Of a stretch of DNA of 64,000 nt, positions 1 to 64,000 are shown piece by piece. The DNA comes from Escherichia phage AV124. The first letter of the stretch is position 1, and each line of letters begins with the position of its first letter. A model generated the notes under the pieces. It worked only from the letters and a program-made list of their open reading frames with translations, searched no databases and was not told the DNA's origin. Where the stretch lies: sequence record OR352954; one strand, written 5' to 3'. The position numbers and the translations under genes are program-made.

Positions 1-2
1 AA

Positions 3-194
3 AAAGATCTTGATCTTATCCATAACGTGGCCTTTTTGATTAGCGAGCTTGAAGAATATGTTGACGAACTAGATCTGAGCATCTATGATGACTACAGTGA
101 AATGAAATCAGCACAAAAAGAAGTGCTCAAATTATTGAAAAATCTCAGACGAAGGAGAGAACATGAAATTCAACGTAGACGATTTGGTCGCTAA
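3..194 (+). CDS. 3' end of an upstream gene (partial), unknown function
   Basis: Open frame from window edge to TAA at 192-194; acidic, helix-like translation; overlaps start of next gene. Confidence 0.3.
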   Translation, partial: KDLDLIHNVAFLISELEEYVDELDLSIYDDYSEMKSAQKEVLKLLKNLRRRREHEIQRRRFGR

Positions 195-1125
195 AAAACT
201 GGTAACCAAAAAGACTTACACCGAAGGCCCGTTCGCGGGTCTTTCTGTGCTGAAGTATAAGAACAATGTGTTCTGGGATAACCTGTGGCATACTGACCCA
301 CGACTGCTTGAGTGCCGTGGCATGGTTGTTGATGCAGAGGACAACGTTGTTATCTGGCCTTTCACGAAGATCTTCAACCGCTTCGAGAATAACACGGATG
401 TCCCTCAGGACCAGTTGGTATGCGTACCTCGTAAAATCAACGGCTTTATGGCAGCAATGAGTATTTACAATGGGGAGGTGATTGTATCTACCACAGGAAC
501 ACTTGATTCTGATTTTGCACAAATGGCAAAAGACAAAATCATTGGCTCTATGCCTGACGGAATGCTTGACTATTTCGTGAAGAACGCTGGACCTTGCACA
601 CTTATCTTTGAGATATGTGATGATAGCGACCCGCACATCGTCGCAGAAGAAGCAGGTGCTTATCTGATCGGTTGTCGTGTTCATTTAAGTGGTGGTATGC
701 TCCCAGAATGGGACCTTGATAAGGTCGCAAATCGTTATGGGTGGAAACGTGCTGGTTGGGACAACATGCTCTTCAGCGATGTTGTTAAGGCCTCTCAAAG
801 TGTTAACCATGAAGGTTTTGTTGTTCGCGATGTTGACACCAATGAGCTATTACTGAAAATCAAGTCTCCACATTACCTTGCGAAGAAATTCCTGATGCGC
901 GGGGGTGATAACAAGTGGGACATGATCTGGGATAACCCGAAAGAGGCCAAGAAGCGTATTGACGAAGAGTATTACGAGTTGCTTGACCATATCCGCGAGT
1001 ATTACTCTAAAGATGACTGGGCTGGGATGGACTCTCAAAAACGTCGTCAGGTTGTTGAAGATTATTTTGCGATTGAAGACCTCTTTGATCGCGATAGTCG
1101 TTTTTACGTTGGAGTTCAAAAATGA
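163..1125 (+). CDS. RNA ligase-like covalent nucleotidyltransferase (Rnl family)
   Basis: AGGAG RBS; motif I KINGF (KxNG), motif IV EGFVV, motif V LLKIK in correct order. Confidence 0.5.
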   Translation: MKFNVDDLVAKKLVTKKTYTEGPFAGLSVLKYKNNVFWDNLWHTDPRLLECRGMVVDAEDNVVIWPFTKIFNRFENNTDVPQDQLVCVPRKINGFMAAMSIYNGEVIVSTTGTLDSDFAQMAKDKIIGSMPDGMLDYFVKNAGPCTLIFEICDDSDPHIVAEEAGAYLIGCRVHLSGGMLPEWDLDKVANRYGWKRAGWDNMLFSDVVKASQSVNHEGFVVRDVDTNELLLKIKSPHYLAKKFLMRGGDNKWDMIWDNPKEAKKRIDEEYYELLDHIREYYSKDDWAGMDSQKRRQVVEDYFAIEDLFDRDSRFYVGVQK

Positions 1126-1466
1126 TTGTCTGGCTTGACGATTTAAGAGACCCTAAAGACTACGGTTATCCTGATGCATTGTGGTTCAAGACCTCTCAGA
1201 AATTTATGGATTTTCTTGATAATCGGTCAAAGTTCTATCGTTATGTCACAGAGTGGCATTTCGACAATGACCTCGGTGAAGATTCAGAAATGGAGGGCTA
1301 TGACTGCCTGTTAGCCTTGGAAGAGAAGCTTGTGTATGGGAAACTTCCTGTGCATGATGCTAAACTCTATGTCCACACGTCTAACCCTTCTGCTGCACAA
1401 AAGTTCATGCTTGCAAAAGAGAGCTTCTCGAAGTATCGTATTACGATCTTGAGAAACAATTACTGA
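1122..1466 (+). CDS. hypothetical protein
   Basis: ORF with ATGA start/stop overlap to upstream gene. Confidence 0.5.
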   Translation: MIVWLDDLRDPKDYGYPDALWFKTSQKFMDFLDNRSKFYRYVTEWHFDNDLGEDSEMEGYDCLLALEEKLVYGKLPVHDAKLYVHTSNPSAAQKFMLAKESFSKYRITILRNNY

Positions 1467-1475
1467 GGAGAAGAG

Positions 1476-1883
1476 ATGGAAAAGACTCTGATTATCCTGC
1501 GCGGTGTGTCTGGTGCTGGTAAATCTACAGTTGCAGATATGCTAGCAGAATGTTTGTGGCCTATCTGTGAAGCAGATAAATTTCACTACACGGAAGATGG
1601 TGTTTACGACTGGAAACCTGAAAATATCCAGGCAGCGCATAAATGGTGCCAAGATCAAGTAAAGGAAATGATGGAATGGAAATTTCGTAAAATCATCTTG
1701 TCTAATACTTCTACCAGTGAAAAAGAACTGAAACCTTATCTTGATCTCGCTGCGGAGAATGGGTATCGTGTTATCAGCCTAGTGGTCGAGAACCGCCACG
1801 GGAATGATTCTATTCACAGTGTTCCGCAGGAAACTCGTGATGCTCAAGAGCGTCGTCTGCGTAACTCATTGAAATTACAGTAG
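1476..1883 (+). CDS. small P-loop kinase (polynucleotide-kinase-like)
   Basis: Walker A GVSGAGKST near N-terminus; RBS GAGGAG. Confidence 0.4.
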   Translation: MEKTLIILRGVSGAGKSTVADMLAECLWPICEADKFHYTEDGVYDWKPENIQAAHKWCQDQVKEMMEWKFRKIILSNTSTSEKELKPYLDLAAENGYRVISLVVENRHGNDSIHSVPQETRDAQERRLRNSLKLQ

Positions 1884-1893
1884 GAGGAAATAA

Positions 1894-2670
1894 TTGAGGC
1901 GTTTAATTGTTATTAGTGGCGCTGGTTTCTCTGCCGAGAGTGGTGTCCGTACATTCCGTACAGATACTGACTCCGGTAAAGCTCTGTGGGATGAATACGA
2001 CCTTGAGGAGGTTTGTAACATACACGCCTTCCGTGGTAACTTCTACCATAAAACGCACATGTTTTATAACAAGCGTCGTGCAGAGTTACCAACGGTACAT
2101 CCGAATGCGGCGCATCTTCGCGTGGCTGAGTGGTACAAACGTTATCCTGGGCAGGTTGTTAACATGACGACTAACGTTGATGACCTTCTGGAACGTGCGG
2201 GTGTCCCTAAAGAAGATACTCTTTACATACATGGTTATCTGAAAGAGATCCTTGTTAAAGATGCTTTCACCAAGAAGATAAAGGTTGTCGATATTGGTTA
2301 CGACCAAATTGATCCTGATGATTATGATTGGTGTAAACCAAACGTAATTTTCTTTGGTGAAAATGCCCCGGCGTATGGACCTATGTATGATACCTTAGAG
2401 TCCTTGACAAACCAAGATCTTGTAATTGTTGTTGGTTGCTCAAACACGGTAATCAACTTCAACTGGGAGTTGTTCCCTGCGGTTGTGCGGGGGACTAAAG
2501 TTGTTGTTGTCAATCCTGCTATTAGGTATGATGAACAAATGATGTATGAGAATGCGGGTGTTCTTGTATATCGTACCGGAGCTGTTGATGCCTTTAATAA
2601 TCCCGGCCTTATCAAGATAGTTGAGAATCACCTTGAAGGTAAGACACCATTGCAAAGCAAGGAGAAATAA
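1894..2670 (+). CDS. Sir2-family NAD-dependent deacylase / ADP-ribosyltransferase-like protein
   Basis: GAGFSAESGVRTFR (Sir2 GAGISxxSGIPxFR), NVDDL, IHG, PNVIFFGE motifs. Confidence 0.65.
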   Translation: MRRLIVISGAGFSAESGVRTFRTDTDSGKALWDEYDLEEVCNIHAFRGNFYHKTHMFYNKRRAELPTVHPNAAHLRVAEWYKRYPGQVVNMTTNVDDLLERAGVPKEDTLYIHGYLKEILVKDAFTKKIKVVDIGYDQIDPDDYDWCKPNVIFFGENAPAYGPMYDTLESLTNQDLVIVVGCSNTVINFNWELFPAVVRGTKVVVVNPAIRYDEQMMYENAGVLVYRTGAVDAFNNPGLIKIVENHLEGKTPLQSKEK

Positions 2671-3983
2671 TGCAACAAGTAAACAGTACACTGTACGCCC
2701 TTAATAAAGATGGTTCTTTCCAGTGTTGGAAGGTGTTTATTGCTGGTAATCAGGTAGTTGTAGAGTTTGGCAAGGTTGGTGGTAAGAAGCAACAAAAGGT
2801 TACCACCTGTGAACCGAAGAACGTTGGACGTTCTAACGAAACCACCGCAGAACAGCAGGCATTGGTTGAGGCGGTTTCCAAATGGGAGAAACAGGTTCGC
2901 CTTGGATATCGTGACGATACAAGCAAGCTTGAGCAGGAAGAGAACTTCTCCCCAATGCTGGCCCATGACGCAATTAAACGTTCAAAATCAATAGTTTATC
3001 CTGCATACGTGCAGCCTAAGCTAGATGGTGTACGTGCTCTGGTTACTCTTGATGCAGATGGCTTCCCACAATTCAATAGCCGTGGTAACAAACTGTATCC
3101 TGTACCGCTTGATTCTGAGTTGTCTGAACAGGTTAAATCCCTTTCTGAGCATTCCGGGTTTGACAAATTCGATGGGGAGCTGTACATTCATGGTCTGAGT
3201 CTGCAAAAGATTGTCGCTCTTGCTAAGAAGTGGCGTACACCAGAGCAGATCGAAGAAGAGATTGAAAAGGATTATCAGTCTGACCTGAAGCGCCATCAGA
3301 AAGCTATTGACAATGGGGAAGACAGTTGGAAAGATTTCGATGGTGATGTTTACTCTGTCGCAATCGAACCAGTTAAAGATGTTGATCGTTATGGCGGCTA
3401 TTCAAGCCTTGACCTAGAGTACCATATCTTCGACATTCCGTGTTCAAATAAACCTTGGATGATTAACGATGGGATTTCAGACTATACAGATAAGGAGTGT
3501 CGATACAAAGACCTTATGGACACTGACCACTTCACCTCTGTTATTAAAGCAGATAAAATAAATGTGGTCCAAGGGAATGTCTTTGACACTGAGGATGAGG
3601 TTAAGCAATCAATCGGACATTTTATGCAGCAAGGCTTTGAGGGTGCTATCATCCGAAATTTCAAAGGTGTCTATGAATTTGGTCAGAGATCTTCTGATCT
3701 CCAGAAATGGAAACTTTTCCAAGACGGTGAGGCTAAAGTCCTTGATTCTGTGGAAGATAAGAACGGTGAGGGTGTATTACTCTGCGAAGAGAAAGATGGT
3801 ACACGTTTCAACTGTAAAATGAAGGGAACCCACGCAGAGAGATCTCAGGAACGAATGCTCCTGCTGGTGGGTAAGTTTATTAACTTCACGTTCCAGGCTA
3901 GAACTGATGATGGTGTTCCTCAGTTTGCCATAGGCCAAAGCGTTCGTGAACTCGATACATTAACATGGGAACCTACTTATTAG
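2670..3983 (+). CDS. ATP-dependent DNA ligase
   Basis: Motif I KLDGVRAL, motif III FDGELY, motif IV EGAIIRN, motif V LQKWKLF. Confidence 0.8.
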   Translation: MQQVNSTLYALNKDGSFQCWKVFIAGNQVVVEFGKVGGKKQQKVTTCEPKNVGRSNETTAEQQALVEAVSKWEKQVRLGYRDDTSKLEQEENFSPMLAHDAIKRSKSIVYPAYVQPKLDGVRALVTLDADGFPQFNSRGNKLYPVPLDSELSEQVKSLSEHSGFDKFDGELYIHGLSLQKIVALAKKWRTPEQIEEEIEKDYQSDLKRHQKAIDNGEDSWKDFDGDVYSVAIEPVKDVDRYGGYSSLDLEYHIFDIPCSNKPWMINDGISDYTDKECRYKDLMDTDHFTSVIKADKINVVQGNVFDTEDEVKQSIGHFMQQGFEGAIIRNFKGVYEFGQRSSDLQKWKLFQDGEAKVLDSVEDKNGEGVLLCEEKDGTRFNCKMKGTHAERSQERMLLLVGKFINFTFQARTDDGVPQFAIGQSVRELDTLTWEPTY

Positions 3984-4038
3984 CGTATATAATGTCGGTA
4001 TAAATGATTCTTCTACACCAGTCTACTCAAATGGAAAC

Positions 4039-4574
4039 ATGGATGTCTATTACTCAAGATGGAAAGACATCCTTAAAAGATGCTATTCTGAAAGCTTTCA
4101 TGCAAACAACCCTTCCTACATTGGATGCTCTGTTTGTGAAGAATGGAAAACATTTTCTATCTTTAAGGCTTGGTTAGTAGGTTCTGGATTTGATGGAACA
4201 CAGGTTATTGATAAAGACCTTTTGTTCAGGGGAACAAATTGTACAGTCCAGAAACTTGTGTTTTGATTGATTCAGAACTTAACTCTTTTTTAGCGATTGG
4301 CGGTAGAGGTTCTCACTTGCCCCACGGGGTTGGTTTGCAAAGCGGTAAATGTGTAAAACCTTATACAGCAAAGATTAAGGACTCTGTTAAGACAGAGTAT
4401 ATTGGAAGCTATGAGACAGCAATGGATGCTCATAAGGCTTGGCAAAATAGAAAATATCAGGCAGCATGTAATCTTTCTTTAAGGTATGATGACCCAATTA
4501 GAGCATACATTGTAAACGCAGCAAATAGGATTTTAGAAGATATAGAAAACAATAGACAGACAAAGGAGATATAA
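4039..4574 (+). pseudogene. frameshifted AP2-domain homing-endonuclease-like gene (paralog of 21765..22349)
   Basis: ORFs 4039..4266 and 4239..4574 align end-to-end with the intact paralog; single-nt frame change near 4236-4245. Confidence 0.5.
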
Positions 4575-5035
4575 TGGGATTTTATCGTAAAAAACCTGTA
4601 GAGGTTGAAGCACATAAGTTTGACGGATCGTCAACCAGCGCAGGGCAGATCCATAATTGGATGGAAACTGGTGTGTGGAAGGATTCCGAAATCCACACTC
4701 GTGATTGTGGTCGTACTGTAGAGATAAAAACCCCAGAGGGGGTGGTTGTAGCCTCTGCTGGGGATTATGTAATTAAAGGGGTGGCTGGAGAATTCTATCC
4801 TTGCAAATCAGAAATTTTCCATGCAACATATGACCCGCTGGAAGACACTGATCGGGAACCTGGGAACTACCCAGCTAAAGCAATCCGTAAGGGTGATGAG
4901 ATCATGTTTTGCGGAAAGGTTTATACCGTAACGAATACTGGTGCGATGGGGGAGGATGTTATCCTGACTCTCGGCGATGGTTCCCAAATCCCTGTGCGCC
5001 CGGATACTCAAATTATCGTAACAAAGGCACAGTAA
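4574..5035 (+). CDS. hypothetical protein
   Basis: ORF, ATGA overlap with upstream ORF, RBS AAGGAG. Confidence 0.5.
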   Translation: MGFYRKKPVEVEAHKFDGSSTSAGQIHNWMETGVWKDSEIHTRDCGRTVEIKTPEGVVVASAGDYVIKGVAGEFYPCKSEIFHATYDPLEDTDREPGNYPAKAIRKGDEIMFCGKVYTVTNTGAMGEDVILTLGDGSQIPVRPDTQIIVTKAQ

Positions 5036-5036
5036 A

Positions 5037-5387
5037 ATGATCTGGTATTGGCTGGCGCTACTAGGCGCATCATTTGTAACAGGAGGCGGCATTTATACCG
5101 CTTACAGATTCCGAAAAGATAAGCTGGATGATTTCTTTGACTGGGTTGCTGGAAAGGTTAAACGTCTGCTGATCATCTGGGTATTTGTTATGGGCCTTGT
5201 TACGCTGGCCCTTACTGTCCCATTATGGAATACTATGACTTGTCAGTTCGACGGCTGGGCCGCGAATACAGAGACCAGTTATTCATGGTACAAATCAACC
5301 TGCCTGTATAAAAGCAAGACAGGGGCATGGCTACCTTTAGGTATCAGTCGTGATCAACCGCAAGGAGATGGTGATGCATCAAATTAA
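5037..5387 (+). CDS. membrane protein
   Basis: Two hydrophobic helices in translation. Confidence 0.45.
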   Translation: MIWYWLALLGASFVTGGGIYTAYRFRKDKLDDFFDWVAGKVKRLLIIWVFVMGLVTLALTVPLWNTMTCQFDGWAANTETSYSWYKSTCLYKSKTGAWLPLGISRDQPQGDGDASN

Positions 5388-5628
5388 AGAAAATACTGTA
5401 GATTTTGAAGCGCATATCTACGATTCTGCGATGAACGACAACTACAGATGGTCAATTCGTCCAGATCCTGATCTGCCAGGTTCAGTTAACCTTTCTTACA
5501 ATGAGTTAGCTCATTATGACAACCGTTCTCGCCAAGGTTATGAACAGCGGGGTATGGTAGGTTTCGATAAAGAAACTTGGGAAAAAATTAAATACGCCAT
5601 CGATGGTGTTTTTGAAAAAACAATTTAG
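5374..5628 (+). CDS. hypothetical protein
   Basis: ORF; AAGGAG RBS before internal ATG. Confidence 0.4.
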   Translation: MHQIKENTVDFEAHIYDSAMNDNYRWSIRPDPDLPGSVNLSYNELAHYDNRSRQGYEQRGMVGFDKETWEKIKYAIDGVFEKTI

Positions 5629-5636
5629 GAGATTTA

Positions 5637-6314
5637 ATGAAAGAAGCTTATGATACTCTGAATGCTATGCTGCGCCCAACCTCTCTTGTTAAGTATGCGA
5701 AACATGTTGTAGATTGGAATTCTATCGCAGCCTCTGCAAAGGGTGAATTTACCCCATTGGAAAAGCAGTGGGAGTTTGTAGGAGAGGAGTTACAAGAAAC
5801 CGTTACAGCATTAATCGAAAATGACCGTAAGGAAGTTGTTGATGGAGCGTGTGATTTGTTTGTTGTGGCGTCGTATGCTTATTGGTTGAGTAATAACTAT
5901 TCGCTATCCTCAGATAAATATTTAACTTATAATCCTGACCTTAAGTTTTCTCCTGGTAAAGCTTTGGATGCTTTTGCGAATGATGACTATGAGGGGATGC
6001 TTAAATTGAGCACAGCTTTGTTGTTTGGTCTTGATATGCAATTGCATAAGAACATGCATAGCGTTCTGGAATCTAATGATTCTAAATATCCAACACTTAG
6101 TGAAATTCAGTCTTTGCATAAAGACCTTGACTTGGCAAAAGCCCTTGAGGCAGAATGCACCTGTATCGAACAGCGTAATGGTGGACGCTATGAAGGTGTT
6201 CATTTCTCCATTGTTGATGAGAATATGAAAGAAGAGCCACGTGTCGTATTCTTCGACAAAGGCGGTAAAATCATGAAGCCAGGGACTTTCAAAAAACCAA
6301 ACATTATTGTTTGA
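5637..6314 (+). CDS. hypothetical protein, possibly MazG-like NTP pyrophosphohydrolase
   Basis: EFVGEELQE ... DGACDLFVV resembles MazG EExxE/D motifs; weak. Confidence 0.3.
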   Translation: MKEAYDTLNAMLRPTSLVKYAKHVVDWNSIAASAKGEFTPLEKQWEFVGEELQETVTALIENDRKEVVDGACDLFVVASYAYWLSNNYSLSSDKYLTYNPDLKFSPGKALDAFANDDYEGMLKLSTALLFGLDMQLHKNMHSVLESNDSKYPTLSEIQSLHKDLDLAKALEAECTCIEQRNGGRYEGVHFSIVDENMKEEPRVVFFDKGGKIMKPGTFKKPNIIV

Positions 6315-6339
6315 CAATCGTATCGGGGTCTGTATAATG
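6312..6339 (+). promoter_or_regulatory. sigma70-type promoter (TTGACA-N16-TATAAT)
   Basis: Perfect consensus hexamers. Confidence 0.55.
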
Positions 6340-6366
6340 ACCCCATCAAGACAAAAGGAGAAAGAA

Positions 6367-6591
6367 GTGGAAGAAAATATTGATTATTCTGAAATTGTTG
6401 CCTTGGCTAAACGCCTTAAAATGACCATCATGAATCGCGGGGCATCTTCCCGTCATGTTATCCGCTTCACAATGAAGCGTCGTTGGGGCGGCGTAAAGAA
6501 ATACGCTTATGAATGCACACTCGGAACTCTGGTAGCTCATGTAAACCAGATCGAGAGAATGGGCGGAAAAATTGTCGGAATTGACAATTAA
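6367..6591 (+). CDS. hypothetical protein (GTG start)
   Basis: AAGGAG RBS then GTG downstream of consensus promoter; track ORF 6307 start lies upstream of promoter. Confidence 0.4.
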   Translation: MEENIDYSEIVALAKRLKMTIMNRGASSRHVIRFTMKRRWGGVKKYAYECTLGTLVAHVNQIERMGGKIVGIDN

Positions 6592-6594
6592 AGT

Positions 6595-6622
6595 TTGACA
6601 AATAAAACTGAACGGTTATACT
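6595..6622 (+). promoter_or_regulatory. sigma70-type promoter (TTGACA-N16-TATACT)
   Basis: Consensus -35 and near-consensus -10, followed by AAAGGAG RBS and ATG 6654. Confidence 0.5.
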
Positions 6623-6653
6623 TACCACACTAAACCAAACAAAGGAGCAATAT

Positions 6654-7013
6654 ATGCCACGTATGCCAAAAATCAAAATCGAACTGATCACCTCTCTGCC
6701 ATCTGACCCGGTTCAGCGTAAGCGCCTGAAAGATAGCGTAACTGAAGTGGTTGATCTCCAGCGTCAAATCGCTGATCTGAAAGACCAGATCAAAGATATT
6801 CGCTCTGTGGAGAAAGAAACGCATAATATCTCTCCAAAATTCTTCAATAGTCTCGTGAAGCGAGAGTATGATGTTCGTTTCGAAGCAGAAAAGAAAACCG
6901 CTGCATTAGAGGCCGAAAAAGAAGTCTTCACCGAGGCAGATATTCTTTTTGGTCGTGGAACACCCAATGTTGCACAGACTGAAGCAGATGATGGTGCTGA
7001 GGACACTGAATAA
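6654..7013 (+). CDS. hypothetical protein
   Basis: ORF with strong RBS. Confidence 0.5.
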   Translation: MPRMPKIKIELITSLPSDPVQRKRLKDSVTEVVDLQRQIADLKDQIKDIRSVEKETHNISPKFFNSLVKREYDVRFEAEKKTAALEAEKEVFTEADILFGRGTPNVAQTEADDGAEDTE

Positions 7014-7213
7014 TGAAATACTACCTAAATGGTGTTGGCCTCTTTGTCTTCATCTGTGTCGTATTCGGGTTTGGTGTTCCAACTCTGGTTTCTGCCAAAG
7101 ATACAATCAGTGTTATTGGCGGGTTTGCCTTAGTCTTCACTGCCCCGGTTGTCGTATGGTACTGGTTGCGTAAGGTCTTCATTCCGAAGACAAGCGCTGA
7201 AGGAGATCGATAA
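7013..7213 (+). CDS. small membrane protein
   Basis: Two TM-like segments; ATGA overlap. Confidence 0.4.
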   Translation: MKYYLNGVGLFVFICVVFGFGVPTLVSAKDTISVIGGFALVFTAPVVVWYWLRKVFIPKTSAEGDR

Positions 7214-7377
7214 TGTTGCTAAATCTGAAGGCGGCAACTTGGGAAAAGTTGCAGCACTTGGCAAAGTCCAAAGGTAAGTCTGCGGCATCTTATGTTGCAA
7301 AAATCGTAGATGACCACGTTGATGAAAACGTAAAGACTGAGTATAAAATCAAAGAGGAGAAACAAACTGATGCTTAA
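7213..7377 (+). CDS. small protein, possibly ribbon-helix-helix-like
   Basis: 54-aa ORF not in track; KAATWEKLQHLAKSKGKSAASYVAKIV pattern; stop overlaps SPFH gene start. Confidence 0.3.
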   Translation: MLLNLKAATWEKLQHLAKSKGKSAASYVAKIVDDHVDENVKTEYKIKEEKQTDA

Positions 7378-8260
7378 GAATATCAAACGCGTAGTATTTG
7401 CTGGACTGATCGCTCTGGGTGCAATTGGTCTGACTGGTTGTGAACGTGCAACTGTTCCGGCGGGTTATGTTGGTGTTAAGGTTGACCTGTATGGTGATGA
7501 GAAAGGCGTTCAGCAGCAAGAAGTCGGCGTTGGTAAATATTGGTTGACCTGGAACGAAGAGATCTATCAGTTCCCGACGTTTAACCAGTTGAACAACTAC
7601 GAACAACCGTTCAACTTCCAGACCAAGGATTCCATGACGGTTACTGCAAAGATCGGTGTTGAGTATTACGTTGACCGCTCCAAGGTTACCAAGATCTTCC
7701 AGACCTACCGTAAAGGCGTCCAAGAGATTACAGATGTCAACATCCGTCAGAACATCTCTGATGCGCTGATCAAAGAAGCTGGTACGATGGATATTGGTAC
7801 ACTTGCTGGTGATGGTAAATCTCAGCTTCTAGACCGAGTGACCAAGACACTGAAGCAGAAACTTGACCCGGTAGGTATCGTTATTGTAAAACTATCTTAC
7901 ACTGATGACCTTGGTTATCCTCCTCAGGTAACTGCGTCCATCAATGCTAAGATCGAAGCTACTCAGAAAGCTCTGCTGCGTGAAAACGAAATCCAGCAGA
8001 CTAAAGCTGAAGCTCAGAAACAAATTGAAGCAGCTCGCGGTGAAGCAGAATCCCAGCGACTTCAAGCTCAGGGCCAGGCCGATGCTAAAGTAGCTCTGGC
8101 AAAAGGTGAAGCAGAATCCATCCAACTGCGTGGTGATGCTCTCCGTAAGAACCCTGAAATCATGCAACTGGAAGCGATCAACAAGTGGGACGGTAAAACC
8201 CCGACCATTATGGGTGGCAACGGTGCAGTACCTTTCGTAAATCTGCCAGCAGGTAAGTAA
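7370..8260 (+). CDS. SPFH/band-7 (prohibitin/HflKC-like) lipoprotein
   Basis: Signal peptide with lipobox LTGC; SPFH core then Ala/Gln/Glu-rich coiled coil. Confidence 0.7.
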   Translation: MLKNIKRVVFAGLIALGAIGLTGCERATVPAGYVGVKVDLYGDEKGVQQQEVGVGKYWLTWNEEIYQFPTFNQLNNYEQPFNFQTKDSMTVTAKIGVEYYVDRSKVTKIFQTYRKGVQEITDVNIRQNISDALIKEAGTMDIGTLAGDGKSQLLDRVTKTLKQKLDPVGIVIVKLSYTDDLGYPPQVTASINAKIEATQKALLRENEIQQTKAEAQKQIEAARGEAESQRLQAQGQADAKVALAKGEAESIQLRGDALRKNPEIMQLEAINKWDGKTPTIMGGNGAVPFVNLPAGK

Positions 8261-8263
8261 AGG

Positions 8264-8292
8264 TTGACAAAAGGCCCGGTGATTAGTATCAT
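8264..8292 (+). promoter_or_regulatory. sigma70-type promoter (TTGACA-N17-TATCAT)
   Basis: Hexamers upstream of AAAGGAG RBS and ATG 8323. Confidence 0.45.
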
Positions 8293-8322
8293 CGGGTATC
8301 TACTTACAAAAGGAGATACACA

Positions 8323-8517
8323 ATGATCCGCACAAAAATTCTTATCGCAGCATTGCTGCTATCTTCTCCGGTATTCGCGACTGTAAACACTCTTGATTTG
8401 GTTGATGAATACACCGACGGAAGTTCTAAAGTCTGCATCTACAGCGACGGTAATCGCACAGAATCTGTTCTGAAAGAAGGTGCTGGTTCTTGTCCAAGTA
8501 AGAAAACATTTCATTGA
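8323..8517 (+). CDS. small secreted protein
   Basis: N-terminal signal peptide MIRTKILIAALLLSSPVFA. Confidence 0.45.
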   Translation: MIRTKILIAALLLSSPVFATVNTLDLVDEYTDGSSKVCIYSDGNRTESVLKEGAGSCPSKKTFH

Positions 8518-8521
8518 GGCA

Positions 8522-9031
8522 ATGATGCGAGTAACTGATAAATACGTATTCTTCTTCACATACCGGGATATGTTCAGTAATCACTACCGCCAAGTTATTC
8601 CTATTCGTTGTGGTGGTTACGAGTTTTTTACTGTAGAACATTACATGATGTTCCAGAAGGCAATGCTCTTCGATGACAAAGAAATTGCTTCCCGCATCGC
8701 TACGGTTGATAACCCGAATGAGGCCAAAGCTCTTGGTCGTCAGGTAAAAGGTTTCGACAACAGCGTCTGGGAAGAGAATAGAATGGATATTGTGACTTCA
8801 GGCCTTGTATTGAAAATGAAGGCCAACAGGTCTGTTCTGGAAGCGGCGCTTGGGCATCGGGATGCTGGTCGTAAGTTTGTGGAAGCCTCCCCTTATGATG
8901 CCATCTGGGGTGTTAAATTAAACGAATATGACACACGTATCGATGACCCAACCAACTGGCGGGGTTTGAATCTTCTCGGTGAGTGCTGGGAACGAGCTAT
9001 TGATATTGTTGTTGCTGCAACGTGGAGGTGA
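8522..9031 (+). CDS. NADAR / YbiA-family protein (predicted ADP-ribose N-glycosidase fold)
   Basis: FSNH, TVEHYMMFQKAMLF, PNEAKALGR, DAIWG motifs colinear with YbiA family. Confidence 0.6.
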   Translation: MMRVTDKYVFFFTYRDMFSNHYRQVIPIRCGGYEFFTVEHYMMFQKAMLFDDKEIASRIATVDNPNEAKALGRQVKGFDNSVWEENRMDIVTSGLVLKMKANRSVLEAALGHRDAGRKFVEASPYDAIWGVKLNEYDTRIDDPTNWRGLNLLGECWERAIDIVVAATWR

Positions 9032-9470
9032 TTTGAAATTAGAGATTGAACTAGTTCCAAAGACCGCGTGGTTTACTAATCTCCGATCTCGTCTCCCCAA
9101 AGCCCAGTGGGATGTTGTCAGAAAGAAGTGTTATGAGAAGGCCAATTATCGATGTGAAATCTGCGGGGGTAAAGGAACAAAACACCCTGTTGAATGCCAT
9201 GAGAAGTGGAATTTCGGAGACGGTAAGATAACTCTGATAGGTCTAATCGCGCTATGTCCTTCCTGTCATGAAGTCAAGCATATTGGTTTGGCAGGGATCC
9301 GTGGGCGGGGTGAAATTGCCCTTCGTCACTTTATGAGAGTGAATGAAGTGAGTCGCCATGTGGCAGAGAAATATGTTAAGGAAGGGTTTGATTTGTATCA
9401 TGAACGAAGCAAGCGCGAAAAGTGGGAATTGGATGTCCGGTATTTGGACGAGTATTTGAGTAAAGATTGA
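8979..9470 (+). CDS. HNH endonuclease
   Basis: CEICGG ... HPVECHEKWNF ... CPSCHEVKH zinc-finger HNH motif; start uncertain. Confidence 0.6.
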   Translation: MSAGNELLILLLLQRGGDLKLEIELVPKTAWFTNLRSRLPKAQWDVVRKKCYEKANYRCEICGGKGTKHPVECHEKWNFGDGKITLIGLIALCPSCHEVKHIGLAGIRGRGEIALRHFMRVNEVSRHVAEKYVKEGFDLYHERSKREKWELDVRYLDEYLSKD

Positions 9471-10012
9471 GAGGGCTAGTGGGTGATCGTGAGATTGAAG
9501 ATTTAAGGAGATGCCTTACATACGACCAATCAACCGGAATGTTAAGATGGAACAGTCGTCCAAGAGAGGATTTCAAATTCGATTGGACGTTCGAAAATTG
9601 GAATTCGAAGTGGGCTGGTAAGGAAGTAGATAGCATCGGAAATACAGGTTATTATCGCTTCTCTCTTAACTACAAGAGATATCTTGCACACAGAGCTATT
9701 ATAGCCATGACATACGGTTATTGGCCTTCTGTAGTAGATCACCTAGATGGTGACAAGTTGAACAATAGACTTAGTAATCTAAGGGCAACCACCCAGGCTG
9801 TCAACATGATGAATAAGTCAGGCTACAAAAACAATACCTCTGGTGTTACAGGAGTACACAAGAGAAAGGATAATGGTAAATATTCTGCATCGGTAGTCTT
9901 AAATGGCAAGAGAAAACATCTTGGCACTTTTGACACTATTGAAGAAGCCATTCGTGTTAGAGAAGAAGAACTTTCCAAGAGGGGGTTCTCCTCCTCTCAT
10001 GGAAGTTTCTGA
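9467..10012 (+). CDS. HNH homing endonuclease with AP2 domain
   Basis: HR...VDHLDGDKLNNRLSNLR HNH_3 motif then AP2-like GVTGVHKRKDNGKYSASV...LGTFDTIEEA. Confidence 0.65.
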   Translation: MRGLVGDREIEDLRRCLTYDQSTGMLRWNSRPREDFKFDWTFENWNSKWAGKEVDSIGNTGYYRFSLNYKRYLAHRAIIAMTYGYWPSVVDHLDGDKLNNRLSNLRATTQAVNMMNKSGYKNNTSGVTGVHKRKDNGKYSASVVLNGKRKHLGTFDTIEEAIRVREEELSKRGFSSSHGSF

Positions 10013-10026
10013 AAATAGGGGGAATA

Positions 10027-11148
10027 TTGGGTTATCCATACGATGAAAATTGGAAGAGTAAAGTCACGAAAGACTGCGTATTAGCTTTGGATCTCGACCA
10101 GACATGCTTTGTATCAGCCGCTGGTGCTGAAAAGAGGACGATAAAAGCAACACATATCAAAACAGGCAGGACTAAAATCTTCCGCAACAGAACAGAATTC
10201 TGGGGTTCCACCAAAAGGGTGGTGGGTGGGTGGTTGAAAGACCAGAACGCCAATATGGAGGTGAAGGCAAAAGCTGAAGGCAGGGAGTTTACTCCTTGGG
10301 GTCGTGATGATTTCCTCATCGAGGACATTCAAACCCCTGAGCCTGTGGAGAACTGCCTTCATATCCTGAAGACAAAGATCAATGCTATCTTTGAACACCT
10401 TGAGATGGAAAGCAATACAGGGATGGGTGTACTTGGTGGTGAGGGTAACTTCCGCCTTATGCTCCCAGCTCCAGAACGTTATAAGGGTAACCGTGAGGAT
10501 ACATTACGCCCACTCCTTCTTCAGGAAACAAGGGATTATGTTACCCGGAAGTATAACGCTAAGGTGATTAATGGTGTTGAGGCAGATGACTATCTGTCTG
10601 TTCTTGCCTATATGGGGTGGGAGAATTACCAGAAGACCGGGAAGTTCAACTACATCGTGGCATCGTTTGATAAAGACCAGAAAGGAAACCCTGGGCTTAT
10701 CTTCGACACCATGCGCGATTCAGAAGAGAAGACATGGAAGCACCCGATTCCTATGTTGATCGATGATTCGATGGGAGAAATCTGGATGGAAGGTAACAAG
10801 GTCAAGGGATGGGGACGTAAGTTCTTCGGTTACCAGATGCTTTGCGGGGACAGCTCAGATAACATCAAGCCATACCAGTGTTTTGATATTGCTGGACGTT
10901 TCGGTGATACGGCGGCATTCAACCTGATCGGACACCTTCAGGATGAGAAATCCATGTGGCAAGCGATCATTAACCAGTATAAAACCTGGTTCCCGAACGG
11001 TGTTGAGTTTACTTCGTGGGACGGCACACAACGGAAAATGAGTGCAGGCCAGTGGGCATCTATCATCTTCCAGATGGTCTACATGAAACGTTCTGCAAAT
11101 GATAAGACAACCCTTTCAACAGAGCTGCGTCGTGTGGGGGTTATATGA
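10027..11148 (+). CDS. FEN-type 5'-3' exonuclease / flap endonuclease
   Basis: VLALDLDQ, GVEADDYLSVLA, CGDSSDNIKPY motifs of 5' nuclease family. Confidence 0.55.
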   Translation: MGYPYDENWKSKVTKDCVLALDLDQTCFVSAAGAEKRTIKATHIKTGRTKIFRNRTEFWGSTKRVVGGWLKDQNANMEVKAKAEGREFTPWGRDDFLIEDIQTPEPVENCLHILKTKINAIFEHLEMESNTGMGVLGGEGNFRLMLPAPERYKGNREDTLRPLLLQETRDYVTRKYNAKVINGVEADDYLSVLAYMGWENYQKTGKFNYIVASFDKDQKGNPGLIFDTMRDSEEKTWKHPIPMLIDDSMGEIWMEGNKVKGWGRKFFGYQMLCGDSSDNIKPYQCFDIAGRFGDTAAFNLIGHLQDEKSMWQAIINQYKTWFPNGVEFTSWDGTQRKMSAGQWASIIFQMVYMKRSANDKTTLSTELRRVGVI

Positions 11149-11164
11149 TAACCGGAGGAGGGAT

Positions 11165-11488
11165 ATGATGATCGATAACTTAATCATGCAGGCAGTTATG
11201 AGGGATGCTGAGGCGCTGGCTGTTCCCAGCGTCAAGGGTAAATTCTTAGTCGCCACAGGATTGTGGCGCATGGTTGAGTCTGGTGATGATTGCTATGTGA
11301 TTTTCACGGATGACTATACGGATCCGAATGTTGCATTCACCGTGTTGCTTCTGGATGATTGCGAGCTGGTAGAAGGTGAGAAGCTGTTGATGTTAACAAG
11401 CGTTTTGCTAGACACTCAAGAATTCTCCCTGGTTGTGTTCAAGGACCAAAATGACTCGGAGGCAACCGATGAAGCTGATGTCGGTTGA
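11165..11488 (+). CDS. hypothetical protein
   Basis: GGAGGAG RBS before ATG 11165. Confidence 0.4.
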   Translation: MMIDNLIMQAVMRDAEALAVPSVKGKFLVATGLWRMVESGDDCYVIFTDDYTDPNVAFTVLLLDDCELVEGEKLLMLTSVLLDTQEFSLVVFKDQNDSEATDEADVG

Positions 11489-12083
11489 TCAGAGTCTTAG
11501 CCACTGTGCTGTTGTCATATTCGATGATGGGGTGCCTGTTTACCGGGAAATGATCAGAACAGGCTCAAACAATAGCAAGAGCAAGAAAAACAAGGATGTT
11601 ATTTATTTTGACAATGTTCATGAACAGATTAGATTCATTGTTGGAAGAATCCTTACTCTGGCTGAAGAACATCGGATTGACAAATATGTTATGGAGGCCC
11701 TTAGCCTTAGTTCTATAGGCAGCGCCACTCGGGATTTGGCTGGTCTGTTCTACTGTATTGTGTACGGGTTGTATCAGTCAGCAATTTTGGGGTATCAAGC
11801 GATTCATACTGTAGCCCCTACCTCTGTGAAGGCTTATGCCAGAGCACTTTTGCCTGAATCAGAACGCACAGTTGTTAAAGAAAAGGTTGACAAAAAGACC
11901 GGGAAAAAGGTATACTCCACAGGTCAGGTTAAAATGGAAAAATCGCACATGGTGAGAGCCGTAGATTGTGATTTCCCAGGTTGGCTTGACGGAATGACTC
12001 TTGCCGCCGGAAAGGCTGACTACGCAGATGCATATTTGATAGGGAAGAAGTTCTTGGAGGATATATCCGTAGGAAAAGAATAA
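11469..12083 (+). CDS. hypothetical protein
   Basis: ORF with GGAGG RBS; function not recognisable. Confidence 0.4.
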   Translation: MKLMSVDQSLSHCAVVIFDDGVPVYREMIRTGSNNSKSKKNKDVIYFDNVHEQIRFIVGRILTLAEEHRIDKYVMEALSLSSIGSATRDLAGLFYCIVYGLYQSAILGYQAIHTVAPTSVKAYARALLPESERTVVKEKVDKKTGKKVYSTGQVKMEKSHMVRAVDCDFPGWLDGMTLAAGKADYADAYLIGKKFLEDISVGKE

Positions 12084-12127
12084 AGAGTCGAGCATCCAAA
12101 CCAAAAGCAAGGAAGAAGCCAGTAGTT

Positions 12128-12622
12128 GTGCCATTAACACCGGAACTTTGGGTGAAAGATGCAAAGCAGATTGCTGCTTTCAGAAACAAATTGATTCTGG
12201 AGCAGCAAGGGTTAGATCCTATACTTGGCGAGCCACTTCGCAAGCCGTGCTTGGATCATGACCATTTCGAAGGTAAATGCAGAGGTGTCCTTAGTCAGTG
12301 CGTGAATACTTTTGAGGGATATGTCCTGAAGGCTTGGATGAAGTACGTTTCAGAGAATACTCAGACGTCGTTATCCACCGCTCTTAGAAATTTGGCAGAT
12401 TACTTAGAGCAAGACTTCAGTGGCTATCCGCTTCACGGCGGGTTTAAGAACGATATGTTGAAGTTTTTGAGAAGATGCACCAACGAGAAGATAATTGAAA
12501 GAGCTAAGGCTGACCTTGGCATAATTATCCCCGAAGGTACTCAGAAACAAGACAGCCTCTTGCTATACCTTACAGAGTTCGTCAAGCAGACGGAGGAAAA
12601 ACATGCCAAAGAAACCACTTAA
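12128..12622 (+). CDS. endonuclease VII-like (His-Me finger) junction-resolving nuclease
   Basis: CLDHDHFEGKCRGVLSQCVNTFEG matches T4 gp49 LDHDH...RGLLCNLCN...EG. Confidence 0.5.
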   Translation: MPLTPELWVKDAKQIAAFRNKLILEQQGLDPILGEPLRKPCLDHDHFEGKCRGVLSQCVNTFEGYVLKAWMKYVSENTQTSLSTALRNLADYLEQDFSGYPLHGGFKNDMLKFLRRCTNEKIIERAKADLGIIIPEGTQKQDSLLLYLTEFVKQTEEKHAKETT

Positions 12623-12806
12623 ATTCTTTTACAGAAATTGGCGAGGTAAGTGCGGATATCGTACTGTAGAAGAACCCGTCATGTGGTATGGGTCTACCCA
12701 GTATCACAAGAACTCTCAATGGTTTATTAGAGGTTATGATCTCGATAAACAAGACTTTAGAGATTTCGCTGTGAATGATATCATTGAATTCGTCCGAGAG
12801 GTGTAA
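12603..12806 (+). CDS. hypothetical protein
   Basis: ORF overlapping neighbours by short start/stop overlaps. Confidence 0.4.
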   Translation: MPKKPLKFFYRNWRGKCGYRTVEEPVMWYGSTQYHKNSQWFIRGYDLDKQDFRDFAVNDIIEFVREV

Positions 12807-13747
12807 TGCTACCTGTAGATAAAAAGATTATAGAACTTCATGAAAGCGGAATGAGTAACCGTGAAATTGCTCGCACATTCCTTGGAAAAGAGTCGAGAGA
12901 GTCATACATCCGTTTGGTTCTTAAGCGTCATAGCGCAGAGTCTACGCCTTTGACAAAGTCCTTAGTATCGGACTATAAGAAAGCTAAAATCCTGTTCTTA
13001 GACATCGAGACCGCACCGCTGAAGGGGCATCTCTGGAGTCTTTGGCAGAATGGAATTGGGCTGAACCAAATGGTTTCTGACTGGTACATGCTATCTTTCG
13101 TAGCCAAATGGGCTGACCAGGACGAGGTCATTTATCGCGATATCCGTGATAACTACGATAAGGAAAGTGATGCATCTATCCTTCAAGACCTGTGGGATTT
13201 GCTTGATGAAGCGGATTTTGTTGTTGGGCATAATGTCCGTAAGTTCGACATTAAGAAGATCAATGCTCGTTTCCTATTGAATGGAATGGATAAGCCATCA
13301 ACCTTCCGTATTATCGATACCATGCTTATCGCCAAAGCCCTGTTTGGATTCACCTCCAACAAGCTGGAATATCTGACCGATCGCCTGTGTACGAAATACA
13401 AGAAGTCTAAGCACACTAAGTTCCCAGGACACCTGCTGTGGGATGAGTGCTTGAAAGGTAACCCCGAGGCTTGGGATGAAATGGAAGAGTATAACAAGTT
13501 CGACGTTTTATCGAACCAAGAGTTGTACGAAATCTTCATGCCGTGGGATTCTCGCCTGCCTAACTTCGATCTTTATGTTGATGGTGTTCTTGATATGAGC
13601 GAGTGGATAGAGGATGGTTTCCATTACACCAATCTTGGCAAGTACCAACGTTACCGTCACAAGGTCACCGGGCAACAGCGCCGTGGGAGAACAAACCTCC
13701 TCTCGAAAGAGAAACGAGCGCAACTGCTGTCTAATATTTTGGTTTAA
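12806..13747 (+). CDS. DEDD-family 3'-5' exonuclease with N-terminal HTH
   Basis: Exo I FLDIET, Exo II GHNVRKFD, Exo III YNKFD; N-terminal SNREIAR HTH. Confidence 0.6.
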   Translation: MLPVDKKIIELHESGMSNREIARTFLGKESRESYIRLVLKRHSAESTPLTKSLVSDYKKAKILFLDIETAPLKGHLWSLWQNGIGLNQMVSDWYMLSFVAKWADQDEVIYRDIRDNYDKESDASILQDLWDLLDEADFVVGHNVRKFDIKKINARFLLNGMDKPSTFRIIDTMLIAKALFGFTSNKLEYLTDRLCTKYKKSKHTKFPGHLLWDECLKGNPEAWDEMEEYNKFDVLSNQELYEIFMPWDSRLPNFDLYVDGVLDMSEWIEDGFHYTNLGKYQRYRHKVTGQQRRGRTNLLSKEKRAQLLSNILV

Positions 13748-13752
13748 CTTCA

Positions 13753-13770
13753 AGGGCTTCGGCCCTTTTA
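13753..13770 (+). terminator. rho-independent terminator (GGGC-UUCG-GCCC + U tract)
   Basis: Hairpin gggcttcggccc followed by tttta. Confidence 0.5.
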
Positions 13771-13867
13771 AGGAGAGATTTTGGATATTAAGATTCCTGA
13801 ATTTGCAGATGATGATTGGTTGAGGGAGCAGTTTAATGCATTACAACAATATTCGGGGTACTGATGG

Positions 13868-14380
13868 GTGAAGATCTCTGAAAAAGACCTTTCCCTTCTG
13901 AAGAGGATATTCGAATATAACCCTGAAAATGGCACACTTGTATATAAGTGGTTACCGCGTAAAAAGGCGCTAATTGGCAAGACACTCTCTCCGAGTGTCT
14001 CAGCTTTTGGGTACAGACATGTTGTTATTGATGGTAGATGTTTTTACCACCATGTGATATGTTTTTGTATAGGGAATAATTGTACTCTTGCATCTTCTGA
14101 TGAGGTTGACCATAAAGACCTCTGCAAAGTAAATGATAAGCTTTGTAACTTACGTCTTGCAACTAAGTCTCAGAATATGAAAAACAGGCGTTGTTTTTCC
14201 AACAACAAAACTGGTCATAAGTGCATACAACTCTGCAAAAATGGCAAATACCGGGTTGTTGTTAGTTCAGATAAGAAAAAGACCCATGTTGGTTATTTTG
14301 ATGACCTTGAGAGCGCAATTTTAAGTAGAAACATAGCGTTGGGTGAACTTCACAAAGATTTTATTTTCGAGGAGGATTGA
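13868..14380 (+). CDS. HNH homing endonuclease with AP2 domain (GTG start)
   Basis: HNH_3-like DHKD...N..NLR and AP2-like GKYRVVV...HVGYFDDLESA. Confidence 0.6.
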   Translation: MKISEKDLSLLKRIFEYNPENGTLVYKWLPRKKALIGKTLSPSVSAFGYRHVVIDGRCFYHHVICFCIGNNCTLASSDEVDHKDLCKVNDKLCNLRLATKSQNMKNRRCFSNNKTGHKCIQLCKNGKYRVVVSSDKKKTHVGYFDDLESAILSRNIALGELHKDFIFEED

Positions 14381-14986
14381 TTGGACATATTGGTTTTAAA
14401 CGCCCCGCCACAGAGTGGTAAAGATGAGATCTCCGCATATCTGTGCAAAGGAAACCCAAACATCAATCACGAAGAGGTGAAGGAACTCCTTTTTGAGGTG
14501 GCTGTCCGTAGTGCCGGTATCTCTCGCGAGCTATGGGACTCTCTGTACACGCGTCGCTACAAAGAGAAACCAACACCTTACCTGATGATAGACGGCTTCT
14601 TTGTTTCTCCCCGCGAATGGATGATCCATTGCTCTGAGAAGGTAATCAAGCCGTTGTTCGGAAAGTCAGCATTCGGTAAAGCTGCTGTGGAAAAACTGAA
14701 GCAGACCTATGCCAACGATGAGGTGATTGTATTCTCTGATGGTGGTTTTGCTGAAGAAATCAAAGAGTTGTCAGATTATGCATACTCGACTGGTGGTGAA
14801 TTCTTCCTTGCACGTATCCACCGAAAAGGTTATGATTGGGGGAATGACAGTCGTAACTGGCTATACCTTGACGGTATCCGAGGTCATGAACGTGACTTCG
14901 ATAACAAAGAGGGCGGTATGATCGACTGCGCAGAAGAGATCCTTGAGTGGGCAAGAACAATTAGCTATGGAGAAGACGATGCGTAA
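14381..14986 (+). CDS. P-loop protein, possibly dNMP kinase
   Basis: NAPPQSGKDE resembles phage dNMP kinase SGKD P-loop; weak. Confidence 0.35.
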   Translation: MDILVLNAPPQSGKDEISAYLCKGNPNINHEEVKELLFEVAVRSAGISRELWDSLYTRRYKEKPTPYLMIDGFFVSPREWMIHCSEKVIKPLFGKSAFGKAAVEKLKQTYANDEVIVFSDGGFAEEIKELSDYAYSTGGEFFLARIHRKGYDWGNDSRNWLYLDGIRGHERDFDNKEGGMIDCAEEILEWARTISYGEDDA

Positions 14987-15581
14987 ACCGCTGAATATCG
15001 GTATTGATGTAGACCTGACCTTTGTGGATTCTGGTACTCCTTGGCTCCATTGGCTGGAGTTAGTATACGGCGTTAAGGCAGATGCTACCTTACCCCCGCT
15101 TAATCCACAGCGTAAGGTTTACTACAATCTTTCCAAGTATTTTCCCCCGGCTAAGGTAAATCAAGTCCCGCCGTTTGAGTTTTGGGAAGACCCGTACCTG
15201 TATGACAAGCTGAAGCCTTTACCTGGAGCTGTAGAAGCAGTTGCTACTTGGGCTAAAGCAGGCCATTTTAATCAGTTTGTATCTCACTGTAAAAAGGGCC
15301 ACTTTTCGTCTAAGGTGCGATTCTTAAAACGTGAGACAGAAGAGTTCTTCAGTCTTGAGCCAGGCTCAGGCCACGGATTCTATGCTACTAAAAACAAGGC
15401 TGGTATCAAGCTCGATGTCATCATTGATGACCGCAATGAGTTTCTGAACCAGTTCGGACCTGAAGTTATCAAGATTAAGTTTAAGACGCCATATGACCAG
15501 TCTGAAGATCTTAAGGTTTCTATCGATCTTGAAACTGATAATTGGGATGAGATTCGTGACTTTGTTATGGACATTTCCTAA
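14979..15581 (+). CDS. HAD-superfamily phosphatase (possible 5'-nucleotidase)
   Basis: HAD motif I IGIDVDLT near N-terminus. Confidence 0.45.
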   Translation: MRKPLNIGIDVDLTFVDSGTPWLHWLELVYGVKADATLPPLNPQRKVYYNLSKYFPPAKVNQVPPFEFWEDPYLYDKLKPLPGAVEAVATWAKAGHFNQFVSHCKKGHFSSKVRFLKRETEEFFSLEPGSGHGFYATKNKAGIKLDVIIDDRNEFLNQFGPEVIKIKFKTPYDQSEDLKVSIDLETDNWDEIRDFVMDIS

Positions 15582-15781
15582 TGAAAAGAAATAGATGTGA
15601 GGGCGGTGATTTCATCGCCCGTCAGGGTGAATGGTACGAAGTGTTTGATGAGAAAGATAATTTCATATACTCATTCAAAGCGACAAGTGACATGTGTAAG
15701 AATGTGCTTAATCGCTACTTGGTGTTCAAGGCAGATCTTGACCCAAATGTTAACTACAGAATTAAGAGGGTTGGAAAATGA
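15581..15781 (+). CDS. hypothetical protein
   Basis: ORF, ATGA overlap. Confidence 0.4.
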   Translation: MKRNRCEGGDFIARQGEWYEVFDEKDNFIYSFKATSDMCKNVLNRYLVFKADLDPNVNYRIKRVGK

Positions 15782-16095
15782 CAAAGAATGAAATGGCTGA
15801 ACACATCCGAACACAAGCAACGGATCGTGTCAATCGTGTGATCGAAGGTATGTTCCCAGGTACAGGCCTGACGGCAGACATCATGGGAATTGATGCTGAG
15901 TTTAATCAAGGTCTTTTTGATGACGTCTATTTGAACTTATTCTCTCTTCGCGAGTTGGAAGAGATCATTATTCCTCAGATAAAATACAAAGACCGCCTTG
16001 CTGAACTTGACCTGTTGGTTGAAACTGCGGTCGCTACCCGTATGGCTGAAAACCAAGACAAGATTATTGAGAAATTAGGAGCAATGAGTGAGTAA
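15778..16095 (+). CDS. hypothetical protein
   Basis: ORF, ATGA overlap. Confidence 0.45.
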   Translation: MTKNEMAEHIRTQATDRVNRVIEGMFPGTGLTADIMGIDAEFNQGLFDDVYLNLFSLRELEEIIIPQIKYKDRLAELDLLVETAVATRMAENQDKIIEKLGAMSE

Positions 16096-17119
16096 TTTGA
16101 TTTCCGTAAAAATTGTAGCTGATAGCATTTCCCCTTCTGGTGTTCGAATCACGACCTTCGAACTTGAATATCCACGAATAATCCATAGTGAGCTGATGAC
16201 TCACCGACTGTTGAGTCGGAATGCGATGAGCAGTCGTGCTATCCCGATCAATAAGATGATCGACCAAGTCCGTAGAAACCCGGCAATGCCTGTTAAGTTC
16301 GGTAAGAATCAGCCCGGAATGCAGGATGCTGGTGAGCACAATACCCCTATCACTGTTGTGAACATCCTGCCTGATGGAGAGAAGCACACAGAAACATACA
16401 CGGCTGAACAGTGGTGGCACAAAGCGGCTGTGAGTGCAAGCGTTTATGCTGATGGTTTTGCGGAGGCTGGTTATCATAAGCAGATCGCAAACCGTCTGTT
16501 GGAAGCATTCCAAAGAATGAAGACAATTGTCACCGCTACAGACTGGAATAACTTCTTCTGGTTGCGTGTTGACCCGGATGCTGACCCGACGATCTATGAG
16601 CTGGCTAAGGCAATGAAAGAGGCTAGCGATAACTCTATTCCAGACCCTCTTGAACCGGGACAGTGGCATACACCATACGTTGACCACGTTTATGGCTTTG
16701 AAGATATCGACGATAAAGAGTGTGCAGTATTTGAAGGTTATTGCGTTCTTGACGAAGAGAACAAACCTGTAATGCTGACTCTGGAAGAGGCTTTGGCTGT
16801 TTCCGCATCTTGTTGTGCTCAGGTGTCTTATCGTGTTCTAAATACGAGCAAAGAAAAGGCTCTGGATATCTACGGCAAGCTAGTCAGTGGTAATAAGGTT
16901 CATGCTTCTCCTTTTGAACATGTGTGTACCCCGATGGCTCATGCTGACCAGTTAAGTAGAACGGATTATGTTTTGTCTACTCAAGAGGTTAATCAAGAAA
17001 CCCACATGTGGGAAGAAGGAGTTACCCACGTTGACCGTAAAGGAAGATTCTGGAGTGGTAACCTTCGTGGGTGGGTGCAATTACGTCAATTAGTGCCTAA
17101 CAATTATGTTGAGGGTTGA
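16088..17119 (+). CDS. ThyX-like (flavin-dependent thymidylate synthase family) protein, divergent
   Basis: PRIIHSELMTHRLLSRNAMSSRA parallels ThyX RHR-X7-S signature but with THR; 343 aa, longer than typical ThyX. Confidence 0.45.
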   Translation: MSNLISVKIVADSISPSGVRITTFELEYPRIIHSELMTHRLLSRNAMSSRAIPINKMIDQVRRNPAMPVKFGKNQPGMQDAGEHNTPITVVNILPDGEKHTETYTAEQWWHKAAVSASVYADGFAEAGYHKQIANRLLEAFQRMKTIVTATDWNNFFWLRVDPDADPTIYELAKAMKEASDNSIPDPLEPGQWHTPYVDHVYGFEDIDDKECAVFEGYCVLDEENKPVMLTLEEALAVSASCCAQVSYRVLNTSKEKALDIYGKLVSGNKVHASPFEHVCTPMAHADQLSRTDYVLSTQEVNQETHMWEEGVTHVDRKGRFWSGNLRGWVQLRQLVPNNYVEG

Positions 17120-17531
17120 TGTATCTGGTTATGAGGGTATTTATCAGGTAGATACTGATGGTAATGTTTGGTCTCTTGAAAGGTGGGTTGAGAAAACCCG
17201 CCACGGAAAAAGAACAGCACCACAGCTTGTCCCTGCAAAGAAAAGAAAGTGTTCTGAGCATGGCACAGGTTATCTGACTGTTAGATTGGCAAATAAAGGT
17301 GTTATAAAGACTTTCAGAGTGCATAGGTTGATTGCTGAAGCTTTCCTACCTAACCCGCTTAACAAGCCCTTTGTGAATCATAAGGATGGCGATAAGAGGA
17401 ACAATAAGGACTCTAATCTTAAGTGGGTAACCGAGAAAGAGAATACCGAACATGCTATGGAAACAGGTCTGAAGCCTGAAAATCTGAGAGACCCCGTTAC
17501 TGGACGTTATGTAAGCGAACAACTGGAATAA
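17106..17531 (+). CDS. HNH homing endonuclease (NUMOD4 + HNH_3)
   Basis: GYEGIYQVDTDGNVWS, VHRLIAEAF, VNHKDGDKRNN..NL. Confidence 0.65.
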   Translation: MLRVDVSGYEGIYQVDTDGNVWSLERWVEKTRHGKRTAPQLVPAKKRKCSEHGTGYLTVRLANKGVIKTFRVHRLIAEAFLPNPLNKPFVNHKDGDKRNNKDSNLKWVTEKENTEHAMETGLKPENLRDPVTGRYVSEQLE

Positions 17532-17544
17532 ACGTAATTTCAGG

Positions 17545-17573
17545 TTGACAAAGATATCGTTAATTCGTATCTT
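17545..17573 (+). promoter_or_regulatory. sigma70-type promoter (TTGACA-N17-TATCTT)
   Basis: Hexamers followed by 5' UTR hairpin ggggcgcttttgcccc. Confidence 0.45.
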
Positions 17574-17628
17574 AGAAGCATATTAATTAGGGGCGCTTTT
17601 GCCCCTTGCTAGGCAGAATGGAGATTAC

Positions 17629-18108
17629 ATGAGTAAAGAAAAACGCAAGCCGCCCCAACATATTTCGGTCACCATTGACTTCCTGAGAACAGTCCCAGGG
17701 TTCGATGTCCAGAAAGATAATGACCTCCGCGCTGCCTTATACGCACTCGGTTTTCAGGTTACCGATAAAGATGGGAACCCGAAGCATGTAACAGTGCTTC
17801 AAAACAAAAATGTACGATGTGCCAATATGCCCTCAACGTATCGTAAGACAATGATTTTCGTTGGAGACATGCGCCCGGATTACAAGTATGCAAATATCTA
17901 TAATGGGGTAGAGATCCTTGACGTAGGTGTTTATTCAGGACGTGATATGGAATTCGTTCTTGATCTACCTTACGACATCCCCGTAACTGAAAAGGTTAAT
18001 ACTCGTAAGTACACCAAGCGCGGTGACCGACCAGAAGCATTTGAAATTACTTTCGACAGCGAAGCCGAAGCACGTCTGGGCAATATCTTTGGCCTGGAGG
18101 ATGAATGA
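17629..18108 (+). CDS. hypothetical protein
   Basis: GGAG RBS before ATG at 17629. Confidence 0.5.
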   Translation: MSKEKRKPPQHISVTIDFLRTVPGFDVQKDNDLRAALYALGFQVTDKDGNPKHVTVLQNKNVRCANMPSTYRKTMIFVGDMRPDYKYANIYNGVEILDVGVYSGRDMEFVLDLPYDIPVTEKVNTRKYTKRGDRPEAFEITFDSEAEARLGNIFGLEDE

Positions 18109-18335
18109 GTAAAGAAAAGACAAAGTGGAAAGACCGAGGCTTCGATGACAAACATCACTATGCTGGGTGGCTCTACTTTAATGATTTAACCGATGACAGT
18201 AAGATGTACGATGATGTTTACTATGATGAGTTTTCTGGTAAAATAGTTAACATCGTTGCGCCAGATCAAAACGAGAAAGACGATCAGGATGTTGACGAGG
18301 CAGATGATTTTTTGTCTCAATTTGAAGAAGAATAA
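18105..18335 (+). CDS. small acidic protein
   Basis: Asp/Glu-rich C-terminus; ATGA overlap. Confidence 0.45.
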   Translation: MSKEKTKWKDRGFDDKHHYAGWLYFNDLTDDSKMYDDVYYDEFSGKIVNIVAPDQNEKDDQDVDEADDFLSQFEEE

Positions 18336-18344
18336 GGGGAAAGT

Positions 18345-20657
18345 TTGATCAATACAGTTGTGAAGAGTGATGGCAGTGTGGTTCCATTTGAACCAGAACG
18401 TCTAAACAAGGCCGCTATCTTTGGTGATGACGGCAATGGTAACTGGTCGTACATCTCAATGGATGCATATAAGCGACTGTATGACGGCTGCACCACTCGT
18501 GAAGTTAACCAGGCATTGATCGACGCCTGTGTGAGTCGTAAAGACGAAGCCCATTCACGGATGGCTGGGCGCGTCCTGATTGGACAAATCTACAAGGAAG
18601 CTTTTGGTGGATTTAAGAAAATTCCAAGCCTTGCCGAGTTTTACCAGGACATGGTGACGCGTGGGTACTGGGAAGAAATGGGTTATACTGGGCCGGAGCT
18701 GTTAAGCTTTGATCAAGTCATTGACCACAGCAAGGACCTGAGTTATGGGTATGCTGTTCTGAAACAGTTCCGGGATAAGTATGGTATCAAAGATAACATC
18801 AACGATATCCTGTTCGAATCTCCTCAGATGATGTTTATGGGTATTGCTATGGCTGTTATGAAGAATATGCCATTATCCCGTAGAAAGAATGACGTCATCC
18901 GACTGTATACGTATCTCTCTGACCTTAAGATCAATGCACCAACTCCGTACCTGAATGGTCTGCGTACTGGACGTACAGGATACGCGTCCTGCTGCATCAT
19001 AAAGGCTGATGATACAGCGAAAAGTATTGGAGTTGCTCGTGAAGTAGCGTACACTATGACGGTAGCACAGGCAGGGATTGGTTATTACCTGTCCTCCCGC
19101 TCTATCGGCGATGGTGTTCGTGACAATACGATCAAACACATGGGTAAACTCCCGTATTACCGTGGAATTGATGTTGGTGTTAAGGAAAATCGTCAACAAT
19201 CCCGTGGTGGTTCTGCAACGGTGTCTTTCCTTGCGTTAGACCCGCAAGTTGAAGAACTGATGCGTCTGCGTAATCCGATGACGGTTACCTCAAAGCGTAT
19301 CAATACGATGGACTATTCGATTGGTGTCAACCACTCGTTCATGAATCGAGTAGCTAAGAATCTGGACTGGATGTTGGTGTCATATAAGGATGCTCCTCAG
19401 TTGCATGAGGGTATGTTCCGAATGACAATGCAGGAGTTTGATGCTGAGGTTGCCCGTGTAGCAGCAGATACTAAGATTCAAAAGACTTGGGTGAAGGCTC
19501 GTGATCTGGCAATGGAACTGATTACCCAACGTGCTGAAACTGGTCGTCTTTATGTTTACTGGCCTGACGAAATGAACCGTCATACGCCATTCCTTGAGAC
19601 AATTTACTCATCTAACTTGTGTCAAGAAATCTGTCTGCCAACAAAAGGGTATACAGATATGCGCAATATTTTCAACCCGACCATCGATGATGGTGAAGTT
19701 GCATTGTGCTTTATCGCCTCTCTGGTTGCTGGTCGTGTTTCCGAAGAAGAATACGAGGATGTTGCTTACTACACCGTCCTGATGATCGACAACGTTATGG
19801 ATATCATGGATTATCCGTATGAGAATATGAAGTACACAGCAGAATCTCGTCGTTCGATTGGTGTTGGCCTGACCAACCTTGCACACTACATCGCGAAACA
19901 CAAAGTCGCGTATGGTTCTCCTGAGAGCAAGCAGTTGGTTCACGATCTGGCAGAACTGCATAGCTTCAGTCTGCATAAGGCAAGTCTGCGACTGGCTAAA
20001 GAGCGTGGTGTTGCTCCGTGGATGAATAAGACTAAGTATCCGCAGGGTTGGTTGCCTATCGATACCTATAATAAGGCAGTTGATAGTGTTGTGAAGAATC
20101 CGAGCCTGAAGCAGGACTGGGAAACTTTGCGCCAGGAAATCATCGAAAATGGTGGTATCCGTAACAGTGTTCTGGAAGCTTATATGCCGAACGAAAGTTC
20201 ATCATTGGCTACCAACACAACAAATGGCCTGTATCCGGTACGTGACCATGTGATCTTCAAGAAATCCCCTCAAGGCTCTGTGCTGTTTATCGTGCCTGAG
20301 TATGAAGAGCTGAAGAAATATTACACGTCGGCTTGGGATATCGATACGAATGACTTGATTGATATCTATGCAATCATTCAGAAGTTCGCAGGGCAAGCAA
20401 TTAGTGCGGATCTTTACATCGACTATACCCAGTTGCCTGATGGTAAGATTTCCATGAAACAACAACTGGGATATCTGATCCGCGCCACGAAGATGGGGAT
20501 GAAGACATGGTATTACCTGAACTCCAAGGTTGGGGCTGGAGACTCCCTCACTGAGGAACTTCATGCTAAGGCAAAAGCTGAGGAAGAGACAAGAGCTGTT
20601 GCACCGTTTATCGCCGGGGATACTGAAGACCCTTATTGCGAAAGTTGTTCTTTATAA
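18345..20657 (+). CDS. nrdA: ribonucleotide reductase class I large subunit
   Basis: TTG start with RBS; SNLCQEICLP active-site motif; C-terminal CESC pair. Confidence 0.85.
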   Translation: MINTVVKSDGSVVPFEPERLNKAAIFGDDGNGNWSYISMDAYKRLYDGCTTREVNQALIDACVSRKDEAHSRMAGRVLIGQIYKEAFGGFKKIPSLAEFYQDMVTRGYWEEMGYTGPELLSFDQVIDHSKDLSYGYAVLKQFRDKYGIKDNINDILFESPQMMFMGIAMAVMKNMPLSRRKNDVIRLYTYLSDLKINAPTPYLNGLRTGRTGYASCCIIKADDTAKSIGVAREVAYTMTVAQAGIGYYLSSRSIGDGVRDNTIKHMGKLPYYRGIDVGVKENRQQSRGGSATVSFLALDPQVEELMRLRNPMTVTSKRINTMDYSIGVNHSFMNRVAKNLDWMLVSYKDAPQLHEGMFRMTMQEFDAEVARVAADTKIQKTWVKARDLAMELITQRAETGRLYVYWPDEMNRHTPFLETIYSSNLCQEICLPTKGYTDMRNIFNPTIDDGEVALCFIASLVAGRVSEEEYEDVAYYTVLMIDNVMDIMDYPYENMKYTAESRRSIGVGLTNLAHYIAKHKVAYGSPESKQLVHDLAELHSFSLHKASLRLAKERGVAPWMNKTKYPQGWLPIDTYNKAVDSVVKNPSLKQDWETLRQEIIENGGIRNSVLEAYMPNESSSLATNTTNGLYPVRDHVIFKKSPQGSVLFIVPEYEELKKYYTSAWDIDTNDLIDIYAIIQKFAGQAISADLYIDYTQLPDGKISMKQQLGYLIRATKMGMKTWYYLNSKVGAGDSLTEELHAKAKAEEETRAVAPFIAGDTEDPYCESCSL

Positions 20658-20664
20658 GTTGTAA

Positions 20665-20684
20665 GGGGCTTCGGCCCCGTTTTT
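20665..20684 (+). terminator. rho-independent terminator (GGGGC-UUCG-GCCCC + U tract)
   Basis: Hairpin ggggcttcggcccc followed by gttttt. Confidence 0.5.
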
Positions 20685-20695
20685 GAGGAGAGAAA

Positions 20696-21784
20696 ATGGC
20701 AGTTTTTAACGTAGAAAACACCGCACATAAGACTGGGGATTACCCACTGTTCCTTGGTCAACAGATGGGGATGTATGACTCCATCAATAAGAAGTACCCG
20801 CAACTATTTGATCTGTATAAAAAGCAGAAAGAACAGGATTGGTCAGAAGATGAAGTTGAACTGAGCCAGTCTATCACTGACTTTGCAACTTGCAGCAAAT
20901 CCACTTACGACGTCATGGTGCAGACCCTGATGTGGCAATGGGAAGCTGATAGCGTTGCAGCACAGTCTATCATCTGTCTGTTTGCACCCTTCATCACGAA
21001 TAGTGAACTGTTCGCCATGATGATGAAGCAATCAGAGATTGAAGTCTTACATGCTCTGACGTATTCTGATATTGTTCGCCAATGTCTGCCTAATTCTCGC
21101 CAGATCATTGAAGATATCCAGAACAACCAGGCAGTCCTTGAACGCTCTGGAGTCATTGTCAAATTCATGCGTGAATTAGAAATCCTCGGTGCTCGATACC
21201 GTATTGACCCGGACTCTGTTGACAAAGAAGAGATCCGTCGAGGAATTCTGAGAGCGATGTTCTCCCTGTTGGGTCTGGAAGGTATTGAATTCATCTCTAG
21301 CTTTGCCTGTACGTTCGCTCTTGCAGAACAGGGCGTCTTTGTCCAAGTAGGCCAGCTTGTGCAGAAAATTATGTTGGATGAGATGCTGCATACCAAGATG
21401 GATTTCGGGGTTATCGATATCCTTCTGAAAGACCCGGTATGGAAGGCAAGCTTTATCGCAATCAAACACGAGCTGAAAGCAATTCTGGATGAAGTTCGTA
21501 TCAATGAATATGGATGGGGCGATTATCTCTTTAGTGAAGGACGTGCGATCATCGGTTTGAACGCTCCGTTGCTGAAAGATTGGACTGACTGGAACTGTGC
21601 TCCGATCTACGATTACTACGGCATTGAAAAAGATTTCGTAGCACCAAAACGTGATCCTCTCCCGTTCATGGATGTTTGGATGAATCCTTCCAAGCAACAG
21701 AATGCGAATCAGGAAATGAGTAATACAGATTATAGGCTTAATGCTATAAACGACGACATAGGGGATGATACGTTTGATTTTTAA
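20696..21784 (+). CDS. nrdB: ribonucleotide reductase class I small subunit
   Basis: Two ExxH iron-ligand motifs (EVLH, EMLH); adjacent to nrdA. Confidence 0.8.
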   Translation: MAVFNVENTAHKTGDYPLFLGQQMGMYDSINKKYPQLFDLYKKQKEQDWSEDEVELSQSITDFATCSKSTYDVMVQTLMWQWEADSVAAQSIICLFAPFITNSELFAMMMKQSEIEVLHALTYSDIVRQCLPNSRQIIEDIQNNQAVLERSGVIVKFMRELEILGARYRIDPDSVDKEEIRRGILRAMFSLLGLEGIEFISSFACTFALAEQGVFVQVGQLVQKIMLDEMLHTKMDFGVIDILLKDPVWKASFIAIKHELKAILDEVRINEYGWGDYLFSEGRAIIGLNAPLLKDWTDWNCAPIYDYYGIEKDFVAPKRDPLPFMDVWMNPSKQQNANQEMSNTDYRLNAINDDIGDDTFDF

Positions 21785-22349
21785 TCTCGGTATTTGCGAT
21801 CTTCCCAGCAGGGACAAAGATGGTAAATTGACGCCCCACTATTCCAGATGGGTCAACATGTTAAGGAGGTGTTATGACCCTAAGTATCAGACAAGAAGAA
21901 ATTCTTATGCAGATACAACTGTTTGCCAAGAATGGTTGACATTCTCTAAATTTAAAGAGTGGATGGATCTTCAAGATTGGGAAGGAAAGGACTTAGATAA
22001 AGACCTTCTTGGGGATGGTACTATTTATTCACCATCTACGTGCGTATTCGTAACGCCATTAGTTAACCAGTTTACTAAAAGAAGCTCTGCATCTAGAGGC
22101 GACCAGCCTCTTGGTGTACATCTTAAAAGAAATGGCAGATACGGGTCTTGTATAAGGAAATATGGAAAGTTAGAGCATCTTGGATATTTCGAGAACGAGG
22201 AGGCTGCACATGTTGCTTGGCAAAGAGCCAAGATTGCTTATGGGAAGGAACTTTGTCACTTACAAACAGATGAGAGGTCTATCCTAGCGCTCACACGTTA
22301 CATTGCGAGGATAGAAGAAGACCTATTATTGAAAAGGAGAACAATTTGA
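21765..22349 (+). CDS. AP2-domain homing-endonuclease-like protein
   Basis: YSRWVNMLRRCY...CQEW N-terminal motif and AP2-like GRYGSCIRKYGKLEHLGYFENEEAAHVAW; sits between nrdB and glutaredoxin. Confidence 0.55.
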   Translation: MIRLIFNLGICDLPSRDKDGKLTPHYSRWVNMLRRCYDPKYQTRRNSYADTTVCQEWLTFSKFKEWMDLQDWEGKDLDKDLLGDGTIYSPSTCVFVTPLVNQFTKRSSASRGDQPLGVHLKRNGRYGSCIRKYGKLEHLGYFENEEAAHVAWQRAKIAYGKELCHLQTDERSILALTRYIARIEEDLLLKRRTI

Positions 22350-22609
22350 ATCTGAAGAATTCCACCTTCACCATTTATGGTAAGGATAACTGCTCACACT
22401 GCGTCCGTGCTAAGGAGTTTGCCATTGCAAACGGGATCGAGTATATCTACCTTACGCTAGGGAAGAATTATACCAAGGAAGAGCTGGTGGAGCAATGTGC
22501 CCCGGTTATTCCGCGCACCGTCCCGCAGATTTTCCGTGAGACGGACTCCTCTACGGAGTACATTGGGGGCGCTGACGAGTTCATTGCGTTTGTAAAAGCA
22601 AACAAATAA
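22346..22609 (+). CDS. glutaredoxin/NrdH-like redoxin
   Basis: CSHC CxxC motif near N-terminus; TTG start with AGGAG RBS. Confidence 0.6.
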   Translation: MNLKNSTFTIYGKDNCSHCVRAKEFAIANGIEYIYLTLGKNYTKEELVEQCAPVIPRTVPQIFRETDSSTEYIGGADEFIAFVKANK

Positions 22610-22620
22610 GAGGGTTTGTC

Positions 22621-24699
22621 GTGAAGGTTGTTAAAAGAGATGGACGTGTTGAAGATTACTCGGCTGAGAAAGTGACACGAGCGGTGAAAGCCGCTCTGTT
22701 AGCCTCGGGTCTTGACCAGGAAGTGGCTGATGAGAAGGCCCGTGGAATTGCTCAGAGAACCTTCAGCCTCTTCATGGCGACCCCTGTACGAAGTGTGGTA
22801 GATTTTCACCGGGAGGTTGAAAACCTCCTGATGGAAGACCCTGATCTTCGTGACGCTGCTCGCTGTTACATAGAATACCGTCATGACCGTGACAACGCTC
22901 GTGAAGGAAAAGGAAAACTGTATGCAGACATCACTGGATTCTTGGATCAATCGGCTGAAGAGTTTACCCGCGAGAATGCCAATAAACCAAGTTCCATCGT
23001 AAACACGCACAGGGACCTCTTAGCGGGGATTTTGAGTAAGCATGTGGCATTGACCCAGATACTTCCCAAAAACCTCTCAGAATGGCATACAAGCGGCTAT
23101 GGGCACATCCATGACCTTGATTACCTGGTAAGCCCTCTGACGAACTGTTGCCTGGTGAACTATCGGGACATGTTAGAGAACGGGTTTAAGATCGGTAATG
23201 CCCAGATTGAGAAACCAAAATCAATCGGTGTGGCTACCACGGTCTTGACCCAAATCATCCAGGCGGTTGCCTCAAGTCAGTATGGTGGGCAGACCTGCGC
23301 CCATATTGACGAGGGACTCAAGCAATACGTCGAAATGAGCTTCATGAAGAACGTGAAGCAGTACCGAAGTCACCGCAATGCATACGGCCCGACCAACAAG
23401 TTGGTGTACGATGCGATGCAGACCCTGATCTACCAGGTGAATACACTGATGAGCGTCAACGGTCAATCGCCGTTCATTACCATCAGTTTGGGGCTTGACA
23501 CCTCCATGTTTGGGCGTATGATTACTGCAAACTACTTGAAAGTCCACAAAGAAGGGCTTGGGAAGGACAAAGTAACCCCGGTATTCCCGAAGGTTGTGTT
23601 CTTCCTGCAAGAAGGTGTGAACATGAACCCGGAAGACCCGAATTACGATCTGAAACAGTTGGCTATGGAATGTTGTGTAGAGCGAATCTACCCGGACTTC
23701 ATCTCTGTCCCACTGAATAAGGAAGTCACTGGGTCAGCGGAAGGCAAGGTCACGAGTATGGGTTGCCGATCATTCTTGTCTAAATTCACCACGGAAAATG
23801 GTGAAAAGTACGACGGAAGGTTCAACCTGGGTGTTGTGTCGGTGAATCTGCCGATGATTGCTGCCGAAGCGAAGCAGAAAGGCGAGAGATTCTTCCCACT
23901 GCTCCGTTATCACATGGACATGGCCTATGAAGCGCATATGGTTCGTGTGAAACGGCTGATGGATGTGAAGGCATCTCAAAACCCGACTCTGTTCATGGAA
24001 GGAGCGCTGGCCCGGTTGAGACCTGATGAGCCGATCAGTAAGCTGTTCTTCAACGGTTATGCATCGATCAGCATCGGATATGTCGGCCTGGCGGAGGCTG
24101 TGGACATCCTCAACGGCAAAGAGGACAAGGAATATGCTATGGGAATCCTCGGGTACATGAAACTGGTGTGCGATGAGTACAAAGCCATGACGAACCTGTC
24201 TTTCAGCCTTTATGGGACGCCTGCGGAGAGCTTGTGCTACCGCTTTGCCACCAAACTGAAAGAAAAGTTCCCTAACTTCATAGAGAGGGATTACCTGACG
24301 AACTCTTTCCACCAACCTGTCTGGGTGCACAGCGATCCTTTCAGTAAGTGGGACTACGAATCGGGCTTTGCAAACATCAGTAATGGTGGAAACATTGGAT
24401 ATGTGGAAACTGCCAATTTGCGTGACAACTTGCTGGCTCTTGAATCCCTGATCGATTATGGGTACAAGAAGATTCCTTACTTCGGAATCAATCAGCCTGT
24501 GGATCAGTGTCTTAAATGCGGTCACAGTGGTGAGTTTACCGCCACGGCGAAGGGTTTTGAATGCCCGGCCTGCGGAAACCACGAAGAGGGGACGCTTTCG
24601 GTTATCCGTCGTGTATCTGGGTATTTATCTGCACCCAATTCTCGACCTTATAACAAAGGGAAGATGCAGGAAGTGGTTCAGCGGGAGAAACATCAGTGA
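22621..24699 (+). CDS. nrdD: anaerobic ribonucleoside-triphosphate reductase
   Basis: Glycyl-radical motif RVSGY and C-terminal CxxC...CxxC zinc ribbon; GTG start. Confidence 0.85.
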   Translation: MKVVKRDGRVEDYSAEKVTRAVKAALLASGLDQEVADEKARGIAQRTFSLFMATPVRSVVDFHREVENLLMEDPDLRDAARCYIEYRHDRDNAREGKGKLYADITGFLDQSAEEFTRENANKPSSIVNTHRDLLAGILSKHVALTQILPKNLSEWHTSGYGHIHDLDYLVSPLTNCCLVNYRDMLENGFKIGNAQIEKPKSIGVATTVLTQIIQAVASSQYGGQTCAHIDEGLKQYVEMSFMKNVKQYRSHRNAYGPTNKLVYDAMQTLIYQVNTLMSVNGQSPFITISLGLDTSMFGRMITANYLKVHKEGLGKDKVTPVFPKVVFFLQEGVNMNPEDPNYDLKQLAMECCVERIYPDFISVPLNKEVTGSAEGKVTSMGCRSFLSKFTTENGEKYDGRFNLGVVSVNLPMIAAEAKQKGERFFPLLRYHMDMAYEAHMVRVKRLMDVKASQNPTLFMEGALARLRPDEPISKLFFNGYASISIGYVGLAEAVDILNGKEDKEYAMGILGYMKLVCDEYKAMTNLSFSLYGTPAESLCYRFATKLKEKFPNFIERDYLTNSFHQPVWVHSDPFSKWDYESGFANISNGGNIGYVETANLRDNLLALESLIDYGYKKIPYFGINQPVDQCLKCGHSGEFTATAKGFECPACGNHEEGTLSVIRRVSGYLSAPNSRPYNKGKMQEVVQREKHQ

Positions 24700-25169
24700 A
24701 CTTCTGTGGATATGAACCCGTAGATTTAGTGAATGGAGAGGGAGTTCGCTGCTCCCTCTGGGTCAGCGGGTGTAGCCACGGTTGCCGTGGATGTTTTAAC
24801 CAGAAAGCTTGGTCATACACCTACGGTAATGAGTTTACAGCAGCACAATTGGAGAGGCTCATTGCTGATCTCGGCCGCCCCTTCGTGAAAGGGCTGTCCG
24901 TTCTGGGAGGGGAGCCGCTTGACCCGCAAAATGTTGATTCTGTTATCGAAATCCTGACTTCCGTCAGAGATTTTTACGGTGACAAGAAGGATATCATGTT
25001 GTGGACTGGTTACAAATTCAGCGAAGTTCCGGAACAAGTGAAGAATCTGGTTGACATAGTGATGGACGGCAAGTATGATGAATGCAATCCTACTACAAAA
25101 CGGTTCAGAGGATCGGACAACCAGAAAATGTGGACAAAACAAAACGGTAAGTGGATAGAGGAGAAATGA
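24696..25169 (+). CDS. nrdG: anaerobic RNR activating radical-SAM protein
   Basis: CSHGCRGC (Cx3Cx2C); ATGA overlap with nrdD. Confidence 0.8.
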   Translation: MNFCGYEPVDLVNGEGVRCSLWVSGCSHGCRGCFNQKAWSYTYGNEFTAAQLERLIADLGRPFVKGLSVLGGEPLDPQNVDSVIEILTSVRDFYGDKKDIMLWTGYKFSEVPEQVKNLVDIVMDGKYDECNPTTKRFRGSDNQKMWTKQNGKWIEEK

Positions 25170-25310
25170 ATGAGTAAGAAAGCACTGCGTAAGGCATATA
25201 CCAAGGAACTGGCTCTGGAACTGCGTGGCAAAAAGCCGAAGAATAAGCGTTATTCTGATGAAGAACTTCAGCAACTTGCAGCAGACGCTGCCGCTCGCGG
25301 GGGTCACTAA
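25170..25310 (+). CDS. small basic protein
   Basis: 46-aa ORF not in track; abuts nrdG stop; TAATG overlap with next gene. Confidence 0.3.
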   Translation: MSKKALRKAYTKELALELRGKKPKNKRYSDEELQQLAADAAARGGH

Positions 25311-25690
25311 TGCCAAAAAAGGCCGCAGTTGTAACCACGGACTTACGACCTTCTCTGGCAAAAGAGTTTGTCTCTCTGGTGTGGGACCGTCTGATCGGAG
25401 ATTTTGCTACCGGATTACAGATACAGGTTGAAAGCCTCCAGAATATGGTGAAGGGAGAGAAAGACGTTTATTTCGCCAAGGAAATCAAGGAGAAAAAAGA
25501 ACGACTTCGTAAAACTCTCTCTACAGAGGTTCAACAGAAAGTGTTTGATAAATTGGTCTGCCAACTGGCAGAGGCTTTGACAGAAGAAGAGCTGAGATAC
25601 GCGATCTTCCAAGAGAAGATTACGATCAAGATTCATGGGGTAGCCTCCCAGCTCGAAGCGGCTTTTGAAGAGGCGGTGGGAGAGGCCTAA
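25310..25690 (+). CDS. hypothetical protein
   Basis: ORF. Confidence 0.45.
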   Translation: MPKKAAVVTTDLRPSLAKEFVSLVWDRLIGDFATGLQIQVESLQNMVKGEKDVYFAKEIKEKKERLRKTLSTEVQQKVFDKLVCQLAEALTEEELRYAIFQEKITIKIHGVASQLEAAFEEAVGEA

Positions 25691-25708
25691 CCTGAAAAAG
25701 GAGGTCTT

Positions 25709-26263
25709 TTGAAACTTACGCTGGAACAACTCAACAAAATCTTTCCGAATGGCGCGAAGGCTGGTAGAAATGCCAAGTTTATCGGTCCTTTGAACGACTT
25801 GTTTGAGAAGGGCGGTATTAACACTGTCAATCGCATTGCCGGATTCCTTTCCCAAATCGGGGTGGAGTCCGCAGAGTTCCTGTATACCAGAGAGCTTGGC
25901 AACAATGCCTACTTTGATAAGTATGATACCGGACCAATTGCAAAGCGACTTGGCAATACACCAGAAAAGGATGGTGACGGAGCTAAGTACAAGGGACGTG
26001 GTCTGATCCAAGTCACCGGGCTTGCAAACTACAAAGCTTGTGGTAAAGCCTTAGGGTTGGATCTCGTCAATCACCCTGAATTACTTGAACAGCCGAAATA
26101 TGCAGTTGACAGCGCTGGTTGGTACTGGAACATGAGAAACATCAACGCCGCTTGCGATGCTGATGATATCACCAAAATCACCAAGCTGGTAAACGGCGGG
26201 ACTAACCACCTCGCAGAAAGAACTGCATACTACAAAAAGGCAAAATCTGTTCTAACCTCTTAA
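25709..26263 (+). CDS. glycoside hydrolase family 19 (chitinase-like) endolysin
   Basis: IAGFLSQIGVES and YKGRGLIQVTGLANY...AGWYWN resemble GH19 core; TTG start. Confidence 0.55.
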   Translation: MKLTLEQLNKIFPNGAKAGRNAKFIGPLNDLFEKGGINTVNRIAGFLSQIGVESAEFLYTRELGNNAYFDKYDTGPIAKRLGNTPEKDGDGAKYKGRGLIQVTGLANYKACGKALGLDLVNHPELLEQPKYAVDSAGWYWNMRNINAACDADDITKITKLVNGGTNHLAERTAYYKKAKSVLTS

Positions 26264-26273
26264 GGAGAACCAC

Positions 26274-27062
26274 ATGGGAAGAAGCAAAGAGGCTCGTGCA
26301 ACCAAACTCAGCGTTCGCCAGCAACAACGTGCTGAGAGACAAGCCAAGCACCACCCTAAATTCGATGAGGAAAGGAATAGCGCTCCACCGCTGACTCCTC
26401 TGAATGACAAGCAGCAAGATTACCTTCACAAGTTGCAAACTTGCAATATTGTTATCGCAAAAGGTATCTTCGGTACAGGTAAAACTTACCTAGCATCGGC
26501 CTACGCTGCTGATCTGCTCCGTAAGAATGAACTCGACAAGATCATTGTCGCTCGTCCTTATGTGCAGACGGGTAAAACCTCCGGCTTCAAACCGGGAACA
26601 TCGTTGGAAAAACTCTTCCCGTATGTTCGTAACATGTTAGACACCATCCGTAAACGTATGGGCGACGGTGCCTATTACAATGCGCTTAAAGATGGTCTGA
26701 ATGGGCGTATTGAAGTTCAGGAATTGGAAAGCATCCGTGGTCGTTCATTCGATGAAAGAAGCTATCTCCTGATCGACGAAGCCCAGCAGAGTACCCCAGA
26801 GGAAATGTTGAGTATCATCACACGTATCTCTGACAACTGTACACTCGTAGTTATGGGGGATGCCTCTCAGAAAGATATCCACGGCATCTCCGGTCTGGAG
26901 TGGGTGGAAGATTTCCTGAGCCGGAACGGGATCGCGGGTGTGGGTATTGTAAACTTCGACAACCCAGATGATGACATCGTCCGTGGTGGTATGGTTCGTG
27001 ACATTGCCAAGGCGTTAATCGCCGACCGTGCAGAAGGACGCTATACTCCACTGGCTTCGTAA
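26274..27062 (+). CDS. phoH: PhoH-like ATPase
   Basis: Walker A GIFGTGKTYLA; colinear PhoH-like layout. Confidence 0.8.
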   Translation: MGRSKEARATKLSVRQQQRAERQAKHHPKFDEERNSAPPLTPLNDKQQDYLHKLQTCNIVIAKGIFGTGKTYLASAYAADLLRKNELDKIIVARPYVQTGKTSGFKPGTSLEKLFPYVRNMLDTIRKRMGDGAYYNALKDGLNGRIEVQELESIRGRSFDERSYLLIDEAQQSTPEEMLSIITRISDNCTLVVMGDASQKDIHGISGLEWVEDFLSRNGIAGVGIVNFDNPDDDIVRGGMVRDIAKALIADRAEGRYTPLAS

Positions 27063-27071
27063 CGGAGGATT

Positions 27072-27710
27072 ATGGCTTATTATACAGGCGTGGGGTCAAG
27101 GGAGGCCCCTCCTGAGGTTATCAGCATCATGGAAGATGCTGGTTTCCGCCTTGCAAGGTGCGGATTCACCTTGAGAAGTGGAAAAGCAGGTGGCGCAGAT
27201 GAAGCATTCCAAGTCGGAATGCAAAAATATTACGAATCTCTTGACAATGGGAAGCAAGAAGAGTATCGTACACATTTGGCGGAGATCTATATCCCCTGGG
27301 ATGGATTTGCATCTGACAATGACAATCTCTGGGATTTCTGGGATTATCCTTTAGATTATCTTGATTATCTGATTCCCGACCAAAAGGTTGTACGTGAGGC
27401 ACTGGTTGAGGAGATTCATCCTAATTTTGAAGCTCTTAAAAGAAAAAGAGGAGCTTTTGCGCTCCATTCTCGTAATGTGCATCAAGTCTTGGGGGCCAAT
27501 ATCCTCGATCCACGTCCCTCTGCATTTTGTTTGTACTATGCCAAAGAAGATAGGAACGGAAATCCTAAGGGAGGTACTGCAACCGCAGTTAATTTAGCCA
27601 GAAAGTACGGAGTTCGGGTTCTTAACCTGAACACACCCGATAAACTAGCCTTGTTGGAGAGGTTCTTAAGGTCCTTGGAGGAAAAACGTGGCATCCAGAT
27701 TTCGCGATAA
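27072..27710 (+). CDS. DprA/Smf-like Rossmann-fold protein
   Basis: TGVGSR...SGKAGGADEAF...HSRNVHQVLG...GGTATAVNLARKYGVRV parallels DprA motifs. Confidence 0.45.
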   Translation: MAYYTGVGSREAPPEVISIMEDAGFRLARCGFTLRSGKAGGADEAFQVGMQKYYESLDNGKQEEYRTHLAEIYIPWDGFASDNDNLWDFWDYPLDYLDYLIPDQKVVREALVEEIHPNFEALKRKRGAFALHSRNVHQVLGANILDPRPSAFCLYYAKEDRNGNPKGGTATAVNLARKYGVRVLNLNTPDKLALLERFLRSLEEKRGIQISR

Positions 27711-27999
27711 GCTTAATAATTCTTATTGTCTCGTTAAAGTGGATGGACAGGGCTGGTCAGTTGGTAAAATCGGTAACAAAGTGATTTTCATTACTTACAA
27801 GGATGGTGGGATGAGAAACATTTGTAATACGGATGATACTGATTTATTCAGATACTTCCTGGAATCCATTGAGTACCAAAGTAAGCGAGAGTTATTCGTT
27901 GGTGACAAGGTGAACATTGACAAGTTCGGGCCGTACTATGTGGTAGATATTGGTCACCGTGAGAAAGACGGAAGTATTAAGTACCTTATAGCTCGATAG
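27688..27999 (+). CDS. hypothetical protein
   Basis: ORF. Confidence 0.4.
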   Translation: MASRFRDKLNNSYCLVKVDGQGWSVGKIGNKVIFITYKDGGMRNICNTDDTDLFRYFLESIEYQSKRELFVGDKVNIDKFGPYYVVDIGHREKDGSIKYLIAR

Positions 28000-28006
28000 G
28001 AGGAGT

Positions 28007-28501
28007 ATGACAGTTAGTATTCATGGGATTCTTTCCCATCGGAGACTGATGGAACTGAAGAATTGTAGAGTCGTCGAGCCTGAATTTTTCGAGTCCGAGG
28101 TGACAAAGTATTACAATCTCTATCTGAAGGTTGTGGCTGAGTCACTTTATAAAATGAATGACGGGTTCTTCACCCGAATGATTTATAGCCGTCCCGCTGC
28201 CGAGCGGGATGCCTCTTGGATGTTCCCGGATCGTCGTGACCTGCTGGAGCATTTGATTTACCTGGATGGGAAATCTCAGTACGTGAGTTTGACCAAAGAA
28301 GAGCTTAACCACTTTACGCTGTTGCATCAGGCAGCAGTAGCCTCAGAACGCGCCAAAAGGGTTCTTCTGTGCTTTAAGTACAGCGATCAAGTCCTTGTGG
28401 ATGATGATTCAGGGTTCAATATAGACTGGTTGTTACGGAATGCATACACATTACGACAACTGATTGTAGACGCGAATGGGGAGACACAAGATGCAGAATA
28501 A
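28007..28501 (+). CDS. hypothetical protein
   Basis: ORF with GGAGGAG RBS. Confidence 0.45.
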   Translation: MTVSIHGILSHRRLMELKNCRVVEPEFFESEVTKYYNLYLKVVAESLYKMNDGFFTRMIYSRPAAERDASWMFPDRRDLLEHLIYLDGKSQYVSLTKEELNHFTLLHQAAVASERAKRVLLCFKYSDQVLVDDDSGFNIDWLLRNAYTLRQLIVDANGETQDAE

Positions 28502-29408
28502 CGACAAAAAGAATTACTTTGGTTTCGGTGGGGGTTTTGGTGGGGAAGGTTCTTTCTGTTACCCAATGCCATCCCATGAGCATGTAATCTACATCCACGA
28601 TTTGGATTATATGGAAGATCACTTTAATAAATTACAACAAATTCGCCAAGCCAATCCCGACGATATGGTGCGTGTGATCATCAATACCTATGGTGGTCGT
28701 GTTGATATTGCAATGGCTTATGTGAGCGCGATGCGTGAGAGTCAAGCAACCGTGGTGACCCATGCAGAGGGGCAGGTGTGTTCTGCTGGGACAATCTTGT
28801 GGTTGGCTTGCAAAGAACGCACTGTAGCCCCGATGACGGAATTCATGTTCCACAACTATCAGGGAGGGGCATATGGAGACGGGGCCAATATCTATACCCA
28901 GGTGCTGTTCTACAAACAGCATTTCGATCGTTTAATCGATTATTTCTACAAGGGTGTTTTGACTGATGGGGAGATCAATACAATCAAGGGTGGTGGGCAG
29001 GTATGGCTGGATGAAGTGGAGATTACTAAAAGAACCCGTGCAGTAATCCTGGATGATAAAAATATCGAAAGGATGAAGTCAGGTAAAAATCCTATCGTAA
29101 ACCCCACTGGAAAACAGGCGGAGAAGGTTGCGGAGGAGAGTGTTGTTGGGACTGACGCTGAGAAATCAATTTGCTTGAAAGTGCATGTTGATGGGGAGGT
29201 TTTCTCTTTTGATGTAAGGACTCTAAAAGCCTCGGATTTCGATTCCTTTAATATTGACGAGATACAGAGTATTCTGTCACAGGTTGGTGCCTTGGCCCAA
29301 GGTGAGGAAGAACCTTTGGAGATTACCTCTCGTGATCGTAAGGCACTTATCGAAGCTATGCTTACAGCAGCTCAAGTAATAGTTGATACATACGGAGAAG
29401 ACGCATAA
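28491..29408 (+). CDS. ClpP-like (S14/S49) serine peptidase
   Basis: INTYGGRVDIAMA, GQVCSAG (Ser), MFHNY (His) in ClpP-like order. Confidence 0.5.
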   Translation: MQNNDKKNYFGFGGGFGGEGSFCYPMPSHEHVIYIHDLDYMEDHFNKLQQIRQANPDDMVRVIINTYGGRVDIAMAYVSAMRESQATVVTHAEGQVCSAGTILWLACKERTVAPMTEFMFHNYQGGAYGDGANIYTQVLFYKQHFDRLIDYFYKGVLTDGEINTIKGGGQVWLDEVEITKRTRAVILDDKNIERMKSGKNPIVNPTGKQAEKVAEESVVGTDAEKSICLKVHVDGEVFSFDVRTLKASDFDSFNIDEIQSILSQVGALAQGEEEPLEITSRDRKALIEAMLTAAQVIVDTYGEDA

Positions 29409-30091
29409 TGAGTGCTCCCCTGAAGAAAAAGGGGGAGCGTAGGGATTATGACGTCTATGAGACTCCTGAATGGGCCGTACAGGCCCTTTTGGATGTTATC
29501 CCTATCAACCCATCATGGACATACCTAGAGCCTTGTAGAGCGTCTGGGAGGTTCTATAATCACATGCCTCTCGGTTCAGCTTGGGGTGAAATTCGTGAAG
29601 GTGTAGATTATCTCAGTACCGATTATCCAAATCATGTTGATTGCATCATCACTAATCCTCCATATTCGTTGGCCCAAGAGTTTGTGACAAAAGCTCTTGA
29701 CGATGCCGATGTTGTGATTATGCTTTTGCGGTTAGGATTCCTTGAGAGCATGAAACGCTGGGAATGGTGGCAAGAGAATCCTATCACCAGTTTGATGGTG
29801 TTGTCTCAAAGACCATCGTTTACTGAAGATGGTAAAACAGATGGAAGTGGCTACGCTTACTTTGTTTGGGATAGAAAGAACAGGCTGAATCTTAAGCCAT
29901 TTTATTTTTTGGAGGGACAAGACGATGAGTGCCGCAAGCAAGATGCGAGGGATCGCAGAAATCGCAAACGCAGCAATCCCGCCCGAGATGAACCAGTTGT
30001 ACGACAACATGGTGGAGGGGATTCACCAATGTGCCAAGAAGGGACTTTTGGGGATGGGGATGGTGATAGATCTGCCGGATCACCTGCTTGA
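29408..30091 (+). CDS. N6-adenine DNA methyltransferase (C-terminal boundary uncertain)
   Basis: Motif I LEPCRASGRF, motif IV IITNPPYS; low-complexity Arg/Asp/Gly tail overlaps next ORF. Confidence 0.55.
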   Translation: MSAPLKKKGERRDYDVYETPEWAVQALLDVIPINPSWTYLEPCRASGRFYNHMPLGSAWGEIREGVDYLSTDYPNHVDCIITNPPYSLAQEFVTKALDDADVVIMLLRLGFLESMKRWEWWQENPITSLMVLSQRPSFTEDGKTDGSGYAYFVWDRKNRLNLKPFYFLEGQDDECRKQDARDRRNRKRSNPARDEPVVRQHGGGDSPMCQEGTFGDGDGDRSAGSPA

Positions 30092-30203
30092 TTATTTGCC
30101 TCATATTATTGCTGATCTTCGTGGTGGAGGTTTCGAGGTTGATGTCGTAGAAGTTGAACCCTCTATGCAAGGCATTAGAGCACGATTGTATATTACATGG
30201 TAA
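29925..30203 (+). CDS. hypothetical protein
   Basis: ORF ends immediately before strong terminator; overlaps MTase frame by ~167 nt. Confidence 0.45.
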   Translation: MSAASKMRGIAEIANAAIPPEMNQLYDNMVEGIHQCAKKGLLGMGMVIDLPDHLLDYLPHIIADLRGGGFEVDVVEVEPSMQGIRARLYITW

Positions 30204-30230
30204 ACCTGCTTCGGCAGGTTTTTTTTTTTC
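30203..30230 (+). terminator. rho-independent terminator
   Basis: aacctgc-ttcg-gcaggtt hairpin followed by T10. Confidence 0.7.
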
Positions 30231-30240
30231 GTTTTTTCAC

Positions 30241-30269
30241 TTGACTCCCTGCAAAGCTTCAATTATGCT
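30241..30269 (+). promoter_or_regulatory. sigma70-type promoter (TTGACT-N17-TATGCT)
   Basis: Hexamers directly after terminator, upstream of GAGGAG RBS. Confidence 0.45.
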
Positions 30270-30291
30270 TCTCGTATTAGAGGAGATTGCT

Positions 30292-30570
30292 ATGAAATTC
30301 TACATTTATCACCGTCCTATGCACACCATCAAATTCAAAGAGTACATGGGCGACCTGATCCATGTTTCTTGTGAAGATAAAGATTTCAGCCCGGATGGGG
30401 AGCGATGGAAAATTAAACGTTGCAATCGTCCTGAGGCTGTGTATAATCGATTGAACAAAATGCTAGCTTCTGGTGGCGTCCCTTCAGATGGTATTTATCC
30501 ACTATCAGACAAACGATCACTTAAGGATCTGGTTTCTTATATGAATACTTGGGAGAAACATAATGACTAA
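30292..30570 (+). CDS. hypothetical protein
   Basis: GAGGAG RBS before ATG; track ORF start 30154 lies within terminator. Confidence 0.45.
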   Translation: MKFYIYHRPMHTIKFKEYMGDLIHVSCEDKDFSPDGERWKIKRCNRPEAVYNRLNKMLASGGVPSDGIYPLSDKRSLKDLVSYMNTWEKHND

Positions 30571-30880
30571 TAAAACTTATACCGTTGTTAAAGACCTGTG
30601 CAATGAAAATATGGGAACACCATCAACTGTCGGACAAAGTGTAACAACAGTCGTGGCAGTTCCTGCTGACACCACTGTGGTTGTGTTCGATCAGGAAGGT
30701 CAGTTTTGTTTCACCTCTACAGTTCGTAGCGATGTATTTCTTACCAAGGGTGGGAAATCTAGGAGCAAAGATGGGTTTGGTGGTGCAATCCTAGACCGAA
30801 TTTTTGCTTTCCGTATCAACGGTGTTTGGTATGAGGGCAACGATGTGTATACGGCAGAAGAGCTGGGGATTAATGAATGA
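30563..30880 (+). CDS. hypothetical protein
   Basis: ORF. Confidence 0.45.
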   Translation: MTNKTYTVVKDLCNENMGTPSTVGQSVTTVVAVPADTTVVVFDQEGQFCFTSTVRSDVFLTKGGKSRSKDGFGGAILDRIFAFRINGVWYEGNDVYTAEELGINE

Positions 30881-31161
30881 ATCTTTATGCAAAGCTTACC
30901 AATCCGAATGCGGGTTGGCCTTATGATGGAAAACGAGCAAAAGAGTTTTTGAAAACTCACGAGGAGGAAGAAATTCTCTCTGTGCTTGAGGTCGCTATTG
31001 GTCGTAGCAGCACAGACATAACTCTGGAGGGGTATGGAAAAAACTGGAACAGTGTTCAGTTTACATTTTTCGTTGAAGGTGAAAATGGTCTTGAAGAGTA
31101 CGATATCTTCATGAATAAAAACAACCTGCCCCAAATTTATAAAACTTACGTGATGTGGTGA
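30877..31161 (+). CDS. hypothetical protein
   Basis: ORF, ATGA overlap. Confidence 0.45.
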   Translation: MNLYAKLTNPNAGWPYDGKRAKEFLKTHEEEEILSVLEVAIGRSSTDITLEGYGKNWNSVQFTFFVEGENGLEEYDIFMNKNNLPQIYKTYVMW

Positions 31162-31165
31162 TGGT

Positions 31166-31432
31166 ATGAAAGTAACTGCATTTGTGAAATATGATTTGTA
31201 TCCGTATTACGTTGTTCTTGAGGGCGACCTGCAAGATAATTTCGATGTGAAAACATCATGCGGTACATATAACCGTGGAAAGGTGATATGTGTCAGACCA
31301 ATTGATGAGTTTGGTAAACACCAAGAGGCTCGCAATACTATTACAAAAGAATATGATCGACTTCATCGTCAATTAAAGGTTGACGTGTTGAGGCATAACG
31401 GTGTAAACTTCATCAACACAGAAAATTTCTAA
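31166..31432 (+). CDS. hypothetical protein
   Basis: ORF. Confidence 0.45.
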   Translation: MKVTAFVKYDLYPYYVVLEGDLQDNFDVKTSCGTYNRGKVICVRPIDEFGKHQEARNTITKEYDRLHRQLKVDVLRHNGVNFINTENF

Positions 31433-31442
31433 GGAGAAAAGA

Positions 31443-31944
31443 ATGAGATCCATTGTTCCGGTTAAGGGCTTGGAGGGATTATACTCTGTTAACTTTTTCG
31501 GAGCTGTGTATTCTCATCGGTCTGAAAAATTTCTGAAACCAGAAAGAATGCCAGACGGATACCTACGTTATACACTAATTGATGAGAGGGGCAGAAAAAT
31601 ACGTAGGCAGGCCCATATCTTTACCTTGGAGTCCTACCCTGGAGGTATTTATCAAGAAGAGGTCAACCATAAGGACCACGTCAGGGATAACAATTGGATT
31701 GGAAACTTAGAGTGGGTGTAATGTAGAGCACGGGAAATCAAGAAGCTTCATAATTACATTTCCCGATGGCAGAAAAGAGAAGGTATTCAACCTCAGTAAG
31801 TTTTGCAGGGACAATGATTTACACTTGGGGGCAATGCATGAAATGGCAACGGGAAGGATTAGAGAAGGAAGATCCCTAAGAACTCACCACAAAGGTTATT
31901 TCTGTGAATATGACCAGGACTATACAGAATCAGGAGAATGGTAA
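31443..31944 (+). pseudogene. disrupted HNH homing endonuclease (NUMOD4/HNH N-terminal ORF plus out-of-frame C-terminal segment)
   Basis: 31443..31721 encodes GLEGLYSVN...VNHKDHVRDNNWIGNLEWV then stop; a +1 frame stays open ~73 codons to 31944. Confidence 0.45.
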
Positions 31945-33200
31945 TGCAAGATAAGAAGATCTATTTGGTTGGTGGAGCCGTAAGGGACTCCTTGCTCGGT
32001 AGGCCCGTGCATGACAAGGACTATGTTTGTGTCGGGTACACACACGAAGAGATGATCGCCGCCGGATTTACACAGGTTGGTGCAAATTTTGCAGTATACC
32101 TTCATCCTGAAACCAAAGAAGAATACGCACTGGCCCGTACTGAGCGCAAAACGGGTGAGGGCCATACTGGCTTTGAGACCTTCTTCAGCCCGGATGTAAC
32201 TCTGGAAGAGGATTTATCGCGTCGTGACCTGACGATCAATGCGATGGCTAAAGACATGGAAACAGGATTTATCATTGATCCGTTCAACGGTATGCATGAC
32301 CTGTGCAACAGGACTCTTCGTCATACCACTTCGGCATTCATGGATGACCCATTACGTATCCTGCGACTTTTCCGATTCAAGGCCCAGCTGGGTGATGGTT
32401 GGACTGTCGATCATGAGACATATAGTCTCGCTTACAACAACCGTTACCGCCTGGCAGAAATTAGCCCAGAACGCAAATGGAAGGAGATGGAGAAAGCTCT
32501 TAATTCCAACAACTTTATGAGTTATGCTTACGAAATGGCCGTGCTTGGTGAACTCCCAGAGCTAGATGCCCTTCATGGTGTAGAGCAACCACCTGAGCAT
32601 CATCCAGAGGGTGATGCCTTCATCCACACCCTGATGTGCCTGGAGCAGGCAGACAAAACCTTTTGCTCTCCTCAGGTGAAATTTGCGGTGCTGTGCCATG
32701 ACTTTGGAAAGGCGATCACTTTCCGTAAGTACGGTAATCTCCTCGGTCATGAAGAAGCTGGTCTTGATCCTGTGCGGACGCTGTGCAGTCGAATTCGAGT
32801 TCCTAACGAATTCAGGGATATTGCACTGTACGTGACAGAGCACCATACTCGTGTGCATTGCATTTTGGGCCGTGGGAATAATAAAGGAATCAAGCCACGT
32901 TCCATGATGAAGCTTTTCGAAGCCGCAGGTAACGTGGCTAGTCAGAAGACACAGGACAAGGTGTTTGCCTTAGCAGACGCTTGTTTCTGCGATGCCCGTG
33001 GTCGTGGTGCCACGCACGCAGATAAGGAATACCCGCAAGGAAAAATTCTCCTTGATGCTTTCGATGCGGTTGTAAATACGGACAGCAAGGCGGTATCTTC
33101 AGCAATGCTGGAGAAAGGAAAAAGCGGCAAGGAGATCGGTGAGGCGATCCGTGTTGCACGTATTGATGCAATTCGTAATGTCCTTAAGGAGAGATCATGA
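31938..33200 (+). CDS. CCA tRNA nucleotidyltransferase (Pol-beta head + HD domain)
   Basis: N-terminal GGAVRDSLLGRPVHDKDYV motif; C-terminal HD-type region. Confidence 0.75.
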   Translation: MVMQDKKIYLVGGAVRDSLLGRPVHDKDYVCVGYTHEEMIAAGFTQVGANFAVYLHPETKEEYALARTERKTGEGHTGFETFFSPDVTLEEDLSRRDLTINAMAKDMETGFIIDPFNGMHDLCNRTLRHTTSAFMDDPLRILRLFRFKAQLGDGWTVDHETYSLAYNNRYRLAEISPERKWKEMEKALNSNNFMSYAYEMAVLGELPELDALHGVEQPPEHHPEGDAFIHTLMCLEQADKTFCSPQVKFAVLCHDFGKAITFRKYGNLLGHEEAGLDPVRTLCSRIRVPNEFRDIALYVTEHHTRVHCILGRGNNKGIKPRSMMKLFEAAGNVASQKTQDKVFALADACFCDARGRGATHADKEYPQGKILLDAFDAVVNTDSKAVSSAMLEKGKSGKEIGEAIRVARIDAIRNVLKERS

Positions 33201-33655
33201 AACTTGTAAGTCACGAAGATTTTAACTTGTGGTGGATAAGACGTTCTCCAAAGAATATTATAGACGCGAAGGCAGAGTATGCTCGACTTGTGGCGAGATG
33301 TGATTACCCGGCTTGGGAATTCCTTAAGTTCTTGGAAAAAGAGGCGAACAACTTTAGGACTGCAAATGAAGGGAAAAGGAAATTTCTTGTGTGGAAAAAT
33401 GGAGAGCTTCCTTTCCGCATAGAGAAGGTGGAAATCTTCGATATAACTGAGTATGGGGCTGATCACGCAATCAGTTTTAAAGGAATTTCTTGGGCGACTC
33501 TGTTTGAGAGAACGCTGCTCAACCATGCGTTAGCAAGACTTTTCAACCTGGCAGACAGCCACACGGAAAAAGATGAGAAACTGCTTGAACTTGAATCTTT
33601 CCAACAGACCAGAAATGAACTTGGGAATTGGCTGGAGGAGCAGAATAATGCCTAA
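33197..33655 (+). CDS. hypothetical protein
   Basis: ORF, ATGA overlap. Confidence 0.45.
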   Translation: MKLVSHEDFNLWWIRRSPKNIIDAKAEYARLVARCDYPAWEFLKFLEKEANNFRTANEGKRKFLVWKNGELPFRIEKVEIFDITEYGADHAISFKGISWATLFERTLLNHALARLFNLADSHTEKDEKLLELESFQQTRNELGNWLEEQNNA

Positions 33656-33857
33656 GGACAAAGAGGAGTACACTTACGAGAAACACCATTTCTTTCTGGA
33701 CAAACACGCAGGGAAACAAGTTTGTGCTTGGTGCGGCTTAGTCGCCCTGCGTAACAAGGCCACAGACTGGTGTATCGAAAAAGGTTGTAATTATCGCTTG
33801 CATCCAAGCTACAAGGGTGCTATGTTTAAATACACAGAGTTCTTTAAAAAAGGATAG
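33648..33857 (+). CDS. small Cys-containing protein
   Basis: ORF with RBS; CAWCG..C motif. Confidence 0.4.
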   Translation: MPKDKEEYTYEKHHFFLDKHAGKQVCAWCGLVALRNKATDWCIEKGCNYRLHPSYKGAMFKYTEFFKKG

Positions 33858-33861
33858 AAAA

Positions 33862-34173
33862 ATGAATTATCTTGATGACGTTGTACTCCCTGTATGGAGA
33901 TTTATTTTTGATAACGCAGCCTTGTTGGTTATCGTTCTAAGCATCTTGGCTGGATTGTGTGTTGGTATCGTTTATCGTGCAGAGGATGATACAATCTGGG
34001 ATAAGTATGGAATACCGGCTTTTATAGCTGCTATGTGCGGTTTATTCCTTCCGGTGATTATAGGCTTGGGTATTCTACTTCTTCCTGCATTTATATTCCT
34101 CGCCATAACTGCGGCTATCAGTTTGGGGGTGTTCCTTCTGGTTAAGTTTGTGAAGGAAAGGAAAGAAAAATGA
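33862..34173 (+). CDS. membrane protein
   Basis: Multiple TM-like helices. Confidence 0.45.
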   Translation: MNYLDDVVLPVWRFIFDNAALLVIVLSILAGLCVGIVYRAEDDTIWDKYGIPAFIAAMCGLFLPVIIGLGILLLPAFIFLAITAAISLGVFLLVKFVKERKEK

Positions 34174-34385
34174 TTTTTGCCATTATCTATATTATTCTCA
34201 GTATTATCACAGCGGGAGCTGTAATTTATTACACCCTTCGTGAACAAGATTTGCTGAGGGTAGAAGATATTTTAACTTCCCTGATCTGCGGTGTTTTTTG
34301 GTGGTTAACTATTTTATGCGGCGCCCGTGCTTGGATAGGAAAGCATCTTAATAGCAGGACAGTTGTGTATAGGAGAAAGAAATAA
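34170..34385 (+). CDS. small membrane protein
   Basis: Two TM-like helices; ATGA overlap. Confidence 0.4.
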   Translation: MIFAIIYIILSIITAGAVIYYTLREQDLLRVEDILTSLICGVFWWLTILCGARAWIGKHLNSRTVVYRRKK

Positions 34386-34876
34386 TGAAGACACGCATGT
34401 ATTGCGTAGTAAATCAGTATATTGCAGGTATCCATGCCGGAATTCAGTCTGCTCATGCCATGACTGAAGTGTTCTTAGACTACCCACAGCGTAGGAACAA
34501 GGCCAGCAACCTGTTGTGGGACTGGGCGGATAGCGATAAGACGATGATCGTCCTTAATGGTGGCTACCAGTCAAACTTACAGGACCTTTGTTCAAAATTG
34601 CGGTTTCTCAGTGGCACTTACCCGTGGGCATTTTTCTGTGAAGAACACGATGCTCTAAACGGGGCAATGACAGCAGTTGCTGTTGTACTGCCGGAGTATA
34701 TGTACAACCCACAATACATGGAAGTTACGGATCTCGTATATCGACCAGGCCAACTCGTAGGGCCGCAGATTGCTAACCAGTACCGGGACGAGCTGGGCAA
34801 TGTGGTCCACAACTACACCCAAACAGAGAAAGACTTGATCACCATGATCAAATCCTTCCGCCTGAAAGGCGAATAA
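34385..34876 (+). CDS. hypothetical protein
   Basis: ORF. Confidence 0.45.
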   Translation: MKTRMYCVVNQYIAGIHAGIQSAHAMTEVFLDYPQRRNKASNLLWDWADSDKTMIVLNGGYQSNLQDLCSKLRFLSGTYPWAFFCEEHDALNGAMTAVAVVLPEYMYNPQYMEVTDLVYRPGQLVGPQIANQYRDELGNVVHNYTQTEKDLITMIKSFRLKGE

Positions 34877-34877
34877 T

Positions 34878-35252
34878 ATGAATGATGTTCGTGGTGATAC
34901 TCTCAAGGTCGGCGACTCAGTTTATATTTATTTCGGGTACAATGAACTAAAACCTGGTATTGTAAAGCAGATCCGTGGTAAGCTGGCTAAGGTGCTGGTT
35001 GATGCATACCCTAACCGGGAAGACGACGAGAGTCGTTATTCCCTATCTAAGTGGAAACCTGGTGTCTGCATGATCAAGGCTGATGAGCCTACAGGTTGGT
35101 ATCCCGACGAGGTTATCCTACTCTTAGAAGAGATCCGCAGGTTGCGGGATGAGGCCCCTAGTAACAAAGAAGGTTTACCGACTAAACAACTATGCCAATA
35201 CCTCTTGAATTATTGGGATAGAAAACGACCATGTAACCTAGTCTGTTCATAA
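34878..35252 (+). CDS. hypothetical protein
   Basis: ORF. Confidence 0.45.
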   Translation: MNDVRGDTLKVGDSVYIYFGYNELKPGIVKQIRGKLAKVLVDAYPNREDDESRYSLSKWKPGVCMIKADEPTGWYPDEVILLLEEIRRLRDEAPSNKEGLPTKQLCQYLLNYWDRKRPCNLVCS

Positions 35253-35261
35253 GGAGAGATA

Positions 35262-36332
35262 ATGGAAAAGTTTGAAGTGATGCGATGCTATTCCGGTAGC
35301 CTCGCTTATGGCACAAATCTTCCAACTAGTGATGTGGATATTCGGGGTCTGTTCTGCGCCCCACCTAAATTCATCCGCACGCCGTTCTTTAACATCAAAG
35401 AGCAAACCTTGGAAGATGAAGAGGATGGGAAGATTTATGAGTTGACAAACTTCATGAGATTGTTTTCAGAGATGAACCCCAACATCATTGAACTGATGTT
35501 TGTCGATGACAAAGACATTTTACAAACCTCTGAAGTTTATGAATATCTTCGCACAATGGCCCCGGCACTGCTGACCAGTAAGGTAGCGTTCTCCTTCTCT
35601 GGGTATGCGATGGCACAGCTTAAACGTATTCGCGGTCATGATAAGTGGATCAGCAATCCGCAGCCTGAAGAAAAGCCTACGCAAAAAGAGTTCTTCCGAT
35701 TAGTTCACAACTATAGTGAGAACGAATTCCTTGCCGGGGCAATTAAGCACGATCGCTTCATGGAAGCAATGAACAATCTCAACGATATGTGTATCCTTGT
35801 ACCTTATGGGAACGATATCTATGGGGTGATGGAAAACTTCAGTAGCTCAGGGATGTTCAATGCTAACGGTTCAATTCGCCATGTTGACTATCAGCAACTT
35901 TCTGACTCTGACAAGCGGAGAAAACCTGTCTTTATTGTCAAATATTTGGCAGAGGAACACAAACAGGCCAAAGAGAAGCATCGTAACTATTGGACATGGA
36001 AACAGAACCGAAATGAAGTTCGTCACCAGCTCGAAGTTGATTTTGGTTATGACACGAAACATGCGATGCACCTTGTGCGCCTGATGCGTATGGCAGAAGA
36101 GATTCTTTCTGATGGGAAGGTCCTAGTGAAGCGTCCTGATGCTCAGGAACTTCTCGACATCCGGGCAGGTAAGTGGACTCTTGACGAACTGCTCTCTTGG
36201 GCTGATGAGAAGGACCGTTATATTCGTGAGGATCTGTACAAAAAGACACAGCTTCCTAAAATGGCGGATCTTGACCTGTTTGCTAGGGTTCTCATGACGG
36301 CTCAGGATATGTGTTGGAGTAAACTGGTATGA
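35262..36332 (+). CDS. Pol-beta-superfamily nucleotidyltransferase (RlaP-like)
   Basis: N-terminal YSGSLAYGTNLPTSDVDIRGLF (GS...D.D motif). Confidence 0.45.
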   Translation: MEKFEVMRCYSGSLAYGTNLPTSDVDIRGLFCAPPKFIRTPFFNIKEQTLEDEEDGKIYELTNFMRLFSEMNPNIIELMFVDDKDILQTSEVYEYLRTMAPALLTSKVAFSFSGYAMAQLKRIRGHDKWISNPQPEEKPTQKEFFRLVHNYSENEFLAGAIKHDRFMEAMNNLNDMCILVPYGNDIYGVMENFSSSGMFNANGSIRHVDYQQLSDSDKRRKPVFIVKYLAEEHKQAKEKHRNYWTWKQNRNEVRHQLEVDFGYDTKHAMHLVRLMRMAEEILSDGKVLVKRPDAQELLDIRAGKWTLDELLSWADEKDRYIREDLYKKTQLPKMADLDLFARVLMTAQDMCWSKLV

Positions 36333-36541
36333 TTGAAGCACTGGTAGGAATATTTGGTGTTGCATATTCAATCATTGGCGTGATATACTCAATCAGGATG
36401 GAAAAGGACACAGTCCTTAAGCAAATCTATAAAGCCAAGACGGACCGGGACTGGTCTGAAATTTGTTTCACCATCGGTTTTGCATGGCCCTTCGGGGCCT
36501 TAATCCACTATGTTATGAGGAGAAGAAATGCGACAGCTTGA
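36329..36541 (+). CDS. small membrane protein
   Basis: TM-like helices. Confidence 0.4.
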   Translation: MIEALVGIFGVAYSIIGVIYSIRMEKDTVLKQIYKAKTDRDWSEICFTIGFAWPFGALIHYVMRRRNATA

Positions 36542-36700
36542 GTTTATGGGGAGAATGGTAGAACTGGTTTCCGAATGGCAATCAGAATATAAGATGCACA
36601 GGAATCTCTCCGAAGAGCCTGAGAACTGGCCCGACACCAGAGATCAGGAAGATTGGTTGGGTGATTTCTTTGTTTGGCTACAATGTAAGGGGTATACAGT

Positions 36701-36937
36701 ATGAGCTATGGGCCACTGACCGCAGAGCAGGCTAAGATCCTGCAAGACCGTTATTATGAGCAGCAAGGTATCAAGAAAGTTGTCTGGCCTTCTCCCGGTG
36801 ATGGTGATACCGGAACTGTGAAATGCATGCACGACGCTTGTCCTAATTGTGGTGGCACGGGTGTCAGAAAAGATGGCACTGGTTTATGCGTTCACGGCAT
36901 CTCTTGCCCTTGCCCTAAATGCAGCTTTAAGTGCTGA
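36701..36937 (+). CDS. Cys-rich zinc-binding-like protein
   Basis: CMHDACPNCGGTG...CVHGISCPCPKC. Confidence 0.4.
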   Translation: MSYGPLTAEQAKILQDRYYEQQGIKKVVWPSPGDGDTGTVKCMHDACPNCGGTGVRKDGTGLCVHGISCPCPKCSFKC

Positions 36938-37009
36938 ATCGTCCCTATCTTATATGATAACCCTGTTTTTCATGATAAAATGGATCTATCATTAAGATAG
37001 GAGGCTAGT

Positions 37010-37489
37010 ATGTTTCAAAAGATTGTACGTGAACACCCTATCCTTCGAGAGCACTGGCATACTCTGCTGGAAAAGGGTTTTATAGAAAACTCAAAAGGTT
37101 GCATCGCTCTCGTAAGGGAGCCTGTGACAGAAGAACGAGTTCTCGTCATAAGGGATGCCAAAAACGGCATCCTTTTTTCTATCAAAGTTGGTCGTCTGGA
37201 CGTCACTAGGGGTTCAAATACCATAAGACCAACAACTTACACTTTTCGTGTTGGAGACATGGGGAAGCTCTATCCAGAACATCTGGAAGAGGCCTTTGAT
37301 AGTTATGAAGGGTTCGAAGCCTCTATTCGTGATCTCTATAGATCGTTGGATAGGATTATCAGTGAACACAAGAAAACGCTAGGTGTAAAATACCGAGTAA
37401 AAGACTGGTTCAGAAATTCCAATAACCGCTGGTTTCTCCTAGCGGCAGTTCTCTACGGCCTGTTGACGGTATTTCTGACCTTGCACTAA
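37010..37489 (+). CDS. hypothetical protein with C-terminal TM helix
   Basis: AGGAGG RBS; hydrophobic C-terminus. Confidence 0.45.
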   Translation: MFQKIVREHPILREHWHTLLEKGFIENSKGCIALVREPVTEERVLVIRDAKNGILFSIKVGRLDVTRGSNTIRPTTYTFRVGDMGKLYPEHLEEAFDSYEGFEASIRDLYRSLDRIISEHKKTLGVKYRVKDWFRNSNNRWFLLAAVLYGLLTVFLTLH

Positions 37490-37501
37490 GAGGAGATTCT
37501 T

Positions 37502-37876
37502 ATGAGAGATCGTCAGGAGTATTATCGTCAGTATGCCGCCCGTCGTCGTGAGATTGATCGTCAGCGGCGTTCTACACCAGAAGGTAAAGCAGAACAACTT
37601 CGTATCCGTCTTGCCCGTATTGAAGCAGAGAAACGCGCTACCCTTCATAGTGAGTGGGATGAGTTTGTCAGGGATGAGGCTGATCACTTGTGTTCTGTTC
37701 GTTGTGAAGATACTGGTATCAAGTGGGAACCAGACCACATGCTACCACTAAGGGCAACCAAAGTATCCGGCCTTAACTGTGGTGATAATATACAGGTGAT
37801 ACCTGCAACTCTCAACAGGAAGAAGAAAAACCGTATGATTTATACCGAAATGAATGAATGGTTGAAAGATGTATAG
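37502..37876 (+). CDS. HNH endonuclease
   Basis: C..C...WEPDHMLPL...GDNIQVIPATLNRKK HNH-like motif. Confidence 0.5.
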   Translation: MRDRQEYYRQYAARRREIDRQRRSTPEGKAEQLRIRLARIEAEKRATLHSEWDEFVRDEADHLCSVRCEDTGIKWEPDHMLPLRATKVSGLNCGDNIQVIPATLNRKKKNRMIYTEMNEWLKDV

Positions 37877-37909
37877 AAAAAACCCGGCGATTGCCGGTTT
37901 TTTTTTTAT
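37877..37909. terminator. bidirectional rho-independent terminator
   Basis: A6-cccggc-gatt-gccgg-T10; plus-strand genes end to the left, minus-strand genes to the right. Confidence 0.65.
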
Positions 37910-38202
37910 TGACCTTTGGATAGCTTTTCTATCACGAGATGGTCTGAATCATCCAGGTGCATCAGGTGATCAACTCGGATATCATGCAGGTATGGGAGTC
38001 CATCAACGTGGCAAAGAAACCATGATTCGTGACGAGGATAATATCCATTTACACCGAGAACGGTCTTCTCCAGCACAAGACAACGTTTACCGTTAAGGAT
38101 ATTATTCTCCGAGAATCCATACAACAGGCAGATTGAATCAACACAAACCTTATGGTCTGGCTCATTACGATCAGGCATACCACTATCTTCTAATTTCAGC
38201 AT
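37906..38202 (-). CDS. hypothetical protein (opposite-strand cassette, gene 2)
   Basis: ATGCTGA start/stop overlap with upstream minus-strand ORF. Confidence 0.4.
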   Translation of the reverse strand: MLKLEDSGMPDRNEPDHKVCVDSICLLYGFSENNILNGKRCLVLEKTVLGVNGYYPRHESWFLCHVDGLPYLHDIRVDHLMHLDDSDHLVIEKLSKGQ

Positions 38203-38435
38203 TTTTTATCTCCAAAGTTAAGTTCGCCATTCAACTTTTGTACACGGTGCGGGAGAATTTCCTGCCACCACCAATCCTTCTCATGAAGACGATAAGACAC
38301 ATAGACCTCTACGGTATCCTCGTCCTTACGGACAGTCCTGGTATAGATATCCCGAATGGTTGCTTCGAATTGACCGTCAACAAGGACGACCTCGTAAATT
38401 TTGTACTTGTCTTGTTCAAGAATTTGTTCTGACAT
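38196..38435 (-). CDS. hypothetical protein (opposite-strand cassette, gene 1)
   Basis: AGGAGAT RBS before ATG on minus strand. Confidence 0.4.
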   Translation of the reverse strand: MSEQILEQDKYKIYEVVLVDGQFEATIRDIYTRTVRKDEDTVEVYVSYRLHEKDWWWQEILPHRVQKLNGELNFGDKKC

Positions 38436-38642
38436 TTTATCTCCTATTTGATTCTTTTTCCACCATGTTTTTCATAGATGGAGATGACTTTTTCTAAGTC
38501 TAGCACAGAAACGGTCTCGACAAACTCCACTCATCCTGTTCAAGCTCTTCTGCACAAGTAACACCGAAATCACTATAGTTCAAAATCAACCTCCTCTAAA
38601 GTCTGTACGGGGAGTATACCAACAAATTTGGTATCAATCAAC

Positions 38643-38672
38643 TGTTGACACGACCTCTTTTTCTGTCATAAT
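38643..38672 (+). promoter_or_regulatory. sigma70-type promoter (TTGACA + ATAAT-like -10)
   Basis: Consensus -35; resumes rightward transcription. Confidence 0.4.
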
Positions 38673-38842
38673 GCCAAGAAAAACAATTTCAGAGGAGAAA
38701 TCCTTGAGCATATTGTCAAAGCTGTCACCAACAACCAGAAAAAGAGAGACCAGTTTGAGAGAGGCTCATTAAATCGGGCAGTGATGACAGTGGCTATCGA
38801 TGAGCTTTTGTATGTTGGAGATTTCATAATGAAGAGGGGCGC

Positions 38843-38995
38843 ATGAAAAAATTCTGCGTCTATGGGTGGGTGAGCGTTGACAACGGCTGGTATTTGTGCA
38901 AATCTAGTGTCAGTGAAGACGAGCTTGCCAAGTTGCTGGACTACTACCGTAAAACTTGGCGTTATGTTAAGGGGATTTCTTACAATGAATAAATT
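38843..38995 (+). CDS. small protein
   Basis: 50-aa ORF not in track; ATGAATAA overlap with next gene. Confidence 0.3.
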
Positions 38996-39281
38996 TAGGC
39001 TAAAATGTCAGGGTGGGCGATGGTGGGTTCAGGAAAAGTTCTTTGGATTCATGTGGCTAACCATTTGGAATTCCTCTTTGACGAAAGAAAGTGCAATGGC
39101 AAAGATTGCAGAGCACGTTCAGGAAAAGGAGGATGAGTGCATTTACTATCCAACACAGGAAGAGATTATCTCCGCAGTCTCTGCTAAAATGGTGCGACCA
39201 AGTACACCTCCCTCTCCACCAGCAGACTACTCTTTAAAAAGGAGACAGATATGTTCGAATGGTTTAAGCGAAGAAAGCTAA
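38985..39281 (+). CDS. hypothetical protein
   Basis: Internal ATG of track ORF 38877..39281. Confidence 0.4.
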   Translation: MNKFRLKCQGGRWWVQEKFFGFMWLTIWNSSLTKESAMAKIAEHVQEKEDECIYYPTQEEIISAVSAKMVRPSTPPSPPADYSLKRRQICSNGLSEES

Positions 39282-39520
39282 ACCTGATAGGTACATCAAA
39301 GTGGCAAATCAACTGGACAGATACAGGGTGTCAAGAGAAAGGGGTGTGGCTATATTACCAGTCAGAAAGTGGTAGACGGGAGATCGAATCATCTGCCATT
39401 CCCTGGGTCTATAAAGGTATGGGTGGTGAAACTCGCCTCCCAGGATATCCTGAGGCCCTGACGTGGTTGCGAGGAGGCACCCTACCAAAAAGCTTTGTTG
39501 GTGTTAAGGAGACGTTATGA
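39251..39520 (+). CDS. hypothetical protein
   Basis: ORF. Confidence 0.4.
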   Translation: MFEWFKRRKLNLIGTSKWQINWTDTGCQEKGVWLYYQSESGRREIESSAIPWVYKGMGGETRLPGYPEALTWLRGGTLPKSFVGVKETL

Positions 39521-39762
39521 TTCAAGACGATTTTGAGTTGATAAAAAGAAACCTTCAGGAGTCTAGGAGCAATGGGATTTATTTCCGTGACCCGGCATGG
39601 CTGAAAGGAATTTACATCTATCTTTCCCAAAAAGGTAGTTTGTACATGGTCTACAACTTGGAGGACATGTTTGGAGGTGAGGGTTATCGATACACCCAGA
39701 TCAACGAGTACGATCTCCCTAACCTCGGTTGTAACTTTGAGATTTGGGAAGGTTCTGTATGA
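39517..39762 (+). CDS. hypothetical protein
   Basis: ORF, ATGA overlap. Confidence 0.4.
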   Translation: MIQDDFELIKRNLQESRSNGIYFRDPAWLKGIYIYLSQKGSLYMVYNLEDMFGGEGYRYTQINEYDLPNLGCNFEIWEGSV

Positions 39763-39935
39763 TTGAAATCTGGAAAACCTTGGGGTGTGTCATCATGACC
39801 ATTATTATGGGGACTGGCTTGGTGCTGACAACAGAATTCCGTGAATTCTTAGGGATGTTGTTGTTTGGAATGGCATTCGCATTCTGGGCTAACCTTTTCC
39901 TTGTCCGTTTTTGGCGGCTATTAGAAAATTATTAG
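39744..39935 (+). CDS. small membrane protein
   Basis: Two TM-like helices. Confidence 0.35.
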   Translation: MGRFCMIEIWKTLGCVIMTIIMGTGLVLTTEFREFLGMLLFGMAFAFWANLFLVRFWRLLENY

Positions 39936-39943
39936 GAGACCAC

Positions 39944-40102
39944 ATGGGAAGCACTTTTACTGTTCAATACTGGACAAACGCCTACGAAGGCGAGTATAAA
40001 TACTACGTGTTCTGGCAGGGCGAGAGCTTTGACGAGGCCATTCGGCAGATGGTAAAATGTAAGGACAAAGGCTACGGTTGCGTGAAGCTGGAATGGCGTT
40101 AA
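39944..40102 (+). CDS. small protein
   Basis: AGGAGA RBS before ATG 39944. Confidence 0.4.
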   Translation: MGSTFTVQYWTNAYEGEYKYYVFWQGESFDEAIRQMVKCKDKGYGCVKLEWR

Positions 40103-40300
40103 CATATGGGCGCGAAGCGCCGCGCCGCCTCAATCCAGTACCCCCGCTACGCCGGGGCCTGGATTTTGCCGTCGATCTTTTTGTGAAGGAGTTTTCGTGG
40201 AAAATGTTAAAAAGGCATTAGAGCATCTTGATACAACGCGTCCCGGTATTCGATGGGCGGAAGGAGTTTCTAAGTTAATACCGACACCGGGAGTTATGAA

Positions 40301-40495
40301 ATGACCACAGAAGAATACCTGAAAGAACTCTCTGATGAGCGACTGATTGAGTATGCCGAGACGGCAGAGAGTTACCTGGTAGAACACCCAGAACCTGAAA
40401 TTCTAAAAGGTCGTAGCCAAGTCCGTAAATGGGCCAGCTTTGCTCGTGAAGAGCTGGAACGTCGTAGATTAACGAAGGTGGGGAATGGAAAATAA
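40301..40495 (+). CDS. hypothetical protein
   Basis: ORF. Confidence 0.4.
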   Translation: MTTEEYLKELSDERLIEYAETAESYLVEHPEPEILKGRSQVRKWASFAREELERRRLTKVGNGK

Positions 40496-40805
40496 CATAA
40501 CCAGTCTTATTAGAAAGATAAGAGATATTTTCCCGCCTCAAGTAGACGTCAGTTGGGTAGGAAAAAACGGAAAATGTTATCAAGTAGCCTTGGTGCTCAG
40601 ACACATTTTCCCGGATTCAGAAATATGTTACTCCCCAAGTGAAGGCCATGTTTATACCAAAATAGGGAAGGTGTTCTACGATATAGAGGGGGCACATTTA
40701 TCCGTCCCTCCCGATACCACCAGATTGGATCATAACCGTGGGCACAAGCCGCACAGATGGCATAAAAGCTTTGGTGACATACCTATCGATAAATGGATAA
40801 TATGA
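40485..40805 (+). CDS. hypothetical protein
   Basis: ORF. Confidence 0.4.
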   Translation: MENNITSLIRKIRDIFPPQVDVSWVGKNGKCYQVALVLRHIFPDSEICYSPSEGHVYTKIGKVFYDIEGAHLSVPPDTTRLDHNRGHKPHRWHKSFGDIPIDKWII

Positions 40806-40806
40806 G

Positions 40807-41043
40807 ATGAACACCCTAAACACCTACACGAAAGTCTTTCACTTCTGGTGGCAAAATCTGGGAAGGCTCGATGTCGGCTCAAAAGATGAGGCACTCAGAG
40901 GTTGGCGAGACTGTATGCTTAAGCAGCACGAAATCAATGACAAAGGGAGTATCCTTCGGGGAACAGATGCTTATTGCTTGGGGTGGAACGCCGCTGTCGA
41001 GTTTATTCTTGGGGAGAATTACTATGGCTTACAGAACATTTGA
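40807..41043 (+). CDS. hypothetical protein
   Basis: ORF. Confidence 0.4.
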   Translation: MNTLNTYTKVFHFWWQNLGRLDVGSKDEALRGWRDCMLKQHEINDKGSILRGTDAYCLGWNAAVEFILGENYYGLQNI

Positions 41044-41227
41044 TGAATGGAACGCCCGTGGGAGGATCGTCAAAAAGGGCGAGAAAGCTATGGGTCACCT
41101 TCTTGACGGAACTGCTCTTTTTGGGAAGGAACAGACCAAAGGGAAAAAGAGTCGTGACTGGGGAGAGACTGACCTGGGTGATGCGCCAGACTCCTGGTAC
41201 ATGGGTGGGCCTGAGGATTATTATTAA
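41024..41227 (+). CDS. hypothetical protein
   Basis: Internal ATG of track ORF 40871..41227. Confidence 0.35.
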   Translation: MAYRTFDEWNARGRIVKKGEKAMGHLLDGTALFGKEQTKGKKSRDWGETDLGDAPDSWYMGGPEDYY

Positions 41228-41511
41228 TGAAACATATCCTACTGAAGAAGTGCAAACCTATAACCTACTGCAAATTCTGCAAAGCCATTGGTATACGCAG
41301 GCGTTGCACAGTTATGACGAAATACCAACCGCCGTGGGGACTGCGTGACTGGTACAAGCATTACGCCTGTGATGAACACAAACACCTGATTGAAGACCCC
41401 GACCCACGGGGAATCATGGAAGCTGCTGCAAAGAACCCTGCCCCACCACAAAAAGTTGCACGTGATGAGCACCACACAGAAGCTGACTATCAAACCTGGA
41501 TGAGGCTATAA
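41227..41511 (+). CDS. Cys-rich protein
   Basis: CKPITYCKFC...C...CDEHKH. Confidence 0.4.
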   Translation: MKHILLKKCKPITYCKFCKAIGIRRRCTVMTKYQPPWGLRDWYKHYACDEHKHLIEDPDPRGIMEAAAKNPAPPQKVARDEHHTEADYQTWMRL

Positions 41512-41940
41512 ATGATAAAACATTGCCATAATTGCAGTGCCTGTTGTGAAGTTATCGCCATAGATAACATCACGCACGAAGAATTTCACGAAAAGGTCAG
41601 GACCGGAAGAGTATCGGCTATCCACGGGGAGATGATGAAACCAATCTCCAGGGATGAGGCCTACAAACGGAATCCTCTTGTTGTTACAGGTCGTGAAGAG
41701 GTTGGTAAAGGAACAAAACACTTCACCAGCTACTTTACCTGCACAAAGCTGAAAGACAACAAGTGCTCAATATACGGGGATCGCCCGTACATGTGCAGCG
41801 GATATCCGTTCTATGACCGAGTGCCTGTGGACACACAATCACATGCTTCTCTGTGCAAGACACAGCTTCGCAGGAAGGACACCCCGTACTCCTCAACATG
41901 CACGTATGTCCCAAACCTGATCGCAGTCAAGAATATCTGA
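41512..41940 (+). CDS. CxxCxxCC-motif (YkgJ-like) metal-chelating protein
   Basis: HCHNCSACC N-terminal motif plus further conserved Cys. Confidence 0.4.
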   Translation: MIKHCHNCSACCEVIAIDNITHEEFHEKVRTGRVSAIHGEMMKPISRDEAYKRNPLVVTGREEVGKGTKHFTSYFTCTKLKDNKCSIYGDRPYMCSGYPFYDRVPVDTQSHASLCKTQLRRKDTPYSSTCTYVPNLIAVKNI

Positions 41941-41953
41941 CCCACACAACAAG

Positions 41954-41980
41954 GGAGCCTGAAGAGGCTCCTTTTCTTTT
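41954..41980 (+). terminator. rho-independent terminator
   Basis: ggagcc-tgaaga-ggctcc hairpin + ttttctttt; ends rightward block. Confidence 0.65.
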
Positions 41981-41994
41981 ATCTAAATTTTCCT

Positions 41995-42022
41995 TGACGT
42001 AAACAGTCAGCCCTGATATAGT
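41995..42022 (+). promoter_or_regulatory. sigma70-type promoter (TTGACG-N16-TATAGT)
   Basis: Hexamers just after terminator, reading into the non-coding region. Confidence 0.4.
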
Positions 42023-42029
42023 CATTATA

Positions 42030-43855
42030 CGCCAAATCTCCTGAAGCGGGAGGATACAATCACCACCCCTGCGTGAAAGGTTGCACATCCCATTAACACA
42101 CATAATATGAAGGGTCTCCCCGATATGTCGATAAAACACCATTTCATAAACACATTGCCGTAACGTGTCGATGCCATAAACATTACGGTGCGAAGCACTT
42201 TGCCAAAGGCAAAAACCTCCGGTGCTATAAATATATCGCCTTGGGCGATTAGCCAGAGGCTAACCCGTACACGGGTAAATATATCGCGTAAACAGGCCCC
42301 TGTTTTCCCCGTATAACCACCCCTTCCCCCCGTGGGGAAATCAAAACATACCCCCTGCCGAAAATATCACTTGCCGAAAAATATCATGGCTTGGTCCTTG
42401 GGTAAAAAATATTGTATTCGCACCATCTGCGGTGTTAGACGGACAGCTCCGGGCGTCAACTATCTTTACGGATCTTTACAAAATATCATGGGCAAGGTCG
42501 ATCCGGTTCCCGGTTCCTCGGGGCCTCTTCAGGCATGATAGTTACTTGCCGAAACTAATAATAATTGGGTGTGTCAGATAGCAAGCTTATGGTTTGCCAG
42601 CTTAGAGCACGATTTGCTATTGACTTGTTTATATTTATATGAATTACACCATTTAACATAAAACACGTTATACGCACTGACCAACAACGCATAGCAGACT
42701 AATAATGCCCCAATGTTACCAGTGTGACGCATAGGACAGCCGCTTCAGGTCATTACATGGTGTGACTGTTACTGTGGTGATAGTTTCATATGTGATTATT
42801 CATGTTTTAGGGTTGTTTTGTGAATGAGACGACGAATGAGAATCATTATTATTTCGATTTCGAATTCAATTTCGAAATGAGAATCATTCCGCAAATATAA
42901 ATATTTTGTAAATTTATAAATAAAAGCTTGACGAGGGAAGAGAATCGTGTTTAGCAATACATACTCTTTGAGCATCATTATCATTTGCGACTAATTCCCA
43001 TAAACCCTTGCTACGCAAGGGATTGATAGATATTTTCGATAATAAAAACACTTGACACTTCAGATAAAATCATGCTCAAAAACAAGCCTTTTCTCATAAG
43101 ATACGATCATCATTCTAATGGTTTGTCAACCATTAAACACGAATTAATTTGATTAAACTGCTAATTGTTTACAGGGTTTACTATCATCAGCGACACAATA
43201 ACACAATGCCCTTCGGGTTGTTTTCGCCACGGAAAACAATGTCCAGATTGACCAAAGGGGTTTTGTGAATCCCCTTTATCTGGACACAATAACACTAGGG
43301 CGATCAACGATAGTTGATCGGTGTTATCGTGGCGATGTGATAAAGTTTCATTGCTAATCATTACAGATGTAATGATAATATACTGTGATAATTTCGTCCT
43401 TGATCGTAGCGTCTACGAGCCACGATAACGCGAACGAGAATGCGATTTGTTCGCATTTGAGTTACCCTAGTGTTATTGTGTCGCTCGCTCCGCTCGCGCC
43501 ACTCCCCACGATTCGCGAACGAGAAATTTTATTGACAGAAAATGATTTCTATGCTCATAAAAAGCCAGTTCACACAATGAGTTAGATGAGGAAAGTTATC
43601 ATTATAGTGATTTATGCTCATATTCACTTCCAGTGCATAGAAATTCATGATTTATTCAGTTAATAACATGCGTTATTAATTAGGTGGGGTTGTGGGGTGA
43701 AAAGCCAGGACCGACACACAATTAAACGCAATATAAAGCGTTTTGAGCGTGGTTATCGGTTACCCTCATCATGGTATGTCTTGTGTTAGATCTCAATTAT
43801 GCACTTTTTTGCATAGCGGCGGGGCCGTGGTGTGGGTTGTTTATGGTGTGGATCT
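42030..43855. other. ~1.9-kb non-coding, palindrome- and repeat-rich region (candidate origin / regulatory region)
   Basis: No convincing ORF; numerous direct repeats, palindromes and nested inverted repeats. Confidence 0.5.
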
Positions 43856-43857
43856 GC

Positions 43858-43885
43858 AAAGAGAAAAGCCAGGTAAAAACCTGGC
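43858..43885 (-). terminator. rho-independent terminator for leftward block
   Basis: gccagg-taaaaa-cctggc hairpin; U tract on minus strand. Confidence 0.55.
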
Positions 43886-44142
43886 CTTTGTGTGATTGTC
43901 TTATGACTGGCTAGCCATATTGTTTTAGATAGTTTACAGCGGAAATTATTGCTTGTGCTCGGCTGTACTCTTCGCCGTTCACACGATAGCGCCGCGCGCC
44001 TTTATGGCACTGGGTGATCATAACCTGGATTATTCCATCCATAACATAGAATGCTTTACTTACGAATAAAATCATCTGATACTTTGCAACCGTGATCCGT
44101 GGCGTATGTTATCGCGTCATCAATTTTTAACATGTCACAACC

Positions 44143-44355
44143 TCATTCATTGATTAGTTTAAATTCCGCTTCAGGGTGATAAAGATCAGCCATATAGCGC
44201 ATTTTGTAATAGAAAGATACTTCCACAATGTGAGGCGCTTCGATTTCTATTTGTGTGATGAGAACGCTACCCGGCTTAAATCCTGGGGCGATGTCCGGTA
44301 ATTCGATAATCATTCCGCCTTTTAAATCTTTCGCTTTTACAGTTCCCATGATCAT
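44143..44355 (-). CDS. hypothetical protein
   Basis: ORF. Confidence 0.45.
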   Translation of the reverse strand: MIMGTVKAKDLKGGMIIELPDIAPGFKPGSVLITQIEIEAPHIVEVSFYYKMRYMADLYHPEAEFKLINE

Positions 44356-44585
44356 TAGCCTTTTTTACGTTTCATTACTTTGATCGCTTTTATGCCTTTT
44401 TGTTCGAAAAATTCCGGGCTTCGCAATTGTGCGGCACTGCTACGGCTTTTTACCTTAGTAGACAATACACCATAATAGCGCCCGTCATCATACTGACCAA
44501 TAAAATAAAAATCGTTTACGCCATATTTTTCATCCCCTGCTTTCTGGATGATTTCGGATAACTTGTCAATACTAATATTAATCAT
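44355..44585 (-). CDS. hypothetical protein
   Basis: ORF. Confidence 0.45.
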   Translation of the reverse strand: MINISIDKLSEIIQKAGDEKYGVNDFYFIGQYDDGRYYGVLSTKVKSRSSAAQLRSPEFFEQKGIKAIKVMKRKKG

Positions 44586-44633
44586 AATTGCTTTACCTCA
44601 AAGGATAGCGGGGCGGCTAGCGCCCCGGTTTGA

Positions 44634-44963
44634 TTATTTGTTAAGCTCTTTATATTCAGCGATCCAGCGGGTAAAAATCTCATACTGTTTTTGTGCTGCT
44701 TTCGCTGTTTTGTGAGAGATAACAGTTATATACCAGCAATTTCCTAAAACATAACCGGATGAATGATAAACCCACGGATATTTCGGATCGATCTCTTTCA
44801 GTTCTTTTTGACGTTCTGGGGACTCGCTCCAGACGTGAGAGACAAAATCAACGGCAGTATAACGGGGAACTTCAAGCGGGACACGCTGACCGAAAGCGTC
44901 AAACTTAAAATTGTGCGACTCTAAATGCTTGTCTAAAAAGGTGAAAAATTCTGATTTTGTCAT
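44634..44963 (-). CDS. hypothetical protein
   Basis: ORF. Confidence 0.45.
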   Translation of the reverse strand: MTKSEFFTFLDKHLESHNFKFDAFGQRVPLEVPRYTAVDFVSHVWSESPERQKELKEIDPKYPWVYHSSGYVLGNCWYITVISHKTAKAAQKQYEIFTRWIAEYKELNK

Positions 44964-45210
44964 TTCCGTTTACCTCGTCAAGTTGTTTTCGTTTGTTTGC
45001 CCTACGAGATAAATAATAATATAAGCGGGGATCGCTGTAAATAGCTCTTTACGTATCTTTACATTACTGTCGTTGTTGAGAGTAATTCTCATTACCGGAA
45101 TAGCGGGCACCTCCGGTGGCTTTCCTCCGGTATCCATCGTTGCCGCTTCAAAAAAGAATAGCAAAAACCAGGACCGAAAGCAAGCCCTAGAATTGTAAAG
45201 ATTTTGCCTA

Positions 45211-45678
45211 TCATACCAGGCCGGATCGCTTCGCCTTTGCAATGTCTGAATATAATTTCCTGAAGTATGCCGGGCCTCGCTCGTTTACTCTCACATATTC
45301 ATCACGCGCCGCCAACTGGTGATCGTCGGGTAATAACCCATGATAACCACTGCTAACAACGGCAATCCGCTTTTTGTTGCAGTCATAGTAAACATATGAA
45401 CCATCGGCTAGATAAATTGTGCAGTTCTGCCGGATGTAGGGTATCAAATACGCGTTGCCCTGGTGCCGGATTTTGTAAAGCGCCATTTGTCCATTGTAGA
45501 TCCGGCGGACGTGATAAGGGTCATTGATTGCCTGGTGAATGTTTTCCTTCCAGGCCTGGCGAGCGTTGCCAACATTACGGATCAGCGCTTCCACCTCTGG
45601 GATCACGACGTTAGCACGGGCGGCGGCTTTTGCCTGGTCTGATAATTCATCGTAATAAAACATTCGTACACTAATCAT
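45211..45678 (-). CDS. hypothetical protein
   Basis: ORF. Confidence 0.45.
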   Translation of the reverse strand: MISVRMFYYDELSDQAKAAARANVVIPEVEALIRNVGNARQAWKENIHQAINDPYHVRRIYNGQMALYKIRHQGNAYLIPYIRQNCTIYLADGSYVYYDCNKKRIAVVSSGYHGLLPDDHQLAARDEYVRVNERGPAYFRKLYSDIAKAKRSGLV

Positions 45679-45824
45679 TTTTTAATCCCCATGAAAGGAA
45701 AGCAAGCCAGATCGGCGGGGCGCAAGTGGTTAACACGTCGCCAGCCTTTTGGCGTTTCAACAAAAACGCGGTTTTCAATCCAGTGATAAATTTTACCAGA
45801 TCGCATATTGAGAAAACGTATCAT
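45675..45824 (-). CDS. small protein
   Basis: 49-aa ORF not in track; ATGA overlap with downstream gene. Confidence 0.3.
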   Translation of the reverse strand: MIRFLNMRSGKIYHWIENRVFVETPKGWRRVNHLRPADLACFPFMGIKK

Positions 45825-45873
45825 TTGCGTTTATCCGTAAAAGTTGCCCCGGATCGCCGGGGCCTGGTGTACA

Positions 45874-46644
45874 TTATGCCACAATGGCGGGACGGTTTAC
45901 AACGGTTGTTTTTACGTCCTGATAGGTATCGTGTTTTTTAACGGTAGCCTTAAACTTAACAACCGCGCCAACCGGGCCGAACTCTTTTGATCCGATGTAT
46001 GTTACTAGGTCATCGCCCTGGCGGACTTTGATAATATAGTATGATGATTGATTCCATTCATCAATTTTGAGATAAGAGAAAACGATCTCACCCTCAAAAA
46101 CCAGGCGATCGCCAATGTTACCGATCCAATTGCTTTTTAAATCCTCGGCTTTACGCTCGGCGCGTTTCTGGTCACGGGCTGCAATGTAACCATGATCAAG
46201 AGCATAACCCAAACACGCCGCGCTTAGTGCTTCCATTACCGGGCCGTTATCTGGCTTGTTTGCCATATCAGCAAAAAATAAAACATAGGATTCTTTAACA
46301 TCGGCAAACGTTTTACCGCAATGCTTGCCAAAAGGAAAGCGCCCCGCTTCGATTTCTTCGATCCGGGCGGTATCGACGATCGACAATTTACCGCGACGTT
46401 GCCCCAGCTCAAAATCTGCGTAGCCTGCAAAAACTTGTTCAAAGTTTTCTGTGTTGGCGATCCGCGCGGTTACTCGATCAAAATATTCCTTTGCTTTAGT
46501 TTCTGCTTTTTGGGGATCGGTTGAAAGATTGCAGATGTAAGAATCTGCAAAAACGCCACCGCCAAAGTTACGGCGGCGCAATGTATACATTGCATTCAGC
46601 TTGCCGGAGTCGATGTAATAGGTAACGGTGATTTTAGTAGTCAT
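45874..46644 (-). CDS. hypothetical protein
   Basis: 256-aa ORF. Confidence 0.5.
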   Translation of the reverse strand: MTTKITVTYYIDSGKLNAMYTLRRRNFGGGVFADSYICNLSTDPQKAETKAKEYFDRVTARIANTENFEQVFAGYADFELGQRRGKLSIVDTARIEEIEAGRFPFGKHCGKTFADVKESYVLFFADMANKPDNGPVMEALSAACLGYALDHGYIAARDQKRAERKAEDLKSNWIGNIGDRLVFEGEIVFSYLKIDEWNQSSYYIIKVRQGDDLVTYIGSKEFGPVGAVVKFKATVKKHDTYQDVKTTVVNRPAIVA

Positions 46645-46751
46645 TCTGTTTTACCTCGATTTGTGGGCCGTCGCATCATTGCCGCCCTATACATTAAATA
46701 TAATAAAAGTCGCTCACGTTTGCAAGCGACTTTTTAGATTAATTTTCTCAA

Positions 46752-47075
46752 TTAGTTAGCACGGAAAACATCGTTTACAATAGCAGTTGTAAACATCCAG
46801 ACCAGATCCGGGGTGGTTATCGGCAGGCTGTCAGCCTGTTTTATTGTTACTCCGCTTCTTTCAAGAGTGTAGGCGATAAAATGACGGTTTTCAAGTTTTC
46901 CACTATGTGATTGAATAGATTTTTCAGTACGGATCAGGACGGTTAAACGGTCCGCTTGTTCGCTGTCATTCTCATGACAAAACACTAACATGGTTTTTTC
47001 TCCCTGGCGATTAAAGTCACAATTAACATTATCGTTAACATTTTCCAGAAAGAAAAATTTGTTTGCCTTTTCCAT
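46752..47075 (-). CDS. hypothetical protein
   Basis: ORF. Confidence 0.45.
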   Translation of the reverse strand: MEKANKFFFLENVNDNVNCDFNRQGEKTMLVFCHENDSEQADRLTVLIRTEKSIQSHSGKLENRHFIAYTLERSGVTIKQADSLPITTPDLVWMFTTAIVNDVFRAN

Positions 47076-47146
47076 ACTATTTTACCTTTTTGTTAGTGGG
47101 CCAATCTTGCCCGGTCCAAGTAATATAGCCTAACCGGGCCGGGTGA

Positions 47147-47443
47147 TCAATGATTATTTTCTTTTTCGGCGTACATCTGGATCAAGCTGGCTGCGTCGAT
47201 ATTGTCAACAAAAAACGAGGATACCGCCACCGCCGGATCACCGTCTACTGGTTCACCATCCGGCATAGGTTCGACTTCTGGCGATGGTATGCACGCCGGA
47301 TTAATCCAGCGCCCATAGCGCTGATAGTCAACGGCGACGATCTCGCAAGTCAATTGATCATCATAGCTTTCTACTACATAATCGCCACACTGTTTTAAGG
47401 CTAGCGCACTATAAAAACACACACCCGCGAATACTTCGAACAT
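47147..47443 (-). CDS. hypothetical protein
   Basis: ORF. Confidence 0.45.
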   Translation of the reverse strand: MFEVFAGVCFYSALALKQCGDYVVESYDDQLTCEIVAVDYQRYGRWINPACIPSPEVEPMPDGEPVDGDPAVAVSSFFVDNIDAASLIQMYAEKENNH

Positions 47444-47453
47444 GTTAACCGCC

Positions 47454-47696
47454 TTATTTTTTCAGAGTAATGATCGGGCGCTTGTCGCCCTCTTTGACGC
47501 CAGGATCTAACGTATCGCAGATCCCCACTTGCTCACCCTTTTTCAAAGTGTAGCTGTTTTCGTACACCTCGCAAGCTTGTTCGTCATCAAAAACTTTCTT
47601 TACAGTCCAATCACATTGTAATGACATTGAACTAACAGAAATGTGACAAGCTAATAAAATAAATCCGAACATGGTAGCCGCCTTAATGGGGCGCAA
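47454..47696 (-). CDS. small lipoprotein-like protein
   Basis: Signal peptide with lipobox-like LLAC. Confidence 0.45.
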   Translation of the reverse strand: MRPIKAATMFGFILLACHISVSSMSLQCDWTVKKVFDDEQACEVYENSYTLKKGEQVGICDTLDPGVKEGDKRPIITLKK

Positions 47697-47710
47697 GGCC
47701 CCGCTATTGA

Positions 47711-48034
47711 TTATTTGTTGATCTGGTTTGTCTGATTATAGATCCCATATTGAACACGGGACACGGTAACAGATTGAGGGAGTAAGCAACGAACACGATC
47801 CGCGCGGTTGTCATATTTTTTAATATGCGCCGGAGTATTGTTGCGGGTAAACTTAACACGCAAACGTAATTTATTTGGATCGCGGTCATCGATGCCGGTT
47901 ACCACACCGAAAGCGATTTGGCCATAGTTATGATAAACCATTTTACCCAGAAATTTTGATTCAAGATCGGCGATGTTAGATTTTACGTTTTGCATGTTGT
48001 TTACCTTTTTCAGAGTGGCGGTGAATTCCGCCAC
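47711..48034 (-). CDS. hypothetical protein
   Basis: ORF. Confidence 0.45.
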   Translation of the reverse strand: MAEFTATLKKVNNMQNVKSNIADLESKFLGKMVYHNYGQIAFGVVTGIDDRDPNKLRLRVKFTRNNTPAHIKKYDNRADRVRCLLPQSVTVSRVQYGIYNQTNQINK

Positions 48035-48295
48035 TGATTAAAGGATAGCATAACGCCGACAGGATGCAACAAATATTTTTAGAATTGTTGAGAACTGTTC
48101 TCATATGCAGTGATATGCATAGAAAATCGCTGTTATGCAATTAGTTTCAACTGGTTACTAAATTTGTGGCGTTTTGAGCGTGGCGCGGCTATCCGATACC
48201 CTCTAAAACGCCCTCAAATCGATTCTAAGCGCTTCAATCTGTAGCCCTGGTAAGTGCATTGCTACGCTGAGATCTCGCTAAATTCACTTTTTTGC

Positions 48296-48323
48296 ATAAA
48301 AAAGCCGGGGATAATTCCCCGGC
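48296..48323 (-). terminator. rho-independent terminator / intergenic hairpin
   Basis: gccgggg-ataatt-ccccggc hairpin, U tract on minus strand; near-identical hairpin at ~49299. Confidence 0.5.
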
Positions 48324-48327
48324 CTGG

Positions 48328-48543
48328 TTACTCACCTGTTACGGCGTATCGCTGCAAATTACGTTTACGATCGGCAAGGCGTTTATTTAACTTCGGGTCG
48401 TACTGGTCCGGCGACCATTGAACCGCGATCCGTTCCGGCTTATGCCGTTTATTGTTACGCTCTCGCCGCTCGTTAGTCTCACCAAAAGCAAGGCGATCGC
48501 GCTGGCTTGTCATCTTCTCAAAGTTGCGGCTTTTTGCTGTCAT
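48328..48543 (-). CDS. small basic protein
   Basis: Arg/Lys-rich ORF. Confidence 0.45.
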   Translation of the reverse strand: MTAKSRNFEKMTSQRDRLAFGETNERRERNNKRHKPERIAVQWSPDQYDPKLNKRLADRKRNLQRYAVTGE

Positions 48544-48880
48544 GTTTTGATCCTCTGTGGTTGTATGTTTCCGCTCGCCATTCCGCGATCTGTTTTTTGC
48601 GATACTCGATCAGCTCTTCGATGTAGTCGAAAGATCCCTCTTTATGTACCAGGACCACGCCGCCCCGGTGTTTAATCTCACAAATCAGGCCGCTACCCTC
48701 CAAATCATTTAACGGCCCGGATCGCCTGGTGTGGTACTCCTCCCCCTGGAAGCAATATTCTATATAATGAAACATTGTTTTAACCCTGTACCAGTAGTAA
48801 AACCACTTCAGAACACGCCAGATCCTGACGTGAATTTTTGCATAATAACAAAATATGAGTAGAATCAAAAATTCTTTCAT
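48518..48880 (-). CDS. hypothetical protein with hydrophobic N-terminus
   Basis: Start at internal Met (MKEFLI) 1 nt after upstream stop; track start 48952 overlaps upstream gene. Confidence 0.4.
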   Translation of the reverse strand: MKEFLILLIFCYYAKIHVRIWRVLKWFYYWYRVKTMFHYIEYCFQGEEYHTRRSGPLNDLEGSGLICEIKHRGGVVLVHKEGSFDYIEELIEYRKKQIAEWRAETYNHRGSKHDSKKPQL

Positions 48881-48881
48881 A

Positions 48882-49277
48882 TTACGCCGCGCTGTTTTTA
48901 AATGGCTTATCCCATGATCCGAACTGTAGATCGATATAGTGACCAACATCAAAATAATCTGTCATCACGTCGCTATTGTTATAATTATCAGTGTCTAGCG
49001 CTTCAATGATTTTTTCAAGCGTTGCGGTAAACTCTTTATCACTCGAATAAGTATGAGCGTTATAATGGTTAACACTGATATATGTAAAGCCGTCCGGGTA
49101 TCCTTCTTTAACTGATTTATGATCCATTTTAGACACAAGATCAAACGGCGCGGATCGGATAGTGCAAACAATAGTTGAATAGTGACGGATCGCAAATGTT
49201 GCTTTCCAACCTTTGGGCAATACAGCTTTTACCGCTTCGACAATTTTCGCTTTCTTCTCTTTATTCATGTAGGCCAT
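48882..49277 (-). CDS. hypothetical protein
   Basis: ORF. Confidence 0.45.
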   Translation of the reverse strand: MAYMNKEKKAKIVEAVKAVLPKGWKATFAIRHYSTIVCTIRSAPFDLVSKMDHKSVKEGYPDGFTYISVNHYNAHTYSSDKEFTATLEKIIEALDTDNYNNSDVMTDYFDVGHYIDLQFGSWDKPFKNSAA

Positions 49278-49336
49278 TTTGTTTACCTTTTAGGTTATGC
49301 CGGGGACAATTCCCCGGCTTTAATCAGTATAGCGGT

Positions 49337-49849
49337 TTAAAGAATCTTTGCAACGTCTTTATAAGACCATGCAAAAAGAGAATTTTGCTTACCTGGTGCA
49401 ACGTCCGCCAGACGTCCAGCAAATCGGGCGCGGTTATGGGGGAACTCAAAGACTACCACGCGCCCGGATATCATTTCCACGCGATCACCGTTTTTCAGAA
49501 GTTTAATCCGGTCAATCAGTGCTTTATGCTCTTTTTTGTGTTTAACATGTTGACGACAAGCGGCGCGCCAATTAACGGAGAATTCATCTTGTTGCGTGGA
49601 TCGCTTAAGGAATTTTTCAGGACAATTGTAATAACACGGGCCGCAGGATTCATCCATATCTTTATAAAAAACCATACCATCTTTGCGGGAAAGGATTGTA
49701 ACACGAATGTAAAGACTTTCATCTCTCGCCCTTGCAAGCTGATAAACTTCATTGCCTACAATAGACGTTTCGATCACGCGGTTATCAGTCAGATAATTTT
49801 CAACAAATTTTTTGTTATTAAGATTAGAATAAATGCTAGTCCAGCCCAT
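49337..49849 (-). CDS. hypothetical protein
   Basis: ORF. Confidence 0.5.
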   Translation of the reverse strand: MGWTSIYSNLNNKKFVENYLTDNRVIETSIVGNEVYQLARARDESLYIRVTILSRKDGMVFYKDMDESCGPCYYNCPEKFLKRSTQQDEFSVNWRAACRQHVKHKKEHKALIDRIKLLKNGDRVEMISGRVVVFEFPHNRARFAGRLADVAPGKQNSLFAWSYKDVAKIL

Positions 49850-49917
49850 TTTATTTACCTCGTTTAGTGTTTAATTTGTTGGTGCCTGGTAATTATAGGC
49901 CCTTTCCGGGCCTGGTG

Positions 49918-50703
49918 TCAAATGATACGTTCGAATTTATCGAATCTTTTTGCGGATCTGCCGTGAACGTCGATCACGACGTTGGCGCGTTTACCATCGC
50001 ATAAGCCGCAATCTAAGCAGCTAATGTTGTGAGTGGTATTAACGCAAGTGATCTCGCCCTCCAGGCGGCGCATATTGTGAGTTTTCACGCGGAAAGTTTT
50101 ATAACCCTTGCGCCATGCTGTGATCGCTTGTTTTTCCGTATCGGCTGAGATCTGGCAAATGGTAGCGATACGATGATCAAAATTCTTATGGTGGATCTGG
50201 TGAGTGTACCCCGTATTGCCTTGCGTATGGTTGACCATGTTTTGCCATACCTCAAAAGGGACCGCCGCCGGATCGCCGTAGGAACCTAAACGGATATAAC
50301 GCCCCGCAAAATGTACCAGATCGCGAGAATCAAGATCTTTATAATTGCCTTTTTTGTAAGACTTCCAGACTGACAGCGGGGCCTGGTGTAATGTCACATA
50401 ACAAGCGCCGTTTAAGCTGGTACGATGGGGACACATACCGCAAACAGATGAATCAAGTTTTTTAGCGCTCGCTTCCAGTGGGCTAACATCCTCACGCATG
50501 ATCCAGGTTTGAACCATATCGCCAGTCTTATCGTTAGCGGTTGACATTGTAGCAATGACCACGATCGGGGCCTTATCCAGGACTGACGGGCCTTTATATA
50601 ATACATAACCCTTTTTTGCTGTGGATTTTTTACCCGGTACACTATGCACGATCTCGGATTCAGAGTTGACAACCAGACCATTATTAAGTTTAAACGTAGA
50701 CAT
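49918..50703 (-). CDS. hypothetical Cys-containing protein
   Basis: 261-aa ORF with CGMCPH and CLDCGLCDG motifs. Confidence 0.5.
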   Translation of the reverse strand: MSTFKLNNGLVVNSESEIVHSVPGKKSTAKKGYVLYKGPSVLDKAPIVVIATMSTANDKTGDMVQTWIMREDVSPLEASAKKLDSSVCGMCPHRTSLNGACYVTLHQAPLSVWKSYKKGNYKDLDSRDLVHFAGRYIRLGSYGDPAAVPFEVWQNMVNHTQGNTGYTHQIHHKNFDHRIATICQISADTEKQAITAWRKGYKTFRVKTHNMRRLEGEITCVNTTHNISCLDCGLCDGKRANVVIDVHGRSAKRFDKFERII

Positions 50704-50806
50704 TGCTTTTTACCTCGATTTATCGCGGCCCTTGCCGCCTGAGAAAACACTTTAGCAAGGGCGCTAACTGAAAGCAAGCGCCCAGGGTAAAATATTTTAT
50801 TTAGCT

Positions 50807-50964
50807 AGTGATAAGGTTTTTCCGTGGTTGATCCCAGGGATAACCCATTGCCCGGCGCCATCTTTAACAGGCTGACGTAAACGCGCCGCCGTGGTTACCT
50901 TGCTGTTAACATTACGGGCAAAAGCGCGGGCCTGGTCACGGGTAGTAAAAGAAATATTTTTCAT
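50807..50964 (-). CDS. small protein (first gene of leftward block)
   Basis: 52-aa ORF not in track; GAGG RBS; promoter-like TTGACG-N17-TAATAT upstream on minus strand. Confidence 0.3.
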
Positions 50965-51193
50965 GTTGTAGCCTCTTCAGTAGATGTAATTTTGTTTTGC
51001 CCTGGATTTTGGAGATCCTCACCTTTCCGGGCCAGATTGAATCCTCATCGCTTGCGCTTTACTCCACGCCCCACTATTTCAACCGGGGGCCTTGGATTCA
51101 CCCCGCCCCGGTGAGATGAATATTAAGTGATAGCGATCCCCGCGTCAATCCCCTGGATGAAAATAAATTAAAAATATTTTTGTTCGTGTGGGC

Positions 51194-51224
51194 TTGCGCC
51201 CCGGCCTGGTTAGTGTACTATATA
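51194..51224 (+). promoter_or_regulatory. promoter A (TTGCGC-N16-TACTAT) with GC hairpin in spacer
   Basis: First of three similar promoters; precedes small ORF 51253. Confidence 0.45.
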
Positions 51225-51252
51225 AGGACTCCCACAAATAAAGGTAAACGAA

Positions 51253-51438
51253 ATGGAAAACGCAAAAGTGATAACGAGTGAAACAATGGTTACCCTTTCC
51301 ACCTGGGAGACGGAAAGCGCAGCGCCCCAGGTTAGGATCGTGCCTTTACCCTTCGCGTTGAAAATGTATAATGCAGGATTTACCAGGGTGAGAATTGTTG
51401 CGGAAAATGGGGAAGTGATCGCGGACTCCTGGGAGTAA
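51253..51438 (+). CDS. small protein
   Basis: 61-aa ORF between promoters A and B. Confidence 0.4.
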   Translation: MENAKVITSETMVTLSTWETESAAPQVRIVPLPFALKMYNAGFTRVRIVAENGEVIADSWE

Positions 51439-51458
51439 AAAATATTTTATCACGGGGC

Positions 51459-51487
51459 TTGCAAACGGCCCCGACCTGGGTTATATT
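51459..51487 (+). promoter_or_regulatory. promoter B (TTGCAA-N17-TATATT)
   Basis: Same architecture as A; downstream ~120 nt lack an ORF. Confidence 0.45.
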
Positions 51488-51619
51488 TATCAGACAGGAG
51501 AAGAGACGCCACCCCCACGGCGGAAAGGCGGGGCTAACATACCAGGCGCGGCGATCTGGTTGGAAGGTGGATCGCCGGTAGCTCGCCTTAAGCCTGTTTG
51601 TAAAGAATTGTAAAGACGA

Positions 51620-51649
51620 TTGCAACCGGGGGTAGGATATACTATATTA
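51620..51649 (+). promoter_or_regulatory. promoter C (TTGCAA-N18-TATATT)
   Basis: Third member of the tandem set. Confidence 0.4.
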
Positions 51650-51818
51650 TACACATAGCGGGAACATTGAAACCGGAGTACAAAACACCGGGGGTGCCTA
51701 TCATTCAGCAAATGAGAATGATTACCATTCAAATAACTAAATAAGAATGCTTCTCATTCAACAAAAAATTTAAATATTGACTTCTGATTTTTCGTGTGAG
51801 ATACTGAGCGATACCCCT

Positions 51819-52030
51819 AAAAAATTTTTTCGCGTAAGAAAACAAATACGATCTGGAAATTGAGATCTCGATCGAGAACCGGGCCGAAAAATTTTTTCTA
51901 GAGAGAAAACAATTACGATCTCGATTTTGAAAAACCGATCGAGAACCCGGTTGATACAGAGAAAAATTTTTTGATAGTGAGAGCAAATACGTTTTTGAAA
52001 ACGAAAAGTCGATCGAGAACCCAGAGTTTG
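51819..52030. repeat. three tandem ~70-bp direct repeats (candidate iterons / regulatory array)
   Basis: Each unit has AAAAATTTTTT, AGAAAACAA(A/T)TACG and palindromic TCGATCGAGAACC core; unit starts ~51819, 51887, 51963. Confidence 0.6.
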
Positions 52031-52257
52031 CTACCTGAAAATTTGAGTTATCTTTTTCGCTTATTTGAGATAAATGTCCAATCTTGATGCCAAGATACCT
52101 ATAGCAATCATACACTTGTGCATCATTTTTCGACATAGCTCCCACAAAGGTTTGAGATAATCTACTCCCAAAACTCTTGATTTAAAAATTTGCAGGGAAG
52201 ATGAAATCCGTTTCAAAAACGATTTTGAAAACCATTTCGAATTTTAAAATATCTTTG

Positions 52258-52290
52258 GGATATTAAATATCATACAAATATCCCACAGTT
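52258..52290 (-). terminator. hairpin downstream of leftward gene 52298..53134
   Basis: gggatatt-N15-aatatccc inverted repeat in AT-rich context. Confidence 0.35.
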
Positions 52291-52297
52291 TTGAATC

Positions 52298-53134
52298 TTA
52301 TCTGGGATTGAAAATATCCTTCCATTTAATAATATCATAGGTTGTGCCTGTAGAAATTTCATACATTTTAATCTCATCTGGGGTCGGATTACAAATGTCA
52401 ATGAAAAATGTGCTCAATACAGAAATCAGGAACCGTTCTGTCTTTCCTGGGACTGTGTAAACAATACGCATATCACCGGGAATAGGAGAAATGGCCAAGG
52501 AGGTAGGGCCATTCATAAGTGTAACGGTATTATCAGCAATCTTGATACGACCATCGACACCATACACCAAATCATGGACAGAAGAATAATGTGCAAGCAC
52601 CTCTACTACCGGGTTACCGACAAGGTTCACGAGGTAATCAAGATACAGGTCTCGCCATCCACGATTCTGCATCATGTACCGTATATGGGAACCTCCATCA
52701 AACATCTCGCCCAGTTGCTCTGCGATCCAGGCAACACCATTTGCAATGTCTTCTCTGTTCCAAGTGTTGTCGATATCTAAAATATCCTTGCTGAACTTGT
52801 TCAAACGGCGCATAGCATTGAGTACATACTCACCTCTTTCAACGAAGGCACGTTCAGTGTCTTTTGCATAATCGAGAAGCCCTTCAACCTCTGATCCTGT
52901 GGCGTATTGCTTAAGGTCATCAAGCACACTTTCCACACTGGCCTTGGCCTGATTGAAAGTATACTCATCAGTCTCGTCAGTAGAGAATTCTACACCACCA
53001 AGGGCGTATGTAGCATCATCATAGAGCTTTTTGAGATCATGACGCATATCCGGGAAGTCATAACCAACCTTGTTATGAGGGATAAGTTCAAGAGTGTTTA
53101 AAATAGTAGTCATCGTATATCGTCCTGTAATCAA
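52298..53134 (-). CDS. hypothetical protein
   Basis: 278-aa ORF. Confidence 0.5.
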   Translation of the reverse strand: MITGRYTMTTILNTLELIPHNKVGYDFPDMRHDLKKLYDDATYALGGVEFSTDETDEYTFNQAKASVESVLDDLKQYATGSEVEGLLDYAKDTERAFVERGEYVLNAMRRLNKFSKDILDIDNTWNREDIANGVAWIAEQLGEMFDGGSHIRYMMQNRGWRDLYLDYLVNLVGNPVVEVLAHYSSVHDLVYGVDGRIKIADNTVTLMNGPTSLAISPIPGDMRIVYTVPGKTERFLISVLSTFFIDICNPTPDEIKMYEISTGTTYDIIKWKDIFNPR

Positions 53135-53394
53135 TCCTGAGGCGTTTTATTAAAAGGCAGTACGTTTGCCTATCTTACATGCTAAAAACCCCGCTACGGC
53201 GTTCCTACGCATCATACGGGGTATTCTAGCATCTGTTTTTCAGTCACGTTTCATTTGGTAGCGCATATACGCCATATTCATTCTGTGTTTGACGTTGTAA
53301 GTTACCGGAAGATGACCAAATACAAAGTAACAGACATCATACAGGATCTCCCAGAACTTAAAAACCAAATATTTAGACCGTTTTTCTAAGCTCA

Positions 53395-53805
53395 TCATCT
53401 CACCTCCACAGGTTCAATAAAATAGTTCTGGCCTTGTTTTGTTTGACAAAATGAACCAATGTACCAGACACCGCCGCCGCCATGCTGGGTGATACGGAGA
53501 ATATCATACCCACCAAGCTTTTCTGGTCTTTTGACACTTGCTGGTGCATCGACTATCTTCATCAACAAATCAAACCCAGACATTGACATCAGGAACTTGT
53601 TCCCGTCTTGATCGACCATTTCAATATTCGCAGCAGAACGACCACGACTGAATCCAGTATACTGGAGTTTCAGCTCTCGAATTTCATGACGATCGGAAAC
53701 ATCCACCTTATCTTCCATCTTCCAGTCATGGGCGTACCCGGTATACCAAGCATTACTGCCCTTCAGGTATAGTGCGGGGTATCCGCGCTTTCCTAACTTA
53801 GCCAT
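53395..53805 (-). CDS. hypothetical protein
   Basis: Internal Met start chosen to limit overlap. Confidence 0.4.
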   Translation of the reverse strand: MAKLGKRGYPALYLKGSNAWYTGYAHDWKMEDKVDVSDRHEIRELKLQYTGFSRGRSAANIEMVDQDGNKFLMSMSGFDLLMKIVDAPASVKRPEKLGGYDILRITQHGGGGVWYIGSFCQTKQGQNYFIEPVEVR

Positions 53806-54148
53806 GCTTACCCTCGTTCTTTTCAATACCAAGGATCATACCCTGGAGTTGCTGTTTCATTGGAATCAGGATTGGCATATCGTCAATCCAGACATCTGGT
53901 GTCCAGCGATTTTCTGCACACACCTGTGCCTTTTGTACACCACTACAGTAGATTATCTTGATATCCAGCTCATTAGCCCAGAACTCAATGTCCGAGTTAT
54001 TATCAGTCGGATATCGGAAGGTAACGAAACGAACATCAAAGTCACCCTCGATGACCATCAAATCAACAATGTGATGCCACATGGTTGGATTTAACGTGAA
54101 AGTATCATCGAAGTCAAGTGCTATTTTCTTTTTCTCGAATGGTTTCAC
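53798..54148 (-). CDS. small HAD-like phosphatase
   Basis: ALDFDDTFT HAD motif I. Confidence 0.4.
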   Translation of the reverse strand: MKPFEKKKIALDFDDTFTLNPTMWHHIVDLMVIEGDFDVRFVTFRYPTDNNSDIEFWANELDIKIIYCSGVQKAQVCAENRWTPDVWIDDMPILIPMKQQLQGMILGIEKNEGKHG

Positions 54149-54531
54149 TCAGCCTCCCACTTGACTACAATCCCATGTGCTGACAAATACTTTTCAACAC
54201 TGACCTTGCATTCCAGCCGACACGCATTATGTATTGCTGCCAAATCATCATTGCCGAATTCACCATCAACGTAATCAGATGGTAATCGGCGGGATGCTAG
54301 ATTCACGGTGACGGTGCGGGACTCCAACTGAGAAATCCGCTGCTGCACCTTCTCCAGCGCCTCTACCAGCGCGAGAACGTTGACAGGGTTAGCAAGACTA
54401 ATAAGATTTATCTTTGACTTATGAACGGTACAAATCTGATGGCCTTCCTCAAACCATTCACTGTCGTAATTTTTAATAACGCGCACTGCTGCCGCTTTCA
54501 GGCTCTGCGCCAGTTCGTTGATATCAATCAT
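54145..54531 (-). CDS. hypothetical protein
   Basis: Internal Met start after upstream stop. Confidence 0.4.
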   Translation of the reverse strand: MIDINELAQSLKAAAVRVIKNYDSEWFEEGHQICTVHKSKINLISLANPVNVLALVEALEKVQQRISQLESRTVTVNLASRRLPSDYVDGEFGNDDLAAIHNACRLECKVSVEKYLSAHGIVVKWEAE

Positions 54532-55174
54532 GCTGAGAATCCTTTTTATCTTCTTTTGTTTTGGCGGCTGCATCCAACTCTTCAGTATATTTCTTGATTT
54601 GAGCATCAAGATACTTAATGGTGCTATCAGCCAGTTGTTGTGTACGTGGTGACTCAACCACATTCTGACCTACATACGCTGCCAGCATCTTATAGGCCGT
54701 CTCTTTCTGCGGCATAAAGTTAGCGTACAGGATACCTAGGAAACATATAACCATGCCAAAGACTGCGATCTTACGTGGACCTTTGGTAACATCCTTTACC
54801 ACAACAGGTGTTGTTGATTGGCCTTCCTTCCGGGTTACTTTGTAGATTGTGGACTGCTTAATATCGTTGCTGGAGACCCTTCCATTCGGCAAGCGAACTC
54901 GAAGCGTATTATCACTGTTCCATACCGTAACGATTTCAATCGTATCCCCGGCCTTACATCCATTCCAGTCTTGATTAAGAATCAGGTTTTCACCTTCGAA
55001 GAACTGATACCCTAAGGCTGTACCATTCTTCTCAAGATCTTCATAAATCTTCTGACCGAAATAGCAACCGGCGTATGCGAGAGCAGAGATAAGCATCAGA
55101 GCAACCCAACCACCATAATTACCGTCTGTAGTCAGAACATCAATTACATAAATCAGAAAAGGCCATGAACCCAT
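54524..55174 (-). CDS. membrane protein
   Basis: N-terminal and central TM-like helices. Confidence 0.45.
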   Translation of the reverse strand: MGSWPFLIYVIDVLTTDGNYGGWVALMLISALAYAGCYFGQKIYEDLEKNGTALGYQFFEGENLILNQDWNGCKAGDTIEIVTVWNSDNTLRVRLPNGRVSSNDIKQSTIYKVTRKEGQSTTPVVVKDVTKGPRKIAVFGMVICFLGILYANFMPQKETAYKMLAAYVGQNVVESPRTQQLADSTIKYLDAQIKKYTEELDAAAKTKEDKKDSQHD

Positions 55175-55199
55175 TTTGTAATCTCCTCTTAGGATAACT

Positions 55200-55460
55200 T
55201 TAATTAAGTGTTAAATTTCCAACAGTTTCAATGAAGCCGAAGGGCATAGAGAATACCTTCACCATATAAATCTTGTCCTTACCATCTTCATAGTAAGGCA
55301 CAACTACAACATCATCAGCTCCCAGAGGAAGCATAGTCATAATCATACCAGAATCTACAACGTATTCAAGCACAGCTTCTTTGGTGGCAGGAATTTCTTT
55401 CTCTGTTTGTTTGCTTTCCAACAGGCCACCACGGTGTTGACGAATACGGATCGTTTTCAT
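55200..55460 (-). CDS. hypothetical protein
   Basis: ORF. Confidence 0.45.
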   Translation of the reverse strand: MKTIRIRQHRGGLLESKQTEKEIPATKEAVLEYVVDSGMIMTMLPLGADDVVVVPYYEDGKDKIYMVKVFSMPFGFIETVGNLTLN

Positions 55461-55668
55461 TTGTTGTCGGCCTCGCGCCGCCCCCAGTTAAGTCGTTCAT
55501 AAGATTCACTGTCGCCCATGCCTCCATCACATAAGCGAACAAGTTCGCACTTCCACACACATCTAACACCCGTAAACGGGTTAGCTCATGGCTAATCCAC
55601 TTGTGGATGACTGAAGTGATGAATCACTTCCTCTTGAAACTAACTATACACTAACTAAACCATAGATC

Positions 55669-55780
55669 AAGATCTTTTTATAAAGATCTATGTTTTATGT
55701 TTTTAAGATCTTATGTGTATTATTTTATATATGTATTCATGTGCAAAATTTGCATGACACGAGACGCAAAATTTGCATCA
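55669..55780. promoter_or_regulatory. operator-like palindromes (AGATCTTT-N4-AAAGATCT; two copies of TGCAAAATTTGCA)
   Basis: Palindromes between leftward genes, adjacent to wHTH protein gene. Confidence 0.4.
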
Positions 55781-56056
55781 CAAGACGGTGTACTCATACG
55801 TACTCATCCCTCTGCGTTCTGTAGATAGATACCCTAGTGCCACGAGGTTTTTTATGGATGTACTGATTGACCTTTCAGACACACCCGTAGCTTCACTAAT
55901 CGTTTTATAACTAGCAAAGTATTTCTTCCCTTTTGTCTCTAAGTATCCTGCCTTGTACTTTATGTGGAGCAGGACACGAAGATCTGTGCATGACAGGTTC
56001 TTATCATGCAGCTCTTTTTCGTCACAAGCTACCCACTTCTCACTCTTTTTTGGCAT
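55778..56056 (-). CDS. winged-helix DNA-binding protein
   Basis: ASYKTISEATGVSERSISTSIKNLVALGYL HTH signature. Confidence 0.45.
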   Translation of the reverse strand: MPKKSEKWVACDEKELHDKNLSCTDLRVLLHIKYKAGYLETKGKKYFASYKTISEATGVSERSISTSIKNLVALGYLSTERRGMSTYEYTVL

Positions 56057-56450
56057 CCAAGTATTTCTCCAAATGAGTGAGTACAACCCCTTGGGCATAC
56101 TCTTGAGATGCATCATTGTGGTGAAGAACAGCCAGATCACATCCAAGTTTGTGCAAACTCCTCTCGAATGGAGACAAGTGTGTCATCATAACTTCGACCA
56201 GACTAAGCTCTTCTTCTGTGATGTGGAGGGGATCATCCGTGAAATCCCTGGAGATGAGAATCTCTCTCTCACCTCCTTCTCCGTGACCATAGACCTCGAC
56301 AATCCTCCTGTTACAGAAAATTTCGTACTGATAGCCGTTCCAATCTTGACCGTCTTGGGCTTCAAAGTTCACAATGAGGCAACAACCAAGCCCCAACAAG
56401 AGTACCTGGAAATCCAAATTGTGAACAATTTTTTTATTTAAAGTGTTCAT
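56040..56450 (-). CDS. hypothetical protein
   Basis: ORF; co-oriented with neighbours. Confidence 0.4.
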   Translation of the reverse strand: MNTLNKKIVHNLDFQVLLLGLGCCLIVNFEAQDGQDWNGYQYEIFCNRRIVEVYGHGEGGEREILISRDFTDDPLHITEEELSLVEVMMTHLSPFERSLHKLGCDLAVLHHNDASQEYAQGVVLTHLEKYLDAKKE

Positions 56451-57873
56451 CTAAGTCCACAGCTTTTCCAAATGGTGGAATCCAACCCTTGCGCCCACCG
56501 CAGATAACCCAGAGAGTGTTGTACTTACGCCCCCAGCTTGAGCCACGATGTCTCAGGTCCTCTATGTAACCATCTGTGAAGATTATAACCTCTTTTGCCT
56601 TAGGAATAAACTCATCGATGTACTCAAAAGCACATGCAGCAGTTGTCCCACCAGTCGATGTAACTCTGTAATCCAGAATTTCCTTTATGTTATCCTGTGT
56701 GTACACGTTGACGTTGCCAACTTGGGTTGACCAACAGAACAATGTGATACGGAAACATTGGTACAGGGTGCTCAAAGCGATTATCTCATTGAAGATACGT
56801 GTCATTGTTTGACGAGAGATAGAACCTGAAACGTCAAAACCGATTACAATATCAACAGTCTCTGTTCTTTTTCTGCCAGGCATAACCATGAACTGTTTCT
56901 TAGTTAGAGCGCCGTGATCACGAAGGACTTTTGTCATTCCTCCTGATCGACGACCTAAGACCCGATAAGTACGGTCTGATTTAACACGAGAAATCATTCG
57001 CTGCTTAATGATTTGCAGGTAATTAATCTTCGGTTTACCTTTTTGTGCGATTAATTCTCTGGCTTCTTTTGGCCCTTCACCACCTGCGGCTTTCATAGCA
57101 GCGTCAATCATGTCCTCAGACCAAGACATATCCTCATCTTCCTGATCAGCAGACTTCTGTGGGTGTGGGTCCGTATACCCCAGGATGTCAAGGTCTTTAT
57201 CATAATCCCCTATGTGCGCTCCCAGCGGCTTACCTTCACCGTCACCAATCTCTTCCGGTAGTAGAGCATAAATCTCTTCAGCCGTTTTTCCCTCATATTG
57301 GTAATCGCAATAACAGTAAGCAAGGAAACCAAATTCTTTTGACTTATCAAACACTTGTCGATGAGTGAACCATTTCAAACTCTCGGCTTTCTGGCCCAAC
57401 TCCTTGACTAGGTCAGTATTGATATAGTGATCAGCGGCGATGTTGAAACGTTTGCGATCAAATGTTTTCCCACGAGACATGTGGTCGTTGGTGACATGGC
57501 GGACCTCATGCATCATGATGAATACAATTTCTTTCATGGTCTTTTGACGATAAAATACATTGATGTACTCTTTGTAATCATCTTTTTGCTGTTGTGTCAT
57601 CATCGGATGCTTGTCAATACGAGCAAAGACTTTTTTCTTGCGATCAGCAGGCATACCCATAATGAACTCTGGGTTAAAGTATAGATTGCGATGATCAGTT
57701 GCTGCGGTTGGAAGCCATGCACAGTCAACTATCAGCGGCATACCGCTTAATAATGTCCCATAGAATGGTCGATTAGTAAGTAAAGCGATGCGGGCAGACT
57801 GAACTCTCTTCAGTGCTTCATCAGCCAGTTCCATAATGCTTTCTTTTTCATCAGTATACATTCTTATCTCCAA
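56434..57873 (-). CDS. HExxH metallopeptidase-like + von Willebrand factor A domain protein
   Basis: HEVRH motif in N-terminal half; vWA MIDAS VIGFDVSGSIS in C-terminal half. Confidence 0.55.
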   Translation of the reverse strand: MEIRMYTDEKESIMELADEALKRVQSARIALLTNRPFYGTLLSGMPLIVDCAWLPTAATDHRNLYFNPEFIMGMPADRKKKVFARIDKHPMMTQQQKDDYKEYINVFYRQKTMKEIVFIMMHEVRHVTNDHMSRGKTFDRKRFNIAADHYINTDLVKELGQKAESLKWFTHRQVFDKSKEFGFLAYCYCDYQYEGKTAEEIYALLPEEIGDGEGKPLGAHIGDYDKDLDILGYTDPHPQKSADQEDEDMSWSEDMIDAAMKAAGGEGPKEARELIAQKGKPKINYLQIIKQRMISRVKSDRTYRVLGRRSGGMTKVLRDHGALTKKQFMVMPGRKRTETVDIVIGFDVSGSISRQTMTRIFNEIIALSTLYQCFRITLFCWSTQVGNVNVYTQDNIKEILDYRVTSTGGTTAACAFEYIDEFIPKAKEVIIFTDGYIEDLRHRGSSWGRKYNTLWVICGGRKGWIPPFGKAVDLDEHFK

Positions 57874-57910
57874 GAAAAAAGGCCATCAGTTACGATGGCC
57901 TTATTATAGG

Positions 57911-58171
57911 TTAATTCATCACCCTTTGCAATGCAATTTGGGGTAAAAATTCATCTATCCCCTCAACCCTGAAACCCCACGCTAATTGTGGACCAGGCGC
58001 TCCCGGAAGGTGAGGAACAGCAAACAAGACGATCCCATCAATAGCTCCGCGAATCGCGTTCTCTGTGAAAGTCTCTACCAGATCCCCGAAATTAAGACCC
58101 GGCCTGAAGCCAGCATTCAGCATTTTTTGCTCTGGCGCGGATGCAGGCCTGCCCAAGATATCTTCGTACAT
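57911..58171 (-). CDS. hypothetical protein
   Basis: ORF. Confidence 0.4.
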   Translation of the reverse strand: MYEDILGRPASAPEQKMLNAGFRPGLNFGDLVETFTENAIRGAIDGIVLFAVPHLPGAPGPQLAWGFRVEGIDEFLPQIALQRVMN

Positions 58172-59037
58172 TACACCACCTTGTTGAGCATTGCTGCAAC
58201 TTTTGGCAGGCTCAGGCCCGTCTGGATCATCAGTTGGGTCATCGCAGTTTCCATTTTCTTGGAGACAATGATGAAATTATCTTTGGCAAAGCCAATGTTC
58301 AGATCCAGAATCAGAATAGATTTCGGTTCTTCAGTTAATTTTTCACCAGATAAGGCACAGGTGTTGCGAATGTATCGTGCCTTAAATTGCGAATAGGTGA
58401 CCGATACAGACATTCCAGCCTCGTGGAAGGTGTTGCAGTAACGGGCATACGCCAATGCAACAGAGACGTCCTCAGGCAACTTCTGGGCCTCTTTCTGAGC
58501 ACTTGTCTCTTCCGCCGCAGGTTTTTGGTTGTGAACATGTTCTTCGGCATTATCCATAGCGTTCTGCATTGTCTCTTCAGTATTCATTTCGTTCTCCTGT
58601 TGTGGGATATATTTGGTTTTCAGTTTTTCAAGGTGGTCTTTGGACATGTTCAACATCATGGCCTTTACTATTTCGCGATCTAAAGGATCTTGAATCAGTA
58701 TAGATGTTGTCTTGTCAACTAAACGGTCCTTAAGTTGGTTTGCGCGAAGCATAACCACACAGACGTTTCCCCGGACATACCCTTTCGAGTCATCGATTCT
58801 CTCTATAGACGGATACCTTGGGTTAGCTTCCTCACCATCATTCGCGATGTTGGTACTGAAAGGTAGCCCCGTGTAATCACAAGAGCCGTGGCCCAAAAGC
58901 TTGAATCCGAGCATACGCATATCTTGCATTGTTAAATCACAGTCAAGGCCCCGTTTTCGAGCATTCAACTTCTTATGCTTCAAACGATTCCTCAACTTTT
59001 CCACTTCTTCAGGTGTAAACTCTTGTAATACAGACAT
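58171..59037 (-). CDS. HNH-like endonuclease-related protein
   Basis: CDYTGLPF...PSIERID...GYVRGNVCVV..ANQLK with a second degenerate copy. Confidence 0.4.
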   Translation of the reverse strand: MSVLQEFTPEEVEKLRNRLKHKKLNARKRGLDCDLTMQDMRMLGFKLLGHGSCDYTGLPFSTNIANDGEEANPRYPSIERIDDSKGYVRGNVCVVMLRANQLKDRLVDKTTSILIQDPLDREIVKAMMLNMSKDHLEKLKTKYIPQQENEMNTEETMQNAMDNAEEHVHNQKPAAEETSAQKEAQKLPEDVSVALAYARYCNTFHEAGMSVSVTYSQFKARYIRNTCALSGEKLTEEPKSILILDLNIGFAKDNFIIVSKKMETAMTQLMIQTGLSLPKVAAMLNKVV

Positions 59038-59072
59038 TTCTAACTCCTTGGGTCTTGCCCGTTCTTAGTAAG

Positions 59073-59140
59073 GTGATTATCACCATTCGGAAAAGGGTTG
59101 TCAACCCTTGATTTCTAAAAAGTGGCGGTGTATCTTTGTC
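59073..59140. promoter_or_regulatory. divergent promoter region with palindromes GGTGAT-T-ATCACC and AAGGGTTG-T-CAACCCTT
   Basis: Two perfect palindromes plus TTGATT-N17-TATCTT between divergent blocks. Confidence 0.4.
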
Positions 59141-59170
59141 CATTATTCGTATAAGAGGGTAAGTGAGATT

Positions 59171-60178
59171 ATGAGCAAAGTAGATATTAATGTAAAACCA
59201 AACGAGGCTTGGAATGAGGAGCGAGATTTCATAGATAAGTTGTTACAAGGGAAGCAGGCTGCTCAAGAGAGATTTCTTTCAACTTTTGAGAGGGACAGAC
59301 ATGTTGACAATCCCATCACCCGCTTTATCGAGTATCTTCGTGGGGTGGGGGATCAGAATCCTGTGTTGGAAATTGTTTTGTCTTGCCTTCATAAACTTCC
59401 CACACATGGCGGACCTTTTTATTGGGAATGGTTTGATGGTAATGATGAGGATGTGATGGATTTCGCTTTTGATATGAATCGGAAGACTACCTCTCATTCC
59501 CTATCCAGTATGGTGGCAGAGCATAGAACACATCGCACAGGCGGAAATCATCCTTGGTCAGATCGTTTAACAGAGACAGTGGAACTTTGTTTTCATGGTC
59601 ATGGGAATAGTGAGGCGTTTAAATGCTCGTTCTGGGATTTTTCACACCGTACCCGCAATTTTCTTTATCATTTGAAGCCTCTTCTTGAGGATATGTCGAA
59701 TGGGGATGACCTTCGTTTAGTTGTAGAGTATGCGAGTCATCAAAGAAATGCCTCGATATCGTGGAAGAATCTCCCTGCTGGTCGATTTGAACTTCTGCAT
59801 GTGAGGCTGGTTTGTGGTGACTTGGTTCTTTACTCTGACTATCTTGAGCCTTCGGCGTTCGATCGTGTTTGTAGCCAACTGAACCATTCTGTTATCAACA
59901 TCATGAACAGAAAGATCGCTAATAAGGCACGTAAAGCAATGTTCGTTTGTTCTCCGAAAGAAACGATGTTCCACTTGGAATATGACCCCAAGCTACAGAG
60001 CATGATGGAGGGGGACTCCCCGACAGAAGAAGAACTCATGATGATGTCTATTGCAGGATATGAAGATGAGTTTTGGCTTGACAACGTAAAATCTTTCGAT
60101 AGACTGAACATAAAACCCTTTAACCTAGAGGAAGCTGTCAAATGGTATCAACAGACAAGAGTTGTATTCAAGCTTTAA
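59171..60178 (+). CDS. hypothetical protein
   Basis: 336-aa ORF from internal ATG of track ORF 59108. Confidence 0.5.
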   Translation: MSKVDINVKPNEAWNEERDFIDKLLQGKQAAQERFLSTFERDRHVDNPITRFIEYLRGVGDQNPVLEIVLSCLHKLPTHGGPFYWEWFDGNDEDVMDFAFDMNRKTTSHSLSSMVAEHRTHRTGGNHPWSDRLTETVELCFHGHGNSEAFKCSFWDFSHRTRNFLYHLKPLLEDMSNGDDLRLVVEYASHQRNASISWKNLPAGRFELLHVRLVCGDLVLYSDYLEPSAFDRVCSQLNHSVINIMNRKIANKARKAMFVCSPKETMFHLEYDPKLQSMMEGDSPTEEELMMMSIAGYEDEFWLDNVKSFDRLNIKPFNLEEAVKWYQQTRVVFKL

Positions 60179-60651
60179 GTCCAGCACAAGAACTTGCTTT
60201 GGCAATTAAAATTGCAGCAGAAGGCCACCTGAATCAGAAAGATAAGGGTGGTAACCCGTACATCCTTCATCCACTGAAGGTAATGCACTACCTGAAGACT
60301 GATGATTTTCAGCTCATGGCTATCGCTGCCCTACATGATGTTATCGAAGATACTGACGTTATGGCGGCTGATCTCGTGATGATGGGATTCTCCAACCGTG
60401 TTGTCTGTGCAGTGGTCCTACTGACGAAGACACCAAACCAGTCACCAGAAGAATATTTTCAGGGTATTGCAAGCAACTACGACGCGGTTCGTGTGAAGCT
60501 TGCAGACCTGCGTCACAACTCTGACGTTCGTCGCCTGAAAGGTCTGACAGATAAGGATTTGTTGCGTGTTCGTAAGTATCACGACATGTATCTTCGTTTG
60601 ACAAAGATGAAAGAACACCACGAAGCGATCAACGTCTTATCTAAACTATAA
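60142..60651 (+). CDS. HD-domain (p)ppGpp/alarmone hydrolase (small alarmone hydrolase-like)
   Basis: HPLKV...IAALHDVIEDT...KLADLRHN motifs of RelA/SpoT hydrolase domain. Confidence 0.65.
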   Translation: MVSTDKSCIQALSPAQELALAIKIAAEGHLNQKDKGGNPYILHPLKVMHYLKTDDFQLMAIAALHDVIEDTDVMAADLVMMGFSNRVVCAVVLLTKTPNQSPEEYFQGIASNYDAVRVKLADLRHNSDVRRLKGLTDKDLLRVRKYHDMYLRLTKMKEHHEAINVLSKL

Positions 60652-60710
60652 AGGAGTGCCACTGATGACAATTAAATCAAGTGATGAATTTGAACTGAGG
60701 GGGATAAAAA

Positions 60711-61088
60711 ATGCCTGACTGGAAAACTACTCTTGACATAAGTGATATATGGTCTAAAAGAAATGGTGAATGCGGCAGAGAAGACTGGACAGACAAGACG
60801 GTGCATGAGCTTGCTAAGGAGATAGCTCGTCGTCTTGAACGGAAATTCCCTCGCGAGTCAAACTATGACAACTGGGATAATGGCTGCGATTATGAGCTGT
60901 GTGATATAATTGGCTATTTCCGGGATGTTTCAACATACCCAGATTGGTTAGCCTCTATTGCGGAATGTGAGAATGAGGGGTATGATGCCGACCCAATTCG
61001 CCATTATACACCCTTGCGGGAATTCAACGACATCATGAAAGATTTTTATGATTGGTGTGATGAAAATCGTGTTTGGGTGGATAAATAA
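60711..61088 (+). CDS. hypothetical protein
   Basis: ORF. Confidence 0.45.
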   Translation: MPDWKTTLDISDIWSKRNGECGREDWTDKTVHELAKEIARRLERKFPRESNYDNWDNGCDYELCDIIGYFRDVSTYPDWLASIAECENEGYDADPIRHYTPLREFNDIMKDFYDWCDENRVWVDK

Positions 61089-61151
61089 TCATTGCAATGG
61101 GGGAGGATCAAATGTATCCTGCTCCCGAATTTCATTTACAGGAGACAAATA

Positions 61152-62348
61152 ATGTCAAGTCGCAACATCTTTTCTGGTAACTGGATCACTTTGCGTGATC
61201 TCCCGCCGCTCGTACAATTTTGCCAGCGTCACAAACGTTCACTGATGATCTTCGGCGGGGCAGGTATTGGTAAAAGTCAGGCTGTGAAGCAAATTGCGGA
61301 TTCTCTTTTCGGGCCTGGTGATAACTTGGTAGACTTCCGCTTGGCTGATAAAGATAACACCGACCTCACCGGGGTGCAGATTCCATACACCGATGACAAT
61401 GGTGTTACTCGCACAGTGTACGCCTTGCCGGATTTCTGGCCTCGTGATCCTAACTGGAAAGGTATTGTGTTCCTTGACGAGCTTCTCCACGCCGAGCCTT
61501 ACCTTCAGAAACTGGCATTCCAAATCATGCTGGACCGTCGAATCGGGACCTACCAGTTCCCTGAAGGGGCTGTACTGGTTGCTGCTGGTAACCGTGCTGG
61601 GGATGGTACTGCCGTGACTGCACTGGAAGCTCCTTTGGCTAACCGTATGATGCTGGTAGAGCTTACCTATAGCGCATCGGTGTTCATCGAAGACTATGCC
61701 ATGCAGAACGGTATTCATTCGTCAATCATTGGTTTTCTGTCTCGTAAGAACAGTGCTATTGAAAACTATGAAGAAATGCTGGATATCGGGTGTCCTTCTT
61801 TCGCCACACCGCGTACTTTAACTTACGCCAGTGATGTATTGTACGATTACGATGCTAATTTGCTGCCTGCCAACCTAGCTAAGGTTGCTCTTCAGGGCTT
61901 CATTGGCACACCTTTAATGGCTGAACTGTGGGCATACCACACTAAGATTCGTAATATGGTCCCGATCGAAGACGTTATGAACGGTACTGCCCAAGACCCC
62001 GGAGACCTTCCATCCGATAGTTTGTGGATTTTAGGTTCCGAAGGTGCTATTTGGTTGCGTAAGGCTATTGCAGATACCAACTACACCGATGATCAGATTA
62101 TTGAATTCTCTGGTAACTTCCTACAGTATCTTTATGATCACTTTATGGACCAGAACCGAGACTTCGTAAGCTCTATTTTCCTGTCGTTCATTAAGGAAAA
62201 TGCATTCGGTAAGGCGCTGTTGACCACTGCAAGCAACCGTGACAAGCTTCCTGCACGTTTGTTGAAGGCAAAGCCCATCATAATGAAAATTATGGCAGAC
62301 TTCCAGGTCAACTACGCTGAAGATATTAAGCTTATCGAAGGAAAATAA
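61152..62348 (+). CDS. MoxR-like AAA+ ATPase
   Basis: Walker A GGAGIGKS, Walker B VFLDELLHAEP, sensor VAAGNRA; AGGAGA RBS. Confidence 0.55.
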   Translation: MSSRNIFSGNWITLRDLPPLVQFCQRHKRSLMIFGGAGIGKSQAVKQIADSLFGPGDNLVDFRLADKDNTDLTGVQIPYTDDNGVTRTVYALPDFWPRDPNWKGIVFLDELLHAEPYLQKLAFQIMLDRRIGTYQFPEGAVLVAAGNRAGDGTAVTALEAPLANRMMLVELTYSASVFIEDYAMQNGIHSSIIGFLSRKNSAIENYEEMLDIGCPSFATPRTLTYASDVLYDYDANLLPANLAKVALQGFIGTPLMAELWAYHTKIRNMVPIEDVMNGTAQDPGDLPSDSLWILGSEGAIWLRKAIADTNYTDDQIIEFSGNFLQYLYDHFMDQNRDFVSSIFLSFIKENAFGKALLTTASNRDKLPARLLKAKPIIMKIMADFQVNYAEDIKLIEGK

Positions 62349-62411
62349 TATTGACAGCCCCTCTTGGGGCTGTTATGCTTCATGTATCAAACAAAACGAG
62401 GATAGACTCAA

Positions 62412-62750
62412 ATGCAAATTACTGAAACTCTGAATGATCAACAACGTCTTATGTCTTTGGGACACAAAGAAGCTCTCCAACAGACATTCCCTATTTTCAA
62501 CGAGCTGACTGCTGACGGCTATGAAGTTGAGTTCTATTATGTGGATGGTTTTGGTGGCCTGACCATCGTTCCAAGCGTGAAGCGTATCCGCGTTAAGGCA
62601 AACCAAGAAGCGTTAGCGGATGCTGATTATTGTTCTAGCTTCGCGCACAAAGTACGCCAGTCTTTTGAATCGCGTCTGACTAATCCTAAATTCTTGGCAG
62701 GCCAGAAAATTTCTACCAGACTCAAACACAAGGGTCATTACAGTGTCTAA
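62412..62750 (+). CDS. hypothetical protein
   Basis: ORF. Confidence 0.45.
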   Translation: MQITETLNDQQRLMSLGHKEALQQTFPIFNELTADGYEVEFYYVDGFGGLTIVPSVKRIRVKANQEALADADYCSSFAHKVRQSFESRLTNPKFLAGQKISTRLKHKGHYSV

Positions 62751-62907
62751 TTCTGTGATCTACAAAAACCAGTTTCGTAACATCTGGCGCAAGTTTGTTA
62801 ACGGTAAAGGCTATGTGTCTGGTGACCAAGGCCTCACTTGGACAGAAAACGGTGCCTCTGAGGACTTGATAAAGCGATTACCTTATTACGTGGAGGTTAA
62901 AGTATGA
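62743..62907 (+). CDS. small protein (GTG start)
   Basis: 54-aa ORF not in track; ATGA overlap with next gene. Confidence 0.3.
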   Translation: MSNSVIYKNQFRNIWRKFVNGKGYVSGDQGLTWTENGASEDLIKRLPYYVEVKV

Positions 62908-63203
62908 TCCGTTCACCCGGTTTTGGTTATATCTACATCCCAGATTTCACTGGGGAAGATCGTCTTGTTAGGATCAGTGATCTTGACATCAGTGATATTG
63001 AAAATCAGGCACGATATGGACAGGCTGAAAAAGAGTGTTATATTCGTACAGATAATGGCTTCTGTCAGACAAGCTGGACATCGGGCATAACTGCAATGGA
63101 AGTTCTTGAGAAGATTGCTAAACACGATAAAGATAATCTTGGAGCCTTCCGTGATTATGCACATCGTAACCGGATTGTCTTAATGAAGGGGGAATTATGG
63201 TAA
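62904..63203 (+). CDS. hypothetical protein
   Basis: ORF. Confidence 0.45.
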   Translation: MIRSPGFGYIYIPDFTGEDRLVRISDLDISDIENQARYGQAEKECYIRTDNGFCQTSWTSGITAMEVLEKIAKHDKDNLGAFRDYAHRNRIVLMKGELW

Positions 63204-63523
63204 AAAACTTTTCGAATTCTGACGATATCCCTTCTTCTGTACCAATTACGGAAGAGCATTTCCAGATTGTTGGTAATGCGTGGGAGTTGGTTATGTCATA
63301 CAAACCAATTTGGTATGATGTTGAAGCACTTTCCTACTTCTTCGTGTTCTGCTCTAATCGAGACAGCATGTATAAGCCTGCTTGCGATGCTGTTGATCGA
63401 CTCTATGGTGAGATCAAGAATGAAGGTTGGAACGATAATCGAATTCAGCGTTTCAAGAACTTAGATGCTCTGTCGCGTGAAATTCATGATACGACCCCTG
63501 ATATGTTCGTTCAGGACATGTGA
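63197..63523 (+). CDS. hypothetical protein
   Basis: ORF. Confidence 0.45.
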   Translation: MVKNFSNSDDIPSSVPITEEHFQIVGNAWELVMSYKPIWYDVEALSYFFVFCSNRDSMYKPACDAVDRLYGEIKNEGWNDNRIQRFKNLDALSREIHDTTPDMFVQDM

Positions 63524-63795
63524 TGAGAGACATACCTGAGAGCAAGTATCAATGCTTCTGGAAGTGCCGCCGCTGTGGAACATTCCTACGCCTAGGTGTT
63601 AGGTATTGTGATTGCGGCTGTCAGGAGATCGTTGCAGAGCTTATAGGTCTCGATGTGCTGGCAAGTTATGGCTACCTTCCCGACCGAAAGGTAGAGGTTG
63701 AATTGAAAGGCCAAAAACCTAAAAGGTTAGAAGATTTGCGAAAAGCACAAGCGTATCTGAATGAACTTATCAAACTGGTGGAAGAAGATGGCTAA
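63520..63795 (+). CDS. zinc-ribbon protein
   Basis: CFWKCRRCG...CDCGC. Confidence 0.45.
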   Translation: MMRDIPESKYQCFWKCRRCGTFLRLGVRYCDCGCQEIVAELIGLDVLASYGYLPDRKVEVELKGQKPKRLEDLRKAQAYLNELIKLVEEDG

Positions 63796-63964
63796 GTTTA
63801 AATTCCAGAAATCTGAGCTAAACGAGTGTTGGTGGCTTGACACCGCCGACTGTGTTATGGCAGGATACACCTATCGACGGCATCGGGTTTTTGTTGTCTG
63901 TGCGAAAAATCGTGCGGATGCTATTGAATCCATGAAAGAGTTTAAAGAGAGGAGTTGCAAATGA
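63788..63964 (+). CDS. small protein
   Basis: Internal ATG with GGAAGAAG RBS. Confidence 0.4.
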   Translation: MAKFKFQKSELNECWWLDTADCVMAGYTYRRHRVFVVCAKNRADAIESMKEFKERSCK

Positions 63965-64000
63965 AGGAGAGCGAAGAGGCATTGCAGGCACTTAAATCTT
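63961..64000 (+). CDS. 5' end of a gene continuing past the window
   Basis: ATGA overlap, open to window end. Confidence 0.3.
   Translation, partial: MKESEEALQALKS

Follow-up and report, generated by a model that had tools for sequence, protein, structure and literature searches.

Identification of the NADAR Gene

The 64,000-nucleotide stretch of Escherichia phage AV124 analyzed in this work (record OR352954; hereafter, the window) carries an open reading frame on the + strand, ending in the TGA codon at 9029-9031, that raised the question of whether a phage protein of the YbiA/NADAR family might reverse an ADP-ribosylation-based defense of the host. The translation of this frame contains, in colinear order, the four motifs on which the first-pass annotation had based a match to the YbiA/NADAR core, i.e., FSNH (residues 17-20), TVEHYMMFQKAMLF (residues 36-49), PNEAKALGR (residues 64-72), and DAIWG (residues 125-129). 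This match is real and lies far beyond chance, with an E-value of 9.4e-35 and 120.7 bits against the Pfam NADAR profile (PF08719; gathering cut-off 35.1 bits), covering model positions 11-155 of 163. The protein also matches PHROG 1017 (E = 1.3e-52), and a phmmer search against the PDB returned the NADAR structure 8bau (E = 2e-15) and E. coli YbiA (2b3w; E = 2e-4).

The gene had been placed at 8522-9031. The stop at 9031 on the + strand stands, but the start has to be moved, most likely to the adjacent ATG at 8525. A Shine-Dalgarno-like GAGG is seen in the sequence at 8516-8519 (+), 5 nt before the ATG at 8525 and 2 nt before the second possible ATG at 8522. In addition, the aligned homologues all open with MR(V/I)TDKY, and the RefSeq protein KB57_119 has a length of 168 aa. 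Taken together, the spacing of the GAGG, the N-termini of the homologues, and the length of KB57_119 make 8525 the most likely translation start, yielding a gene at 8525-9031 (+) of 168 codons plus the stop. A GTG start at 8480 was discarded, as it is merely the longest possible frame in a mechanical list of open reading frames. The gene is intact and its product is a stand-alone NADAR protein, an assignment that draws on the Pfam profile, the AlphaFold2 model, the Foldseek search, and the conserved residues.

Fold and Active Site

An AlphaFold2 model of the protein, built with an alignment of 53 homologues as input, reached a mean pLDDT of 97.4 and a pTM of 0.91 and has the alpha+beta architecture of NADAR proteins. 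When this model was compared with the PDB by Foldseek, the only significant matches were 8bau, a NADAR protein with ADP-ribose (TM 0.81), and YbiA 2b3w (TM 0.76).

The 8bau structure corresponds to the NADAR of Phytophthora nicotianae (PnNADAR), in which ADP-ribose is held by E43, K50, R79, W89, R93, E125, D130, and W133 (Schuller et al., PMC11543638). Another PnNADAR residue, K75, has an equivalent in the DarT1-linked NADAR of E. coli C7 that is needed for rescue from DarT1 (Schuller et al., PMC11543638). In alignments with PnNADAR, the window protein is identical at all nine of these positions (E38, K45, R72, W82, R86, E120, D125, and W128 for the contacts with ADP-ribose, and K68). E38, K45, and R72 are invariant in the 53 homologues, and the remaining listed residues are conserved in at least 90% of the sequences. 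The catalytic Glu and the phosphate-binding Lys are therefore kept, E38/K45 being equivalent to E43/K50 of PnNADAR, E88/K95 of E. coli C7, and E36/K43 of T4. The AdfN allele of phage RB69 is crippled by a truncation of its C-terminal helix; in the AlphaFold2 model of the window protein this helix is present, at residues 150-167. On these grounds, the protein is predicted to be catalytically intact.

The first-pass annotation had stated that a missing profile match or a loss of conserved catalytic residues would speak against the family assignment. The PF08719 match, the fold, and the ADP-ribose-contacting and catalytic residues are all present, and thus the assignment to the YbiA/NADAR family is confirmed by profile, fold, and conserved residues.

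Operon Structure and Putative Promoter

The NADAR gene is the second gene of an operon that encodes a 64-aa protein, the NADAR protein, a 145-aa HNH protein, an extra HNH_3-AP2 homing endonuclease, and a 5'-3' exonuclease, in this order. The operon is headed by a sigma-70-like promoter (TTGACA-17-TATCAT, 11 of 12 consensus positions) at 8264-8292 (+), which lies inside the 62-bp gap that follows an SPFH lipoprotein gene, and the equivalent slot of phage rV5 carries an annotated sigma-70 promoter, P90. Nine near-consensus sigma-70 sites (at least 11 of 12) were found in the window, compared with 1.5 +/- 1.2 in shuffled sequences; examples are those at 6311-6338, 6595-6622, 8264-8292, 11887-11916, and 49921-49892, and several sites lie in short gaps just 5' of genes. 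This enrichment suggests that the phage relies strongly on the host polymerase, in line with the annotation of rV5. Given the near-consensus promoter at the head of the operon, early transcription of the NADAR gene by the host polymerase from the putative promoter at 8264-8292 is plausible.

The first gene of the operon (8323-8517, +) encodes the 64-aa protein, which has an N-terminal signal-peptide-like segment and matches PHROG 4641 (E = 1.3e-31), whose function label is unknown. In rV5 the slot of this gene is occupied by ORF90, encoding a small membrane protein, and the HNH gene follows directly. The SPFH/Band-7 lipoprotein gene (7370-8260, +; Pfam E = 1.5e-21) encodes the lipobox LTGC, and its product and the 64-aa protein, both encoded just upstream of the NADAR gene, are envelope-directed phage proteins.

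Downstream of the NADAR gene, the 145-aa HNH protein (9033-9470, +) is translated from a TTG start, with a GGAGG Shine-Dalgarno sequence at 9024-9028, inside the 3' end of the NADAR gene. It matches the PHROG 5200 HNH endonucleases (E = 4e-73), contains the CxxC...H motifs, and is 88% identical to its counterpart in Salmonella phage SSE121 and 49% identical to ORF91 of rV5. Since its size and position are kept across the Vequintavirinae, this protein looks like a core protein rather than a mobile homing endonuclease. We also considered whether NADAR and the 145-aa HNH protein form a conserved functional pair, an idea that was rejected because rV5 keeps the HNH protein while lacking NADAR. In phage A73, the homologue of the 145-aa HNH protein is A73_191 and not A73_190, the gene beside NADAR.

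Distribution and Relatives

The DNA of the window shows 93-97% nucleotide identity to that of Mydovirus (Vequintavirinae) phages of Klebsiella, such as KB57, NDO71, and KpS11. The counterpart in KB57 shares 99% identity with the window protein and already bears the name "NADAR family protein" in both RefSeq and UniRef. Homologues were found in 719 phage records, mostly of large myoviruses of Staphylococcus, Escherichia, Listeria, Enterococcus, and Bacillus, a spread that agrees with the survey by Iyer et al. Within the subfamily, NADAR is present in Seunavirus (Salmonella phage SSE121) with the same gene order as in the window. In contrast, a tblastn search of the complete rV5 genome did not find it (best E = 1.4), whereas the same search recovered Sir2 (E = 8e-91) and the HNH gene (E = 6e-48). 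The shared position of NADAR in Mydovirus and Seunavirus, and its absence from rV5 with the flanking genes kept, indicate that it is an accessory gene within the subfamily, a distribution that is typically that of counter-defense genes. The composition profile revealed no GC anomaly of the NADAR gene and thus gives no compositional sign of a recent acquisition.

In a crude neighbor-joining tree without support values, the window clade clusters with the Bas60/Phapecoctavirus clade, PnNADAR, and many stand-alone bacterial NADARs, whereas E. coli YbiA (26% identity) and T4 gp30.3 (20% identity) fall outside this cluster. This clustering agrees with the published grouping of the phage protein AdfN-Bas60 with bacterial NADARs that are neither DarT-linked nor YbiA (Johannesman et al., 2025, PMC11825919). 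A search with T4 gp30.3 returned only proteins of T4-like phages (PF08010).

The bacterial relatives (40-48% identity) are likewise stand-alone, and no ART toxin gene was found beside them in the neighborhoods examined, which therefore give no clue to the target of NADAR. Among the named bacterial homologues, the nearest one (48% identity) is from Vibrio; its gene closes a series of small ORFs without annotation, an arrangement that recalls a cassette array or a prophage remnant, and no ART gene is nearby. Both the window protein (E = 6e-29) and AdfN-Bas60 (E = 2e-34) match PDC-M42C, a candidate-defense component of PADLOC, showing that related NADARs also occur inside candidate bacterial defense systems. 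The NCBIfam model DS32_2, "NADAR family anti-phage protein", gave a weak match for both proteins.

The Sir2 Block and Other NAD-Related Genes

It had also been proposed that the NADAR gene and a Sir2-like gene point to an NAD/ADP-ribose theme in this region. A Sir2-like gene does exist at 1894-2670 (+; Pfam E = 3e-22, PHROG E = 2e-110), and it belongs to a block that encodes, in this order, an Rnl1-type RNA ligase (163-1125, +), a cREC_REC domain protein (1122-1466, +), an AAA_33 (P-loop) kinase (1476-1883, +), Sir2, a DNA ligase, and a MazG/PRA-PH-like pyrophosphatase (5637-6314, +). This block matches the sirtuin-centered neighborhood of "phage V5 and Proteus phage Mydo", for which a NAD-using RNA-repair system has been predicted (Iyer et al., 2022). 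Phage rV5 keeps Rnl1-cREC-Sir2 and has no NADAR, which makes the Sir2 block separable from NADAR. The Sir2 of rV5 is ORF84; ORF85 was ruled out as the Sir2 gene.

Beyond the window, the KB57 genome carries at 68995-71536, about 11 kb upstream of NADAR and on the opposite strand, a Prs-like and Nampt-like pair of genes. The counter-defense pathway NARP1 reconstitutes NAD+ by means of Adps and Namat, and the KB57 pair appears to fit the description of NARP1. Several groups of phages with NADAR (Staphylococcus, Listeria, Justusliebigvirus, and Klebsiella) have Nampt-like genes as well. With the Sir2 block, the Prs-like/Nampt-like pair, and NADAR, a NAD/ADP-ribose gene set does exist in the lineage. 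The proposed theme is thus sustained as a list of genes, but not as a functional link between Sir2 and NADAR, since Sir2 belongs to a predicted RNA-repair block and is found in rV5 without NADAR. A mechanistic link of NADAR to the Sir2 or NARP1-like genes is only a possibility.

Comparison With Characterized NADAR Proteins

Guanine-linked ADP-ribose, in DNA as well as in RNA, is a substrate of all NADAR subtypes tested in vitro, and some NADARs also clear ADP-ribose from cytidine. Thymidine-ADP-ribose and ADP-ribose at phosphate ends, whether of RNA or DNA, are removed by no NADAR tested. Phage NADARs, designated "AdfN" (anti-DarT factor NADAR), defeat DarTG1 by de-ADP-ribosylating phage DNA (Johannesman et al., 2025, PMC11825919). 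Of the three that were tested, AdfN-Bas60 neutralized DarT1 alone, and it restored the plating of RB69, T5, and Bas25, three phages unrelated to one another, on DarTG1 (PMC11825919). It originates from the phi92-like phages Bas60-62, which Johannesman et al. (PMC11825919) classed in the Vequintavirinae and which are now Stephanstirmvirinae in GenBank. We traced AdfN-Bas60, via JLBYU50, to bas60_0111 of Escherichia phage PaulScherrer (Justusliebigvirus).

The window protein shares 41% identity with AdfN-Bas60 over the full length (E = 5e-37). Both are stand-alone phage NADARs with a length of about 170-180 aa, and the phages that encode them are large enterobacterial myoviruses akin to the Vequintavirinae. 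The two proteins have the same catalytic residues, and both match TIGR02464 and PDC-M42C of PADLOC. They differ in their genomic slot, as the gene of AdfN-Bas60 follows those of an FtsH-like protease and a large hypothetical protein, whereas the window gene lies between the signal-peptide ORF and the HNH gene. They also differ in two insertions, one after the first strands and the other before the AKxLGR motif, that are found in AdfN-Bas60 but not in the window protein. The window gene has no ART gene beside it, and the annotation of the regions of KB57 that were examined (about 69-143 kb) lists none either. It is, as expected for an AdfN orphan, a phage-encoded NADAR with no cognate toxin gene adjoining.

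The best structural match is PnNADAR (TM 0.81, 33% identity), which has the same residue at every ADP-ribose contact, including the Glu-type equivalent of E125; however, PnNADAR and the stand-alone bacterial NADARs are cellular proteins, whereas the window copy is viral. DarG1, the NADAR antitoxin of DarTG1, and T4 gp30.3 belong to the same superfamily, and the window protein would share with them the chemistry of guanine-ADP-ribose hydrolysis. It differs from DarG1 in consisting of the NADAR domain only (168 aa), without an adjacent DarT1 gene or an N-terminal extension. At the third acidic position, the window protein has Glu (E120), DarG1 has Asp, and the T4 type has His. T4 gp30.3 (AdfN-T4) belongs to a different Pfam family, PF08010, which gave no match to the window protein in the Pfam search, and the two proteins share only 20% identity. 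Lastly, E. coli YbiA (2b3w), a riboflavin-intermediate N-glycosidase, has in common with the window protein the fold (TM 0.76), the E/K catalytic residues, and the Glu-type acidic residue, but it is only 26% identical, lies outside the cluster, and is encoded in the LexA-regulated neighborhood dinG/ybiB/rhlE.

Proposed Function and Alternatives

We consider it fairly probable that the window protein is a glycohydrolase of the AdfN type, which would free phage nucleic acid of base-linked ADP-ribose, with guanine as the first target, and would thus counter DarT1-type defenses. A guanine-ADP-ribose glycohydrolase of this type is the best explanation of the data, since AdfN-Bas60, 41% identical, neutralizes DarT1 and rescues phages from DarTG1. 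According to this proposal, the protein would be produced early in infection from the sigma-70-type promoter recognized by the host RNA polymerase. Host ADP-ribosyltransferases, DarT1-type or pierisin-like, would put ADP-ribose on the phage nucleic acid, and NADAR would hydrolyze the N-glycosidic bond that joins ADP-ribose to the exocyclic N2 of guanine in DNA, with RNA, and perhaps cytosine adducts, as possible further substrates. Removal of the adducts would restore phage replication, a role of the "orphan antitoxin" class. The reversal of host ADP-ribosylation defense advanced by the first-pass annotation is supported, as it has been shown experimentally for phage NADARs including AdfN-Bas60, and we infer from these homologues both the substrate and the counter-defense role of the window protein. 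Nevertheless, 41% identity is no guarantee of in vivo specificity, as YbiA and T4 gp30.3 illustrate: YbiA clears guanine-ADP-ribose in vitro but gives no rescue of DarT1 toxicity in cells, and T4 gp30.3 is active in vitro yet does not rescue DarT1 toxicity outside its own context.

The presence of the Rnl1-cREC-kinase-Sir2-MazG block 6 kb upstream in the window, together with the Prs-like and Nampt-like pair of KB57 and the Nampt-like genes of several NADAR-carrying phage groups, would fit an enzyme acting on small soluble ADP-ribose derivatives, either immune signals or by-products of the Sir2 RNA-repair module (ADPr>P and similar); as an extension, the freed ADP-ribose might feed the NARP1-like NAD+ rebuilding pair found upstream in relatives. 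We regard action on such soluble compounds as unlikely. The module does not need NADAR, as rV5 maintains Rnl1-cREC-Sir2 without any, phosphate-linked ADP-ribose on RNA or DNA ends is not processed by NADARs, and the co-occurrence with Nampt is seen at the genus level only, both traits following large myoviruses. To our knowledge, degradation of an immune signal has been shown for no NADAR. A further reading is that the NADAR of Mydovirus and Seunavirus is not a DarT1 antidote but has another substrate, such as cytosine- or RNA-linked ADP-ribose produced by a hitherto undescribed ADP-ribosylating defense of Klebsiella, or an ADP-ribose-derived immune signal; the freed ADP-ribose might then pass to Adps/Namat-like NAD+ rebuilding. 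This possibility seems to us quite unlikely; if the channeling into the NARP1-like pair were true, the removal of adducts would be linked to the recovery of NAD+.

Two other functions appear less probable still. The annotation of homologues in some phage records and in JGI ("ribA/ribD-fused", "GTP cyclohydrolase II") suggests a YbiA-type metabolic N-glycosidase acting on riboflavin-pathway intermediates or similar ribosylamine metabolites. In fact, the window protein reaches 125 bits with the NCBIfam model TIGR02464, "riboflavin biosynthesis intermediates N-glycosidase" (cut-off 73.7), and its third acidic residue is of the Glu type, by which the YbiA clade is defined. However, TIGR02464 does not discriminate between functions, since the validated AdfN-Bas60 passes it as well, with 109 bits. 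Moreover, no riboflavin gene turned up in the scan of window ORFs or in those annotated regions of KB57 that were examined, E. coli YbiA is placed outside the cluster in the neighbor-joining tree without support values, and the published tree puts such phage NADARs with non-YbiA bacterial NADARs, so that this metabolic role is very unlikely. It is also highly improbable that the protein acts mainly as an ADP-ribose-binding inhibitor of an ADP-ribose-dependent defense effector, with no need of catalysis, as has been reported of a phage NADAR that counters Retron-Eco1. The Retron-Eco1 inhibitor U56 reportedly binds ADP-ribose, and the ADP-ribose-binding pocket of the window protein is fully conserved. 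Nonetheless, the catalytic residues E38, K45, and E120 are strictly conserved in the 53 homologues, which argues that catalysis is under selection.

Implications

The family, the chemistry, and the counter-defense role were all known before, as they have been published for relatives, and the window protein is an ordinary further member of a recently characterized class. Since the KB57 protein is, besides, already named in RefSeq, no new question is opened. If the removal of base-linked ADP-ribose proposed above is correct, Klebsiella phages of the genus Mydovirus would carry an enzymatic antidote to DNA ADP-ribosylating defenses such as DarTG1. These Klebsiella phages are a group used in phage-therapy work, and such an antidote would bear on the prediction of host range and on the choice of phages. 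It would also add one more lineage to the published picture, in which NADARs have been repeatedly acquired by phages.

Other Observations in the Window

Compared with KB57, the window contains a 541-bp insertion at 9484-10024, located exactly between the genes of the 145-aa HNH protein and the exonuclease and having a slightly lower GC content (about 0.40-0.41). The corresponding ORF (9467-10012, +) encodes the HNH_3 and AP2 homing endonuclease and looks like a free-standing mobile endonuclease. Farther downstream, NrdD (22621-24699, +; Pfam NRDD E = 5e-162) and its activase NrdG (24696-25169, +) constitute an anaerobic ribonucleotide reductase. Both genes are missing from the KB57 annotation at the corresponding place and both are present in rV5, indicating that they form a variable module within the genus.

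What the first reader, a model, noticed from the sequence alone, without database searches (positions are those of the whole stretch)
14381..17119. Nucleotide-metabolism cluster with a divergent, extended ThyX-like protein
A dNMP-kinase-like P-loop protein, a HAD phosphatase and a 343-aa ThyX-like protein lie upstream of the RNR operon. The ThyX-like protein keeps the S..N..S.R spacing but has THR in place of the canonical RHR and is ~100 aa longer than typical ThyX. With an N6-adenine methyltransferase elsewhere in the window, this could be an ordinary thymidylate synthase or a pyrimidine-modifying enzyme feeding DNA hypermodification.
Basis: partly seen in the sequence, partly recalled or inferred. 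Interest (0 to 1): 0.5.

Follow-up and report, generated by a model that had tools for sequence, protein, structure and literature searches.

The report
Rearranged phage ThyX-type thymidylate synthase
This is the ordinary nucleotide-supply gene block of a Klebsiella rV5-like phage; its thymidylate synthase belongs to a very common phage ThyX lineage whose sequence segments are re-ordered and whose active site lacks two residues thought essential, and nothing points to exotic DNA bases.

Summary
Window 14381-17119 encodes a dNMP-kinase-like protein, an NT5C/HAD deoxyribonucleotidase-like protein, two small unknown ORFs and a 343-aa ThyX-like protein. It lies upstream of nrdA/nrdB/grx/nrdD in a Mydovirus-like Klebsiella phage (Vequintavirinae).

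The extra length is not an added domain. The canonical N-terminal segment (T. maritima 21-60, including the flavin/folate-stacking His in HxSPFEH) sits after the core, at residues 238-279. Re-ordering the columns in silico restores one collinear alignment (E 1.9e-15, against 4e-7 and 4.5e-6 for two pieces).

Ser88, Arg90, Arg147, Arg174 and His53 equivalents are invariant. Arg74, Arg78 (the 'THR'), Tyr91 and Arg165 are replaced family-wide.

The hypermodification idea is not supported. This is the only thymidylate synthase candidate in a related complete genome, which has no ThyA, DHFR or annotated modification genes. Vequintavirinae are reported as exceptionally restriction-sensitive.

Most likely it is the phage's flavin-dependent dTMP synthase. 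This is untested biochemically. Interest is modest.

The parts
13868..14380 (+). HNH endonuclease ORF (170 aa) flanking the cluster upstream
   Evidence: PHROG 99 HNH endonuclease E 2.3e-40; Pfam HNH_3 sub-threshold
14381..14986 (+). dNMP-kinase-like P-loop protein (201 aa)
   Evidence: PHROG 139 E 4.3e-37; motif NAPPQSGKD; no Pfam, NCBIfam or PDB hit
14979..15581 (+). HAD-superfamily NT5C-like 5'(3')-deoxyribonucleotidase. The ORF is open from TTG 14943; ATG 14979 is the likely start by comparison with relatives
   Evidence: Pfam NT5C 25.7 bits against GA 24.8; mitochondrial deoxyribonucleotidase PDB 1mh9 E 1.1e-3; DVDLT and IIDDR motifs; start inferred
15581..15781 (+). small ORF, 66 aa, unknown function
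   Evidence: PHROG 4903 E 4e-33; conserved in relatives
15778..16095 (+). small ORF, 105 aa, unknown function; overlaps the thyX start by 8 nt
   Evidence: PHROG 14529 E 2e-49; no homologue next to ThyX-like genes of ICP1, K5 or Paxi
16088..17119 (+). ThyX-like flavin-dependent thymidylate synthase, 343 aa, of the re-ordered phage subfamily
16148..16642 (+). ThyX core (residues 21-185), equivalent to T. maritima ThyX 61-199. Contains T38-H39-R40...S48-S-R50, R136 and R160
   Evidence: hhalign prob 87-91%; Pfam covers residues 22-185 = profile 59-190
16277..16402 (+). family-specific insert (residues 64-105) carrying the PxxWGKNQxGMQ motif (G77 and M78 invariant), followed by a variable loop
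16799..16924 (+). relocated segment (residues 238-279), equivalent to T. maritima ThyX 21-60. Contains S247 and H272-A-S-P-F-E-H278
   Evidence: hmmsearch against PDB in two non-collinear pieces; hhalign prob 93-95%; column re-ordering test
16928..17116 (+). C-terminal tail (residues 281-343) with conserved W..G.TH.D...WSGNxRGWxQxRQL (R333 invariant). In this window it has a different evolutionary origin from residues 1-280
17106..17531 (+). HNH/NUMOD4 homing-endonuclease-like ORF overlapping the thyX stop
   Evidence: Pfam HNH_3 E 3.6e-9, NUMOD4; PHROG 59 E 1e-38
18345..21784 (+). class Ia ribonucleotide reductase nrdA (18345-20657) and nrdB (20696-21784)
   Evidence: ORFs; annotation of the syntenic genes in relatives
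22346..24699 (+). glutaredoxin (22346-22609) and anaerobic RNR NrdD (22621-24699)
   Evidence: Pfam Glutaredoxin E 8e-8; NRDD E 5e-162, Gly_radical, ATP-cone
29408..30091 (+). putative N6-adenine DNA methyltransferase (227 aa, NPPY motif)
   Evidence: translation; sub-threshold EcoRI_methylase and Dam hits; annotated as DNA methyltransferase in relatives

Best explanation
The block is the deoxynucleotide-supply module of a lytic Vequintavirinae (Mydovirus-like) Klebsiella phage. The 343-aa protein is the phage's only thymidylate synthase: a flavin-dependent (ThyX-type) enzyme that methylates dUMP to dTMP using FAD, NAD(P)H and methylene-tetrahydrofolate. The dNMP-kinase-like protein would then phosphorylate dTMP and other dNMPs, the RNRs supply deoxyribonucleotides, and the NT5C-like phosphatase would trim dNMP pools. 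The protein belongs to a very large phage lineage of ThyX with three distinguishing features. (a) The canonical N-terminal helical segment, which carries the flavin/folate-stacking histidine (HxSPFEH), is encoded after the catalytic core instead of before it. (b) A conserved PxxWGKNQxGMQ insert and a conserved C-terminal tail are added. (c) The canonical Arg74, Arg78, Tyr91 and Arg165 are replaced by Ala/Ser, Thr, Ala and Thr, presumably compensated by lineage-specific invariant residues (R30, K131, H194, R333 and others). Shown here: the fold, the segment re-ordering at sequence level, the residue pattern, the distribution and the genomic context. Inferred: the catalytic activity, the substrate, the compensation and the roles of the kinase and the phosphatase.

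For: Family membership: Pfam Thy1 scores above its gathering cutoff; PHROG 85 'thymidylate synthase' E 4.7e-108.

Re-ordering: the family profile hits T. maritima ThyX in two non-collinear pieces. hhalign aligns q21-185 to Tm61-199 and q238-279 to Tm21-60. After moving the columns, one collinear alignment to Tm20-200 appears with E 1.9e-15 and prob 98.5%. Against PDB the E-value improves from 3.1e-5 to 1.3e-10.

Residues in 129 diverse members: S88>S48 128/129, R90>R50 129/129, R147>R136 128/129, R174>R160 129/129, H79>H39 129/129, H53>H272 129/129, E58>E277 121/129, H59>H278 128/129, S30>S247 129/129.

Inteins: these are inserted in family members exactly at the conserved motifs (H33|S34, R40|L41, L42|S43, S48|S49, H272|A273, near R160), as expected for functionally critical sites.

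Context: the gene lies next to RNR here and in Pakpunavirus K5, and near nrdA in ICP1. There is no ThyA, canonical ThyX, DHFR or Dut in the window or in a complete related genome, and that genome has a single annotated thymidylate synthase. The absence of DHFR fits ThyX chemistry (established knowledge; PMC9931769).

DNA of relatives: it behaves as ordinary DNA (PMC8594841; PMC7344957).
Against: No member of this subfamily has been assayed, as far as my searches show.

The protein fails the NCBIfam thyX equivalog cutoff (35.4 against 87.9 bits).

Four residues described as conserved or critical in canonical ThyX are missing family-wide. Arg78 stabilises the FADH- N1/C2=O and contacts dUMP. Tyr91 is called 'strictly conserved' and critical for activity. 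Arg74 binds the dUMP phosphate. Arg165 binds the FAD phosphate. These roles are taken from PMC11940539 and PMC6514825.

Confidence: 0.72

Rival explanations
1. The ThyX-like protein makes a modified pyrimidine nucleotide (for example a hydroxymethyl or other C5 adduct) that, together with the kinase and the phosphatase, feeds DNA hypermodification.
For: The active site is remodelled: Tyr91 (proposed general acid and lid) and Arg78 are lost. The trio of kinase, dNMP phosphatase and TS-like enzyme resembles the nucleotide-pool rewiring of base-replacing phages (general knowledge). ThyX chemistry passes through an exocyclic methylene intermediate that could in principle be trapped (PMC8989533).
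Against: The family occurs in 1035 phage records across many genera. These include E. coli Vequintavirinae, reported as exceptionally RM-susceptible with no effective protection, and CB7, whose DNA is cut by BglII, SspI and BamHI. Known thymidine hypermodification pathways start from a ThyA-family hydroxymethylase, and none is present. No glycosyl-, amino- or phosphotransferase modification genes are annotated in a complete related genome. If this enzyme did not make dTMP, the phage would have no thymidylate synthase of its own.
Confidence: 0.05
2. The lineage is a ThyX-derived enzyme with a different substrate or cofactor use (for example another phosphorylation state or sugar, as in the UMP/dUMP methylase PolB, or another reductant). 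On this reading it is not an equivalent of canonical dUMP-specific ThyX.
Against: The genomic logic points to dTMP supply: it is the sole TS candidate, it is linked to RNR, and there is no DHFR. Lineage-specific invariant basic residues could simply replace the missing arginines from new positions. There is no positive evidence for another substrate.
Confidence: 0.15
3. The protein is a degenerate, catalytically inactive ThyX relic kept for a nucleotide-binding or structural role.
For: It lacks residues called critical in canonical ThyX.
Against: About 19 positions are invariant across 40 diverse members, and the catalytic Ser/Arg set is 128-129/129. The family has about 5000 clusters. Inteins target its motifs.
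Confidence: 0.04

Closest known systems
Canonical flavin-dependent thymidylate synthase ThyX (Pfam PF02511 Thy1, TIGR02170; T. maritima TM0449, M. tuberculosis, H. pylori, PBCV-1 A674R)
   Different: Segment order is changed: Tm21-60 is encoded after Tm61-199. About 100 aa longer, with a new insert and tail. Arg74, Arg78, Glu86, Tyr91, Asn163 and Arg165 are replaced family-wide. Scores 35 bits against the 88-bit equivalog cutoff. tblastn with Tm ThyX does not detect it at all.
PolB, the ThyX-like UMP/dUMP C5-methylase of polyoxin biosynthesis (PDB 4p5a)
   Different: PolB is collinear with ThyX (E 3.7e-34 to Tm ThyX) and belongs to an antibiotic gene cluster, not a phage dNTP module.
ThyA-family phage dUMP/dCMP hydroxymethylases (T4 gp42, SPO1-type, ViI/M6-type), the entry enzymes of known pyrimidine hypermodification
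   Same: Both are phage-encoded C5 one-carbon transferases acting on pyrimidine dNMPs, often next to dNMP kinases.
   Different: Unrelated fold and mechanism. No ThyA homologue is present here. Known thymidine hypermodification uses the ThyA-type enzyme (PMC8989533).
Intein-containing ThyX genes (bacterial and mycobacteriophage ThyX inteins)
   Same: Relatives of this protein carry inteins with C...HN|C/S junctions and LAGLIDADG domains in active-site motifs.
   Different: The window's gene has no intein. Instead a free-standing HNH gene abuts its 3' end.
T4 gp1-type dNMP kinase and NT5C/mdN 5'(3')-deoxyribonucleotidases
   Same: P-loop xSGKD motif and PHROG 139 for the kinase. NT5C Pfam hit above cutoff, DxDxT motif and an mdN PDB hit for the phosphatase.
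   Different: Both are very divergent. The kinase has no Pfam, NCBIfam or PDB sequence hit. Substrates are unknown.

Membership tests
ThyX / flavin-dependent thymidylate synthase | ThyX (Thy1) fold | tested here: met
ThyX / flavin-dependent thymidylate synthase | Pfam PF02511 above the gathering threshold | tested here: met
   35.9 bits against 24.8, but only profile positions 59-190 of 191 are matched, to residues 22-185.
ThyX / flavin-dependent thymidylate synthase | NCBIfam TIGR02170 thyX equivalog cutoff | tested here: not met
   35.4 bits against a cutoff of 87.9.
ThyX / flavin-dependent thymidylate synthase | ThyX motif RHR(X)7S-x-R: first Arg (Tm Arg78), which contacts the flavin N1/C2=O and dUMP | tested here: not met
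   Thr38 here; Thr in 124 of 129 family members. Role taken from PMC11940539 and PMC6514825.
ThyX / flavin-dependent thymidylate synthase | Rest of the ThyX motif: His79, Arg80, Ser83, Asn85, Ser88, Arg90 | tested here: met
   H39 129/129, R40 106/129, S43 115/129, N45 120/129, S48 128/129, R50 129/129.
ThyX / flavin-dependent thymidylate synthase | Strictly conserved Tyr91 (lid / proposed general acid) | tested here: not met
   Ala51 in 129/129 members. Role taken from PMC11940539.
ThyX / flavin-dependent thymidylate synthase | Nucleotide-binding Arg147 and Arg174 | tested here: met
   R136 128/129, R160 129/129.
ThyX / flavin-dependent thymidylate synthase | Flavin/folate-stacking His53 within HxSPFEH | tested here: met
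   H272-A-S-P-F-E-H278; H272 129/129, H278 128/129. The motif lies in the C-terminal part of the chain.
ThyX / flavin-dependent thymidylate synthase | Collinear domain order (N-terminal helices before the core) | tested here: not met
   Two non-collinear alignments. A single alignment appears only after re-ordering the columns.
ThyX / flavin-dependent thymidylate synthase | Homotetramer with active sites formed by three subunits; bound FAD | not testable with these tools
   Only monomer prediction is available and no coordinates are returned.
ThyX / flavin-dependent thymidylate synthase | dUMP to dTMP activity with CH2THF and NAD(P)H; thyA complementation | not testable with these tools
   No experimental report for this subfamily was found.
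Phage pyrimidine hypermodification pathway | ThyA-family dUMP/dCMP hydroxymethylase as the entry enzyme | tested here: not met
   tblastn with E. coli ThyA finds nothing better than E 2.3 in the window or in complete relative OR472445.
Phage pyrimidine hypermodification pathway | Post-replicative modification enzymes (5-hmdU DNA kinase, glycosyl-, amino- or pyrophosphoryl-transferases) | tested here: inconclusive
   None is annotated in the complete related genome, but many ORFs there are hypothetical and were not searched individually.
Phage pyrimidine hypermodification pathway | Virion DNA resistant to restriction, or containing a non-canonical base | not testable with these tools
   The literature on relatives points the other way: PMC8594841 and PMC7344957.
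T4 gp1-type dNMP kinase | P-loop xxSGKD and family profile match | tested here: met
   NAPPQSGKD at residues 7-15; PHROG 139 E 4.3e-37. No Pfam or PDB support.
NT5C 5'(3')-deoxyribonucleotidase (HAD) | Pfam NT5C above cutoff and the DxDxT catalytic motif | tested here: met
   25.7 bits against 24.8; DVDLT motif; mdN E 1.1e-3. This is a marginal score.

The most novel reading that the evidence does not exclude
The ThyX-like proteins of rV5-like, phi92-like, ICP1, Pakpunavirus, N4-like and phiCbK-like phages form a distinct, sequence-permuted ThyX lineage. Its active site works without the 'essential' Arg78 and Tyr91. Either it uses a different set of residues (and possibly a different oligomer) for the same reaction, or it carries out a different flavin-dependent pyrimidine-nucleotide reaction or takes a different substrate.
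Probability: 0.15. Interest if true: 0.7.

Novelty: new variant of a known kind. Interest (0 to 1): 0.35.

Why it matters
For phage biology the cluster is routine: it is a self-contained dNTP supply module. The ThyX-like protein is more interesting for enzymology. ThyX is an antibacterial drug target, and its mechanism is argued largely from a few canonical enzymes. A very abundant natural lineage lacks the Arg that stabilises reduced flavin and the 'strictly conserved' Tyr, and encodes the His-bearing segment at the other end of the chain. Such a lineage would be a natural test of which residues are truly required. It also shows that automated 'equivalog' models miss it: the protein scores 35 bits against the 88-bit cutoff. 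If it is simply a thymidylate synthase, the practical consequence is small, amounting to better annotation and no evidence for modified DNA in these therapeutic-candidate Klebsiella phages.

Tried and rejected
1. I first read the 520-680 aa relatives with 'two stretches' as tandem duplications that might explain a permutation by duplication. They are single genes interrupted by inteins, so they give no evidence for a duplicated ancestor.

3. I looked for a conserved small partner protein next to the ThyX-like genes of ICP1, K5 and Paxi and the window. None was found.

4. Neighbourhoods of distant metagenomic members: the contigs were too short to be useful.

5. A relative annotates a 'GTP cyclohydrolase II', which could have meant flavin supply. 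The window homologue (8480-9031) is a NADAR-domain protein.

6. The promoter/terminator scan of 12000-25500 gave no more sites than shuffled sequence.

7. phmmer of the single protein against PDB found nothing, and tblastn with Tm ThyX found nothing. Only profiles and structure reveal the relationship.

8. Literature searches for ThyX plus hypermodification, permutation, ICP1 or Vequintavirinae gave only routine annotations.
Full report
**What the window is**

The region 14381-17119 is 88-91% identical at DNA level to Klebsiella phages K23PH08C2, KNP2, KpS8 and Seu621. These are Vequintavirinae of genus Mydovirus, with genomes of about 145 kb. All genes from about 160 to 41900 are on the + strand and tightly packed. 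This is a lytic myovirus replication and nucleotide-metabolism arm.

**Checking the observation**

The ORFs are exactly as described.
- 14381-14986 encodes a 201-aa protein with a T4-gp1-like P-loop (NAPPQSGKD). It has a strong PHROG 'dNMP kinase' match (E 4e-37) but no Pfam, NCBIfam or PDB sequence match.
- 14943/14979-15581 encodes a HAD protein with DVDLT and IIDDR motifs. It just passes the Pfam NT5C threshold (25.7 against 24.8 bits). It weakly matches human mitochondrial 5'(3')-deoxyribonucleotidase (E 1e-3).
- Two small conserved ORFs of unknown function follow, at 15581-15781 and 15778-16095.
- 16088-17119 encodes the 343-aa ThyX-like protein. Pfam Thy1 gives E 8.5e-9, and PHROG 85 'thymidylate synthase' gives E 4.7e-108.
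- The motif is T38-H39-R40-L-L-S43-R-N45-A-M-S48-S-R50.
- Downstream lie an HNH/NUMOD4 endonuclease ORF, two small ORFs, nrdA, nrdB, another endonuclease-like ORF, glutaredoxin and nrdD.

**What the 343-aa protein is**

It is also very divergent.
- phmmer of the single sequence finds nothing in the PDB.
- tblastn with T. maritima ThyX does not find the gene.
- It scores 35 bits against the 88-bit cutoff of the NCBIfam thyX equivalog model.
- The Pfam match covers only profile positions 59-190, so the first third of the canonical domain appears to be missing.

**Where the 'missing' third went**

A profile of the family hits T. maritima ThyX in two pieces that are out of order. Profile positions 138-182 align to the C-terminal part of ThyX. 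Profile positions 222-272 align to ThyX residues 19-67 (native numbering).

I verified my T. maritima sequence as identical to PDB 1kq4. I then collected 120 canonical ThyX sequences and ran profile-profile alignment of 129 family members against them.
- Query 21-185 aligns to Tm 61-199 (probability 87-91%).
- Query 238-279 aligns to Tm 21-60 (probability 93-95%).

These two canonical stretches are contiguous in ThyX and swapped in the phage protein. When I re-ordered the alignment columns (1-14, 232-279, 21-190), a single collinear alignment to Tm 20-200 appeared. It has E 1.9e-15 and probability 98.5%, against 4e-7 and 4.5e-6 for the separate pieces. The same re-ordered profile improves the PDB hit from E 3.1e-5 to 1.3e-10, and one stretch now runs straight across the artificial junction.

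The extra ~100 aa therefore has four sources.
- The relocated alpha1-alpha2-HxSPFEH segment, preceded by a beta-hairpin (residues ~196-279).
- A family-specific insert (64-105) carrying the near-invariant PxxWGKNQxGMQ motif.
- A conserved C-terminal tail (W..G.TH.D..WSGNxRGWxQxRQL, R333 invariant).
- Loss of the canonical helices from between the first two strands.

**Active-site residues**

I mapped residues onto T. maritima numbering and counted them in 129 diverse members.

Retained:
- S30>S247 (129/129)
- H53>H272 (129/129)
- T55>S274
- E58>E277
- H59>H278
- H79>H39 (129/129)
- R80>R40 (106/129)
- S83>S43
- N85>N45
- S88>S48 (128/129)
- R90>R50 (129/129)
- R147>R136
- N169>N155
- R174>R160 (129/129)

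Replaced throughout the family:
- R74>Ala/Ser
- E86>Ala
- Y91>Ala (129/129)
- N163>Thr/Ser
- R165>Thr (126/129)

The literature assigns the following roles. Arg78 stabilises the anionic reduced flavin at N1/C2=O and contacts dUMP. Tyr91 and Ser88 are 'strictly conserved' and critical. His53 stacks on flavin and folate (PMC11940539). The RHR motif and the Arg165 equivalent bind the FAD phosphates, the Arg74 equivalent binds dUMP, and the Tyr forms a lid over C5/N5 (PMC6514825).

So the base-binding and His/Ser/Arg core is intact. Several phosphate- and flavin-contacting residues have been exchanged coherently. Presumably lineage-specific invariant residues (R30, K131, H130, H194, R249, R333, M78) take over; this is inference.

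**Independent sign that the motifs matter**

The 520-680 aa relatives are not tandem repeats. They are intein-containing genes, with classic Cys...His-Asn|Cys/Ser junctions and Intein_splicing and LAGLIDADG domains. The inteins are inserted at H33|S34, R40|L41, L42|S43, S48|S49, next to R160, and at H272|A273. Inteins characteristically sit in catalytically essential motifs. One of these sites is the relocated HxSPFEH motif.

**Distribution and context**

The family has 5037 clusters at 50% identity (1716 at E<1e-30). It occurs in 1035 phage records: Escherichia 284, Pseudomonas 243, Vibrio 89 (rows shown are ICP1), Klebsiella 51, Caulobacter 41, and also Stenotrophomonas, Flavobacterium and others. 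Almost all are annotated as (FAD-dependent) thymidylate synthase.

It sits directly upstream of RNR genes in Pakpunavirus K5 and a few kb from nrdA in ICP1, as it does here.

A complete related genome (OR472445) has one annotated thymidylate synthase, which is this gene. It has no annotated DHFR, dCMP deaminase, dUTPase or base-modification enzymes. Local tblastn with E. coli ThyA, FolA, Dut and Tm ThyX finds nothing in that genome or in the window. A ThyX-type enzyme without DHFR is the expected pairing (PMC9931769).

**Hypermodification**

Three lines of evidence argue against it.
- E. coli Vequintavirinae and relatives are described as 'exceptionally susceptible' to RM systems, lacking effective protection (PMC8594841).
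- Certrevirus CB7 DNA is digested by BglII, SspI and BamHI, with a ClaI pattern consistent with Dam methylation only (PMC7344957).
- Known thymidine hypermodifications begin with a ThyA-family hydroxymethylase (PMC8989533), which is absent here.

The NPPY methyltransferase explains at most m6A. I therefore rate the hypermodification reading at about 5%.

**Most likely mechanism**

The proposed pathway has five steps.
- Host-derived and RNR-derived deoxyribonucleotides provide dUMP, through host Dcd/Dut (inference).
- The ThyX-like enzyme methylates dUMP to dTMP with FADH2 and CH2THF, regenerating THF.
- The gp1-like kinase phosphorylates dTMP and other dNMPs.
- Host NDK completes the route to dTTP.
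- The NT5C-like phosphatase probably buffers dNMP pools; its role is the least certain.

The steps shown here are homology, fold, residue conservation and context. Activity and substrates are inferred.

**Comparison and novelty**

The gene is a routine member (up to 90% identical) of a family already annotated in over a thousand phages. As posed, the finding is ordinary.

The re-ordered segment layout and the family-wide loss of Arg78 and Tyr91 make the lineage a distinct variant of ThyX rather than an equivalog. I found no paper describing this, although my searches were limited. That is why I rate interest as modest (0.35) rather than low.

Noticed in passing
window 16928-17531: The thyX gene is mosaic. 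Residues 1-280 are 98-100% identical to the closest database protein (P0001), but residues 281-343 are only 30-69% identical to it and 89-94% identical to other lineages (P0002, P0050). The breakpoint lies just after the HASPFEH motif and next to the free-standing HNH/NUMOD4 endonuclease ORF (17106-17531) that overlaps the thyX stop. This looks like a homing-endonuclease co-conversion tract.
   Followed up: partly
proteins P0128, P0139, P0141, P0142, P0158, P0186, P0188, P0196, P0200, P0208, P0212, P0217, P0227, P0234, P0241, P0260, P0270: Metagenomic relatives of 520-680 aa carry inteins (some with LAGLIDADG domains) at six or so different sites in the conserved motifs of this ThyX lineage. 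One site is the relocated HxSPFEH motif.
   Followed up: partly
window 8480-9031: This ORF is a NADAR-domain protein (Pfam E 1e-34). Its homologue in Klebsiella phage Seu621 is annotated 'GTP cyclohydrolase II', which appears to be a misannotation.
   Followed up: partly
window 22621-24699: An anaerobic ribonucleotide reductase NrdD (ATP-cone, glycine radical) follows glutaredoxin. At this position Seu621 and Iguana_ER37 have only small ORFs and the endolysin gene, so the nrdD insertion is variable among close relatives.
   Followed up: no
window 13868-14380, 17106-17531, 21765-22349: Three endonuclease-like ORFs are interspersed among the nucleotide-metabolism genes. Two are clear HNH genes; the third, between nrdB and grx, has no Pfam hit. 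This is typical selfish-element load of this phage group.
   Followed up: partly
window 59108-60651: A 356-aa ORF corresponds to a gene annotated 'thymidylate kinase' in relative OR472445, but it has no Pfam support and no similarity to E. coli Tmk. It is followed by a weak HD-domain phosphohydrolase.
   Followed up: partly
locus L002-L003 (OR472445): Relatives encode an NAD+ salvage set (NMN adenylyltransferase, PnuC-like transporter, nicotinamide phosphoribosyltransferase, PRPP synthetase) and a Sir2-like protein (Sir2 homologue at window 1894-2670). This could bear on NAD(P)H supply for a flavin-dependent thymidylate synthase.
   Followed up: no
window 16328-16402 (residues 81-105 of the ThyX-like protein): A variable loop is about 11 aa longer here and in P0001/P0002 than in other Mydovirus proteins, with 24-32% identity in this stretch against 89-95% on either side. 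This accounts for 343 aa against 332 aa.
   Followed up: no

Follow-up and report, generated by a model that had tools for sequence, protein, structure and literature searches.

Directly downstream of phoH in the genome of Escherichia phage AV124 (OR352954), a Mydovirus (Vequintavirinae) phage, lies a gene whose GenBank relatives are named "DprA-like DNA recombination-mediator protein", and the question raised by this locus is whether a protein bearing such a name takes part in recombination or serves the phage in some other way. The initial annotation, made from the sequence alone, had proposed a DprA/Smf-like Rossmann-fold protein that could either channel recombination by loading RecA on single-stranded DNA (ssDNA) or belong to the broader nucleotide-binding Rossmann families of conflict systems. 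Annotation pipelines already assign a label to the family, but no experimental study of it was encountered in searches of the literature.

In the window, here the whole stretch of 64,000 nucleotides that was analysed, the sole long open reading frame at this position is a real one that extends from 27072 to 27710 on the + strand, starts with ATG and encodes 212 amino acids, assigned here to a stand-alone SLOG domain protein of the DprA clade (PHROG 768). A Shine-Dalgarno sequence, GGAGGA, is read at 27064..27069 (+), 2 nt 5' of the ATG. The upstream gene (26274..27062, +) encodes, as proposed, a PhoH-like ATPase (phrog_170, E 1e-74), and the gap of only 9 nt between its stop codon (27060-27062) and the ATG of the SLOG gene suggests that both genes may be co-transcribed. 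A promoter scan of positions 24500-30500 returned 9 sites, with 8.6 expected from shuffled sequence, and hence no excess. The terminator at 30202-30221 is the sole strong-looking one in the region scanned. Among 45 independent phage lineages, 13 carry PhoH at most 5 kb upstream of the SLOG homologue, overlapping or directly abutting it in three; the PhoH-SLOG order is a conserved synteny, which alone implies no functional link. The immediate neighbors in the window are PhoH, two proteins of unknown function and a ClpP-like protease, and the gene is located within a block devoted to replication and nucleotide metabolism, with genes for RNR, thymidylate synthase, dNMP kinase and NrdD/NrdG.

The encoded protein is an ordinary, conserved member of the PHROG 768 family, whose profile matches residues 1-209 over profile positions 3-189 of 191 (E 2.2e-62, 211 bits). 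This family is represented in 1259 of 50,697 phage records (about 2.5%, ~1 in 40; 6029 clusters at 50% identity). In the AF2 model (pLDDT 95.7) the 212 residues form one single domain with an extended Rossmann (SLOG) fold, nearest to the solved DprA structures, and the features that define the SLOG superfamily (Smf/DprA-LOG; Burroughs et al. 2015) are all recognised in it, namely a Rossmannoid three-layer sandwich, a polar/Gly-rich loop after strand 1 and, after strand 2, the GxD/E signature described in PMC6459960. An hhalign comparison with five DprA-domain sequences covered the whole fold in 134 columns (78.8% probability, E 1.7e-5). The Pfam family DNA_processg_A (PF02481) was matched below threshold and by residues 7-46 only (15.7 bits vs a gathering cut-off of 29.6 bits, E 0.0086); similarly weak matches occur in 43 of 47 family members, the best with an E of 6.8e-6, and a few distant members (P0091, P0094 and P0119) carry a precomputed match to PF02481. 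A search of NCBIfam returned no family, phmmer run with the one sequence against those of the PDB produced noise matches only (proteasome ATPases), and a profile search of the PDB sequences found 3maj alone (E 0.08, 40 residues), while the fold matches in BFVD were all uncharacterised or named 'DprA-like'. Judged from sequence comparison and the predicted model, this is a protein with a DprA-type Rossmann fold whose nearest relatives, by remote homology, are DprA/Smf. The fold suggested by the initial annotation was thereby borne out, and profile comparison did not place the protein in an unrelated Rossmann family.

The order of motifs is likewise that of DprA/Smf (H. pylori DprA, 4LJK and 4LJR; R. 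palustris DprA, 3MAJ), with G-S-R, SGxAxGxD, L/F-x-x-R-N and a G-rich loop after strand 4. The three strings on which the DprA assignment had originally been based, GSR (residues 8-10), SGKAGGADEAF (residues 36-46, 27177-27209) and HSRNVHQVLG (residues 132-141, 27465-27494), are not chance strings, since they fall among the most conserved positions of an alignment of 262 members. The first, G8-S9-R10 (27093..27101, +; conserved at 99.6%, 96.6% and 99.6%, respectively), corresponds to motif 1 of the DprA domain (G-S/T/A-R), and in the hhalign alignment R10 is the equivalent of R52 of H. pylori DprA (HpDprA), the gate of the base pocket. The second forms part of the glycine-rich loop after strand 2, R35-S-G-K-A-G-G-A-D43-E-A-F46..G49 (27174..27218, +), which bears the SLOG GxD/E signature and is the counterpart of SGxAxGxDxxA in DprA. 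The third belongs to L131-H132-S-R134-N135-V-H-Q138-V-L-G141 (27462..27494, +), which combines motif 2 of the DprA domain (F/L/Y-x-x-R-N/D) with the family invariants H132 and Q138, L131 and H132 being conserved at 92% and 98%. A further invariant loop, G167-G168-T169 (27570..27578, +), follows strand 4. Ten residues, R35, G37, D43, R134, N135, Q138, G141, G167, G168 and T169, are conserved in 100% of the 262 members. Motifs 1 and 2 were proposed by Wang et al. to define the ssDNA-binding DprA domain, and the isolated domain of H. pylori DprA suffices for binding ssDNA (PMC3950713). The residues lining the base pocket are kept and near-invariant, R10, L131, R134, N135 and G168 being equivalent to R52, F140, R143, N144 and G164 of HpDprA; this mapping comprises five residues and leaves out Y108 of HpDprA, which lies in an inserted segment where hhalign is unreliable. 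Unlike DprA, the family has invariants of its own, R35, W76, H116, H132, Q138, T169 and N185. Secondary structure and conservation delimit a family-specific segment, W76-K125 (27297..27446, +), between strand 3 and the RN helix, with W76 (97%), F79 (94%) and H116 (97%) conserved, and in AV124 it is strongly acidic (charge of -7.1 over residues 77-125). As indicators of DNA binding, isoelectric point and net charge do not discriminate, the pI being 5.87 for this protein, 8.3 for the family median and 5.75-9.2 for DprA domains.

In order to place this domain in a functional context, its fusions and neighborhoods in other genomes are informative, and here too the family departs from DprA, its partners being NADAR, DUF4326 and Macro. 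Fusions to NADAR were found six times, with NADAR preceding the SLOG domain in P0106 and P0164 and following it in P0260, P0223, P0121 and P0122; they amount to ~2% of the family members seen and represent at least two independent arrangements. Four fusions to DUF4326 were found, on either side of the SLOG domain (P0184, L139, L097 and L137), together with one to a PD-(D/E)XK nuclease (L133) and one to an SbcC-like ATPase (L140), and the domain also occurs within polyvalent-type giant proteins of 1475-1581 amino acids. No Macro fusion was seen among the family members sampled. As a separate gene, Macro is a neighbor in 8 of the 45 phage lineages, within 3 kb in six and upstream on the same strand in seven, a raw count uncorrected for the genome-wide background; Nampt-like and PRPS-like genes are found in seven and six of these lineages, respectively. 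Any NAD/ADP-ribose gene within 10 kb is found in only 13 of the 45, likewise a raw count. In bacteria (29 lineages), Macro is the sole neighbor that recurs in more than four, being present in seven and directly adjacent in L097, L098 and L142, and it matches the macrodomains of DarG (5m3i, E 7e-31; 5m31, E 6e-28). In L097 and L142, the open reading frames surrounding the Macro-SLOG-DUF4326 module were read by eye, and no DarT-like toxin was recognised among them. A version carried by a sphingomonad mobile element is accompanied by SSB and an SOS-response-associated peptidase.

AV124 itself encodes a NADAR protein at 8522..9031 (+), identified by Pfam (E 9.4e-35, 120.7 bits vs a cut-off of 35.1 bits) and also retrieved by tblastn with the NADAR half of the fusion protein P0260 (E 7e-29). 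Because both domains are fused in other organisms, this NADAR is the presumed functional partner of the SLOG protein; no ADP-ribose enzyme adjoins the SLOG gene in the window, where 18 kb separate it from the NADAR gene. Phage NADARs, including one from the Vequintavirinae phages Bas60-62, strip ADP-ribose from DNA and counter DarTG1 (PMC11257639). The N-terminus of the AV124 protein, MRVTDKYV, resembles MRITDKYV, as translated from the primer used for cloning NADAR-Bas60 in the same study; the exact primer sequence is absent from the window, and the resemblance is limited to this translated N-terminus.

Based on the fusions of its relatives, and their adjacency, to enzymes that strip ADP-ribose off DNA, a role in phage counter-defence is more likely than one in recombination, and the second possibility raised by the initial annotation, a nucleotide-binding Rossmann family of conflict systems, fits the evidence better than the first. 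We tentatively hypothesize, at somewhat less than even confidence, that the protein is a module gripping a nucleotide or ssDNA and working with ADP-ribose-removing enzymes against DarT-type defence. On phage DNA in its single-stranded form, the SLOG domain would hold a nucleotide or base, which might be the ADP-ribosylated one, and would recruit NADAR, DarG-type Macro or DUF4326, present the substrate to them or otherwise assist them; in AV124 the NADAR encoded by its own gene would serve as partner. DarT-type ADP-ribosylation would be cleared in this way and replication could proceed. Catalysis beyond binding, that is, cleavage of a glycosidic or phosphoester bond, is possible, as the two invariant histidines in the alignment leave room for it. 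In a more specific and doubtful form of the hypothesis, a reader derived from DprA would act on ssDNA by flipping into its pocket either the base that bears ADP-ribose or the adenine of the ADP-ribose itself; the lesion would next be passed to NADAR or DarG-type Macro, or else be cleaved by the reader through the invariant H116/H132 pair. If true, anti-DarT factors would comprise a third type, carried by about 2.5% of the phages sequenced, and the active-site-like conservation of the DprA pocket would have a biochemical explanation.

The neighborhoods may also be read in favor of a soluble ligand, the protein being a sensor, sponge or hydrolase of ADP-ribose derivatives, for example an isomer of cADPR, ADPR-1''-P or some related toxin or immune signal. 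Thoeris-like defences, or others based on NAD+, would thereby be blunted, and the products would feed the NAD+ reconstitution genes of the phage. We consider this possible, but rather improbable. Within the SLOG superfamily, ThsA binds 3'cADPR and LOG hydrolyses AMP derivatives, and with these precedents the Nampt-like and PRPS-like neighbors would fit a soluble-ligand role equally well. The phage protein shares with YpsA (2NX2) and the SLOG domain of ThsA (7UXS) the membership of this superfamily, the GxD/E loop and a pocket for a nucleotide or ADP-ribose derivative. In several phage lineages PRPS-like, Nampt-like, Macro and SLOG genes follow one another in this order, a close relative, VLCpiM5b, has Nampt-like and PRPS-like genes together with Sir2, and a Sir2 gene is also present in the window. 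Furthermore, the invariant polar residues R35, H116, H132 and Q138 resemble a specific ligand-binding or active site. A soluble ligand is the explicit prediction made for viral SLOG domains by Iyer et al. 2022 (PMC9503650), in a computationally predicted domain network that independently reports the fusions and co-occurrence of viral SLOG, Macro, NADAR and DUF4326. The SLOGs of that NAD+/ADP-ribose network share with the family studied here the NADAR and DUF4326 fusions, the Macro neighbors, a skew towards large phages and a domain that mostly stands alone, and judging by architecture, rather than by accession numbers, both are most likely the same family. However, Iyer et al. 2022 assigned the viral SLOGs mainly to a 'YpsA-like clade' with predicted soluble signals of the cADPR type, whereas in the present analysis the closest relative that has been characterised is DprA, and the Macro partner belongs to the DarG (DNA) type. 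What weighs against a soluble ligand is that DprA and ShosA, both of which bind ssDNA, are the closest proteins in sequence as well as in structure, the base-pocket motifs of DprA being retained, that NADAR and DarG-type Macro, fused or adjacent, represent kinds of enzyme with demonstrated activity on ADP-ribosylated DNA, and that the further fusions, to the nuclease and the SbcC-like ATPase, are to DNA enzymes. In addition, the catalytic Glu that LOG carries in PGGxGTxxE is absent, the corresponding stretch being KGGTATAVN.

The function implied by the current label, that of a genuine DprA-like mediator of recombination or replication, appears unlikely. On binding to the ssDNA of the phage, such a protein would load a recombinase, either host RecA or one of the phage, or assist it, or else would act as an auxiliary ssDNA-binding protein. 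It would account for the retained ssDNA-binding motifs, in a domain that in H. pylori is enough for this activity, and for the location of the gene in a replication and nucleotide-metabolism block, to which the DNA polymerase A gene adjoining the homologue in L008 may be added; DprA-like ShosA binds both ssDNA and RecA, and an ssDNA-binding role was suggested for the DprA of jumbo phages by Iyer et al. 2021. In contrast, the acidic triad through which S. pneumoniae DprA binds RecA, E235/D243/E265, is non-acidic in the family at the two positions that can be aligned, in what is a remote alignment: the first is N/K/R in most members, with Glu in 18 of 262, and the second is P/R/K, with Glu in 7 of 262. 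The alignable region stops short of E265 and of the dimer zone of DprA, the C-terminal segment that forms the dimer/RecA interface has no aligned counterpart, and the last helix of the family is poorly conserved. Neither a SAM nor a DML1 domain, nor any other Pfam match, was found in the Pfam search and the AF2 model, and the protein consists of the core SLOG domain only. SAM-like and DML1 domains are not universal in DprA. The Pfam score, as mentioned, reaches half of the gathering cut-off, and no recombinase recurs as neighbor or fusion partner in the 45 phage and 29 bacterial lineages, in which the partners are instead NADAR, DUF4326 and DarG-type Macro. From these features we infer that the protein is probably not a RecA loader, and the channelling of recombination envisaged in the initial annotation is not supported.

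A housekeeping enzyme of the phage dNTP supply block, for instance a LOG-like nucleotide phosphoribohydrolase, seems very unlikely: the RNR, thymidylate synthase, dNMP kinase and NrdD/NrdG genes of that block and weak matches of 10 of 47 members to the SLOG family LDcluster4 would agree with it, but there is no Pfam Lysine_decarbox/LOG match, and K166-G-G-T-A-T-A-V-N174 lacks a LOG-type catalytic Glu downstream of the invariant loop in a protein that has DprA-type motifs instead. Least credible of all is a decoy that mimics the DprA-like antitoxins ShosA/PsyrA and keeps the ShosT/PsyrT abortive-infection toxins silent, for even if orphan antitoxin-like genes are known in phages (PMC11257639) and ShosA of ShosTA (8ZVA, 9VZO) is likewise an ssDNA-binding DprA-type protein of phage-bacterium conflict, the PADLOC matches (PsyrA E 0.007, ShosA E 0.01) are marginal, at about 13 bits and ~40 residues, ShosA is larger (about 320 amino acids), scores above threshold as a homologue of DprA (E 7e-20 to E. 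coli Smf), has a phosphoribosyltransferase toxin as its partner and neutralises ShosT not by direct binding but via ssDNA and a RecA binding that it needs and whose interface is not conserved here, and phosphoribosyltransferase toxins are missing from the fusion and neighborhood pattern, with neither these nor a RecQ-like toxin adjoining the SLOG gene in the window.

The name 'DprA-like DNA recombination-mediator protein' is probably misleading as to function. If the SLOG protein works together with NADAR and DarG-type Macro, as we favor, it would be one of the phage tools that counter the ADP-ribosylation of DNA (DarTG) or other defences derived from NAD+, a question that is directly testable because anti-DarT assays exist for a NADAR of the same phage subfamily. 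Such a role, if true, would matter for the host range of phages and for selecting Klebsiella phages for therapy.

The target gene is a single long ORF (27072..27710, plus strand) with an ATG start, which encodes a protein of 212 residues and is preceded by a ribosome-binding site, GGAGGA, at 27064-27069. The gene before it (26274..27062, plus strand), which ends with a stop codon at 27060-27062, encodes a PhoH-like ATPase (phrog_170, E 1e-74), in agreement with the location downstream of phoH proposed in the initial annotation. The three strings that had been quoted as DprA-like, GSR (residues 8-10), SGKAGGADEAF (36-46) and HSRNVHQVLG (132-141), do all occur in the protein and fall on the most conserved positions of the family alignment (262 members): R35, G37, D43, R134, N135, Q138, G141, G167, G168 and T169 are 100% conserved, G8, R10, A39 and G41 99.6%, H132 is kept at 98%, and W76 and H116 at 97%. 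Due to this conservation the strings are not accidental. Two genes of unknown function follow on the plus strand, belonging to PHROG 5456 (27688..27999) and PHROG 7224 (28007..28501). The former, read from a GTG start, overlaps the 3' end of the target by 23 nt, and a shorter version is annotated in phage VLCpiM5b.

The 3 kb around the target display 96-97% identity to Klebsiella, Raoultella and Proteus phages of the genus Mydovirus, including P8734, VLCpiM5b, KB57 and Mydo; these are Vequintavirinae, rV5-like myoviruses of ~145 kb. Four GenBank records (OY978784, OY979426, OY978796 and OY757067) are ~96.5% identical over the same 3 kb, but the features annotated under the match are unrelated, e.g. 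tail spike, baseplate or nicotinamide-nucleotide adenylyltransferase/PnuC, which suggests that their feature tables are offset relative to the sequence. The target protein matches PHROG 768 over its full length (E 2e-62), and in several Mydovirus GenBank records the orthologue carries the PHROG 768 label of annotation pipelines, "DprA-like DNA recombination-mediator protein"; consequently, at the level of annotation the DprA-like finding is already known.

The homology to DprA is remote but real. Pfam DNA_processg_A matched only residues 7-46 of the target, with 15.7 bits (gathering cut-off 29.6), and an NCBIfam scan of the protein gave no match. When 47 diverse family members were scanned individually, the weak DNA_processg_A match recurred in 43, and the SLOG family LDcluster4 was matched by 10. 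Against PDB sequences the family profile retrieved R. palustris DprA as its sole match (E 0.08), and profile-profile comparison (hhalign) with five DprA-domain sequences (H. pylori, S. pneumoniae, R. palustris, ShosA and E. coli Smf) covered the whole fold, with 78.8% probability, E 1.7e-5 and 134 columns. An AlphaFold2 model of very high confidence (mean pLDDT 95.7, pTM 0.92) displayed a Rossmann-like alpha/beta domain of five strands, interrupted by a helical insertion (about residues 77-125). Similarity to other SLOG proteins formed a shallow gradient (MoCo carrier 13.7, TM1055 13.0, LOG 12.6, ShosA 12.4, YpsA 11.3, ThsA-SLOG 11.2), with which Foldseek agreed, and the fold matches in BFVD were all uncharacterized proteins. 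The target is thus a SLOG-superfamily domain whose closest characterized relatives are DprA domains, in a separate family of its own, and as far as the SLOG/DprA clade is concerned, the Rossmann homology initially suggested is correct.

Two motifs mark the ssDNA-binding domain of DprA, G-S/T/A-R (G50-R52 in H. pylori DprA) and F/L/Y-x-x-R-N/D (F140-N144), and jointly form a small pocket that holds one ssDNA base; R52E and R143E substitutions lowered affinity by ~315-fold and ~173-fold, respectively (Wang et al., PMC3950713). In the hhalign alignment, R10, L131, R134, N135 and G168 of the target are equivalent to R52, F140, R143, N144 and G164 of the H. pylori protein, and since all five are invariant or nearly so in the family, the alignment shows this nucleobase pocket to be preserved. 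In contrast to DprA, the family possesses its own invariants, R35, F46, W76, H116, H132, Q138, T169 and N185. The features on which RecA loading by DprA depends are not evident. The 212 residues form a single domain, with neither a SAM nor a DML1 domain. Of the acidic triad by which S. pneumoniae DprA binds RecA (E235, D243 and E265; PMC4066776), the first two have gap-free equivalents at positions 174 and 182 of the target, which in the family are N/K/R (Glu in 18 of 262 members) and P/R/K (Glu in 7/262). E265 and the dimer/RecA zone (residues 249-275 in S. pneumoniae DprA; P183, L196 and F205 in H. pylori DprA) fall outside the alignable region, and the single C-terminal helix of the family is poorly conserved.

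In a full HMM search against 1.84 billion cluster representatives, 6029 proteins reached E<=1e-3 and 2290 of them E<=1e-30; the majority are stand-alone and of 170-210 residues. By tblastn, a homologue was present in 1259 of 50,697 phage records, under the name of a hypothetical or a DprA-like protein; the phages are mainly large and lytic, with Pseudomonas, Klebsiella, Escherichia, Vibrio, Aeromonas and Acinetobacter as hosts. One homologue 86% identical to the query (P0003) is named as a Staphylococcus haemolyticus hypothetical protein by NCBI/UniRef, and its contigs of ~148 kb resemble enterobacterial phages, the naming being probably a contamination or mis-assignment. Fusion to NADAR and DUF4326 is repeated and independent. 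NADAR (PF08719) is fused N-terminally in P0106 and P0164 and C-terminally in P0260, P0223 (plus DUF7831), P0121 and P0122, the last two being giants of ~1480 residues with extra SLOG domains, YAcAr and LDcluster4; DUF4326 is found on either side (P0184, L139, L097, L137). Single bacterial members carry a PD-(D/E)XK nuclease (L133) or, in one ORF of 1338 residues, an SbcC/Rad50-like ATPase (L140), and a viral protein of 1581 residues (L085) includes the domain in a polyvalent-type architecture.

Every ORF up to 10 kb away from the gene was clustered for 83 viral loci, grouped into 45 lineages at 60% target identity; this recovered PhoH in 13, always upstream and overlapping or abutting the gene in 3, a metallophosphatase-like protein in 12 (assigned by eye, Pfam giving no match), a ClpP-like protease in 9, Macro in 8, Nampt-like in 7, PRPS-like in 6, DUF4326 in 2 and NADAR in 1. 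In 13/45 lineages, one or more NAD or ADP-ribose genes lie within 10 kb. Macro is upstream and on the same strand in 7 lineages and within 3 kb in 6 of the 8 (p ~0.01 by a binomial estimate, against uniform placement in the +/-10 kb flanks only). Among 80 bacterial loci (29 lineages), Macro is the sole neighbor common to more than four lineages (7/29), and directly adjoins the family gene in L097, L098 and L142. The bacterial Macro matches the macrodomains 5m3i (E 7e-31) and 5m31 (E 6e-28), which we take to be DNA ADP-ribosyl glycohydrolase antitoxins of DarTG; its phage counterpart is more distant and still matches DarG and TARG1-type macrodomains. DarG-type Macro is the dominant neighbor of the family.

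Tight modules of DarG-type Macro, SLOG and DUF4326 are found at 7517..9314 of L097, 7659..9196 of L098 and 7962..9040 of L142, and no DarT-like toxin was recognized beside them when the ORFs around L097 and L142 were read by eye. In the 481-residue L097 protein, SLOG and DUF4326 are separated by an unassigned region of ~130 residues whose sequence (…LTNMS…YPDSEAAYQALK…) is suggestive of NADAR, with no detection by Pfam. The largest bacterial lineage, from sphingomonads (group 23; L101 and 36 other loci), shares a block that, read from ORF translations, comprises DUF736, SOS-response-associated peptidase, SSB and MucR/Ros-type genes. Such a block is typical of conjugative elements, and this one looks like one.

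NADAR and SLOG, fused in other organisms, are separate genes 18 kb apart in the window. The NADAR gene (ORF 8480..9031, plus strand, likely start 8522; Pfam E 9.4e-35) matches the NADAR half of P0260 with E 7e-29. Its relatives in GenBank are named 'hypothetical protein' or, erroneously, 'GTP cyclohydrolase II'. A LeRoux-lab preprint (PMC11257639) demonstrated for phage NADARs, among them one of the Vequintavirinae Bas60-62, that they strip ADP-ribose from DNA and neutralize DarTG1. The window protein begins with MRVTDKYV and the translated Bas60 cloning primer reads MRITDKYV, and E. coli phages of ~145-151 kb encode homologues 40-48% identical to the window protein, which is a putative orthologue of the tested one. 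Directly after it, two plus-strand ORFs look like an HNH-type protein (8979..9470, CxxC...CPSCH motifs) and an HNH/AP2-type homing endonuclease (9467..10012), and may be mobile insertions. A Sir2-family gene (~1897..2634, plus strand) is 57% identical to a SIR2-annotated gene of locus L006. VLCpiM5b also carries, immediately upstream of the part covered by the window, Nampt-like and PRPS-like genes, which may form a pair for NAD+ reconstitution.

The interval from Sir2 to the target is ~4.7 kb longer in the window than in VLCpiM5b. ORFs at 22621..25169 (plus strand) read, by eye, as anaerobic ribonucleotide reductase NrdD (692 residues) and its activase NrdG (157 residues); the matching stretch of VLCpiM5b is annotated otherwise, as NrdA/NrdB, 'virion structural protein' and thioredoxin. 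Within 29408..30203 (plus strand) lies a DNA methyltransferase ORF of 227 residues (phrog_799) with a low-complexity Gly/Asp/Arg-rich C-terminal tail, overlapped in another frame by an ORF of 92 residues (29925..30203, plus strand, phrog_12158), and at 30202-30221 a strong terminator-like hairpin precedes a run of T.

Viral SLOG domains were already described computationally by Iyer, Burroughs, Anantharaman and Aravind (2022, PMC9503650) as mostly stand-alone, enriched in large phages and co-occurring with Macro, NADAR and Nudix; the fusion partners named there are Macro, NADAR and DUF4326 and, more sporadically, HTH, HNH, exonuclease and helicase domains. The SLOG domains were called experimentally uncharacterized in that paper and predicted to sense or cleave soluble ADP-ribose derivatives; the same authors' 2021 jumbo-phage paper suggested DprA/Smf copies as possible extra ssDNA binders. 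We found no experimental work on the target family in the literature. The gene is an ordinary conserved member of a known, computationally described family.

We infer that its product is a nucleotide-gripping module of an ADP-ribose counter-defense network and not a recombination mediator. Tentatively, we favor a role on DNA, in which the protein would grip ssDNA, or an ADP-ribosylated nucleotide on ssDNA, and together with NADAR or Macro would clear the DarT-type modification, since its nearest relatives bind ssDNA via the same pocket, the partner enzymes are of types proven on ADP-ribosylated DNA, other fusions involve DNA enzymes, and ssDNA proteins abound in the mobile-element contexts. 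A soluble ADP-ribose derivative as ligand explains the data nearly as well, in accordance with the clusters of Nampt, PRPS and Macro genes and with small-molecule precedents among other SLOG domains, and we consider it somewhat less likely than the role on DNA. Classical RecA loading is improbable: ShosA, a bona fide DprA-like antitoxin, does bind ssDNA and RecA, but in the target family the two alignable triad positions are non-acidic and the accessory domains absent. Antitoxin-decoy and LOG-like enzyme readings are minor. Of the two roles initially considered, recombination is not supported, and membership of a nucleotide-binding family of conflict systems is the better fit, given the NADAR/DUF4326 fusions and the DarG-type Macro neighbor. 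This analysis contributes residue-level evidence against RecA loading by members of the family, and links the family specifically to Macro of the DarG type and to a class of phage NADAR that has been validated by experiment.
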